Of a stretch of DNA of 64,000 nucleotides, positions 1 to 64,000 are shown in pieces. The first letter of the stretch is position 1. Each line of letters opens with the position of its first letter. The position numbers were made by a program, and so were the translations under genes. Source of the stretch: Eledone cirrhosa (Eukaryota); NCBI GenBank assembly GCA_964016885.1, contig OZ024741.1, positions 301,692,001 through 301,756,000 of the forward strand, written 5' to 3'. Below the pieces are notes generated by a model. It was not told where the DNA came from and ran no database searches. It saw nothing but the letters and a program-made list of their open reading frames with translations.

Positions 1-1
1 C

Positions 2-169
2 TCTGGTTCTACATACTTGAACAGTTCTCTATCCAAGACTTGCAATCTCTGTATGAATGAAAAATTTACCATTATATCTAATTTAGATTCTATAATAAAT
101 AGGCGCACTGACTTGTTTTCTATCTGCTTGCATAAATTCCACAGAACTTTCCATAAAGTATACAGCTAA
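2..169 (+). pseudogene. C-terminal end of a PLE GIY-YIG endonuclease ORF (Hydra-like; runs off the window start)
   Basis: Manual translation SGSTYLNSSLSKTCNLCMNEKFTIISNLDSIINRRTDLFSICLHKFHRTFHKVYS*. It has the same CxxC..E..I...N.R.D....C.H pattern as the GIY-YIG C-termini at 2685, 5112, 7964, 59475 and 60333. Confidence 0.75.
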
Positions 170-581
170 TATCCTAAACTTTATCAATTCAGAATCCTTT
201 TCTCAAAGGCACATATATATATATATACTTCTTTAAAAATATACCCATCTTTCTACCTTATTTCAAAGTTATTTATCATATTCTATATCATTCCTATTCA
301 TCACTTCTCTTTCTTCCTTTTCCTTTTCTTTTCTTTTGCTTTTTCTTTTAATTTCTAACCCCTAATCTGTACCTTTTCTCACTGTGCCTAACATAGAATC
401 AATTATTACACATACACTATATTCTTACTTTATATCACCTTGAAAAAATCCTTCGTAAACATAAACATTTTTTTTTACGTTAGATTATTCATCCTCTATT
501 CATTATTTTTTTCTCACTTTCATCTAACTTATTCATGCTCATCTCACAATATATCCTTACTTACATTACTTCTGTGTTTTT

Positions 582-752
582 TTAATAATACATATCAACA
601 TTTTCTTTCAATCGCACATATTATTAAACCCTTAAAATTATTCTTAATACATATTAACATTTTCTTTCTATCGCACATATTATTAAACCCTTAAATATTA
701 TTCTTAATACATATTAACAATTTCTTTTCATCGCACATATTATTAAACCCTT
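582..752 (+). repeat. ~60-bp tandem repeat (x~3) in the PLE 3' UTR
   Basis: atcgcacatattattaaaccctt recurs at ~611, ~672 and ~730. Confidence 0.85.
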
Positions 753-1113
753 CAATATACAAACCTTAACTTTACATTATTTTTCTCTTCGTTAATTTTC
801 AAATTCTTTTAATTTATACATTATCTTCCAACGGTTTTTCAACCTCTCTATGTAAAACAATATATTTTTCTCAGTTATAAAAGCTATCTCTCTCTCTCTA
901 TCAGCCATCTCTCCTCCTATCTCATCCTTCCTCATTATACTCCTCCCCCTCCACTTTTTACTCTCATCTCCTCCTCCTTTTCATCCTTTCCAACCCCCCC
1001 CCCCTCAAAAAAATGTTTCCCCAATATCACACATCAATCTAAAACTACTTTTCATATGTTGATTTAAAACTGCACTATCCACAAGTGTTTTTAACCTTCA
1101 TATCATGTCCTCA

Positions 1114-1184
1114 TATTTTATCTGATGAAAACACAAATGTTATTGCATGATGATATTTGTTATTGAAATGCGCATAATAAAATA
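1114..1184 (+). ncRNA. Type I minimal hammerhead ribozyme (family A)
   Basis: tattttat-CTGATGA-long stem II-GAAA-tgcgca (palindromic stem III)-TA-ataaaata. Confidence 0.85.
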
Positions 1185-1307
1185 CATGGAACTCATTTAA
1201 CCATCTTTTGATCTTATATATTATGTATACTCCAGTCCTACAAACTGTAGAGTGCTTCTTATCCGATATCTGCATTGCTTTATTGTACTACAATAAAACT
1301 CACCTCC

Positions 1308-1384
<77 letters not shown>

Positions 1385-1429
1385 AAGTTAAATAAAAAGT
1401 CAAATGATTAAAATTTAGCTACGTTTATT

Positions 1430-1484
1430 ACTGCTATATATATTTCAGTGACAGCCATCTTTGGCTGTGACCTCTTCAGGCAGT
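1430..1484 (-). ncRNA. Hammerhead ribozyme (family B)
   Basis: Reverse complement reads actgc-CTGAAGA-ggtcacagccaaagatggctgtcact-GAAA-tatata-TA-gcagt. Confidence 0.85.
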
Positions 1485-2684
1485 TTGAATTAGTATTGTA
1501 TAGACATGTACATATGTTGTTGAGGTGTATAATATTGTCAATACTCTGATATGCCCAGTTCCTGGTTGGGTTGTTATTTCACTGAGGAACTGGAATCATA
1601 TGAATTCAAACAAACGAATTTCAGTGTCAAAGATCCTCTTCTCCTCTCATTGGTCAGTTATTAGAACATTCCTCATTCTATGTGTTGTTATTGTTGGAGT
1701 TAGCTTAAAAAATTGATAAAATGGTAGAAGGGACAAGGTGTTAAAGGAACAAAATAACAAAAAAAGTGTCAAACTTCCCATTGGTCAGTTCTGAGAGCAT
1801 TCCTCAGTCAGAAGTCTATAGAATTCTTTCTGGGGTGAGGCTCCCTGTAGTGTTTTTGTTTGCTATTGTTAAGTACATTTGACCTCTACCATTATTTTGG
1901 TAGTGTTGTTGGTGTTGTGGTCAGCTTATATCTTGCTGCTGCTAACAATTTAGAAGTATCCAGTGTGTGTTTTTTCTTCATCCCTCCTGCCACCATCTCT
2001 CATAGTGGTGGGGGGGTTCTTCCATGTATATGAAGAAATATAAGGCAATAAATGAAGAAAACAGAAAATAAATAAATAATATAATAAAATAATTAATATA
2101 ATTTGTATAATTTGAAAATAAATAAATAAATAGAGAATAAAGAATAAAGAATAAATGAAAAATTGGTGGAAAAAGTAATGAAAATGAATATGGAGAAGTG
2201 AAAAATAATGTAGGATAAAGTGTGTGTGTGCTATAACCAATCTCAAGGTCAGAAATATGTTGGATAGATTGGTATGAGGACAATATGTTAAGATAAGATA
2301 ATCAAACTAAATGTGTTTGTGTTATAATCAATCTCAACTTAAAAATAAATATAAGGTGATACAGTGAAGAGGGCAGAAAACAAATAACAAATTAATAAAG
2401 AGAAATCAAGATTTAAAATTGGAACTTGAAAATCAGAAATCTAGTAAATTAAAAAGTGTTTGTGTTATATAGATGTTGGCCAAATTATAATGGCTGTGTC
2501 TGATTCTATCACTAGGCTATCATGGTGTCTGCTCAGCCTGGGTTGTTCCCTATGGCTTGAGGGGAGTTCACAACCTAGGGTGTTGTTACTGCCCATATAG
2601 CTTGAGGGAGGTCTGGCTGAGAGGTGTTTTCATGTTCTGTAGAAGTCCCTATAGCTTGAGGGGAGTTCACATCTTCTTGTGTTG

Positions 2685-2898
2685 CTACTGTCCATATATC
2701 TTGAGAAAGGTCCCGGCTCTAAGGTGTCTGCATGTCCCGAAGAAGTCGGTTCTGAGGTTTATCAGGCCGCTTCCACCTCTTAGTATCTCGAGGGTCTCGT
2801 TCAGGCATATTTTGCATATGCAAGATCCCCCTTTATCGGGTGGTACTTTCCTGATTATGTACCAGACCAGAGAGTATGGGGTCCTGTCCATCTTAAGC
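2685..2898 (-). pseudogene. PLE GIY-YIG endonuclease C-terminal fragment
   Basis: ...WYIIRKVPPDKGGSCICKICLNETLEIL...INLRTDFFGTCRH; same family as 5112-5400 and 7467-7964. Confidence 0.85.
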
Positions 2899-3186
2899 TG
2901 GGAAGTTTGACACTGTTTTGTTATTTTGTTCCTTTAACACCTTGTCCCTTCTACCATTTTATCAATTTTTTAAGCTAACTCCAACAATAACAACACTTAG
3001 AATGAGGAATGTTCTAATAACTGACCAATGAGAGGAGAAGAGGACCTTGACACTGAAATTCGTTTGTTTGAATTCATATGATTCCAGTTCCTCAGTGAAA
3101 TAACAACCCAACCAGAAACTGGGCATATCAGAGTATTGACAATATTATACACCTCAACAACATATGTACTTGTCATACTAATTCAA

Positions 3187-3241
3187 ACTGCCTGAAGAGG
3201 TCACAGCCAAAGATGGCTGTCACTGAAATATATATAGCAGT
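3187..3241 (+). ncRNA. Hammerhead ribozyme (family B)
   Basis: actgc-CTGAAGA-stem II acagcca/tggctgt-GAAA-tatata-TA-gcagt. Confidence 0.88.
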
Positions 3242-3388
3242 AATAAACGAAGCTAAATTTTAATCATTTGACCTTTTATTTAACTTTATTTTACACTATT
3301 CTGGAGTAACCAAACCAACCTGCGCACTTCGTCGAGTGCTCCAGCCTGCATTCTGAGATGTTGGTATACAACCAACATAAATTCAAAA

Positions 3389-3457
<69 letters not shown>

Positions 3458-3459
<2 letters not shown>

Positions 3460-3617
3460 TGGTGGCTGCCAACTCGTTTTCGAGTACGGCCACTAATTTA
3501 TCTCCATGTAGGAGAACCCCCACCGATGCGCTGAACGAGTGTGACTTCTTAGTCCAGCCAGCGACTTGAAAACTCTGGTACAAACACTACACTTGTGACC
3601 ATTATTGACACAGTGCT
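3458..3617 (-). mobile_element. 3' end fragment of an RTE-related non-autonomous retroposon
   Basis: Highly similar to 33196-33350. Has a terminal stem-loop actcg-aaaa-cgagt nested in gtggc/gccac. Confidence 0.6.
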
Positions 3618-3629
3618 ATATATAAATAT

Positions 3630-3705
<76 letters not shown>

Positions 3706-3707
<2 letters not shown>

Positions 3708-4480
3708 GTATATTATTGACGAACGTGATAAAAAGTTTACAGTTCCGAAGGTAGAGTTTATTCATTTAATATGGCAAAGTAGTGAGCCATGTTACTCTGG
3801 AGTTTCACTTGCGAACACGCAGGATCATCGAGCAAAATTAAATATTTCATTATATATAGGGAAAGACTCAAGGCTGGGAGGGATGGTGGACGGGTAAGTA
3901 TTTTTGAATGAGTGAGTGATGAAAGAGAGGAGGGTGTTAGGAAAAGAGAAAGGCAAAGAAGGAAACTCGAAGATAGATAACGAAGGTGTGAATGTGTTAT
4001 GTGTGATGATGATGATGATGATGATGACAAAGTTCTTGAACATGTGTGTCAGGTAGGTGAGGGGAGAGTTATGAAAAAGAAAAAGGTGGGAACTCAAAGA
4101 GAAATAAGGAAAGTATGGACATGGTGTTTGTGATGATGATGATGGTCGGAATTAGTAACAGGGGTGAAAATTCTGTTGATGATGATGATGATTATTATTA
4201 TTATTACTATTATTAATAGGGTAAATGAGATGAATGGGTGGGCATTAATATGTTTACTAAAAGGTATTTATTGAGAAATAGAATTTTTTTCTTTATTTTT
4301 CATTTTTCATTCTATTTATCTTTCCATTTATCTTTCTATTCATCTTCTTTCTCCCTTTCTGTCTTTCATTTGTTCTTTTACTTTACATTTCTTTCTTCTT
4401 TTCATTATTACTATTATTCCCCTACGTCCATCTTGTTGTTTTCCTTAATTGCTTATTATATATGCACACACACATATATA
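3706..4480 (-). mobile_element. Decayed PLE 3' UTR/pLTR with degenerate HHR at ~3788-3836
   Basis: Reverse complement reads tgc-TCGATGA-tcctgcgtgttcgcaagt-GAAA-ctccagag-TA. Bounded by (TA)n. Confidence 0.45.
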
Positions 4481-4540
4481 TATATATATATATAAAATAA
4501 AATAAATAAGTCAAATGTTTAAAATTTGGCTACGTTTATT

Positions 4541-4595
4541 ACTGCTAAATATATTTCGGTGACAGCCATCTTTGGCTGTGACCTCTTCAGGCAGT
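4541..4595 (-). ncRNA. Hammerhead ribozyme (family B)
   Basis: Reverse complement reads actgc-CTGAAGA-ggtcacagcc...gtcacc-GAAA-tatatt-TA-gcagt. Confidence 0.82.
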
Positions 4596-5111
4596 CCGAA
4601 TTATTGTGGTAGAGACGAGTACACATGTTGTTGAGGTGTTTAACTTTGTCAATACTCTGATATGCCCAGTTCCTGTTTGGCTTGTTATTTCACTGAGGAA
4701 CTGGAATCATATGAATTTAAACAAGCGAATTTCAGCGTCAAAGGACATCTTCTCCTCCCATTGGTCAGTTGTGAGAACATTCCACAGTCAAAAGTCTATA
4801 GAAATTCATTCTGAGGCGAGGCAATCCGTAGTGGTTGTTCTTGTTGCGAAGAAAACAGAAAAAAGGACAACAAATGAAAAATAAAAAAAAATGAAGATTT
4901 AAGTAAGGTAAAATGTGTGTGTGTGTGTTATAAAGATGTTGGCCAAATTATAAAGGCTATGTCAGAATCAATGTCTAGGCTATCATGGTGTCTGCTCAGC
5001 CTTGGTGGGTCCCTAAGGCTTGAGGGGAGTTCCCAACCTATGGTGTTGTTACTGCCCATATAGCTTGGTGGGTCCCTATAGCTTCAGGGGAGTTCACATT
5101 TCAGTGTGTTG

Positions 5112-7180
5112 TTACTGTCAATATAGCTTGAGGAAGGTCCCGGCTCTGAGGTGTCTGCATGTCCCGAAGAAGTCGGTTCTGAGGTTTATCAGGCGGCTTC
5201 CACCTCTTAGTATCTCGAGAGTCTCGTTCATACATAGTTTGTATATGCCTGATCCCCCTTTATCGGGTGGTACTTTCCTGATTATGTACTAGGCCAGAGA
5301 GTACGGGGTCCTGTCCAGCTTAAGCTTCCAGATCAGGTCGCAAAGAGCCGTACTTTTCCTTTTGGCCTCCTTATTGAAGGAATGGCGATGGTTATACCTA
5401 CGGTCTTTAAAGCTCGTTGATGTGGCTCCTATGTAGGGGTGTTCGGAGTTGGGGGTTTTAACCCTACATCCGTATATTAGGTTCTTTTTAAGGCATTCAT
5501 TACTAAAGGGGCATGATTCAGGGTTTCTGCAGTTGCAGAGGGTGGTCGACCTCTGCGTTCCTAGTGTGGGATTCCCGTTACGTGTTACATGGTTGTCTTC
5601 CCCGGGAACGGTGGAGGGTCCCCCGATCTGTTTGAGTTTCTTGGGTGGGAACTGGGTCCTCCCTTCTCTCCTTCCACATGGTTCTGCTATATTGCCATCT
5701 TCTGGTTGTGTGTGGTTTTTAAGCCTACTTATGTCGATGCTAGCTATGTGTTGGGCCAGATTTCTCGTGGTAGAATACGAGAGCTTCACAGTGTGTCTGT
5801 TGAAGATCTTGTGGTATCTATGGTCCCTCGAGAAGCATTTATCAAGTGCTCCAAAGAATGATCGGGCCAAGCTGTTCTTTAGGGCCACTGAGTAGGGTGG
5901 GTTGTACCACGTGATTTTTCTGCGTCTACTCCTATATGGGTGGGTTGGGGCGTCGTGAGTTGTTGGAGAGTTGTTGGGTTGTTGAGAGTTGAGAGTTGTT
6001 GGGTTGCTGGTGGTTCCCGCATTGTTGTTTCCACTTTGGGCGCTATGCGTTTTGCTATCTTCACGGCCCGAATCTGTGGGGTGATTGTTGCTCGCGCTGG
6101 GAGATCCACCACCACCACCACCACCACCACCCCCACCACCACATCCCACGTGTCCTGCGGTTGGGGTCGTCGGGCCCGGGGTGGTTAGCATCACCCTGAG
6201 ACTGCTACTCATATTGGGTTTCTTCTTATGGTTAAGCGTACTCGTCACCATCGCCCGTATGGTGGTGTCGGGCTCATGGTGCTTATTTGCTTCTGTTCTG
6301 CCTTTATTGTTAGGGTTCGCCCCCTCCTGGACAACGCGGGTGTGGGTGTCCGTTGAGCCATCCCCACCCCGGCGCCTCGGACTATATGTTATATTTTGGC
6401 CATGTACCGCCTTATTTAGAGCTGCGTTCTAATATTCCGCGTTGTTATCGAAGATTTCCTTATTTGCGGACAGGCTGGAGATCCTGTCCGAGACATTCTT
6501 CACCGCGGCCTTGGTTATGGATCTAGGGTGGATTGACTTGGCGTTAACATACACAAGTTTCTCGTTGGGCTTGTGGTAGGGGTAGTATTGCTCGGTGTTC
6601 AGATTTATGGTGGTGTCTAGGAAGTTAACTACCTTCCTATTTGGGTCTAATTCGATACTGAGCCCCTGGTTCTTAAAGAAATGGCGAATACGCCTCTTCA
6701 TTCCCGCCAACATAGTGGTGCTGTGGTCATATACTGTGAAGAGAGCATCGTCACGATATAATCCGCCGCCCAGGCAGGGGATTTCATCTTTTATCTGCTT
6801 CAGCAGGAAGAGCCCAACCAGGTCTGTTACCTGTGCTGAGTCGCTGGAGCCCATCGTGATGTCAAAGTTATTTGGCCAATCACTCCTGGTCCAAGGGTCT
6901 CCATCGAAACTGATTAAGGTCTTTCTTGCGGCGTGGATGATGCTCACCTCTTCTCGGGTTAGGTCCGTATTGGACATCGCTAAAAATAGAGCCTTATTGA
7001 GTACTATGGGGGAGATTGAGGAGTAGTAGCCTGCGATATCCAGTTGTATAAAGCTGGTCTTACTTTTCTCATGTAGTATCTTAAACCATTCTATTACCTC
7101 GCCCGTGCATGACCATTGCTGTAATCTAGTTTTTTTTCCGAAGCTTGGGCAAAGTCCTATCTATTATTCTTTTACTGACG
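5112..7180 (-). pseudogene. PLE reverse transcriptase + C-terminal GIY-YIG endonuclease (probable Hydra clade), 5'-truncated, with in-frame TAG stops
   Basis: ORFs 6429-6977 and 5289-6251 are in the same frame. RT motifs: QW..T.EVIEWF, FIQLDIAGYYSSI, FDITMGS, GLYRDD, VNFLD. Then ITWYNPPYS, HKIFNRHTVKLSYS, CNCRNPESC (CxCx5C), LIY..YIG, FKDR.YNH, TCRH. Confidence 0.92.
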
Positions 7181-7195
7181 CTCCCTAGGTCAGAT

Positions 7196-7964
7196 CTTGG
7201 CCCGATCATTCTCTGGAGCACTTGATAAATGCTTCCCGAGGGACCATAGATACCACAAGATCTTCAACATACACACTGTGAAGCTCTCGTATTCCACCAC
7301 GAGAAATCTGGCCCAACACATAGCTAACATCAAACAGGAGTAGGCTTAAAAACCACACACAACCAGAAGATGCCAATATAAGCACCCAGCAGAATCATGT
7401 GGAAAGAGAGAAGGGGGGATCCAGTGCCCACCCAAGAAACTCAAACAGACCCGAGGACCCCCTACCGTGCCCGGGGAAGACCACCATGTAACACGTAACG
7501 GGAACTCCACACTAGGCACGCAGAGGTCGACCACCCTCTGCAACTGCAGAAACCCCGAATCATGCCCCCTTAGTAATGAATGCCTTAAGAAGAACCTAAT
7601 ATACGGATGTAGGGTTAAAACCCCCAACTCCGAACACCTCTACATAGGAGCCACATCAACGAGCTTTAAAGACCGTTGGTATAACCATCGTCATTCCTTC
7701 AATAAGGAGGCCAAAAGGAAAAGTACGGCTCTTTGCGACCTGATCTGGAAGCTTAAGCTGGATAGGACCCCGTACCCTCTGGCCTGGTCCATAATCAGGA
7801 AAGTACCACCCGATAAAGGGGGATCTGGCATATGCAAAATATGTCTGAACAAGACCCTCGAGATACTAAGAGGTGGAAGCGGCCTGATAAACCTCAGAAC
7901 CGACTTCTTCGGGACATGCAGACACCTCAGGGCCGGGACCTTCCTCAAGCTATATGGACAGTAA
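7196..7964 (+). pseudogene. Inverted duplicate of PLE linker + GIY-YIG domain
   Basis: ORF 7467-7964: CNCRNPESCPLSNECLKKNLIYGCRV...YIGATSTSFKDRWYNH...TCRH. Confidence 0.9.
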
Positions 7965-8417
7965 CAACACACTGAGATGTGAACTCCCCTCAAGCTATAG
8001 GGACTTCTCCAGAACATGTAGACACCTCTTGGCCGGACCTCCCTCAACCTATATGAGCAGTAACAACACCATAGGTTGGGAACTCCCCTCAAGCCTTAGG
8101 GACCCACCATGGCTGAGCAGACACCATGATAGCCTAGAGATTGATTCTGACACAGCCTTTCTAATTTAGCCAACATCTTTATAACACGCACATTTTACCT
8201 TACTTGAATCTTCATTTTTTATTTTTCATTTGTTTTCTGTTTTCTTCACTTTATTGCCTTCTATTTCTTCATATGCATGGCACACATTTTATTTGATTAT
8301 CTTATTTTGTTTTATTCTTTTACCATCTTGTTCCTCCTACCACTTTATCCAAAATCTTTCTGACTTTGTGATTGGTTATATGGTTATAGCACACATACAT
8401 TTTATTTTATTTGAATC

Positions 8418-8970
8418 TTCATTTTTCATTTTTCATTTTTCATTTTTCATTTTTCATTTTTCATTTTTCATTTTTCATTTTTTCATTTTTCATTTTTCAT
8501 TTTTCATTTTTCATTTTTCATTTTTCATTTTTCATTTTTCATTTTTCATTTTTCATTTTTCATTTTTCATTTTTCATTTTTCATTTTTCATTTTTCATTT
8601 TTCATTTTTCATTTTTCATTTTTCATTTTTCATTTTTCATTTTTCATTTTTCATTTTTCATTTTTCATTTTTCATTTTTCATTTTTCATTTTTCATTTTT
8701 CATTTTTCATTTTTCATTTTTCATTTTTCATTTTTCATTTTTCATTTTTCATTTTTCATTTTTCATTTTTCATTTTTCATTTTTCATTTTTCATTTTTCA
8801 TTTTTCATTTTTCATTTTTCATTTTTCATTTTTCATTTTTCATTTTTCATTTTTCATTTTTCATTTTTCATTTTTCATTTTTCATTTTTCATTTTTCATT
8901 TTTCATTTTTCATTTTTCATTTTTCATTTTTCATCTTTCATTTTTCATTTTTCATTTTTCATTTTTCATT
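8418..8970 (+). repeat. (TTTTTCA)n satellite expansion inside the PLE 3' UTR
   Basis: Directly visible ~550-bp array. Confidence 0.95.
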
Positions 8971-9761
8971 AATTTTTCATTCATTTTCTATTTACTATTT
9001 ATTATTTATTTTCTGTTTTCTTCCTATTATTGCCTTCTATTTCTTCATATGCATGGCACAGCCCAGCCACCCCCCAGCAACCTACCACACCACCACCACC
9101 ACCACCGCCATTAATGGCGGCAAGATGGATGAAGAAACAGACAGATACTTCTAAATGTCAGCAGCAGTAAGACCTAGGCTGACCACAGCACCAACACCAA
9201 TACCAAAATAAGGTAGAAGTCAGATGTACATAGCAATAGCAAAAACAAACACTACAGGTAGCCTCACCCAAGAAAGAATTTCTATAGACTTTTGACTGAG
9301 GAATGCTCTCAAAACTGACCAATGGGAGGAGTGACCTTGCAAATCTTTCTAACATTAAGATTGGGTGTAACACACACACATTTTATTTGATTATCATATT
9401 TTATTTTGTTCCTTTACCATCTTATTCCTTCTACCACTTTATCATTTTTTTTAGCTGACTCCAACACTAACACCACTACCAACATAAGAGTAGAGGTCAG
9501 ATGTACTTAACAATAACAAGAACAACCGGTACAGATTGCCCCGCCTCAGAACGAATTTCTATAGACTTTTGACTGAGGAATGTTCTCACAACTGACCAAT
9601 GGGAGGAGATGTCCTTTGACGCTGAAATTCGTTTGTTTAAATTCATGTGATTTCAGTTCCTCAGTGAAATAACAAGCCAACAAGGAACTGGGCATATCAG
9701 AGTATTGACAAAGTTATACACCTCAACAACATGTGTACTCGTCTCTACCACACTAATTCGG

Positions 9762-9816
9762 ACTGCCTGAAGAGGTCACAGCCAAAGATGGCTGTCACCG
9801 AAATATATATAACAGT
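9762..9816 (+). ncRNA. Hammerhead ribozyme (family B)
   Basis: actgc-CTGAAGA-ggtcacagccaaagatggctgtcacc-GAAA-tatata-TA-acagt, with one stem I mismatch. Confidence 0.8.
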
Positions 9817-9954
9817 AATAAACAAAGCCAAATGTTAAACATTTTACTTATTTATTTTATTTTACATTACCCCGGAGTAACCAAACCAACCTGCGCACTT
9901 CGTCGAGTGTTCCAATTTGCAAACTGAGGTGTTGGCATACAACCAACATATACT

Positions 9955-10768
<814 letters not shown>

Positions 10769-11102
10769 CATATATATATATATAATAGATTTAGAATTTA
10801 GCTTCATGCATAGCTGTATACAGATATGTATTGGAATATACATATCAATGCATATCTGTATACAGTTATGCTTGAAGCTAAATCCTAATTCTAGTCTTTT
10901 ATAAGTTGAGCCAACTTAAGCAGCTTCGTATGCAAAGGAGATTAATCACCTCATTTACGCAGACGAGAAAACCATATATTCTCGCCTGTTTTCAAGCCCA
11001 GCTGTCACAAGAGTGTGAAGGATTGTTCTGATGAAAACCAGTTAAGTTCGAAATGCTTCGAATGTATATATATGCACATATATATATCCCCATCTCTCTC
11101 TT

Positions 11103-11141
<39 letters not shown>

Positions 11142-11149
<8 letters not shown>

Positions 11150-11545
11150 AGATCAAAAGATGGTTAAAGGAGTTCCATGTATTTTATTATGCGCATTTCA
11201 AAAACAAACATCATCATGCAATAATATTTGTGTTTTCATCAGATAAAACAGGAGAACATGATATGAAGGCTAAAAAACACTTGTGGATAGTGCAGTTTTA
11301 AATCAACACTATCCACAAGTGTTTTTTAGCCTTCATATCATGTTCTCCTGTTTTATCTGATGAAAACACAAATATTATTGCATGATGATGTTTGTTTTTG
11401 AAATGCGCATAATAAAATACATGGAACTCCTTTAACCATCTTTTGATCTTATATTATGCATACTCCAGTCCTACAAACTGTAGAGTGCTTCTTATCCGAT
11501 ATCTGCATTGCTTTATTGTACTACAATAAAACTCACCTCCTACAT
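11142..11545 (+). mobile_element. Fold-back PLE mini-element family A (arms 11142-11292 / 11307-11457, tail 11458-11545)
   Basis: ~150-bp inverted repeat whose sequence matches the pLTR at 1070-1310. Confidence 0.92.
11349..11419 (+). ncRNA. Hammerhead ribozyme (family A); antisense copy at 11180-11250
   Basis: tgttttat-CTGATGA-aaacacaaatattattgcatgatgatgtttgttttt-GAAA-tgcgca-TA-ataaaata. Confidence 0.88.
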
Positions 11546-11567
11546 TATATATATATATATATATATA

Positions 11568-12547
11568 TTAGAAAGATCGAGTATCGAAAAATCGGCGCAC
11601 GAGTTCACGATAAACAAGATTCGAAATGAGCGGCAGAGGGCTCAATAATTCAGATGAATCAGAGCTATAACTATCGTTAAAATACCGTCACACATAGAAC
11701 AAGTCTAAAATCAACCATACGATAAAAAATCGATAATAGAAGATTCGGGACAATCAGATAAAAAATATCAATAAAACAATACATCAATAATTTAAATGAA
11801 TGTAAAATCATACCCGGACCCACTAGAAAGGTGTTAAATCTAGCTTCTTGGGTTTCTGTAAATCCTTAGACTGTACTCTATCAGCTCACATATAAATACA
11901 TAAGAGTTCCAGAGTAAGCGGACTGGAGTTTACTTCATCAACGAGCTTAGTCCTAGCGGATAAGAGGCTAACTACAATCGAAATACGCACATGGAATATG
12001 GCAAGGGAGATAACCTCTACATCCGCGAAAACAATTCGAGAAAATGTGGAAAAACACATATCGAATAAAAGTGCTCAATAGACATGTTAAAATAAAACAG
12101 GAGCTATTCATCACTCAATAGAATCGACCAAAAATGAGCAATAAAATTAACTGGTGGATAGCTATGTCCAGAGCTAAAAATATTAGAAAGATCGAGTATC
12201 GAAAAATCGGCGCACGAGTTCACGATAAACAAGATTCGAAATGAGAGGCAGAGGGCTCAATAATTCAGATGAATCAGAGCTATAACTATCGTTAAAATAC
12301 CGTCACACATAGAACAAGTCTAAAATCAACCATACGATAAAAAATCGATAATAGAAGATTCGGGACAATCAGATAAAAAATATCAATAAAACAATACATC
12401 AATAATTTAAATGAATGTAAAATCATACCCGGACCCACTAGAAAGGTGTTAAATCTAGCTTCTTGGGTTTCTGTAAATCCTTAGACTGTACTCTATCAGC
12501 TCACATATAAATACATAAGAGTTCCAGAGTAAGCGGGCTGGAGTTTA

Positions 12548-12550
<3 letters not shown>
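11568..12550. mobile_element. Non-coding 1.6-mer partial tandem (period 615 bp; 368-bp direct repeats) in (TA)n
   Basis: 11568-11935 is repeated almost identically at 12183-12550. No canonical HHR core was seen. Confidence 0.8.
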
Positions 12551-12637
<87 letters not shown>

Positions 12638-12725
12638 TAACAGATTAAATGTTTTATATATTTGATATATATTTATCCTTATCGAGCCCTCTTTGGATTT
12701 TAGTCTTCAAATTTATTATTATTAC

Positions 12726-12847
<122 letters not shown>

Positions 12848-13865
12848 TGATGAGCAGAACAAACAAACATTAAACAATCCTTTAAATAAATAAAAAAATA
12901 ATTTAAATATCTACCTGTTCATAATGCTATTACCGGCGGTTTCCATCCACAAAAGATTGGAAATTCGGAGAATTTCCAACGGAAAGTAGATTTCTTCAGA
13001 TAGCTATTTCCATTCTATAGGACATTTGTCCCACGGTCAGCAAATATAATGCTAACTACATATATATATATATATAAGATAAAGAGGCAGATATAGAGAT
13101 TGATATCTCGTATATATATAGAATAAGGAAATTCTAACTGCACCCGACTAACTACTACCTTTCACATTGTAATTTACCCTCCGTTTTACTGTACGGTACT
13201 ATCGTTCAGTATGTAGATAATATAACTGTAACATTAATACCCCCTTTCAAAACTTCTTACTTAAACATCTCTCAGCTTATTATTTACTCACTTCAATCTA
13301 TATTTTTAACTCACCTCAATCCAGATTCTCACTTGAAAAATTTTTTTAATTTTTAATTGTTAATTTTTAATTTCTAATTTTTAATATTTGATTTCTGATT
13401 TTCGATTTTAAATTTTAATTTTTAGTTCTAATTTCCAACTCTCATTCATAACTTCCACTGTGAAACCATGATACCTAGAATGAAGTATATTTTCTCTTGG
13501 AGGTTGATGGTCAATTATACTGTCCATGCTTAATGACAGGTAGTATTGAGACCTATAGATATCACACTCTCCCTTCCCCACTGGCTTTCGACTGACTGCC
13601 ACAGACGGGGTAGGTAGCAGTAAGCTATATTATAGGCCTTAATGGGTCATTGTTTGGCTGAGGGGGGGGGTCTGACTAAGCGAATTTCGTTGAAATCTGC
13701 GGTAGCTAATGGTCAACTTCCTTCGGACTTGCGCCTGCGCAGGCCGGTGGGGATGAATTGGTACTGGCGGGGGAATGGATGAAGAACCCAAGAGAGCACA
13801 CTTCGTGCGTTCCCATGTCGATTCAATTTGGATTGCCTCGGAAACATAACCTTATTATGTAACAA

Positions 13866-13939
13866 GCTGTCTGACGATGTCGCGACACTGGCGCACGGAA
13901 CAGTGTGGCCACTGTCGCCATTGAAATATATATCACATC
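13866..13939 (+). ncRNA. Hammerhead ribozyme (family E, copy 1)
   Basis: gctgt-CTGACGA-...gcgaca/tgtcgc...-GAAA-tatata-TC-acatc. Confidence 0.8.
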
Positions 13940-15190
13940 ATTATTATTACAAGACTTGAACATCTGAAACTACTTCGCTTTTCCTTATTCGATATTTACT
14001 CCGTCACTCCTATGTGGAATGGGTGCGTTGAGTGCTGAATTGGATTGCATCAATGTTTACCCTAAGAATTTAGCTCCAATTAGTTGAGCGATCTATGATG
14101 TAACCGATATGGTGGAGAAGAGAGGAACCATCCACGAGCTACACCCGGAAATTCCCTCTACCATGGGGATGGAAACCCCTGATACTGGACGGACATAATA
14201 ATAACTTTCGGCAGGATAAATACGCGGAAACAAAAACACCGATAAACCCCTATTTTCCTACACCAAATCGCATTTGAACAGAAGCCCCCTCAATTCAATG
14301 TATACATGGACAAATTGACAATCATATTGATCATCTATCTCATTTTGCATATATGTACTCTATGTGTTTTTGCATTTATTCATTAATTGGTTTTTTTCTT
14401 TTGTGTACTTTATATCTGTTTTTTTTTGGGGGGGGGGGGTTCCATGTGATGGAAATTCTAACTATGTACCCAACTAACTACTACGTTTCATACTGTAATT
14501 TACCCTCCGTTCTACTGTACGGTACTATCGTTTAGTATGTAGATAATATAACTGTAACATTAATACCCCTTTCAAAACTTCTTACTTAAACATCTCTCTG
14601 CTTATTATTTACTCACTTCAATCTATATTTTTTTACTCACCTCAATCCAGACTCTCACTTGAAAAATTTTTTTTATTTCTAATTGTTAATTTTTAATTTC
14701 TAATTTTTGATATTTGATTTCTGATTTTCGATTTTAAATTTTAATTTTTAGTTCTAATTTCCAACTCTCATTCATAACTTCCACTGTGAAACCATGATAC
14801 CTAGAATTAAGTATATTTTCTCTTGGAGGTTGATGGTCAATTATACTGTCCATGCTTAATGAGAGGTAGTATTGAGACCTATAGATACTCAGACTCTCCC
14901 ATCCCCACTGGCTTTCGACTGGCTGCCACAGACGGGGTAGGTAGCAGTAAGCTATATATAACAGGCCTGAATGGGTCATTGTTTGTGAGAGGGGGAACTG
15001 ACTAAGCGAATTTCGTTGAAATCTGCGGTAGCTATTGGTCAACTTCCTTCGGACCTGCGCCTGGGCAGGCCGGTGGGGGTGAATTGGTACTCACAGGGGA
15101 ATGGATGAAGAACCCAAGAGCACACACTTCGTCCGTTCCTATGTCATTCAATTTGGATTGCCTCGGAAACATAACCTTATTATGTAACAA

Positions 15191-15264
15191 GCTGTCTGAC
15201 GATGTCGCGACACTGGCGCACGGAACAGTGTGGCAACTGTCGCCATTGAAATATATATCACAGC
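15191..15264 (+). ncRNA. Hammerhead ribozyme (family E, copy 2)
   Basis: gctgt-CTGACGA-tgtcgcgacactggcgcacggaacagtgtggcaactgtcgccatt-GAAA-tatata-TC-acagc, with a perfect stem I. Confidence 0.9.
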
Positions 15265-15391
15265 ATTATTATTACAAGACTTGAACATCTGAAACTACTT
15301 CGCTTTTCCTTATTCGATATTTACTCCGTCACTCCTATGTGGAATGGGTGCGTTGAGTGCTTGAAATGGGTTGCATCAATATTTACCCTAA

Positions 15392-15471
<80 letters not shown>

Positions 15472-15618
15472 ATTAAAATACTGGAGCGTGTTGGAGTTAA
15501 ACACCCTCTTCGTATTATAGAAATGACAGTAAAAGGTATAGCTCAATGTAATTAAACAGAGCCGAAGAATTATGAAAATAAAACAAAGAAGCCTTCAATA
15601 CATCAAAAGTCTTTATTA

Positions 15619-15656
15619 GCCAACAATGTTTCGTCCTATTAAGGACTCATCAGGGC
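15619..15656 (-). ncRNA. Minimal hammerhead ribozyme in a minus-strand PLE 3' UTR (~15468-16440)
   Basis: Reverse complement reads gcc-CTGATGA-gtcc-ttaata-ggac-GAAA-cattg-TT-ggc. Confidence 0.85.
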
Positions 15657-17954
15657 AATCAAAACCACAAGAAGTACTATCGGCCAATACAAGCCGAAAA
15701 CTCCGAAGAATATGGAGTGTACATATACTAAAGTATTGGAAGATTATGGGTAAAAATATATAATAAAAATCACTAAGGAGGTGGATAACATTTTGAACCA
15801 TATTACAAATATAGTCCAAAGCAAAAAAACTAAAGGTGGTTATATAGAGCGGGAATTATAGTACTATATATAATACAATATAATATAATATAATATACTT
15901 GTAACAATATTAAAATTAAAATTAAAATTAAAAGGCACAATATACATATGTATATATGTACGCACACGTACGCACATATACATATACATCAATACACATT
16001 TCCATCATTAACAGCACAAATAAACCTTATTAAGAGTTTAAATATAAATAAGCATAATAGGAATAAAAATAATAATAATACGTATATCTAATATACAGTA
16101 TAACATGAAGTAATGAAATGATTAAAAGTAACACATATAATATATAATAAACTATATAATTATATAATATATAATATAATATAATAGATAATCTCCGGTT
16201 AATTTACACAAACAATATAGATGTCACAATAATACTATAATAATAATATAATAATATATAATATATAATGGCATGTAAGTTAACAAATCAATTCATATAG
16301 AGTTACAGAGTAGGTGAGAAAAAAATATAAATTGTACAATACCCAAAATTATGATGGTACAAAAATATAAACATCTTACATGATATATAAAATTTAACAT
16401 ATCATAATGGTACATAAAATCATCGGTAAGTAATAAGGATCATATATATATATATTTATATTTCAATCTTTATCTGCCTCTTTATCTTATATTTACGCAC
16501 TGTCTACGTGTTTATTTATGTTCGGAAGTTGCATTTATTTTTCTTCCTTTGCCTCGCTCTTGACCGGATCGAACCGGAACTTGGTTTTCGTATACCATTT
16601 CGTGTACCATTCTTTTATAAATATATAGCGTGTAGTCGTTCGATGTATGTTTCTGCATTTAGCCTACGACAACCGTAGGGGACCAATTTGTTGTCGCACA
16701 ATATTTTAGAAATAGTAGCCAAGTGTTCTTGAAATTAATTTCTAACTTCTTTGAAAGAACGTGATAATTTTAATTTCATCATTTATAGTCAATATTTAAA
16801 AGAAAGACAGAGTTATAGCTGATATTGACTATTATTCCTTCTGAGAATTTTATGTTCCTTCATCCAAATATCTATTCACATAACGCCTCTCCGCCATTTT
16901 ATAAAGCAATTAACCTATGTATATCTCTTATCTTACTCTCACGTCTAGGATTTCTTTCTTATAAAGTCTAATAAATCTATCAATTACAATTCCTTTCTCG
17001 CTATTTCCTAGAATAAATAAATATTTATGAGAGGTATTTAATACGTTTCAACCTAGAATAATTGAAATTTAAAAATATCGTGATATGAAAATATTTAATA
17101 CAATTAATCCCAAGGAAGAAATATATCCTTATAAACTTCCGGCTAAATCTTTACCTTAAAATATTCTTATCGGCAGCATTTATTTTCAAGTAACAGTTCA
17201 GAAATATTTTCAATGTTTCCTACTAGTTTATCTAAAATCAATATTTGTCTAAGAACTAACAAACTCTGATAAATTACTCAAAAGTCAGAAATAAAACGAG
17301 GAGTTCAATTATAGAGAGGGAAATCTATATTTTTATAACAACACATTTTAAAACATGAAAATAATTATCATAAATGGAAGAACGGACTTCTTTGAATTTT
17401 AATTACGAAAGAAAATGAATTTAAATATTAGAAAGTAAATAATATCCCGTTACATAGTGCATGGAATTCAATGTTTCTTTTTTATTATTAAAGGCAAAAT
17501 ATATAAGGTAAAATATATAATTTTGTTTATAATAATTAGGAAAGAATTATATTTTCATTTATTACTGAATAATTGTATTTATAGTTAACTTCTAGGTAAT
17601 CGCTCTGACTGCTATGGGTAAACAACAAATATGTCTGAAGTAACACCAGACAGTCTGAGAAGAAAAGACACATTGATAATGTAGTCTAAATCGTAATATT
17701 CCTGACAAAACAGGACGATTCTTTCGATTATATGTCACAATGATCAGGATCATTTAAAATCAATATATCAATAGAAATCAAATTCGATAGAATCGGTAGA
17801 GCATTCAACAAAATACTTTGTGGCGGTATTTAGATAGGAAATCTTGCAAAACAAATATACATATATATATATATATATAATTTGTTGAGTCAGATTTCTT
17901 TTACTCGAGAGCTTCGTCTGTGTTCTAATTGGCTCATTAAATAAGATTATGAAC

Positions 17955-18122
<168 letters not shown>

Positions 18123-18629
18123 GATAGGACAGTGACTGGTCGAAAATAAGAAAAGGTGAGAATGAAAGTAAAAAGGAAGAGAAAAAAGGAGCTGGATAGA
18201 AAGGAGTAGAATAAAAACAGAACTAAATAAATAAATTTGTCATTTATTTTAGCAAAGAATATAGCAGCCTGGGTTAAAGCACACCATAGGAGTTAAAATA
18301 AAAAATAATAACGAAAAGATTAAAGAAAGATATTCGAAGTAAAGGGAAAAGGTAAAAGAGATAAAGGGAAAGTGAGAAAGAAATAGAGATAGATGGGTGA
18401 AACAAACAAGATATAGAAAAGTAAAAGAGGAAATGGGAAAATAAAAATCGATAAATTGTTGGATCTCCGTCGGTTCCAAAGACGAGTGTTCCAGTTTTTC
18501 AAACAGGACAACAGCCTTCATACGAACTTATCACTCAAACTACTGAGCATTCAATAGGTACGTATATCCCTAATAAATGCGTTATATATCAATGTGAGAT
18601 GAAAGAACTCACCAGTTGTTTCCAATAGT

Positions 18630-18720
18630 TACCTTATTTCTCGTAGTTGAAGATGCTTCACCCTCGAAGGCGCAACCCAATTTGGGCAACCAAAATTTTG
18701 AAAAATAATAATAAACCTTA
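18630..18720. mobile_element. Fragment of a Tc1/mariner-pogo-type MITE related to 30336-30490
   Basis: taccttatttctcgtagttgaagatgc...caaccaaaattttgaaaaa resembles the termini of the 30336 element. Confidence 0.45.
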
Positions 18721-18895
18721 AAATAATGTCCCAGCAATTCGGGTCTTGTTACTTGATTTTTTATGATATTTTGTTTATTTACTACTTAAACTAAGTTTAA
18801 TTTATGCACTTCATTGAAATGTTATATACAGGAGTTCAGATTACTGTCTAGCATAGATAGTTAAATAAGGTAGTCAATACTTTAGTAAAGACTAT

Positions 18896-19122
18896 CATAT
18901 GTATTTTATATAGAAATTACTGCTACAGGACTAGAACAGTTTCATTCCAATGACATCGTCAGGAATGTCAGTTAAAATTGATTCTCCCCACATCTCAACA
19001 TCAATCCTAAAGTCTACTTTAAATAACTATTCAAATCGATTTTATCTGACATTTATGACAATTTTGATACGAGTGAAACAGTTCTATTCCTGGAGAAGTA
19101 ATTTCTATATAAAATACATATG
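18896..19122. repeat. Old imperfect palindrome / MITE-like element (~88-bp arms)
   Basis: catatgtattttatatagaaattact...gaacagtttcattc...aatgtcagttaaaattgatt pairs with aatcgattttatctgacattt...gagtgaaacagttc...agtaatttctatataaaatacatatg. Confidence 0.75.
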
Positions 19123-19142
19123 TTTATTCTCTACTAATGTAT

Positions 19143-19337
<195 letters not shown>

Positions 19338-19597
19338 TAAAATGAATTCCAACTTTGTCTGATTTACTCGTTTTATTTACAATCCTTTAAAATTTATAAT
19401 GGTATTAGAATGAAATAGTATGGTAGAATAAGTGTTAATTGAACAAGTACTTTCATGCTTTCGCAATCTTCAGGTTCATAATGTGTGGTGACAGTCAAGT
19501 TTGCAATTTTCAACTGTAATGAGATGGCTAAATTATGTGCCTTATATACAGTGAAGAGTGGCTCCAGAATGCTAAATCTTGCAAAAAAATGTCATTC

Positions 19598-19741
19598 TTT
19601 TAGTCCAGAATTAGCTGTCGAAACGGCTTGAGCTCAGCCATCGGGATCCTACTCGTTCCTATTACCCACTCTACTACCCTAAGTATTGAGTACTTTGGTG
19701 CGTTATGGTCCATCTGGTTCCTTACCACATTTCCTTCGTTA
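19598..19741 (+). mobile_element. Family F PLE pLTR end + tail
   Basis: Near-identical to 46449-46591. Confidence 0.8.
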
Positions 19742-19759
19742 TATATATATGTACATATG

Positions 19760-19807
<48 letters not shown>

Positions 19808-21559
19808 AAGGAGAAAATTGGAAGTGTGTAACACTCCACTTATCAAATAGGCAGTATATGGTTAGCTCAATGTCAGAGGACAGAGCCGTAATACAATTAA
19901 CAACAAAGAGCGCTTAGAACATAGGTATATCTTTAATTGCTAACAGTGTTTCGTCCACACTAGAAGTGGGACTCTTCAGAGCATAAAGAGTAAATACATA
20001 GTATACAAGCATTGACAAAGCCAAAACAGAAGAATATATGTGGGGATACCATAAGTTGGGAGGAGTTTAAAGAGTAAAGTAAAAGGAGTAAAATAAAAGG
20101 AGTAAAATAAGAAGAGTAAAATAAAAATATAGGATTAAGAATAAAAAAAAGAATAAGATTAAGAATAAAAATAAAAATAATAATAAAAATAAAAATAAAA
20201 ATGAAAATAAAAAATAATAAATAATAAAAAATAAAAAATAAAAAATAAAAAATAAGAAATGTTATCACTCACAGTTGGGCAGGGTTACGTTAACATACAG
20301 CTACATACAATTATATGCATAAGCATGAGCACCCGCATGCACCTACACACAAGCACCCGTATGCAACACATACAGTATACACTAATACAAATAACATATC
20401 ATAGACGGATGGGCATAAGTTAAGAGATAGAGATAGATAAAAAATAGATAAGAGGTAGATAAAAAATAGATAAAAAATAGATAAAAAATAGATAAGAAAT
20501 AGATAAAAAATAGATAAAAAATAGATAAAAGATAAAAAATAAGATAAAATAAAATAAAATAAAATAAAATAAAATAAAATAAAATAATATAAAGTAAAGT
20601 AAAATATACACCAGAAGATAAATAAAACAATGCACCAAAAAAAAATGGAGTAAAATATACACCATAAAGGAAGGTGTGGGTAAAGATAAGACTGGCAAAT
20701 GCATAAGCTATCAAGCTATGTTCAACAAGTGATATACGTACAACATATAAAATACACAAAAATATATATACAAGAATATATATAAAAAATATATATAAAA
20801 GAGACGTATATATAAGGATATATATATATATATATACACATATCAGTCCAAGTAATGCATATTTATAAAGATGTAACTGGGGGTAAAAAGATGTAATAAG
20901 GGTAATCAAGATGGTAATTATTAGGGCATGTAATAATAATATTATTATAGAAATCCTAAGGTGACACTAGTGTTGACTCATGGTGATATATGGAATATAT
21001 CAGGACACGAACGCCTTAGGTGTTGCAGTTAGCCACAGTTCAACAATAGAGTGTTCGAATGAGATTTTTTATATCGTGTCCTGATATATTCCATATATCA
21101 CCATGAGTCAACACTAGTGTCACCTTAGGATTTCTATAATAATATTATTATTACATGCCCTAATAATTACCATCTTGATTACCCTTATTACATCTTTTTA
21201 CCCCCAGTTACATCTTTATAAATATGCATTACTTGGACTGATATGTGTATATATATATATATATATATCCTTATATATACGTCTCTTTTATATATATTTT
21301 TTATATATATTCTTGTATATATATTTTTGTGTATTTTATATGTTGTACGTATATCACTTGTTGAACATAGCTTGATAGCTTATGCATTTGCCAGTCTTAT
21401 CTTTACCCACACCTTCCTTTATGGTGTATATTTTACTCCATTTTTTTTTTGGTGCATTGTTTTATTTATCTTCTGGTGTATATTTTACTTTACTTTATAT
21501 TATTTTATTTTATTTTATTTTATTTTATTTTATTTTATTTTATTTTATCTTATCTTATT

Positions 21560-23075
21560 TTTTATTTTTTATCTATTTTTTTATCTATTTTTATCTATTT
21601 CTTATCTATTTTTTATCTACTTTTTATCTATTTTTTATCTGTTTATCTATTTTTTATCTATTCTTATCTATTTTTTTTCTATTTTTTATCTATTTTTTAT
21701 CTATTTTTTTATCCATTTTCTATCTATTTTTATCTATTTTTAATCTATTTTTAATCTATTTTTAATCTATTTTTTATCTATTTTTTTATCTATTTTTTTG
21801 TCTATTTTTATCTATTTTTTATCTATTTTTTATCTATTTTTTATCTATTTTTTATCTATTTTTATCTATTTTTTATCTATTTTTTATCTATTTTTTATCT
21901 ATTTTTTATCTATTTTTTATCTATTTTTTATCTATTTTTTATCTATTTTTTATCTATTTTTATCTATTTTTATCTATTTTTTATCTATTTTTTATCTATT
22001 TTTTATCTATTTTTTATCTATTTTTTATCTATTTTTTATCTATTTTTTATCTATTTTTTATCTATTTTTTATCTATTTTTTATCTATTTTTTATCTATTT
22101 TTTATCTATTTTTTATCTATTTTTTATCTATTTTTTATCTATTTTTTATCTATTTTTTATCTATTTTTTAACTATTTCTATCTCTTAACTTGTGCCCATC
22201 CGTCTATGATACGTTATTTGTATTAGTGTATACTGTATGTGTTGCATACGGGTGCTTGTGTGTAGGTGCATGCGGGTGCTCATGCTTATGCATATAATTG
22301 TATGTAGCTGTATGTTAACGTAACCCTGCCCAACTGTGAGTGATAACATTTCTTATTTTTTATTTTTTATTTATTTCTTATTATTTTTTATTTTTTATTT
22401 TTTATTTTTTATTTTTTATTTTTTATTTTTTATTTTTTATTTTTTATTTTTTATTTTTTATTTTTTATTTTTTATTTTTTATTTTTTATTTTTTATTTTT
22501 TATTTTTTATTTTTTATTTTTTTATTTTTATTTTATTTTTTATTTTTTATTTTTTATTTTTTATTTTTTATTTTTTATTTTTTATTTTTTATTTTTTATT
22601 TTTTATTTTTTATTTTTTATTTATTTTTTATTTTTTATTTTTTATTTTTTATTTTTTATTTTTTATTTTTTATTTTTTATTTTTTATTTTTTATTTTTTA
22701 TTTTTTATTTTTTATTTTTTATTTTTTATTTTTTATTTTATATTTTTTATTTTTTATTTTTTATTTTTTATTTTATATTTTATATTTTTTATTTTTTATT
22801 TTTTATTTATTTTTTATTTTTTATTTTTTATTTTTTATTTTTTATTTTTTATTTTTTATTTTTTATTTTTTATTTTTTATTTTTTATTTATTTTTTATTT
22901 TTTATTTATTTTTTATTTTTTATTTTTTATTTTTTATTTTTTATTTTTTATTTTTTATTTTTTATTTTTTATTTTTTATTTTTTATTTTTTATTTTTTAT
23001 TTTTTATTTTTTATTTTTTATTTTTTATTTTTTATTTTTTATTTTTTATTTTTTATTTTTTATTTTTTATTTTCA
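21560..23075 (+). repeat. (TTTTTTATCTA)n ~21560-22180 and (TTTTTTA)n ~22355-23075 arrays
   Basis: Directly visible. Confidence 0.95.
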
Positions 23076-23293
23076 TTTTTATTTTTATTTTTATTATTAT
23101 TTTTATTTTTATTCTTAATCTTATTCTTTTTTTTATTCTTAATCCTATATTTTTATTTTACTCTTCTTATTTTACTCCTTTTATTTTACTCCTTTTACTT
23201 TACTCTTTAAACTCCTCCCAACTTATGGTATCCCCACATATATTCTTCTGTTTTGGCTTTGTCAATGCTTGTATACTATGTATTTACTCTTTA

Positions 23294-23339
23294 TGCTCTG
23301 AAGAGTCCCACTTCTAGTGTGGACGAAACACTGTTAGCA
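23294..23339 (+). ncRNA. Hammerhead ribozyme (family G); antisense copy at 19938-19983
   Basis: tgct-CTGAAGA-gtcc-cacttctagtgt-ggac-GAAA-cactg-TT-agca. Confidence 0.85.
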
Positions 23340-23410
23340 ATTAAAGATATACCTATGTTCTAAGCGCTCTTTGTTGTTAATTGTATATATATATATATGT
23401 ATATATGTAC

Positions 23411-24221
23411 ATATACTATATTATATTTAGAGATTAAACTCATAGTCGTTTACAATTAATCAGCTCAAAGAAAGAGGCATGCATTTCTGAGCAGTGAAAT
23501 ACAAGTTATATATTAATATATATGATAAACACAAACGTGTTTGTATTGTAAAAGACAAAGTTAGCTAGCATGAAATAAACTAATTAAAGTGAATACAATT
23601 TGTCTGTCTCGATATAAGTCAATAAAGACAAGCTTATATTGGCAAAAGCCGTGATTCCTGGACAAATTTAAATTTCAAAATCCAAACCCACTCTGTAGAT
23701 GAATTTGAACTTCGAAACCCAAATATGTTTCACAACGATGGTACATGAATTGAAAAATAAAGAGAATCGAAATGAAATTGAAATAAAAAGTGGAATATCC
23801 AAATCTTCTGTGCTTATCAACAGGAACCCAGTAAAATTAGTACATTCCACCTTCAAACATTTTGCAGGTCTGATTACACGTAGTGTAGCCAGCTATGCTA
23901 CCCATCCCGTACTCCCGGTGCTAGAAATAACAGCCGTTTATACGGGATTAAAGATCATCTCTACAGTTAAGGAGCAATATACTATATTATATTTAGAGAT
24001 TAAACTCATAGTCGTTTACAATTAATCAGCTCAATGAAAGAGGCATTTCTGAGCAGTGAAATACAAGTTATATATTAATATATATGATAAACACAAACGT
24101 GTTTGTATTGTAAGAGACAAAGTTAGCTAGCATGAAATAAACTAATTAAAGTGAATACAAATTGTCTGTCTCGATATAAGTCAATAAAGACAAGCTTATA
24201 TTGAAAAAGCCGTGATTCCTG
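23411..24221. mobile_element. Non-coding 1.4-mer partial tandem (period 566 bp; ~250-bp direct repeats) in (TA)n
   Basis: 23411-23660 is repeated at 23977-24221. No HHR core was seen. Confidence 0.8.
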
Positions 24222-24289
24222 TATATGTACATATACGTACATATATATGTATATGTACATATATGTACATATATATGTATATATATATA

Positions 24290-25092
<803 letters not shown>

Positions 25093-25109
25093 GATATATA
25101 TATATATAT

Positions 25110-25835
25110 ATGCAGTTCTCTGGCTACAATCAGAGAGATAGAATCAGAGTGTATAGAGGAGCCAGAACCAAATGGGAAAAAATGGTAAATAATGACATAA
25201 ATGGGACCTGCCCCTTGTATAGGAGCAAATTTTGGAATAGAATAGAAAGAACTAGGAACAAGGCCAATAGAATAAACTCATGGTATGATAGCAATAAATA
25301 CCAGAGTGTAATGTTCATCAATACAACCCCTAGAGGCGAACTAGCCTACAAATTTAGAAGGGCCCTAAATAAACATAAACTCAATATTAAGATAGTAGAA
25401 AGACCAGGTACCTCCGTAAAAACACTTATTAGCCAGACATACCCGTTCCAAAGACCCTCATGTATAGATAAGAAATGTATAACCTGTAAAATAAGCCCCC
25501 ATATTAACTGTAAAACTAGAAATGTAGTGTATAGCATAAGATGTACTGAAGGACAATGTAGAAACAAAAATATAGTGTAGACAGCTCGTAGTATAGGGGA
25601 ACGAATAAATGAACACTGGCGAGACCTTCAAGATAATAAAGAATCATCTGTGCTCTACCAACATGCTAAGATAGAGCACAAGGGTAAATTAGAGAACATA
25701 GAAATAAAAATAGAATCCACACACAGAAAAGATGCAATGTTTAGGCAAATTACAGAGGCAGTAAGCATAAAAGAATTACAACCAAAATTAAATAGAAAAT
25801 ATGAGTGGAACAGCAACATCACAACTTACAATTAA
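25110..25835 (+). pseudogene. 5'-truncated PLE RT thumb/linker + GIY-YIG endonuclease (Nematis/Neptune-like lineage)
   Basis: SGY..., PLYRSKFW, MFINTTPRGEL, KIVERPG, CIDKKCITC, CKTRNVVYSIRC, TARSIGERINEH, LYQH..EH, RQITEAVSI, LNRK.EW. The frame is disrupted where YIG is expected. Confidence 0.85.
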
Positions 25836-26051
25836 GGACAAAATGAAAACACACACACACATAGAACAAACAACCAACCAACAACATGTAAATAAATAAA
25901 CAAATAAATAAACAAATAGATCAATGAACACAAACACACACAGACACCCGGATGTGGCGCATGCGCAAACTGAGCACACAACACACACACAGAAACAAAA
26001 TGGCGTAGGACAGAAGAAAGGAAAGGCACAGAAACAAAGAAAGGAATCCCC

Positions 26052-26096
26052 AGTCACTGAAGAGGTCACAGAGTGTGTGACGAAAGGACTATGACT
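26052..26096 (+). ncRNA. Hammerhead ribozyme in the pLTR of the 25110 PLE
   Basis: agtca-CTGAAGA-g-gtcaca/tgtgac-GAAA-ggac-TA-tgact. Confidence 0.75.
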
Positions 26097-26332
26097 ATAT
26101 ATAAACAACTATCTGGTTGTGGAACCAACCAACCAACCAGAAATTTATAAGTTTGTAGATTTGTAAATTTATAAATTTATAAATATATAATAAATTGAAG
26201 TGAAAGCAACTGGTGCGTGTGTTTCTTATTGGCAACATGACCCTCCCAAAGTATAACAATATCGGTTTCAACACACGATTTCAGATAAAGAATCTTGCTA
26301 AACAAATTCAGAAACGAAATATATATATATAT

Positions 26333-26679
26333 ATAAAAGATGAAATCGAAAATGCAACAGGAGTCTTATTTAAAAATATATATATATATTTATTTGGTTC
26401 CTTTACCGGTTTCGCAGTTCTTCTGCTTTTCAAAAGTAGAGTTGAGATGGAGGGTCTGTGGTTTTTCTCACATCTGATGTGAGAAAAACAACAGACTCTC
26501 CATCTCAACTCTACTTTTGAAAAGCAGAAGAACTGCGAAACCGGTAAAGGAACCAAATAAATATATATATATATTTTTAAATAAGACTCCAGTTACATTT
26601 TCGATTTCATCTTTTTTTCTTTATACTTTCACTCGTGTAGGACACCTCGGTTATTTTTCATTTTGTAAAAAAACCTCAC

Positions 26680-26686
<7 letters not shown>
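26333..26686 (+). mobile_element. Fold-back mini-element of Neptune-like family H (centre 26475), with U3-A8 HHRs at 26513-26550 (+) and 26400-26437 (-)
   Basis: Near-perfect palindrome plus tail; matches 49830-50040 and 28444-28808. Confidence 0.9.
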
Positions 26687-26756
<70 letters not shown>

Positions 26757-27284
26757 TTCTTAACGCATGGTTAAAATTATTGAAAGAATTTATTGACCCG
26801 CGTGAATATTATTTTATTTTTTTATGTTTTGCGATGACCTCCCCTTTCCGCTTGATGACAGTTTGAGATTTCTCATTTTGAGACTGCTGGAATTTCAAAT
26901 TTGGCGGTCATTCTGGCACGGAGGGGTACCATCGCTGAACATTAATATCGGTAAGGTTTTTTTTACCGATATTTGTCAAGCATCCACTGATGATTTATAA
27001 GTGCCCACCTACATATATTCCTACGGACTATGTGTAGGCTTCTACATAACCTAGACATTATTTTCCCAATTTGTAGAAAACTTATAATGAAACGATCGTT
27101 TGGAAAGAGAGATGTATTTTAATTATGTCTCATATAAAATAACACAACTGGCTATCCGCAAAATACGTATAGTTAGCACCCCAAACGTATAATTGGGATT
27201 ATACTAAGGTATATCCTAATGTTTGTTGAGTGAGACGGAAGCCAGTCGGAGTATTGCTTAAAGCTTTCTCTGTTAATGTATTAA

Positions 27285-27536
<252 letters not shown>

Positions 27537-27788
27537 ATAATACATACAGCGAGAGGTTCAGAGGGAGAGTGAGAGAGAGCAGAGCAGAATATCATTTTAA
27601 TTTAATGCATTTAGGTTCGATATAGATTGAAGAAAATATGAAAGAAAATTGTTGCAATTGGTTTAAAGGAATTTAAAGTAAAATAAAAATATTAATAAAT
27701 ACAAAGACCAAGATGATGATCCCGCTTAGGGTGAAAGCAATCATTCAATGTTTAAACCTTTAATTTGTGCTAATAATGAATATGTATA

Positions 27789-27824
<36 letters not shown>

Positions 27825-27865
27825 CACCCTGCCTGTCCTCTCAATATTTCTACTTTCTCATTCTT

Positions 27866-27901
27866 TCTTCTGATGAAGGACTAGCATCCGAAACGTTAAG
27901 A
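27866..27901 (+). ncRNA. Minimal hammerhead ribozyme in a short solo pLTR (~27822-27965)
   Basis: tctt-CTGATGA-a-gga-ctagca-tcc-GAAA-cg-TT-aaga. Confidence 0.75.
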
Positions 27902-27961
27902 CACTCTTCCTACTATTTTAAGCGTTAAACTGTGCCATTTGTTTTGTTATTTCTGTTTACC

Positions 27962-28808
<847 letters not shown>

Positions 28809-28875
28809 TATATATATATATATATATAAATATATATATATAAAACGAAGCCAAATTTAACATGTTTGACTTACT

Positions 28876-28964
<89 letters not shown>

Positions 28965-28969
<5 letters not shown>

Positions 28970-29238
28970 AGTAAGTCAAACATGTTAAATTTGGCTCCGT
29001 TTTCCATTGAGACTTAAGTCTGCTACTGTTTGAAGCGGTCAACGCGTGGTGGAGCAAGATAAATTTTGAAGTGTCGGTAAACAACCAACACATACTCAAA
29101 AGAAATCTTGCTCCACCACGTGTTGAGCGCTTCAAATAGTAGCGGACTTAAGTCGCAATGGAAAACAAACCCAAATTTAACGTTTGTCTTACTTATTTTA
29201 CATTACTTCGGAGTAAACAAACCAACCTGCTCAAAAAA
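28965..29238 (+). mobile_element. HHR-less non-autonomous fold-back element sharing the family B 3' end
   Basis: Arms ~28965-29060 / 29105-29198. cggagtaaacaaaccaacctgc and caaccaacacatactcaaaa match the family B tail at 9870-9958. Confidence 0.7.
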
Positions 29239-29675
29239 AATATATATATATATATATATATACAAACAGATACAGAGAAAGAGAAAGTGAGATAATGAAA
29301 GAAAAGCATCTATATAGTTCACGGTATTTAATCCAAATTCGAGTAATAAAAAATGGCTGCTGTAAATGCGTTAATACAGTAAGTTGCAAATTCACAAGGC
29401 AATCAAATTCTTATATATTCATTGCAGTTTATAAGTATTTACTAGGGGCATTGTTAACGTTCTGGATCGATTATCTACGAACATGCAGCTACTAGTCTAC
29501 TTATCTGTTTCATCCCCAGGATATTTTCGATGTTCTTATGCTTCTAATCCCTGCTATACCGCAGAGAGTTCTTAAATAATTATCTATTCCAAGGCTTTCT
29601 TTTGTTTTGCTTGTTTATCTATTTGTGTGTATGTGTATGTGTGTGTGAGAAGGAGAGTGCGTGTGTATGTGTGTC

Positions 29676-29810
<135 letters not shown>

Positions 29811-29914
29811 TTAGCAGACTGTATGTAATCAAATATACCCTGTACTGAGTATATCGTTATACAATACTGTTCTGTTAATGACATTATCCTCAATTAAAAC
29901 GTTGCTATAGTGAG

Positions 29915-30125
29915 GGAGGTGGATTGGAAGTATCAGTTGATTGCCAGACAAAATGTTTTGCATTAGGTACGACATTCTTCGTTTTGATTTCAAATCCCGC
30001 CGAGGTTAGCTTTGATTTTCATCTGGAATCGATAAAATAAAGTTCCAGTTAAATACTAGGGTCGATATAAGTGACTTTTCCTTTCCCCTAAATTACTGGT
30101 CTTGTGCCAATGCTAGAAAGAAGTA
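29915..30125 (+). mobile_element. tRNA-derived SINE (octopus-type), decayed
   Basis: B-box-like ttcaaatcccgccgagg, then gataaaataaag..ccag...ggtcgat...cttgtgccaa body shared with the copies at 30140, 43845 and 45880. Confidence 0.75.
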
Positions 30126-30139
30126 CTATGCTCCGCTAG

Positions 30140-30330
30140 GGTTATGGATTGACACAATATTTCAAGTGTCGGATAAAATGCTTTATGACATTTAGTTACG
30201 GCTCTTTGAGTCCTGGGTTCAAATCCCGTCGCGATCATTTTTACTTTCATCCTTCCAAGGATTCTTAAAATATAATACCAGCCAAGTACTGGGTTTGGTG
30301 TAATTGGACTTACCTTTCCCCTAAATTATG
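30140..30330 (+). mobile_element. tRNA-derived SINE, second tandem copy
   Basis: gggttcaaatcccg B-box; tttcatcc...taccagccaagtactggg body. Confidence 0.7.
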
Positions 30331-30335
30331 ATGTA

Positions 30336-30490
30336 CTGTATTTCGCGGCGTTGAAGATGCTACTTTTTTCCTAAAATAAGTCTAAAAAATCTACTATGCG
30401 TCCTGACGGTCGAAGGTTGTTTAATATATTTTTTTCAAATTTTTGGTTGTCAAAATTAGAGTGCGTCCTCAAGGACGCCGCGAAATATGG
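30336..30490. mobile_element. Tc1/mariner-pogo-type MITE with TA target-site duplication
   Basis: TA-ctgtatttcgcggcgt ... acgccgcgaaatatgg-TA terminal inverted repeats. Confidence 0.8.
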
Positions 30491-32029
30491 TACCAGGATC
30501 AACAAAATTTGATCAGACCTCTGGAAAAAAGCATCCTTGTTCTTACCATATATTATTCATGCGCCGTGATTTCAAAGTTACATTGTCTATTGTTGTTTTA
30601 AGACGTTTATTTAAGGTAGTTGGGTTTTTAGGTATTTTAGGTATTTTAGGTATTTCTACTTTGCAAGCATTAATATTTGTACTAGAAATAGACATTGGAG
30701 TCAGAGATATCTAGAGCTCGTGAATATTTGCTTGCCATAATGCTGGTTTAGATGATATGCACTGTTCACTGTTTCCTTATTTCGTTTATTTAAAAATCAT
30801 TTCAGCACAATATTGTCAATAGCATCAAATCCATAATCTCCTCATGATTTTCAAGTTCGAAAGGTACCGTCCATATTTTGATCAATTATATCATAGCTAG
30901 TGTATTAAGTATGTTTTATTTATATTCTCTACAATGTCGACATATGTTTGTTTGTATCCAAAATTATATGTATATTTTTAATAGTAGTTATGTTCACTAC
31001 TTATTTTTAGAAAATATCATCTGCGTTTTATTTTCTAAAGTACAACTGAATGCAACCTTTTTAGGTTTTGATATTCTTATTTTCACAATATTAGCCAGTC
31101 AATTAAAGATAACAGGCTACATTTTTTTAAGATTTGCCTATAACATAAGACTAATTCATTCTTTTTCTGTATTCGTATCAATTTTCCTCTATATTACATA
31201 ACCTTATATATTATCAGGCTGGATCGTGGATTCATACGTTTAAGAGAGCTATAAAACATATATAAGTTTACGATTTTGCACTGTTATGTCAAAATGTAAC
31301 TGCAGTGTGCTTAAGATTATGGTTAAAGTTCGGGATCGTAAATTGTTTTCACACTTCCGTTTTAAAAGCTAACCGAACTCTAGAATTGTGCGGTATTTAT
31401 ATCATCTGTTCTTCTCATAAGATTTTTTTTTTCATTCCTGGTAGTAATTTTATTTCGTGATGATTTATAATAATATTATCATGGTTATTTCAGAATAAGT
31501 CTATGATATTTCAATAATAATGAAATGTGATGAGAAAGCAATCTTTTCTCTGGAGTCTAAAAGATATATATTTTAACAGATTTGCCCTTGCATGCAATTC
31601 CTATGTTCCGATCATTCAATATATTGACATCACGTGACAAGAATTGCTGGCAATATGCCACATATAATGAATGTCGATGTTGTAGTGTGGAAACATAATA
31701 TAATTTACTCACATAAATTCCAGTATTATTTAGCAGCAAGTTTCTTAATCGTTATCTTTCACGTGCAATTTATCGAGACAAAAACACACACACATACACA
31801 CACACACTCACACACACACACGCACACATGCACACACACATATATATATATATATAAGCAACCAACACATACTCAACTCTATATGTGTGTGTGTTTGCAG
31901 CCATCATGTATGTATATGCATGTATGTATATACTCAACTTCCAAATAGCAATTCAGAAAAATTATACACTACAGAGAATATATATATTAATTCATTAACA
32001 TAACAAATTAAAGTTTAAGCAAAGAATCG

Positions 32030-32200
32030 CTGCTTTCACCCTTAACGGGATCTTCTGAAACAGTTTCAGAAGATCCCATTAAGGGGGAAAGCAGGTTATT
32101 TAATAAATATTTGCTCTACGGTTTTATATATATTTATATATATATTATCCTTATCGAGCCCTCTTCGGATTTTAGTCTTCACATTTATTATTATTACTAT
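32030..32200 (+). mobile_element. Very short fold-back (32030-32094) + tail, with degenerate HHR core CAGAAGA..GAAA
   Basis: ctgctttcacccttaacgggatcttctgaaac-a-gtttcagaagatcccattaagggggaaagcag. Tail-like pieces recur at 12632-12720, 48245-48300 (-) and 51437-51472 (-). Confidence 0.65.
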
Positions 32201-32299
32201 ATATATTAGTTTAACGCTTGATATAGTAGCAAGGTAGAATGAGAAATGAAAGAATAGAAAGATAGAAGAGGGTGAGAAGAGGAAAGAGGCAGAAACGGC

Positions 32300-32830
32300 A
32301 ACAAGATTTTTAAGAAAAGGTACGTCTGGTCAGAATGCATCTTACATATTAGATGGAGTTTGAGAGGGAGATAATCGTTGTGTGTTTTGAGTGTGCGTAT
32401 TTCTGCGTATATATACAGGCGCACATACAAGTATAACCACACGTAAGGTGTTGTAGGCAAACTGTGGCGAGTTGATCGCCGCCCTGTCTCATATCATGGG
32501 TATGCCCGTAAGGAGAACACCGGAACACATAGGGAACGTTGGTGGGGATGCACGTGAAAGAGTGACGAATCTGAAAGGAGTGATTCAGACATGTGAGGGT
32601 GGTGAGTTTGGTTATGCAGGAACAGGTATTAGAGTGAGAGCGAGAGCAGGGATGGAAACCACGTGTATTCCTAAGGGAGGAAAGGGAGGAACTATGCATA
32701 CAAAGGTCGCGGAGACTACGGGTGCCCTTAAAGGCAGTTATTCGTGGGATGAGACAGAAATGAGGATTCGGAAGCAAAGAAGGATACGGTACCGGATGAG
32801 TCAGTGTTGCAAGGTAATCGACTCGATATT
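32300..32830 (-). pseudogene. Decayed Neptune-like PLE linker/GIY-YIG fragment
   Basis: TAFKGTRSLRD..MHSS...GFHPCSR...TC...FQIRHSFTC..TNV.Y.FRC pattern, parallel to the ORF at 48345. Confidence 0.7.
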
Positions 32831-33047
32831 CTGATAGTGCCTTCTTTCAAGGACCTCAACATCCCTCACATACATCCTCCATAGTAGACACAAGATTTAA
32901 CGAAGGCACTGCTGCTGCAAAAGGCTCCAGTTGTTTTAGATGCCTCCAGTAAATAACCCACGTCTCACAAGCAGACAGTAGAAATGTCAATACACAATAA
33001 CTTTAGTATTAATAGGGATACCTCACTGGGGGAACCATAGTCGCATA

Positions 33048-33116
<69 letters not shown>

Positions 33117-33195
33117 GCGCGCGCACATATATACATACATACATACATACATACATACATACATACATACATACATACATACATACATACATACA

Positions 33196-33756
33196 TGGTG
33201 GCTGCCAACTCGTTTTCGAGTACGGCCACTACTTTATATCCATGTAGGGATCCCCTACCGATGCACTGAACGAGTGTGACTTTTTAGTCCAGCCAGCGAC
33301 TTGAAAACTCTGGTACAAACACTACCCTTGTGACAATTACTGACACATAGTGCTGGGCCCATGGTACCATGTGATGACAAGTGCAGAGAGATCTCCAGAT
33401 ATAAAGCAATGCCTGTGCCGTGAAATTTTTATAGTGAGCAAAGGCACTGTACAAAGCCAGTCCCACTCTCTTAACCAACATGATATTTACCAAAAAAGAA
33501 GAACAAGTCAACATCATTGGATACCATCAGGGTTGCAGGTGTTATATCAGAGTTTTCTTTCTCCTAGAATTCTGCCTTGACAAAGGCTAAGGGGTCATCT
33601 CTCCTGGTGATTTTGGATGGCCATTGACTCTTAAGAGCTCCTTTTCCCTTTGACAGGTTTTGTTTTTAGTCCTGCAGGATGTCCAAAGTCACCCTCCTCA
33701 CCAAGAAACCTTGGTGGGGTTGCCAGTTTACTCGCCAACGACCCGACCATGAGACA
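33196..33756 (-). mobile_element. Non-autonomous RTE-related retroposon (~560 bp) with (ATGT)n tail
   Basis: The minus strand has RTE-5'UTR-like ggacatcc..taaaaac and ctaggagaaagaaaactctga, a 3' stem-loop, then (ATGT)n. The 3' end is repeated at 3458. Confidence 0.55.
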
Positions 33757-36131
33757 AACATTACTGATCCCCAAGAACAAAAGCACCCACTTGGCAAAGG
33801 ACTATCGACCCATTGCATGCCAGAACCTGATGTATAAGATGTATACAGCCTGCCTGAACCTATTCCTTCAAGATCACTGTGAAAATAATAACATCATCAC
33901 AGATGAACAAGCATCTGGAAAGAAAGGGGTTTGGGGCTGTGCTGAACAGCTCCTAATCAACAAAACTGCGATGTCGGAGGTGCCACAACTTAGGAGGAAT
34001 ATGGCTACAGTCTGGCTGGACTACAGGAAAGCTTTCGATTCTGTTCCCCACTCTTGGATGATAGAGGCTCTCCAACTTGCTAAAGTCCCAGACATTATTG
34101 TCAGAGCCATAGAGAGGCTGTCTTCTTCTTGGGCTACTATCCTAAGGTTAAATACAAAGAGGGAGGATTCTATTCTCACTGATAAAATAAAATATTTCAG
34201 GGGTATATTTCAGGGGACAGTCTCTCTGTGATATTATTCATCTTGTCATTAAACCCCTTGTCCTTTCTGCTCAAGAAATGTGAGGGATACATCATTGGCT
34301 CACAGGAGGACAGAAATACGAACCTAACCCATAATTTCTTTGTGGACGATCTGAAATTCTATGCCAAGAACATGGATGGGATGAAGAAAAATCTTGACCT
34401 GGTTACAATGTTCCCAAAGGATATAGGAATGGAGTTTGGCCAAGATAAATGCTCATACATGACTGTAAAGCGGGGAAAAACAACAACCCAATCTAGCAAC
34501 ATTGTCTTCAATGTCCTAACTGTTTCACCGATATCTGATGAGGACTGCTACAGATATCTGGGGATAGATGAGAACATATCCTATAATGGTATCTGTAATA
34601 AAGAACGCGTAACCAGGGAATACTACACCCGATTAAGAAAGATCTGGTCATCGGAACTCTCTGCGCAAAACAAAACAGTGGTTCACAATGTGTTTGCTGT
34701 GCCTGTCCTAACACCAACGTTTGGAAAAGTCAATTGGACGATAGATGAAATCCGAGCAGTTGATGTTGGAACTCGAAAAATACTGAACAACACCGGAAAC
34801 TTCCACATCAACAGTGACATAGACCGCCTTACTTGAAACGTAAGCAGGGAGGCAGAGGCCTAACATCAGTCCAGACAACATGTGAATGTCGCATCATATC
34901 TCTCCGATAACATCTACGGACCTCGAAGCGTAGGAGCCCGTTTCTCGAGCAAGTCTATCTGCATGAAACAGATAAGATCATGAGAGTTGGGAAGGAACTC
35001 CTCGAGAGATATTTCCTGTGTAATAGTCAAAAACTCATACCCAGGGAAGTCGCTCAGCAGTATCGCAGTGAATCGATGGATAAAAAACTGCATACTTATC
35101 AGCAAAGAATCATGCATGCATATGTTGCAAGGAAGCTCCAGAGTGAGAGTAATATAGATAAAGAAATTAGTCTATATTGGACCAACAACGGCGATATTAG
35201 TCCCCACTTTGAAGGATACGATTTTGCAATCCAAGAACAGGAGTTTAACACGAAATATCTGATTCACAAATGAGATAGGGATGCAGGCAAAACACCTAGA
35301 TGTGATAACAAGTGTAGACTGCAAAACTAACATCGAGGATATCACCCATGTCATCAGCAGCTGTCCAAAGATGTCATTTCGGTACTATCTACCTATGAGG
35401 CATGATGTAGTGGCCAAAATACTGTACAATGCAGTTCTTTAAAAGGATAGCCCCGATAATAAACACATTAAAAGCTACAGCAGTGTGGAAGACATCCATG
35501 TACATAATATGAAGGAGTACTGGTGGAATGTTCCAGTAAAAACCCCAATAAAATGCAGGCATAACAGACCAGATATTATGATATGGGACAGGGAGAAGAA
35601 AACATGCACAGTAGTGGAAATTAGCTGCCCAGCAGATGCCAATATAATATCAAAGATTAGTGAAAAGGAGAATATTTATGCAGAACTGATGAGAAATCTG
35701 CAGATACTCCACCCTGATTACACCTTCAGATTTATGGCTGTGATTATTGGGGCACTGGGGTATGTTAGTAACTGCCTCAATACAAATCTTGAGAAGCTAA
35801 GCTTCACAGGAACTGAAAGAACACAACTAGTTAGGAAATTACAAGTACAATCCATTAATGGAACAGTAAAAATATGTAATATATTCCAAAACTTTTGCAT
35901 CTAATAACTGCACATACACATGTACAGATGCAAAGCATATACACATGCACACATACAACTCAAAACATACACATCCACACATACAATAACATTCATATCT
36001 ACACATGCATGCATACATATCTACCTAGTTGATGTTGTGTAAATTCCAATGAGAGAGTCTTTTGTCTATGTTAGAAACCGACTCTCTCTTTAATGGTAAA
36101 ACTTTGTGAAATTATAAAACCAGAAGAATTT
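33752..36131 (+). mobile_element. 5'-truncated R4/Dong-clade non-LTR retrotransposon (RT, CCHC, RLE), frameshifted
   Basis: YRPIACQNLMYK, WLDYRKAFDSVPH, GIFQGDSLS, FFVDDLK, YRYLG, CRLCK..EDITHVISSC, RHD, HNRPDI..WD, VVEISCP. Ends in (CATA)n. Confidence 0.92.
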
Positions 36132-36411
36132 CATACATACATACACACCACACACATACATACATACACTCATGCATGCATACAAATATACATATATATT
36201 TACATACGTTTATATTTAGACATTGCTCTTCAAGCAAGTATTAATTATGAATTGAGCAGATAGATTGTGAACTGTGAATAATACAATGTTATTATTTTGG
36301 GGGGGCGGGGGGTAGTATTCGTTTTTTTTTTAAAACACATTTATCATTTATAGTAAAGTGTATTTGCAAGAGTGTGTATTGATGTAGAGGGTGAAGGAGG
36401 TCACTTAATTG

Positions 36412-36690
36412 ATGTGGAGACAATAAAAGAACAATGAAGAAGTAGCACTTGTTTTTCGTTCTTGGCCCAAAATATTGAATAGTGTCAGTAAAGTAGGTTA
36501 AACTAAAAGGTTAAACTTGTATCTATTGTGCCGGGGATAAAAACAGTATACACAGAATGACGAACAAAACAAAGAGTGAAGGGGAAGAATTAGAATATAT
36601 GTTATAGAAAAGCGGTGAATAAAATAGAAGCAGCGAAAAGACAGGAAATTAATACGTTGAAAATATAGGAATGTAAATATGTAGATCATA
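36412..36690. repeat. Diverged interspersed repeat, homologous to 47150-47490
   Basis: Shared gtggaga..caatgaagaagt.gcacttgt..tcgt.cttg.cc..atattgaata...aactaaaaggttaaa. Confidence 0.65.
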
Positions 36691-36755
36691 CATACATACA
36701 TACATACATACATACATACATACATACATACATACATACATACATACATACATAC

Positions 36756-38142
36756 AGTCAGGTGACAACTACAGATATCTTGGACAGGATGAGAATGTCA
36801 GATATGATGGACCCATAAATAAGGAGAGAACCAGAACTGAATACCTCAGAAGAGTAAAGAAAATATGATCATCAGAACTGTCAGCGTACAACAAATACAT
36901 TGCCCACAATACTTATGCTGTGCCAATTCTAACGCCAACATTTGGCCTACTGAACTGGTCATTGCAAGAACTAAGTGAGATGGATGTTAGAACTCGAAAA
37001 CTTCTCAGTGTTACTGGGAACTTTAACATCAATGGTGATGTGGATAGGCTATACTTCTCACGCAAGGAAGGTGGCCGGGGTCTAAAATCAATATTAACAA
37101 CATATGAGACCCAGATAGTAACACTGAAGCAACCATCTTGCCCAGGTTTATGAGCATGAAAAAAGAAATATCATTAGAATAGCGACTGATCTGGAGGAGA
37201 GATATGGAATAAAGCCTGATATAAATCTCTCACCCAGAGAAATCGGAAGATCCTATTCAATGTTCAAACAAGATTAAAAAATTGACCAATTTACAAAAAA
37301 AGTTGTGCATGGATACTTGAGGCGTAAAACACAGACCAGAGAGGGGATAAACCACTCAAAAAGCCTGGTATGGAGTTCCGACAAGTTTATGACATCACAC
37401 CTTGAGGGATATCTCTATGCAATACAGGAACAAGAACTCCCTACCAAATATCTGCTGCACAAAAGGGGAGGGCCAGCAGCTGACAATAAATGTAGGCTAT
37501 GTAAAACAAAGATCGAGGATGTAAGCCACATTGTTGCCAGCTGCGAAAGAATGTCATCTCGCTACTACCTCCCCATGAGACACGATGGGATAGCTAGAAC
37601 CATCTGGAACGCACTTCGGAAAACAAAATTAACAACAAATGAGGAAGAATATATTGAGACAGATGGCACTAAGGAATACTGGTGGAACCTGAAAATAAAA
37701 ACTGCCACCAAATTAAAGCACAACCGGCCTGATATTGTAGTTTGGGACCACACATTGAAAACGTGTTCTGTTGTGGAGATCAGCTGCCCACTTGATGTAA
37801 ACGTTGTCAGAAAAATACAGGAGAAGGAGGACATCTGCGGACCATTGATGAGGAGTTTACAAAGCCAGTATCCAAGATACACCTTTAGCTTCATACCCAT
37901 CATTATTGGTGCTACGGGTTATATACCAACCCGCTTGGACCAAAGTATGACTGAACTTGGATTTGCGGACAAAAAGGGCAGCTCCCTAATTCATAGTCTA
38001 CAAATGGCTGCGATAGCTGGCACCTTCAAAATTTGCAAAACATTCTTGCGATTCAAGGGATGACAATTTCTTTTCTTTTACAACCTTGCCACCAGGAAGG
38101 TGGCCGGTAAAAAATATACTCGAAATTAAGAGAAAGAGAAAA
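36756..38142 (+). mobile_element. 5'-truncated R4/Dong LINE, second subfamily, embedded in (CATA)n
   Basis: YRYLG, AVPILTPTFG, DRLY..RKEGGRGL, CRLCKTKIEDVSHIVASC, RHD, HNRPDIVVWD, VEISCP. Has a 3' UTR hairpin gccacc/ggtggc and (CATA)n on both sides. Confidence 0.92.
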
Positions 38143-38299
38143 CATACATACATACATACATACATACATACGTACATCCATACGTACATACATATATGCA
38201 TACACACAGAGTCATATATACATACATACACACACAGTCAACGCGATCAGTCGCATATTTTGGCGTGGGAGACTATTTATTAAATTTAAGATTAATATT

Positions 38300-41200
38300 A
38301 TCCCCAACAGTAATGCCACAACTACAGTCATGTTGAATAACTGGTTATTCTTCTAACTATATCTACTGAAGGCACGTTTTATTCGAATTCGTAGAGATAT
38401 CCGACTAAATACATAATTCATTTTACAAGGATTTGCTACAAGCAGCATGGTGGAACATAACATCAACAACATTAAGGAAGTATCGAAGATAAACAACGAG
38501 AAAGGTAAACAAAATGTATTCAGTTGTAGCTACCTAGATAAGAAAACACCAAGTAGAGACATGATTGTCGGCTACCGGTACAAAAAACTGATATTCTATC
38601 GGAGGTATCTTACTGACCTCTACCAACAAGTTCTTAAGGGAGATACACTTATACCAGAATGGTTGACATTAGCACAAACATTACTGATCCCCAAGAACAA
38701 AGACACCCACTTGGCAAAAAACTACCGACCCATTGCATGCCAGAACCTGATGTATAAGAAACCAAAATTATAAATCGCATTTCTTTTGGAGATGCGAACT
38801 TAATGATGATTTATTTAATTGTTATAAAATGGCAAAAAACAATCCCGCCATTGGCTATATTAACAGAATGAAGCTACACTGGGACGAAATGCACCCATAA
38901 CTAAATTGTTTCACAGCGAAACAATTACGCCAACAAGCGACGTTTGTTGAACGTAAAAATAAGATAAATATTATTGATTGTAAGTCCCCCACAACAAACA
39001 TGGAATCAACAACACGTGCTACAGGTCGCCATGATACTAGACTTCCTAGAAGTCAGGTCGAACAACGCCTTGAAACAACTATGCCTGTAAGAAACTTGAC
39101 ACCACGTGTACCATCTAAGTCTACCTCGAATGCTGGGGAAAACACTAACGATAATAATAATAATCGAAGAAATAATAATAATAATCGAAGAAATTTGACA
39201 CCACGTCTACCGTCTGAGTATACCTCGACTATCGTGGAAAATACTATCGATAATGATTATAATCAAAAGTATAAACAATTGAAAATTTCACTCAACGAAA
39301 TCTTCCAGAGAGAAATTAATTCATGTATAAATATCTCTCTTGCTGAACGTATTAAAACGACAATATTTAATTTTAAAAAAATAAATAATGAAATATTACG
39401 TGTTATTGACGAAATAGTGGATGAATATTTACGACGGATAAAAACCCCAACATTTTAGCAAATCAACGCCTGTTTATGTGCCTTAGCAACGACAGTGAAG
39501 TATTATATTGGTGATAGCAGAGATATTAACAAGAACAGAATACCAACATATATAACTAAAATACCAACATATATAACTAAAATAGAAAAGAAGATTGCTG
39601 ACCTACGAAAAAACATAGGATATGTGACAATCCTCTTTACATGCAAACAAACACACAAAAACCTCACCCACACCAACAAAGAGTGAAAAATAAAATAGAG
39701 ACGATGTTTGGTAACAGTAGAACCAGAACTTTCAATATAAGCTGATCACCCTCAAACAAGAATTGAGAGCTGTTAGCGAAAAACGCCGATACCTGAAGAA
39801 GGTTGATGAGAGAAAAATGCTTAATAAAAGATTCAGACGAAATCAAACATCAGTTTATAGAGATATGAAGAACAAAATAATAAGTGTCAATGAGGCCCCA
39901 TCCCAGAAAGACATAGATTCCTTTTGGAGCAAAATATGGGGTGAAAAGAAGAATTTCAACCAAGATGCAGTGTGGCTAAGAGAAATCCGAAAGAACTATT
40001 GCTCCTACACTACAACAAAAACATACGAAATAAGTGAGGGTATCCTTGAGACTGTGATAGGAAAACTCCAAGATAAGAAAACACCAGGAAGAGACATGAT
40101 TGTCGGCTACTGGTAAAAAAAACTAATATTCTATCGGAGGTATCTTACTGACCTCTACCAACAAGTTCTTAAGTTAGATACACTTATACCAGAATGGTTG
40201 ACATTAGCACAAACATTACTGGTCCCCAAGAACAAAGACACCCGCCTGGCAAAAAACTACCGACCCATTGCATGCCAGAACCTGATGTATAAGATGTATA
40301 CAGCCTGCCTGAACGTATTTTTCGAAGATCACTGTGAAAATAATAACAGCATCACAGATGAGCAAGCAGCTGGAAACAAAAGGGGTTTGGGGATGTGCTG
40401 AACAACTCCTAATCAACAAAACTGCGATGTCAGAGGTGCGAAAACTTAAGAGGAATATGACTACAGTCTGGCTGGACTACAGGAAAGCTTTCGATTCTAT
40501 TCCCCACTCTTGGATGATAGAGGCTCTCCAACTTGCTAAAGTCCCAGACATTATTGTCAGAGCGATAGAGAGGCTGTCTTCTTCTTGGGCTACTATCCTA
40601 AGATTAAAGAAAGAGAGGGAGGACTATATTTTCACTGATAAAATAAAATATTGCAGGGGTATATTTCAGGGGGACAGTCTCTCTGTGATATTATTCATCT
40701 TGTCATTAAACCCCTTGTCCTTTCTGCTCAAGAAATGTGAGGGATATATCATTGGCTCACAGGAGGACAGAAATACGAACCTAACCCAAAATTTCTTTGT
40801 GGACGATCTGAAATTCTATGCCAAGAACATGAATGGGATGAAGAAAAATCTAGACCTGGTTACAACATTCTCAAAGGATATAGGAATGGAGTTTGGCCAA
40901 GATAAATGCTCATACATGACTGTAAAGTGGGAAAAAACAACAACTCAATCTAGCAACATTGTCATCAATGGCATAACTGTTTCACCGATATCTGATGAGG
41001 ACTGCTACAGATACCTGGGGATAGATGATAACATATCCTATAATGGTATCTGTAATAAAGAACGCGTAACCAGGGAATACTACACCTGATTAAGAAAGAT
41101 CTGGTCATCGGAACTCTCTGCGCAAAACAAAACAGTGGCTCATAATGTGTTTGCTGTGCCTGTCCTAACACCAACGTTTCGAATACTCAATTGGACGATA

Positions 41201-42085
41201 GACGATATCCGAGCAGTTGATGTTGGAACTCGAAAAATACTGAACAACACCGGAAACTTCCACATCAACAGTGACATAGACCGCCTTTACTTGAAACGTA
41301 AGCAGGGAGGCAGAGGTCTAACATCAGTCCAGACAACATTTGAATGTCGCATCATATCTCTCCGATAACATCTACGGACCTCGAAGCGTAGGAGCCCGTT
41401 TCTCGAGCAAGTCTATCTGCATGAAACAGATAAGATCATGAGAGTTGGGAAGGAACTCCTCGAGAGATATTCCTTGTGTGATAATCAAAAACTCACACCC
41501 AGGGATGTCGCTCAGCAGTATCGCAGTGAATCGATGGATAAAAAACTGCATGCCTATCAGCAAAAAATCATGCATGGATATGTTGCCAGGAAGCTCCAGA
41601 GTGAGAGTAATATAGATTAGGAAAGTAGCCTATCTTGGACCAACAACCTCTATATTGGCTCTCACTTTGAAGGATACGCTTTTGCAATCCAGGAACAGGA
41701 GATTAACACGAAATACCTGATTCACAAAAGAGATAGGGATGCAGGCAAAACACCTAGATGTGATAATAAGTGCAGACTCTGCAGAACTAACATCCAGGAT
41801 ATCACCCATGTCATCAGCAGCTGTCCAAAGGTGTCATCGCGGTACTATCTACCTTTGAGGCATGATGTAGTGGCCAAAACACTGTACAATGCAATCCGTA
41901 AAAAATATAGCCCCGATAATAAACACATTAAAAGCTACAGCAATGTGGAAGACATCCATGTACATAATATGAAGGAGTACTGGTGGAATGTTCCAGTAAA
42001 AACCCCAATAAAATGCAAGCATAACAGACCAGATATTATGATATGGGACGGAGAAGAAAGCATGCACACTAGTGGAAATTAGCTG
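38300..42085 (+). mobile_element. Near full-length R4/Dong LINE (decayed, 3'-truncated)
   Basis: 5' UTR and N-terminal region shared with the 53570 copy. RT motifs at 40080-41090, CCHC at ~41770, RLE PD motif at ~42025. Confidence 0.92.
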
Positions 42086-42599
42086 TGTTTTCTTGTCAGA
42101 AGACTGCCATCTCTTCGTTGAATATAGCCCGGACATATGTTCGCAGGCGCTTTTCAGTCCAGCTTCTGATCTGCAAGCATGTTCACAGATCTGACTCTCG
42201 AACTGTCTGTTTGCTGGAATTAACGACTGAGGTGTGTGTTATGGTATTTTACCGCCTGCTTAGTGCACTAGCTGACTTGCAAATTAAACCAGGCTCAGTA
42301 TAATTGTACCTCGTAGGACGTGGTGTATCACCATCACGCAAGCTGCTTAATTTCTCCTTGTCTTGGGTGACTTTAGGTGATTAACTAATCCAATTCGTGA
42401 GAGAAGAAATCAGAAATGGTTTGCATACATAGTATTTCATTTCCTGTTTGATATCTGTAGGCTCAACACTTGAATCTTGTTTACCGAATTAAACATTCAA
42501 AGCGACATGCTCCACTCTCATTTGCTGAAGGACACATCATCTATTCTTGACAATCTTTCTCCCTGATACACGGTTTTCTGCCAATGCCTCCCTGGTATT

Positions 42600-43150
42600 C
42601 ACAACAATCACCAAAGTTTCAGATTGCCTTTTACGGTATCCTTAAACCACTTCCTTGGTTTATGTTGCGGCATTTCTCTCTTGTCATCTCCCCATGAAAT
42701 CTGTTTAGTCAGCCTTCCATTTCCATTCTGGTAAAAAGACCAGCCCAACACATCTAGTTCAAAATTTCCCTTTTTTTCAATACTGGTGCTGCCCGCTTTC
42801 TCGTGTACAACAGTATCATGCGTGTAGTGAACCATTTGGATTCAATACTGATGAAATATTTCCAACTGCTTTATAGGATGCCTGTAGATTGTCCACATTT
42901 CGCACAGCTGTAAGAACACACATCACATACACAAAGCTTTTCACAACTTCAAGTCTTTTTTCATCCCACGCAGATCTCGGGCTCCACATATGATTCCCCA
43001 ACTGGTGAAGTCTTCATGACCCGTGTCTTCTTTAAGCAATACACGTATCGCAGAAGATGTCGACTACCATCCATATGTCTTCTACTGAGTGAGGCAGAAG
43101 ATCTGCATCATCAACCTGAAGGAACTTTCTGACAAGAGTGTAAACTATTT
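42600..43150 (-). pseudogene. Decayed RTE-clade LINE RT C-terminal fragment
   Basis: LVRKFLQVDDADL, LEVVKSFVY, RLTKQI..G...KPRKWFKDTVKGNLK. Confidence 0.65.
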
Positions 43151-43348
43151 TTTTACTTGCTTCTTCCGTTTTTTACTTGCTTCTTCCGCTCTTCCCCCTA
43201 TTTTATAAGCTATTTCATAGCATCTCCACTCATGAAACATCAATCTTTATATTAACTTTATCTTCTCAGCGCTTTGTAAAAGTCCAAGAGATCGGCTACG
43301 TGTGCACGATGTTTATTTGTTACGATTTAAGATGGTAAGAGTTGTCAT

Positions 43349-43422
43349 GGTCCTTTAACTAAATGGTCTAAAGCACCAAGCTGGTATCTGGGAGATATGG
43401 GGTTCAATTTCTCATAGCAGCC
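43349..43422 (+). pseudogene. tRNA-like sequence inside a short direct-repeat unit
   Basis: A-box-like taactaaatggt and B-box-like ggttcaatttc. Enclosed by gttgtcat/atgacaac and by ~60-bp direct repeats at 43190-43250 and 43456-43517. Confidence 0.5.
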
Positions 43423-43551
43423 GATGACAACTTCTTTTTCCGTCTTTAAGGGGGTCTTCACCCTATTTTATAAGCTATTTTAAAGTCATTCCGCGCATGA
43501 GCACATCATTCTTTATATATGTGTGTGTGTGCGTGTGTGCGTGTGTGCGTG

Positions 43552-43667
<116 letters not shown>

Positions 43668-43844
43668 TAGCTGGCCATTCGATCTAATGAGTTACGTTGC
43701 CATTTTGCCTTGTTTTATTTCACGTCACACGAGATGTCGAAAATCACTCAAGTTTGGTGAGGTTGCCGGCTTGGTCACCGACCATGCGACAAAACGTTCT
43801 GGGTTGCCTACAGACTTCAAGCATCACGTATTATGACTTGATTT

Positions 43845-43990
43845 CTAATTTAAGCACAAGACCAGCACTCCAGTACTTGACTGGTTCTATATTTTATGAA
43901 CCCCAAAAGGATGAAAGGCAATGTTAACCTCGGCGGAATTTGAACTCAGAATGTGAAATGCCGGAACAAATACTGTAATAGCATTTTACC
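43845..43990 (-). mobile_element. tRNA-derived SINE, minus strand
   Basis: Reverse complement reads ttctgagttcaaattccgccgaggttaac..tgcctttcatcc..agtactgg..cttgtgc. Confidence 0.75.
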
Positions 43991-44570
43991 AACTTATGTA
44001 TTATGAATTGAATAGATAGTTTAAAAGCTGTGAACAATGTAGGTTTTGTTTTGTTTTTGTTTTTTTCAGTGGTATTTCTTTTGAAAGAAACCTAATCAAT
44101 TTAAAAAATTAGTAAAATATTTACCGTCATAGAATATAAATGTGATACACATTTATTTTTTTGGTAGCAGCGGTATAGTGCAGATCAGAGAATTCACTTT
44201 TGACGGTTGGGGATCTGTATCATCGTATTCGCAGCCCGGCTGCGTTTGGGAAAAGAAAATGTCCTTATCATAGTTGAGTGGTTCTGGCTTTAAGTTTGAA
44301 ACTAAACAATTTGAATTTACCAGTAGAGCTATTTACGTTTGTTTTTCGGATAAGTCGAGGTGTAGTATTTTTTATAAAATTCTGCTTGCCCACGGCATAG
44401 TTATTATCTGGTTAGTTCATAATTCGTAACAACTGAAGCGAAATTAACGCACAACTTGACCTGGGAGGAGAGAGAGGCAAAAAAGATATACTTTACACCA
44501 AATATGATTCCCTGCCAAAGGGCCTTACACTAAATTATTAAATTCACACTGTCCATTTATGAGTTGTACG

Positions 44571-44641
<71 letters not shown>

Positions 44642-44667
44642 CGTGCGTATGTATAGGAAGAGTCAGG

Positions 44668-44761
44668 ACCCCGACGGCTGAGCTCCGGCCGTTTCGTCAG
44701 CTAGAGCCGAACTAACCCACCAGTATTAGGACAGCAGGGACCTAGCTGAGCTTATCAGGGT
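44668..44761 (-). ncRNA. Hammerhead-like motif with full stem III (family F), core CTGATAA
   Basis: Reverse complement reads acc-CTGATAA-gctcagctag...ctagctgac-GAAA-cggc-cggagctca-gccg-TC-gggg. Confidence 0.65.
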
Positions 44762-44979
44762 ACAGTCCATATATGGGCATGCAGTCAAAACAAAAAAGAA
44801 AGAAATATCAAATCAAACAATCCTTAAAATGTGTTGTTTTTCTTGTCTGGTCAATGATTTTGGGATGTCATGTACATGGTTAAATTCCTTCATAGCGGCG
44901 GGAGTTAGGGCTGAACTGACGTGTAGAACAAAGGGAGGGAGTAAGATGACATTCAGATCTGTGGGTATATATATATATA

Positions 44980-45170
44980 TCAGATAGGGTGTGGCAAAAT
45001 CCAGGTAGACCATAACCTACCAGAGTACTCGATACTTGGGGTAGTAGAGTGGGTAGTATGAAAAGATTCAGGACCCCGACGGCTGAGCTCCGGCTGTTTC
45101 AACAGCTAAATCCGAACTCCAGCTGTTGAATCGGCAGGAGCTCACCCGTCGGGATCCTGAATCTTTTCAT
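44980..45170 (-). mobile_element. Family F fold-back (45057-45170) with minus-strand tail
   Basis: Imperfect palindrome. The tail tactacccactctactaccccaagtatcgagtactc matches the tail at 46514-46591. Confidence 0.75.
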
Positions 45171-45183
45171 ATGTGTGTGTAAT

Positions 45184-45272
<89 letters not shown>

Positions 45273-45595
45273 ACAGGGAGAAAAAGACGATTATTAGAAA
45301 GAAAAATATATCTTTTTCCCTTTTTATTTATTTCTCTGGGGTTAGAAAAGGATTAAAACGAAATATTTTACTTTGTGTGAAGTGTTAAGGTATTAGTTGA
45401 TTTATTTATTATAAATATATAAATAAATAAATAAATGGTATTGTTAATTAATAAATAAATCAACTAATACCTTAACACTTCACACAAAGTAAAATATTTC
45501 GTTTTAATCATTTTCTAACCCAGAAAAAAAGAGAGAAAGAAATAAAACGGGGGAAAAATATTTTTCTTCCTAATAATCGTCTTTTTCTCTGTTTT

Positions 45596-45656
<61 letters not shown>

Positions 45657-45712
45657 CCTAACTCGTGTGGTTCATCTCAACATTTTATTATATATATATA
45701 TATATATATATA

Positions 45713-45779
<67 letters not shown>

Positions 45780-45879
45780 ATAATGTGCGTGTATTTTTAA
45801 TTTACAAAGCACGTAATCATTCGAAGATACAGCGTACAGCGACCGCAATTTGAACCATTACGACTCATTATTAGCAGCA

Positions 45880-46050
45880 ACGGTAGAGGGTCGGACGCCA
45901 TGCTTTGCAGCATAGTGTTACGGCCCTTTATGGTCTGAGTTCAAATCCCGCCGAGGTTATCTTTGCCTTTCATCATTACGGGGTCGATAAAATAAAGTAC
46001 CAGTAATGTACTGGGTAATTGTTGGCCTTGTGCCAAAAGTAGAAACAAGT
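45880..46050 (+). mobile_element. tRNA-derived SINE
   Basis: ctgagttcaaatcccgccgagg..tttgcctttcatc..ggggtcgataaaataaagtaccag..ggccttgtgccaaaa. Confidence 0.8.
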
Positions 46051-46234
46051 ATCAGTATGCCGATTGAAAGAAACCATTATACGAAACATCCTGTTTAAAT
46101 TACACGTGGATGAACATATGACAGCTGTGTTGAGAACACTCTAAACAAAGGCAACACAAACAAAAAAGCACATACATACACACGTAGTAAGAATGTATTT
46201 ATGCATCCCTCTATTTATTTTGTTTTACTTTTTC

Positions 46235-46347
<113 letters not shown>

Positions 46348-46384
46348 TAGTGTTTATATAGATATGAGTATATATATATATATA

Positions 46385-46589
46385 TAGGAACGAGTAGGGC
46401 CCCGACGGCTGAGCTCAAGCCGTTTCGACGGCTAATTCTGGACTAAAATTTTAGTCCAGAATTAGCCGTCGAAACGGCTTGAGCTCAGCCGTCGGGGTCC
46501 TACTCGTTCCTATTACCCACTCTACTACCCTAAGTATTGAGTACTTTGGTGCGTTATGGTCCACTTGGTTCCTTACCACATTTCCTTCG

Positions 46590-46591
<2 letters not shown>
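46385..46591 (+). mobile_element. Family F fold-back mini-element (~65-bp arms centred ~46448, tail 46514-46591)
   Basis: taggaacgagtagggccccgacgg...gactaaaa/ttttagtc...ccgtcggggtcctactcgttccta. Confidence 0.88.
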
Positions 46592-46673
<82 letters not shown>

Positions 46674-46802
46674 TATGTTTCTTTTTCCTTGTCCTGATGA
46701 TGAAAACTGCGTTTGTATGTACATACACACAAAAATACATACATATATATATATGTAAGTGTATATATATGAATAGTGTTTATATAGATATGAGTATATA
46801 TA

Positions 46803-46896
<94 letters not shown>

Positions 46897-46987
46897 ATAT
46901 ATATATGAATATGTTTCCTCCCCTAGCTTGAAAATTTTACATTACAAGCAGAGCGACTCCATCTTCAAACTGTATATATATATAAAT

Positions 46988-47097
<110 letters not shown>

Positions 47098-47490
47098 TTT
47101 GAAGATGGAGTCGCTCTGCTTGTAATGTAAAATTTTCAAGCTAGCCTCAAGTGGAGATGAAAAGTGAGCAATGAAGAAGTGGCACTTGTCGTTCGTACTT
47201 GACCGACTATATTGAATAATTTCAACGAAGAAGGTCAACTAAAAGGTTAAATACAATGTATTCCGTCGGCGATAAAAAAACTATATAGAAAGTGATGTAC
47301 CACGAGAGAAAGAGTATAAGTTAGTGTGAAGGAGAATGAAAAAAATAAAGGAAGCATTGCTAGCGTTGGAATATAAAACATAAAATTAGAATTGAGATAG
47401 AATGAGAGAGTTTTCATTAAGAGTGCAGTAAACTGATTAACAATTCGGTAAAAATATATGTATTTGAATGTATAGGTCAGACGGATATAC

Positions 47491-47566
<76 letters not shown>

Positions 47567-47617
47567 GTATATATATATGTATATATATATGTGTGTGTAT
47601 ATATATATATATATATA

Positions 47618-48240
47618 TTAGAATTGGGGCTCTGAAATAGCGATATATATATGAATGTATATATAGTGTATTTTGCAATACACTGTATGCTTAATTAAAA
47701 GTATTTTCTCCCCTGTTTGCTGAAAATTAAAGTAAGTGAGAATGTCACTACTCTAATACAATAGCATAAGGTCTTCGAGAAGCTTTTAATTAAGCATACA
47801 GTGTATTGCAAAATACACTATATATACATTCATATATATATCGCTTTTTCAGAGCACCAATTCTAATTTTCAATTTCTGCTTGACCGGCAACCGCTCTGT
47901 ATAATCAGTTCCTGATTACTACTCGAATTCTATAAGAATTAAACATTCATGATTTTCAGCAAACAGGCGGAGTACTTAGCTTTGATAAGCACCAAAAAGT
48001 GCGAAACAGAGCTCTGTCAGCTTTATCTCCCCTTTTTGCTGAAAATTAAAGTAAGTGAGACTGTCACTACTCTAATACAATAGCGTAAGGTCTTCGAAAT
48101 GCTTTTAATTAAGCATACAGTGTATTGCAAAATACACTATATATACATTCATATATATATATATATATATATATGAATGTATGGATAAATATACTATACA
48201 TACATTCATGTATACATGGCTATTTCAGAGCACCAATCCT
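47618..48240 (+). mobile_element. Retrozyme-like element: 319-bp tandem unit with variant HHR and inverted 5' stub (47618-47706)
   Basis: Unit repeats at 47707 and 48026. A second locus lies at 61346-61745. Confidence 0.85.
47978..48022 (+). ncRNA. Variant hammerhead ribozyme (U3-A8 core)
   Basis: agct-TTGATAA-gcac-caaaaa-gtgc-GAAA-cagagctctg-TC-agct. Stem I is extended by ttttcagcaaa../..tttgctgaaaa. Confidence 0.85.
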
Positions 48241-48298
48241 GATATATATATATAAATAATAAATACAAAGACCAAACTACAAAGAGGACTCGATAAAG

Positions 48299-48331
<33 letters not shown>

Positions 48332-48374
48332 AGTATATGTATATATGCGCATATGTCTAGATTTCGGTTGTCTT

Positions 48375-48875
48375 TTGCTTTTGATTATTTTCAAAAGCAA
48401 AAGACAAACGAAATCACTGAAAACATTACTCGCCAATGCCAAATTACCTACCACACACCCACAACCAACTGTCAAAAAATGTGGTCGCTCTAATTGTGCA
48501 ACCTGCACTCACCTCATTGAAGGCAACATGTATACATTTAATTCAGGACAAAATTTTGCTGTAAAAATTCACTTCACTTGCTCATCAAAAAATCTACTTT
48601 ATACCATTAAATGTAAAGGATGCAATGAAGATTATATAGGACAAACTAAACTCACACTCAGAAACAGAATGACAGTTCATCGCCAACAATTACGAGATCC
48701 TACGATAAGACAGATACCACTAAGCGCACATCTAGACATATGCGCAAGTAATAAGACACCCAAATTCCAAGTCTTCCCATTTTACCTTTGCGCTAACAAT
48801 ACAACAGAACAAATACTAATAAATAAGGAAAATATGTTTATTCAAAAATATAGACCAGCATTAAATATGGTTTAA
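48375..48875 (+). pseudogene. 5'-truncated Neptune-like PLE linker + GIY-YIG endonuclease
   Basis: SKRQTKSLKTLL..KKCGRSNCATC..FTCSSKNLLYTIKCKGC..DYIGQT..LRNRMTVH..SAHLDIC..KENMFIQKYRPALN. Confidence 0.9.
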
Positions 48876-49499
48876 TATACATTATGTCAACACGATAACA
48901 TGCTAACCGTCCAAGCATAGACACACGCATAACACCTGCTACTTTAGAAAATAAAAACCCGAACTAAATAAACCTTAACATACGTTTGCGCTGACAATAC
49001 AACAGAACAAATACGAATAAGTAAGGAAAATATGTTCATTCAAAAATATTCCTACTAAAGGAATCCTTTTCCTACACCCACACACACAATATATATATAT
49101 TCTCTGCATCTTAACATGCTAACCATACTCCCACACACGCATAACACCCATACACACACATAACAACCCCCACTTCCACACACGCACAACTCCCTCCTCC
49201 ATGTCTACTAAGAGAATCACTTTCCTACACATATATACACACACAATATATATATTCTCTCCATCTTAACATACTCCCACACACATAACACCCATATATA
49301 CACACACACAACTCTCTCCCCCATTTCTACTAATAGAATCATCTTCCAATACACACACACACAAGCACACAAATAAACATACATATCTTTACTTTCTTTA
49401 TTTCAATAGAAAATCTGAATTCTGACACCCCAGAACAATTCTTCCATCCCATTTCTCGTGACCATTATCTTTTGCTTGTCATAAAATTCTCTAAAAAGG

Positions 49500-49830
49500 C
49501 TACCAAATAGATTTCCAAATAAGGGCGCGAAATTTAATGAAAACTTGTTCACGTGACAGCCATAATTTCATTTATAACCAATCAAATTACGTATTTTTTT
49601 TTTAAAAAAGCCTTCGTGAGCCCCTTTTTTTAAGTAAAAAGAAATTCAAACACTCATGTATAAAAAAACAACCTGAGACCCCCTCCCCCTTTGTTTGAAG
49701 AACTTTGTAACGCGAACTGGCGCGAAATTTATTATAATTATTGACCAACCAATCAAATTACTTCTCTAAAAACCTGGGATTTCGACCCACTTTTTCCATA
49801 TAAAACAAGTAACATTCAAAGACCAACCAG
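49500..49830 (+). promoter_or_regulatory. Putative Pol II promoter in the family H pLTR: 2x E2F-like, 2x CCAAT, E-box, TATA
   Basis: GGCGCGAAA at 49524 and 49719; AACCAATCA with CCAAT at 49578 and 49749; TCACGTGA at 49549; TATAAAA at 49799; CA dinucleotide at 49828-49829, 30 nt downstream of the TATA T. Confidence 0.65.
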
Positions 49831-49866
49831 ATGTGAGAAAAACCACAGACCCTCCATCTCAACTCT

Positions 49867-49904
49867 ACTTTTGAAAAGCAGAAGAACTGCGAAACCGGTA
49901 AAGG
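49867..49904 (+). ncRNA. Variant hammerhead ribozyme (U3-A8 core) of family H
   Basis: ctt-TTGAAAA-gcag-aagaa-ctgc-GAAA-ccgg-TA-aag. Confidence 0.78.
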
Positions 49905-50259
49905 AACCAAATAAATATATATATTTTTTTTTTTAATAAAACTCCAGTTGCATTTTCGATTTCATCTTTTATTCTTTATACTTTCACTCGTGTAGGACAC
50001 CTCGGTTATTTTTCATTTTGAAAAAAAACCTCACTTTCTAATATATATATATGGGATAACAAGTTATCGTTATAGGTAATCCCGTTAGAGGTAGTCCAGT
50101 TAGAGTATTCCGTGTTGTGGATGGTTTTAACGTGTGGCTTAGTTTGACTCAACAAGACGCTTCCATAGTAATGTATCGAGTTCGCGGTAATTTCTATGCA
50201 GGTAATTAAAGAAAGAAGAGTAACATGGTTGACTGTACAATAAGGGCTTTATTCACAGT

Positions 50260-50366
50260 TCTGACAATTGTTTCGTTGGTCTGGTGGGTCTAGAGTTCGC
50301 TAATCGCTTGACGCTACGTCAATCGATTTCCAATACTTTGTTTACAACCAGTCAATACATCAGAGC
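50260..50366 (-). ncRNA. Degenerate HHR with long stem II in a minus-strand PLE UTR (~50052-50985)
   Basis: Reverse complement reads ct-CTGATGT-attgactgg...aatcgattgacgtagcgtcaagcgatt...ccagaccaac-GAAA-caattg-TC-ag. Confidence 0.6.
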
Positions 50367-50985
50367 AAATGGATATGAGAATAATACGCAAGGCATGGCT
50401 TTTATAGAAGAGTGGTGTTAAACCAAAACAATAACATCAGTAACAAAATATCTAGATAGTGAATAATTAAAACTAACATCAGTAATAATAAAAAATTGAA
50501 CATAATAATAAAACACGCATGGTAAATAAACAGAGATGATGCAGATGTATGAAGTGACATGCGAAATCTACCATAGGGTACATTAGAAGTAGTAATAGTA
50601 CTAACGGAATGAATTAACGTAGATAAAGGGATAAATAATAAAATGTACTTAGAGTCAGATTTTAGGATCTCCACTTTAAGTGCAATTATGAGAGATTTAG
50701 ATACAAATGATCTGTGGGTATGAAACAAGACAACAATAAAACGGAGACTGATTTATGGTTGACAGATAAATGCTTGTAGTAGGTATTTTCTCCTGTTGTA
50801 TTAACCTAGTGATATTGGTGGAGGGAGTGTATAGAGATTTATGGTTCTATGGTGGCTGGTATTAAGTGAAATTGTGGATTCAGTATGTTAAGGTTTAGGT
50901 GGTTTATTCTAAATTTTGGGATTGCTATACTGTATTTTGTTATTGATGTTGCGAAAATTAAACCCCCATGATTCGAACTACCAAT

Positions 50986-51110
<125 letters not shown>

Positions 51111-51153
51111 AAATGGCTTAAGCATTACAATACAATGGGAGGAAACATAATAG

Positions 51154-51197
51154 TACCACTGATGATGTCACAGATGTGTGGCGAAAGAACTTTGATA
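51154..51197 (+). ncRNA. Hammerhead ribozyme related to the one at 26052, in a solo pLTR (~51105-51390)
   Basis: tacca-CTGATGA-t-gtcaca/tgtggc-GAAA-gaac-TT-tgata. The tail atgaccctccc.aagtataacaatat is shared with ~26237. Confidence 0.68.
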
Positions 51198-51382
51198 GAC
51201 TATATATATATTTATATCTGTATTTTTACTCATTGGTCAATCAATGATAAACATTGATTGCCAGATAAATTAAGTATGGAGATATAAAAGTTACAGAAGC
51301 GAAAACCATCCCAAACCAAACAGTGAGTGTGTTCTGTTATTATTTCTGACAATATTATAACAATATGACCCTCCCTAAGTAT

Positions 51383-51441
<59 letters not shown>

Positions 51442-52542
51442 TATATACAGACCCGTAGAGCAAATATTTATTATTAGTGCAGATTAAAAATTTAAGCTAT
51501 GAATTTCTACTTTCACTCGAAGCGGTGTGTGTGTTAACTGTGTGGGGTAAAACAGCCATCCCATACAAACTAGGTGTAAAGTGACAACACTGCAAAGGGT
51601 TAGGGATGCCTCACGCTGTGGACGTTAACTACAGTCGCTGTAGAATCAAGCACTTATGCGCTAGCGTGCCATTGCTCACGGTCTATACTTCTGTGGATGG
51701 GGCATATTACAGATGCAATCAGCTGATGGGTCAACATTTTTTTAGGAACATTGGCATGTAATTTGACTGCTTTCCAGAGCTCTTCCTCCAAATTCTCAGT
51801 GTACCTGAGAACGTTAAGTAGGAAAATCTGGAAATGCCATATATCATACAACTGGTATGTCTATAGTTGATCTGCTATAGAGAGTGTTATTTACTGTATG
51901 CAGATCACGCTGAAATCGGAAGATACCAGAGATAATATAATTTATATATCACCAGCAGTTGATACCGGTAATGTATCAAAAGAATAGAAGGATACGTACA
52001 CCATTCTCGTGTTCAGGAAGGGATATAGAAATGAATAATAAAACTATCAAGAGGTTCCTCTACTTGTTGTATTCAAGAAAATTATAGGTGTAGTATTGAA
52101 AAATAAAATGAATGAAAAACTCAATAGTTCTGCCTGAAATTAAATTTAGCTTCAATAGATGCAGAATGATTATGTGTGTAATGTCAGCAGATCTAAATGG
52201 AATGTATTGAACATAACAGCACATTATGTGACCTGTGTGACTATGATCGAGAGCCGATGCATTAGCATAACCGCTAAATTACAAATGATCTCTCTGTGTA
52301 CAAATACGTTCAGTCAACGTGTTATGCTTTTAAAATGTAACATGGAGATTTTTAAATCAGAATAGCAATAGTAATGAAAATTTCAAAATCATAGTAGAAG
52401 TATTTCCTCGAGCAAAAATAGAAGAAAGGGTTCAATGAAATAGAATATCTTAATTTCAGTTAGATAATGTAACAAAATATGAAGAGGCATGAACAAATTA
52501 ATATTTGAAAAAATACAAAAGAAATACACATATATTAAAATG

Positions 52543-52620
<78 letters not shown>

Positions 52621-52809
52621 CTGCCTGTATATATATGTGTGTGTGTGTCTATCTGTCTGTGTGTGTGTCGATGTGTCTGTGTGTGTGTATGTCTATCTGT
52701 TTGTGTGTCTGTGTCTATGTATCTGTGTGTGTGTCTATATGTCTGTATGTGTGTGTATAGTTCCGTCGGGGTGTATTATTTGGAAATTGGAATGTTCCAT
52801 ATATGGCAA

Positions 52810-53460
52810 TAGGAGCCCTTTGTTCAATCAAGAGATCAAAGATGCCGTCCGAACAAAGAAGACGGCCCTAAAAAGCTTGGCTTGTAAATAAGTCCTCCTT
52901 GCACTTGCAGTACAAGCAGGCACGAATAATCGCAGCAGAGACAGTAAAGGCATCCAAAGTTATGACATTTGTGGACTTTGGGTTAAGCTGGAATTCGACT
53001 TCAGATCAGCAAATAAAGTGTTCTGGCATACCATCGCCGACTTCGTATGAAGAAGTCCTCCTCCACACTTATCAGGAACATGTCTGGGATTCTCCTCTCT
53101 TCAGAGAGAATATTTTGCTGATCTCCTAAACTCGATCCCAATAGCATCTTTTGATGTACATGAGGTGCATCTAGGAGCGGTGACTAATCTCTCGGGGGCT
53201 AAAGTCACACGATCAGTTAAAGGGCTCAAATGTAGCTAGGTCGCTGGAAAGATGAAATACAACCCGAAATATTAAAAGCCTTAAATAGAGAAAGTATTCT
53301 CTGGAAAGGCCCCTAAGAACTGGCAAACGATAGTGATAATACCATTTTTTAAAAAGGGAGACAAGTGAGATTGTTAAGCCTCCCCGGTAAAGTCTATACT
53401 AAGCGTCTAGCAAAGAGATAACCATAAATAATCGGGGAAAGTATCCCTAGTGACGGAAAA
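52810..53460 (+). pseudogene. Decayed RTE (Rex3/Expander-like) LINE fragment
   Basis: FNQEIKDAVRTKK, DEIQPEILKALN, PKNWQTIVIIPFFKKGD, LLSLPGKVYTKRL. Confidence 0.75.
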
Positions 53461-53569
53461 AACGGAATAGAGACATATATAGCCATACATACATCTCCAT
53501 ACATACATACATACATACATACATACATACATACATACATACATACATACATACATACATACATACATC

Positions 53570-56500
53570 TCCGACAGTAATGCCACAACTACCAGTCATG
53601 TTGTATAACTGGAGATTCTTCTAACTATATCCACTGATGACACATTTTATTCGAATTCCGACTAAATACATAATTCATTTTACAAGGGTTTGCTACAAAC
53701 TGCATGGCGGAACACAACATCAACAACAACAACAACAACAGTGGAATACCGAAGAAAAACAAGAAAGGTAAACAAAATATATTCAGTTGCAGCTACAGAA
53801 GAAACCGAAATTATATATCGCATTTCTCTTGGAGTTGCGAACTTAATGATGATTTGTTTATTGTTATAAAATGGCAAAAAACAATCCCTCCATTGGCTAT
53901 ATGAACAGAATGAAGCTACACTGGGACAAAATACACCCAGAGCTAAATCATTTCACGGTGAAACAATTACGCCAACAAGCAACGTTTGCTGAACGTAAAA
54001 ATAGGATAAATATTGTTAATTGTAAGTCCCCCACAACAAACATGGAATCAACAACACGTGCTACAGGTCGCCATGTTACTAGACATCCTAGCAGCCAGGT
54101 CGAACAGTGCCTTGAAACAACTATGCCTGTAAGAAATTTGACACCATGTGTACCATCTAAGTCTACCTCGACTATTGTGGAAAATACTATTGATAATAAT
54201 AATAATCAAAAGTATAAACAATTGAAAATTTCCCTCAACGAAATCTTCCAGAGAGAAATTAATTCATGTATAAATATCTCTCTTGCTGAACGTGTTAAAA
54301 CGACAATATTTAATTTAAAAAAAAAAAAATAATAATAATGAAATATTACGTGTTATTGACGAAATATGGGATGAATATTTACGACGGATAAAAACCCGCC
54401 TGTCTATATGCCTTAGCAACGACAGTGAAGCATTATCTTGATGATAGCAGAGATAAGAACAAATCACCACCAAAAATACCATCATATATAACTAAAATAG
54501 AAAAAAAGATTGCTGACCTACGAAAAACCATACGATATGTGACAATCCTCTTTACATGCAAACAAACACAAAACAACCTCACTCCTCACCAACAAAGAGT
54601 GAAAAATAAAATATAGACGATGTTTGGTAACAGTAGAACCAGAACTCTCCAACATAAGCTGATCACCCTCAAACAAGAATTGACAGCTGTTAGCTAAAAG
54701 CGCCGATACCTGAAGAAGGTAGATGAAAGAAAAGTGCTTAATAAAAGATTCAGACGAAACCAAACATCAGTCTATAGAGATATGAAGGGCAAAATAATAA
54801 GTGTCACTGAGGCCCCATCCCAGAAAGACATAGATTCCTTTTGGAGAAAAATATGGGGTGAAAAGAAGAATTTCAACCAAGATGCAGTGTGGCTAAAAGA
54901 AATTCAAAAGAACCATTGCTCCTACACTAAAACAAAAACATACGAAATAAGTGAGGGTATCCTTGAGACTGTGATAGGAAAACTCCAAGATAAGAAAACA
55001 CCAGGAAGAGACATGATTGTCGGCTATTGGTACAAAAAGCTGATATTCTATCGGAGGTATCTTACCGACCTCTACCAATAAGTTCTTAAGGGAGATACAC
55101 TTATACCAGAATGGTTGACATTAGCACAAACATTACTGATCCCCAAGAACAAAGACACCCACTTGGCAAAAAACTACCGACCCAATGCATGCCAGAACCT
55201 GATGTATAAGATGTATACAGCCTGCCTGAACCTATTCCTCTGTGAAAATAATAACATCATCACAGATGAACAAGCAGCTGGAAAGAAAGGGAATGTGCTA
55301 AACAACTCCTAATCAACAAAACTGTGATGTCGGAGATGCGACAATCTAGTAGGAATATGACTACAGTCAGGCTGGACTACAGGAGAACTTTCGATTATGT
55401 TCCCCACTCTTGGATGATAGAGGCCCTCCGACTTGCTAAAGTCCCAGACATTATTATCAGAGCGATAGAGAAGCTGTCTTCTTCTTCGGCTACTATCCTA
55501 AAGTTAAAGACAGAGAAGGAGGACTCTATTTTCACTGATAAAATATAATATCGCAGAGGTATATTTCAGGGAGACAGTCTCTCTCTGATATTATTTATCC
55601 TGTCATTAAACCCGTTGTCCTTTCTGCTCAGGAAATGTGAAGGATACATCATTGGCTCACAGGAGGACAGAAATACGAACCTAACCCATAATTTCTTTGT
55701 GGATGATCTGAAACTCTATGCCAAGAACATGGATGGGATGAAGAAAAATTTGACCTGGTTACAACATTCTCAAATCATATAGGAATGGAGTTTGGCCAAG
55801 ATAAATGCTCATATATGACTGTAAAGCGGGGGAAAACAACAACCCAATCTAGCAACATTGTCTTCAATGGCCTAACTGTTTCACCGATATCTGATGAGGA
55901 CTGCTACAGATATCTGGGGATAGATGAGAACATATCCTATAATGGTATCTGTAATATGGAACGCGTAACCAGGGAATACACACCCGATTAAGAAAGATAT
56001 GGTCATCAGAACTCTATGCACAAAACAAAACAGTGGCTCACAATGTGTTTGCTGTGCCTGTTCTAACACCAACTTTTGGAATACTTAATTGGACGATAGA
56101 CGAAATCCGAGCAATTGATTTTAGAACTGATGAAAAACTACATGCTTATCAACAGAAATCATGCATGGATATGTTGCCAGGAAGCTCCAAATTGAGAGTA
56201 ATATCGATAATGAAAGTAGTCTTGAACCAACAACCGCTATATTGGCTCCCACTTTGAAGGAAACGCTTTTGTAATCCGAGAAGAGGAAATCAACACGAAA
56301 TACCTGATTCACAAAAGAGATAGGGATACAGGCAAAACACCTAGATGTGATAACAAGTCAGACTCTGCAGAATTAACATCGAAGATGTCACCCATGTCAT
56401 CACCAGCTGTCCAAAGATGTCATCGCGGAGCTCTCTACCTTTGAGGCATGATGTAGTGGCCAAAACACTGTACAATGCAATCCGTAAAAAAGATAGCTCC

Positions 56501-57142
56501 GATAATAAACACATTAAAAGCTACAGCGATGTGGAGGACATCCATATACATAATATGAAAGAGTACTGGTGAAATGTTCCAGTAAAAACCCCAATAAAAT
56601 ACAGGCATAACAGACCAGATATTATGATATGGGACAGGGAAAAGAAGGCATGCACAGTAGTGGAAGTTAGCTGCCCAGCAGATGTCAATATAATATCAAA
56701 GATTAGCGAAAAGGAGAATATTTATGCAGAACTGATGAGAAATCTGCAGATACTCCACCCTGATTATACCTACAGATTTATGCCTGTGATTATTGGGGCA
56801 CTAAGATATGTTAGCAACTGGGCTTCACAGGAACAGAAAGAACACAACTAGTTAGGAAACTACAAGTACAATCCATTAATGGAACAGTAAAAATATGTAA
56901 AACATTCCAAACATGTTGCATCTAATAAATGCACATGTACAGATACTAAGTATATACTCATGCATACATACAACTCAAAACATACACATCCCCACATACA
57001 ATAAAATCCATATCTACACATGCATGCATGCAGGCATGCATATATATCTACCTAGTTGATGTTGTGTAAATTCCAATGAAAGAGTCTTGTGTCTATGTTA
57101 GAAACCGACTCTCTCTCTATTGGTAAAACTTTGTGAAATTAT
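53570..57142 (+). mobile_element. Full-span but decayed R4/Dong LINE, preceded by (CATA)n
   Basis: Colinear with 38300-42085 and 33752-36131. Has RT and RLE motifs, an internal deletion near 56120, and many stops. Confidence 0.92.
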
Positions 57143-58324
57143 ATTATTATTATATACAATTATTAATATTATTATATATATATATATGTGTGTGTATGTG
57201 TGTGTGTGTGTGTTTGTGTGTGTATGTGTGCGCGCGCGCGTGTGTGTGTGTGTGTGTAGTTCAAGGAGACAACAAACAGAGGTACAAAAAGTCTTACTAG
57301 TTTTACGCTTTATATTGGAAAGAGGAAAGAAAGATCGACGTGTCAGGCTTCAGGAGTACGAAATAGGGACAGGATCACAATGGAGAAACGATCCAGTAAA
57401 GACACACAAAAAATATATATATATATATATGCGTGTGTGTGTGTGCATTACGATTTAAATTTTTCATTTATTATATAGATAATGAAAAAAGGGGGCAGGG
57501 GTAAAGAAGGGCAGGTCATTCCTTTACTTTCCTATACAACCTGATCTGCCCCTTTTTTTTCATTGCTCTTTTTGTCTTTATTTTTTTTTTATATTTCCAT
57601 CAATGTATAACTCCAGTCTGTAAAATATAGTTGACAATATGTTTGTGTATAACAGATAACAAAATAAAATTCCATTGTTAACATTGACACAAAATATATA
57701 AAGTAATACAAAAAATAGACATGGTTAAGTTTCAGGTTAAATGCATGAGATATTGATCAGGTGTCTTTTATCCATGTGGATGCACTACAACGTGAAACTG
57801 AATAGACGGAGAATGTCTGGATGTATTGAGAAGTTTAAAATATTTGTTGCTTGAAATTACAATTTTCAAATTAATAGATAAATAATTTCCATGTCGGAAT
57901 TATTTTCATAAAAAAATTAAATCTGCAGCAAAATGCTCCCTCTACTTAAATAATCGAATAACTAGATCTCTTAATTGGACATCAAAGATCTCCAGAGATG
58001 CTTTATAGTGTGCAGTAAAACAGAAAATTAGCTTACAATTTCTGACACTGGCCGTGTACTGTAAAGATATGAAATTGCGATAATTACTTTAATGCCTATA
58101 GTTTTTAACAATTAGTTTTCATAGATGATCGTATTGCCGTGTTGTTTGATTTATTATTCATTCTGTCTTGACAGCTTATAGTCAAAGATGCATCAGATAA
58201 TAGTTGATAATCTACAGGGAAAACGGTGTCCGAAAAATCGTTTGTGTACATCGTCACCAATCATGTATTAAAACATTTTTTTTTTCTGTTCCACATTCGA
58301 TGGAGGAATGATTCAAGAAGAATA

Positions 58325-58413
<89 letters not shown>

Positions 58414-59112
58414 AGATTTGAATGGATACAGTTTAGTTGAAAGGAATTTATTGACACGTGTTTCTATAACAGTTACATAACCTAAAACAGCTGCTATCTA
58501 CAAACTTTTAGTTATGCAGACATTCAATATTTCAATGTTATTATTTACTGTCATTTCATCAGAATAATATTACTGAGGACCTATTTAGTTTTTATAGAGA
58601 ATATTAGGAGGGAGGGGTGAAGTTGTTAGAGGAATAGTTGAAGGAGTGGTTTTTCGATAGCAGTGAGAATTCTTGGTGGCAGTGAGTAATTAGATTCCCA
58701 TCTGTTGTTTTGACATTTTTTATAGAATATATTATTGGTTATTTATAGAAGGATTAGAGATAGTAAAGATATGCGTGGTTGGTTTTGTGTTTGCACTTAA
58801 TTAACATTCAGACTTAAATTTTTTTTCTTTCAAGTGTAAGTATCCTTTCACCCACGCATTCACACATATATTTGCACACCTCTACAAAATACATATACTC
58901 ACAATTCACATATTCATACTTACATATATATACACATGCATACACATATATATACACACATGTATTCATGTACATACATACGCGCTCATGTGTATACATT
59001 TTCATACTCAACTTATCTTTATATACACACGTATAGACACACACATATATACATACATACTCTAGTCCATGTGTACACACATACACATACATACACATCT
59101 ATATACACATAT

Positions 59113-59205
<93 letters not shown>

Positions 59206-59474
59206 AGCACTTTAATACATGAATACACTTACATCTAACTATACACATCAAACGTATATATATATTTACTTATTTATATACATTTTCACATATATATACA
59301 TACTTATGGACGTTTTTAGACACATTCATTATCGCATATTTGCACCTATTCTCATCAGCATATCTTTCCATTATTAGTGTGGTAATTTAAGGTTATTAAT
59401 ATATGTTGAGAAGAGATTGTTTTTATATTTTTCTAACTAGATTAAGGTTTATATAGTTGGGGGATGTCCCTCTT

Positions 59475-59775
59475 TTATGTAATATTCGGCTTGTAGTGGG
59501 AAAAAAGGGTTTTAGTTCTGTGACGGCAGAATAATGTTCGTTCAATTCTGTTATTCAGCAGTTTCTTCTTGTGTGTGATTATGTAATAAATCTCAAGATT
59601 ACACAATTTGCAGAAATTTTGGCTCCTGGAAAAGCTTTGGGTTTTAGCTAATTTCTCCCATTTTAGGGTAAACTTTTGATCGCTATCCCTGAGCGTCCAA
59701 GCTTTTTCTGCTAAAGTTGTTACATTTCTTTGGCTCTGGTGTTTTATTGAGTAAGAATGCCTATACAATCGAGAT
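59475..59775 (-). pseudogene. Hydra-like PLE GIY-YIG C-terminal fragment; UTR extends to ~58410 with degenerate HHR at 58522-58566
   Basis: RLYRH.YS...TTLAEKAWTLR..LKWEKL..CKLCNLEIYYI..LLNNRIE..FCRH. HHR reverse complement reads att-CTGATGA-aatg..catt-GAAA. Confidence 0.8.
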
Positions 59776-59785
59776 TTATATATAT

Positions 59786-61265
59786 ATAGTTAGGGAAGCA
59801 GAAAATTGCTTTTTGTGATCCAGTTCGTGGTTAAGAAAGCCAGTTTAATGGATGGTTTCAACGTACGGTTAGGGGTAACTCCACAAGTTTGTAAGAATTC
59901 CGTTCAATCTTGGAGTATAAAGTATAAAAGAGAAAACACAGGTAAGCATTAAGAGAAGGATTTTATCCAGGTATTTATGACCGTTTCATTGGTAAGTGCA
60001 ACCTTATATTGCTATACTGCAAATAGCAGCCACTCAATTATAATTGTTGTTCACAGTCCAAATTTTCAAAATAGTGTGTAAGTTACTCTTGAAATAATTC
60101 TTAATATATAGAGAAAAACATTTATTTGGAATTGTATTTACTAGTATAGAGAGAGGGGAATCAGAAGGTGAGGGGACTAACGGAATAGTATAGAGAGAGC
60201 GACTGGGAATACATTTAAAGCCCGTTGGTATACACACCGTTACGCAATGAAACATTCCCAGCATCGTTATGTAACTACCCTTGCAAACAAGACCTGGCAA
60301 CTGAGGGAAAGTAACCATCAATACACCCTGAAGTGGAAAAAATATCGAACGCGCCCCCATATCGGAGTGGTATGAGAAGCTGTCGATTATGCGACCTTGA
60401 GCTGTTCCACATCTTGAGTTCGAAGAATAAGTTACTCAACAATAAAATCGAAAGATCAATTTATTGTAACCACAGACTCAAAGAGAAGTTTTCGCACTAC
60501 AAATGCAAATCGAACCCTTAACCTCTTACTACCAACTGACAAACTGCATATACTTAGACTTTATACTCTCTTGTTGTATCTAAACCCTTTTAATTACCCA
60601 CAAAAACCAATACCTATATGCCCCCCTACTCCTTCATTCCTCTTCTATTTCTTCGTTTTTTCTTCCTTCCTTCCCTCCCCTTCTTGGTTGTCTTTTCTTT
60701 TCTTCTTTCTCCCCCCCCCCCCCCTTCTTTGCTTTTATTTTTGTCATTATTATCTTTATCTTTATTTTATATATATATATTTATCTCTTTATATCTCCCC
60801 CCCCCCTCTCTCTCTCTCTCTTTCTCTCTCTCTACTCTCTATCCATCCCTCCCACTATGATCAATTTAATTCTCTTTAACTCACTACATTCCACGACATG
60901 AAGTCTGCTATCAAAACTGATCAAGGAATCCTTCCACCTCTACCCCTCCCTCCATCTCAGTTTGTCACTCTACTTCCTAACTCTTCCCCCTTCCTCTCTC
61001 TCTATACTATTCCGTTAGTCCCCTCACCTTCTGATCCTCTCTCTATATACATGTAAATACAATTCCAAATAAATGTTTTTCTCTATATATTAAGAATTAT
61101 TTCAAGAGTAACTCATTATTTTGAAAATTTGGACTGTGAACAACAATTATAATTGAGTGGCTGCTATTTGCAGTATAGCAATATAAGGTTGCACTTACCA
61201 ATGAAACGGTCGTAAATACCTGGATAAAATCCTTCTCTTAATGCTTACCTGTGTTTTCTCTTTTA

Positions 61266-61270
<5 letters not shown>
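59786..61270. mobile_element. Inverted PLE insertion, family I (arms ~59922-60200 / ~60995-61270; tail 59786-59921 on minus)
   Basis: Reverse-complement arms, with a GIY-YIG remnant at ~60210-60521 (LKWKK..PYRSGMRSCRLCDLELFHI..LLNNKIE..CNH). Confidence 0.85.
61117..61218 (+). ncRNA. Variant hammerhead ribozyme (U3-A8 core, long stem II); antisense copy at 59972-60073
   Basis: tatt-TTGAAAA-tttgg...ccaat-GAAA-cggtcg-TA-aata. Confidence 0.7.
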
Positions 61271-61307
<37 letters not shown>

Positions 61308-61345
61308 AAGTATGACGCCTAAGTATTGAGTACTCTGGTAAAGCT

Positions 61346-61745
61346 GACTGTCACTACTCTAAAACAATAGCATAAGGTCTTTGAAATGCTTTTAATTAAG
61401 CATACAGTGTATTGCAAAATACACTATATATACATTCATATATATATCGCTATTTCAAAGCACCAATTCTAATTTTCAATTTCTGCTTGACCGGCAACCG
61501 CTCTGTATAATCAGTTCCTGATTATTACTAGATTTCTATAAGAATCAAACATTTATGATTTTAGTAACAGGCGGAGTACTTAGCGTTGATAAGCACCAAA
61601 AAGTGCGAAACAGAGCTCTGTCAGCTTTATCTCCCCTGTTTGCTGAAAATTAAATTAAGTGAGACTGTCACTACTCTAAGACAATAGCGAAAGGTCTCCG
61701 AAATGCTTTCAATTAAGCATAGAGAGTATTGCAAAATACACTATA
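61346..61745 (+). mobile_element. Second copy of the ~318-bp retrozyme-like unit (1.25-mer), HHR at 61582-61626
   Basis: gactgtcactactctaa at 61346 and 61663; agcg-TTGATAA-gcaccaaaaagtgc-GAAA-cagagctctg-TC-agct. Confidence 0.85.
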
Positions 61746-61750
61746 TATAC

Positions 61751-61849
<99 letters not shown>

Positions 61850-61916
61850 TACACATATATATATATATACATACACATATATACATACACATAGATACAT
61901 ACACATAGATACATAC

Positions 61917-61976
<60 letters not shown>

Positions 61977-62246
61977 ACATATATACACATATACATATAT
62001 ATATACATATACATATAAACACATATAATAACATATACACACACATATAAACACACATACACACAAATAAATATATACATATACACACATATAATAAATA
62101 CATACATACACATATATATGAACACACACACATATATACATACATATACATATACACATACATATACATATATATATATACATACATATATATAAATATA
62201 TACATATATATATACACACATATATACATATATGCATCACACACAT

Positions 62247-62325
<79 letters not shown>

Positions 62326-62554
62326 CATACATATACACATGCATATATACATACATATACACACATACATACACACAAAGACACACATACACATATACAT
62401 ATACAAACATATATACACAAACACATACATATACATACATATACACACATAAACACATACATACACATATATACACATATATACATATACATATATACAC
62501 ACATATATATATATATATGCATATATACACATATATATATATATATATACATAC

Positions 62555-62603
<49 letters not shown>

Positions 62604-63054
62604 CACACATACACAATACACAATACACATAAATATACATATATATATATACACATATATATATATATATATATAAACATACACACATACACACATATAC
62701 ACATACATACACACATCCATACACATACACATACATATACATATATATATATATATATATACATATATACATATATATACATATATATACATATATACAC
62801 ATATATACACATATATACACATATATACACATATATATATATACATATATATATATATACATATACATACATATACATACACATACATACATATATATAC
62901 ATACACACATACACATACTTACACACACACATACATATACATACATATACACATAATCATATATATACATATATACACATATACACATACATATATATAT
63001 ATACATATACACACATATATACACATACACACACACATATATACACATATATAC

Positions 63055-63117
<63 letters not shown>

Positions 63118-63250
63118 AACATCCACATACATGCCCATATGTAGGTACATATGAATGCACGTACACACAACGATACGCATACAAACGAACGGCCACTCAT
63201 ACAAATACATACATACATGTACCCATAAATATACGCATATACACAGGCAC
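61745..63250. repeat. Long compound (TA)n/(CA)n/(CATA)n microsatellite
   Basis: Directly visible. Confidence 0.97.
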
Positions 63251-63459
63251 ATAAATACAGCTCTACAAGCAGAAAACGTAGATAGGTACTTACATAACCA
63301 TAGTGCCGTGTTTCAGGTCGAGAAGGGGTACGGGTAGGGTGGGAAGGAGGTAGAGGGACTGTTTCATTCTTTAGGGGAAGTCGTTTTTAGCCATCGGGCA
63401 TTAACACTGGCTTAAGGTATTTGAAAGTATAGTTACGTGTATGTGTATGTGTGTATATG

Positions 63460-63548
<89 letters not shown>

Positions 63549-64000
63549 TAAATCATGTCCTTAGAATTATTAGATAAAATATATACTATTTCCTCTCCCA
63601 ATTAGCATAATTAACCATATAAAAAACCAATTAGACCAGGCTATAAGAATTAAGATCACGCCATCTAGCGTCGACTTTGAAGGCAGTCGATTAACTGCCC
63701 TTAGTTCTGACGTCACGTTCTGACGTCAGTAGCTGAGACAATAACACTTGGACAATGAGAGCTCGGAAATAGACGTGCTATCTCTATCATGCTACCTCTT
63801 TGCAGTGATCCAAAGGATGACATCACATCATGCGGCAGTATACGACGACTTAAATATATCCCAACCTAGGAGCACTAATGTATTTGAATATATTCTGTAA
63901 TTGCTCCTATTAAAAAAAATGTTTATAACATACAATTGCGGTATGTTCCTTCTTCCTTGTTTGACTATGTGCCAGTAAACAATAACCAATTAGACGGGAT

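Follow-up and report, generated by a model that had tools for sequence, protein, structure and literature searches.

In Penelope-like elements (PLEs) it is standard to find inverted copies at the 5' end, a tail on one side only, a TA target and a hammerhead ribozyme within the pLTR (PMC8557442, PMC3846280, PMC8969392). The steps behind the head-to-head inverted ends of PLEs have been called undefined (PMC8557442), and self-priming on an antisense template has been proposed to account for them (PMC3846280). The protein of the Poseidon element is reported to cut and extend both target strands and to use uncleaved RNA, with its reverse transcriptase (RT) beginning at two positions within the RNA by which the tail is defined (Frangieh 2024, PMC11167929). 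Elements of the Neptune/Nematis type are marked by a CX4CXXC-type linker and a CCHH endonuclease (Craig 2021, PMC8557442), a U3-A8 variant of the hammerhead core has been described (Cervera 2014, PMC4209133) and the 3' pLTR of D. virilis Penelope can drive downstream transcription (PMC2377424). 

Here we describe a PLE family found in a 64,000-nucleotide stretch of DNA from Eledone cirrhosa, the whole of which is referred to as the window. The family is represented by two mini-palindromes, A and B, and by a longer but 5'-truncated copy (Table 1; all positions are those of the window). In common with the EN+ PLE insertion unit (Craig 2021, PMC8557442; Arkhipova 2013, PMC3846280), the insertions have a head-to-head inverted pLTR, a tail on one arm only and a (TA)n target, and the pLTR is ~210 nt long, with a defined 5' end bearing a small hairpin and a hammerhead inside. 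They depart from that unit in that A and B are reduced to two pLTR arms with a joint symmetric at one base, and in that the tail of A and B is 60 nt rather than the 30–40 described (PMC8557442, PMC3846280). In addition, TATA lies outside the copied part, 30 nt before it, whereas in the description of Adineta Pen2a TATA and Inr are placed inside the pLTR.

Three other systems invite comparison. D. virilis Penelope has its start in the pLTR upstream of the hammerhead, where one is predicted here too, but its promoter, which has been measured, is internal and TATA-less (Schostak 2008, PMC2377424), in contrast to the upstream TATA/CCAAT/E2F-like arrangement predicted here. Anolis Poseidon PAc belongs to a different clade, but resembles what is proposed for the present family in having, in vitro, two internal RT starts that define the tail, extension of both target strands, an AT-rich target and no need for hammerhead cleavage (PMC11167929). 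Finally, non-LTR retrozymes are, like A and B, short non-coding derivatives of hammerhead-bearing PLE pLTRs; they are, however, head-to-tail tandems of units that each carry a hammerhead and are thought to depend on cleavage (Li 2026, bioRxiv 10.64898/2026.07.22.740005), whereas A and B are head-to-head and uncleaved.

The structure of the palindromes is ordinary for PLEs, and the inverted pLTR with a tail, in which the initial annotation saw a way of producing MITE-like palindromes, is the usual form of a PLE insertion. As to the proposed identity of the pivot with the sense start, no report equating an inversion point with a transcription start was found in the full-text literature, a scope that leaves subscription papers (e.g. 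Arkhipova 2006) to one side.

Table 1. Positions of the palindromes, the long copy and its predicted signals in the window
Feature	Position	Strand	Description
Mini-palindrome A	26333..26685	.	Short antisense arm, T26475, long sense arm and tail; in (TA)n
Mini-palindrome B	28444..28807	.	Short antisense arm, A28595, long sense arm and tail; in (TA)n
Inverted 5' junction of the long copy	48343..48415	.	25-nt inverted arm centred ~48387 and 17-nt inverted piece of 48731-48748
GIY-YIG endonuclease C-terminal remnant, 5'-truncated Penelope-like element	48387..48875	+	Above the Pfam cut-off (PF01541, E=9.2e-6)
Two promoter-like modules, in part repeats of each other	49500..49800	+	E2F-like GCGCGAAA (49525, 49720), then CCAAT (49578, 49749)
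TATA box (putative)	49799..49805	+	First T 30 nt before pivot
Turning base (pivot): pLTR 5' boundary, fixed, and predicted start of transcription at a YR step (C/A)	49829	+	Motifs, run depth
Bulged 8-bp hairpin, first pair at pivot base	49829..49859	+	-5.8 kcal/mol
Minimal type I hammerhead with the U3-A8 core variant and a palindromic helix III	49868..49903	+	Predicted cleavage after 49900
One-sided tail between two recurrent 3' ends (49980, 50040)	49981..50040	+	Run ends, palindrome arms

Identity of the element

A longer-protein search gave 23 matches from 163 candidates, the best being a 772-aa protein at 68% identity; the window protein is 67% identical to residues 611–772 of a 772-aa RT+EN relative. 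In its nearest relatives, which carry both RT and EN and reach 772 aa, EN comes last, and the RT part is gone from the window copy. When 13 relatives were aligned with the window protein, the order was RT first, then a CX4CXXC linker, then a CCHH-type endonuclease. The linker upstream of GIY-YIG has the CX2-5CXXC form of Neptune/Nematis elements, with C642, C647 and C650 invariant; the CCHH residues of canonical EN+ PLEs (C686, C689, H708 and H725) are invariant throughout, window protein included. On these sequence features we assign the element to the Neptune/Nematis-type Penelope-like retrotransposons. One full-length RT+GIY-YIG relative (P0017) is filed under a bacterial metagenome-assembled genome and is probably animal DNA carried in.

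Protein-based scans of metagenome contigs yielded 35 loci from 200 matches, all of other families, and 0/102 in genome contigs and 0/16 in viral contigs. Beyond one 24-nt low-complexity match, no pLTR match was seen among the 35 metagenome loci, nor did any of the 35 have an inverted pLTR junction usable for comparison.

The long copy had been regarded as the parent of A and B. All four arms of A and B depart from it at 49934 and 49940, however, and it is instead a dead, truncated sibling. Its own turn at ~48387 is specific to its locus, since the family extends upstream of 48391 in 180 RAD reads (run X16, below). At this junction a match of 3 nt links the inverted pieces 48731–48748 and 48391–48415, and so records template switching. 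The single ORF contig of run X7 has letters that are absent or rare in X1 and X16 at 48786 and 48927, as would be expected of a contig from a single copy.

In all, 16 local inverted matches were found in the window. Many further PLE-like insertions that are inverted or palindromic, belonging to several families, lie at 4494–9958, 10102–10540, 11145–11545, 19894–23383, 45001–45171, 46387–46590, 47618–47866 and 59922–61268; several of them have hammerhead matches (12 on the + strand and 7 on the - strand) and their joints are mostly offset. Decayed ORFs of other Penelope-like families are present at 5289–7964 and 59475–60520, with a weak, below cut-off GIY-YIG match at 7350–7964 inside a 617-nt inverted repeat. 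A non-LTR retrotransposon is represented by at least three decayed copies at 33635–42085 and 53567–57143, with RT (PF00078) and zf-RVT matches and, by eye, a restriction-like C-terminus.

Two palindromes with a common turning base

Each of the palindrome centres is flanked by TTTTCTCACATC and GATGTGAGAAAA, and a word search places the start of the right-arm word at 26476, 28596 and 49830 only. The equivalent of both centres in the long copy is A49829, so the claim of a common turning base holds in both of the palindromes that could be read directly (n=2). The base is preceded by C, and lies 30 nt past the first T of TATAAAA, exactly as first annotated. The arms match 49828/30–50040 of the long copy at 92–96%. 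Both palindromes are lopsided: the short (left) arm stops at the equivalent of 49969–49980 and the long (right) arm at 50040, with the tail on the right arm alone, as in PLE insertion units. Also as in such units, an inverted 5'-truncated copy adjoins the 5' end in A, in B and in the long copy. Where a target-site duplication might lie, both sides of A and of B are (TA)n runs.

The turn is symmetric at 49829 and self-complementarity around it amounts to just 1 bp, unlike the product of a simple self-annealing primer. The T- and A-centred words are mutual reverse complements, and for this reason the difference in centre base between A and B would be fragile in a short-read assembly.

Changes in the arms could be shared between loci or mirrored within each locus, and it is mirroring that is seen. 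Five substitutions are private to B (49866, 49867, 49944, 49967 and 49968), every one of them present in both B arms, and none of the five arm-specific variants (four in A, one in B) is common to the two loci. From arm to arm, A differs at 4 of 140 columns and B at 1 of 151. Given the private changes in both B arms and the lack of shared arm-specific variants, the mirror arm is rebuilt or homogenised at each locus.

Predicted promoter and hammerhead

A TATA-type Pol II start has TATA at about -30, a YR start and CCAAT at -60 to -100. At A49829 we find TATA at -30, CCAAT at -80, an E2F-like word at -109 and a YR step, with a second E2F-like/CCAAT module upstream; the motif names and spacings are those of consensus sequences, and their function is putative. 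The E2F-like word occurs just twice in the whole window, in these two modules, and 49500–49800 is multicopy in all four sequencing runs described below. TATAWAW stands at -32 to -28 before 512 of 55,082 unmasked + strand positions (0.9%), and before 146 of them (0.27%) if a YR start is also required. Judged by these motifs, A49829 is likely to be the sense transcription start of the element. The predicted promoter (49525–49805) also has TTTGAA-type words (49645, 49694) beside its two E2F-like/CCAAT modules, a combination that is a signature of cell-cycle gene promoters.

For comparison we used 12 related loci in which the hammerhead could be placed after the stop codon, six of them by eye, picked from 22 listed of the 35 metagenome loci. 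TATAWAW lies between stop and hammerhead in 3 of the 12, never at the 72-nt distance seen here, and TGACGT half-sites are present in 9, each above a resampled expectation of <1. From the rarity of TATA and the presence of these half-sites, the interval looks promoter-like in the relatives too, but of another type, and TGACGT there against E2F-like/CCAAT here suggests a promoter swap. Two other families in the window have both a palindrome and a longer copy, and neither has TATA at -30 from the turn (the nearest is 55 nt away in one, and there is none in the other); the relationship of TATA to turn therefore cannot be extended within the window.

We also considered a splice boundary at 49829 and rejected it: there is a CAG before 49831 that lacks a pyrimidine tract and a GTGAG at 49833, neither of which fits 49829. 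The pLTR does contain possible intron signals: besides this same GTGAG there is a GTAAA at 49898, on the cleavage triplet of the hammerhead, and a long pyrimidine tract is present together with TAG/G at 49993. In D. virilis Penelope an intron overlaps the hammerhead.

The predicted hammerhead has the conserved core, helix II, palindromic helix III and helix I of a minimal type I hammerhead, and a purpose-built descriptor matches it at 49871–49900 and in all four arms of A and B. No Rfam match reaches the gathering score anywhere in the window, a 21-nt hammerhead pattern had no match in the metagenome or viral contigs, and by energy alone 49868–49903 does not adopt the fold as a monomer. Five relatives (L001, at 1511–1535, L002, L007, L008 and L026) have the same helix III word, ACCGGT, in pLTRs that are otherwise unalignable. 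As speculation, this word could pair two RNAs in the manner of a retroviral dimer signal. By inspection, a private change in B at 28633–28634 (matching 49867) would add a fourth pair to helix I.

A 5' boundary common to the family

Four sequencing runs were compared with 48380–50045, skipping 49900–49942 as repeat: the contig sets X1 and X7, the RAD reads of X16, and X4, which is filed under another organism label. The kind of run is unrecorded for X7, which is accordingly not counted as RNA evidence, and runs X5, X6 and X8–X15, with small shares, lie outside the comparison. Summed contig depth rises into bin 49836–49891 by 5.0–5.6-fold in X1 and 6.9–17.9-fold in X7, and depth rises by 2.7-fold in X4 and 2.1-fold in X16, depth not being equivalent to copy number in any of these. 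Bin arithmetic puts the step at ~49828–49834 in X1 and at 49831–49832 in X7.

In X16, 49829 is one of six loose-end places among those listed (777 further loose-end rows are unlisted), with 173 RAD reads starting exactly there behind TA-rich, non-palindromic flanks. Flank agreement is 0.6, which implies more than one flank, though RAD reads start at fixed cut sites and the 173 may thus represent few loci. Because the flank is unlike the mirror arm, single-arm copies too begin at 49829. Among the loose ends listed for X7 are single ones at 49824 and 49832, not 49829. The depth step and the RAD loose ends together bear out the expectation that the 5' boundary is fixed at 49829 in the family as a whole.

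The 3' ends recur in the same way, with 37 X1 contigs ending at 49980 and 170 X16 reads at 50041, TA-rich letters following both. A model with two arms and one tail predicts a depth of 1,019k for X1 bin 49948–50003, against 991k seen, but overshoots in the X1 tail bin (565k predicted, 419k seen) and fails for X7 (2,737 predicted, 1,424 seen).

No strand-change joint at 49829 appears among the 15 listed of 55 joints in the four runs. The one strand-change joint among those 15, 48839/49790 (110 reads, one start), and the long copy at 48387 are inversions of the family that turn elsewhere. No read or contig among those listed for the four runs crosses a palindrome centre. In X16, 7 of the 8 listed begin or end places fall on AATT or CATG, words that are both absent from A and B, and the centre lies 142–212 nt from the outer ends, past the reach of most 150-nt reads. 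RAD design accounts for part of the missing fold-back joint at 49829, which for these reasons is not taken as a refutation.

How the palindromes may have formed

We propose, with a probability of roughly 0.45, that A and B are stump insertions: the same uncut RNA would have been reverse-transcribed twice, and the two cDNAs, each having run off its 5' end, would then have been joined to each other. The element's endonuclease would cut both strands of the (TA)n target and RT would start within the RNA, on one side at 50040 and on the other close to 49980. Both cDNAs would stop at the RNA's first base, 49829, and template jump or end joining, both of which are familiar from non-LTR reverse transcriptases, would unite the two blunt ends head to head and leave a single base in between.

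Several observations can be read in these terms. Copying of the same RNA twice would leave variants mirrored in both arms. The two recurrent 3' ends and the one-sided tail match the two internal RT starts of Poseidon, its extension of both strands and its use of uncleaved RNA. Since priming would be internal, any RNA starting at 49829 would suffice as template, the full-length transcript included, and the RNA of ~210 nt postulated in the initial annotation becomes unnecessary, reverse transcription in PLEs starting inside the RNA. On this reading the palindromes would correspond, among PLEs, to the strong-stop DNA of retroviruses. That the template was not cleaved at the hammerhead, as the same annotation held, still stands: the long arm needs an uncleaved RNA, and use of such RNA is reported for the Poseidon element (PMC11167929).

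The alternative that survives best, although we consider it unlikely, is that a single run-off cDNA turned at the RNA's first base, copied itself to ~49980 and was joined to the other side of the target. Mirrored variants would then follow automatically, and an A centre on the + strand, as in B, would be predicted; the short inverted pieces at the long copy's 5' junction fit self-copying, and the short-arm ends sit on TAT/TATA matches to the target. The turn itself is harder to accommodate, with its single base pair of self-complementarity: a hairpin at the cDNA end would restart at 49860 and give a joint offset by 31 nt rather than a symmetric one, and the T centre of A would need an added base or a later mutation. 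Taking one cDNA and two together, run-off at the start site is on balance the probable origin of the palindromes.

Also conceivable, if quite unlikely, is an inherited centre: a single master that was palindromic, or short and non-autonomous, or a few such masters, would have spread with the mirror renewed from cDNA or by gene conversion, in which case A and B would not be independent records of the start site. The variants at 49934 and 49940 that A and B have in common and the long copy lacks agree with this, and in X1 the depth of the arms is 21-fold that of the ORF, as in a short family that has been amplified. Homogenisation of the arms would be expected to give mirrored variants as well. 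Yet the 173 reads place the start of single-arm copies at the very same base, the centre base differs between A and B, and the founding turn must still have hit a 0.3–0.9% site.

A third candidate is the hairpin at 49829–49859, which might set the turn by signalling the growing cDNA to stop or to turn, with TATA incidental or the true start elsewhere. The pivot is the hairpin's first pair, just 10 of the element's 1605 positions close one of such stability, and its pair probabilities are 0.85–0.94 within a longer RNA; palindromes at pLTR 5' ends have also been reported in Adineta Pen2 and Pen3a (PMC3846280). The coincidence at A49829 is about as rare as the TATA match. We nevertheless regard this explanation as improbable, as the hairpin has only -5.8 kcal/mol as RNA and -3.1 as DNA, wider folds around the pivot are no better than shuffles (z -0.51, -0.71 and -0.13), a stall on an RNA stem would end the cDNA near 49860, and the spacing of TATA, CCAAT and E2F-like words would be left unexplained. 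Both coincidences would be explained if the RNA started here and had a hairpin at its 5' end. A block to RT by structure upstream of 49829 was considered separately and rejected (fold z -0.51 against shuffles).

Self-priming on an antisense RNA with its 3' end at 49829 is the published account of palindromes at head-to-head junctions (PMC3846280), but it offers no reason for a turn 30 nt below a sense-strand TATA or for single-arm starts at the same base, the sense RNA is the template in vitro (PMC11167929), and we hold it to be very improbable here. Scarcely credible is the idea that A and B are MITEs moved as DNA, or that sequencing or assembly produced them as fold-back artefacts, for which the inverted ends in TA, the near identity of B's arms and the absence of a listed read or contig spanning a centre might be cited, given the one-sided tail and PLE pLTR origin, the lopsided ends where a MITE would have symmetric TIRs copied as a unit, the differences between A's arms, the same centre at two loci with different flanks, and the private variants mirrored at each locus.

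Implications

Retroviruses and LTR elements make strong-stop DNA by priming near the RNA 5' end and running off at its first base. Under a more specific form of the two-cDNA reading, to which we commit ourselves only tentatively, the mini-palindromes would be integrated products of this kind, an RT dimer copying one capped, uncut sense RNA twice, once from each internal start, and joining the run-off cDNAs head to head. The comparison concerns how the process works: A and B would be primed by the target instead of a tRNA, and their integration as a palindrome would be a dead end.

If this were true, the commonest palindrome centre of a family would be its transcription start, and start sites could be read from DNA alone. 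It would also settle whether a sense or an antisense template underlies head-to-head PLE junctions; the turn at the predicted sense start and the single-arm copies that start at this base too speak for run-off on sense, uncleaved RNA. PLE stumps resemble TA-flanked MITEs and could be misfiled as such. Finally, read-through of a perfect hairpin of 140–150 bp would be likely to yield silencing RNA directed at the element.
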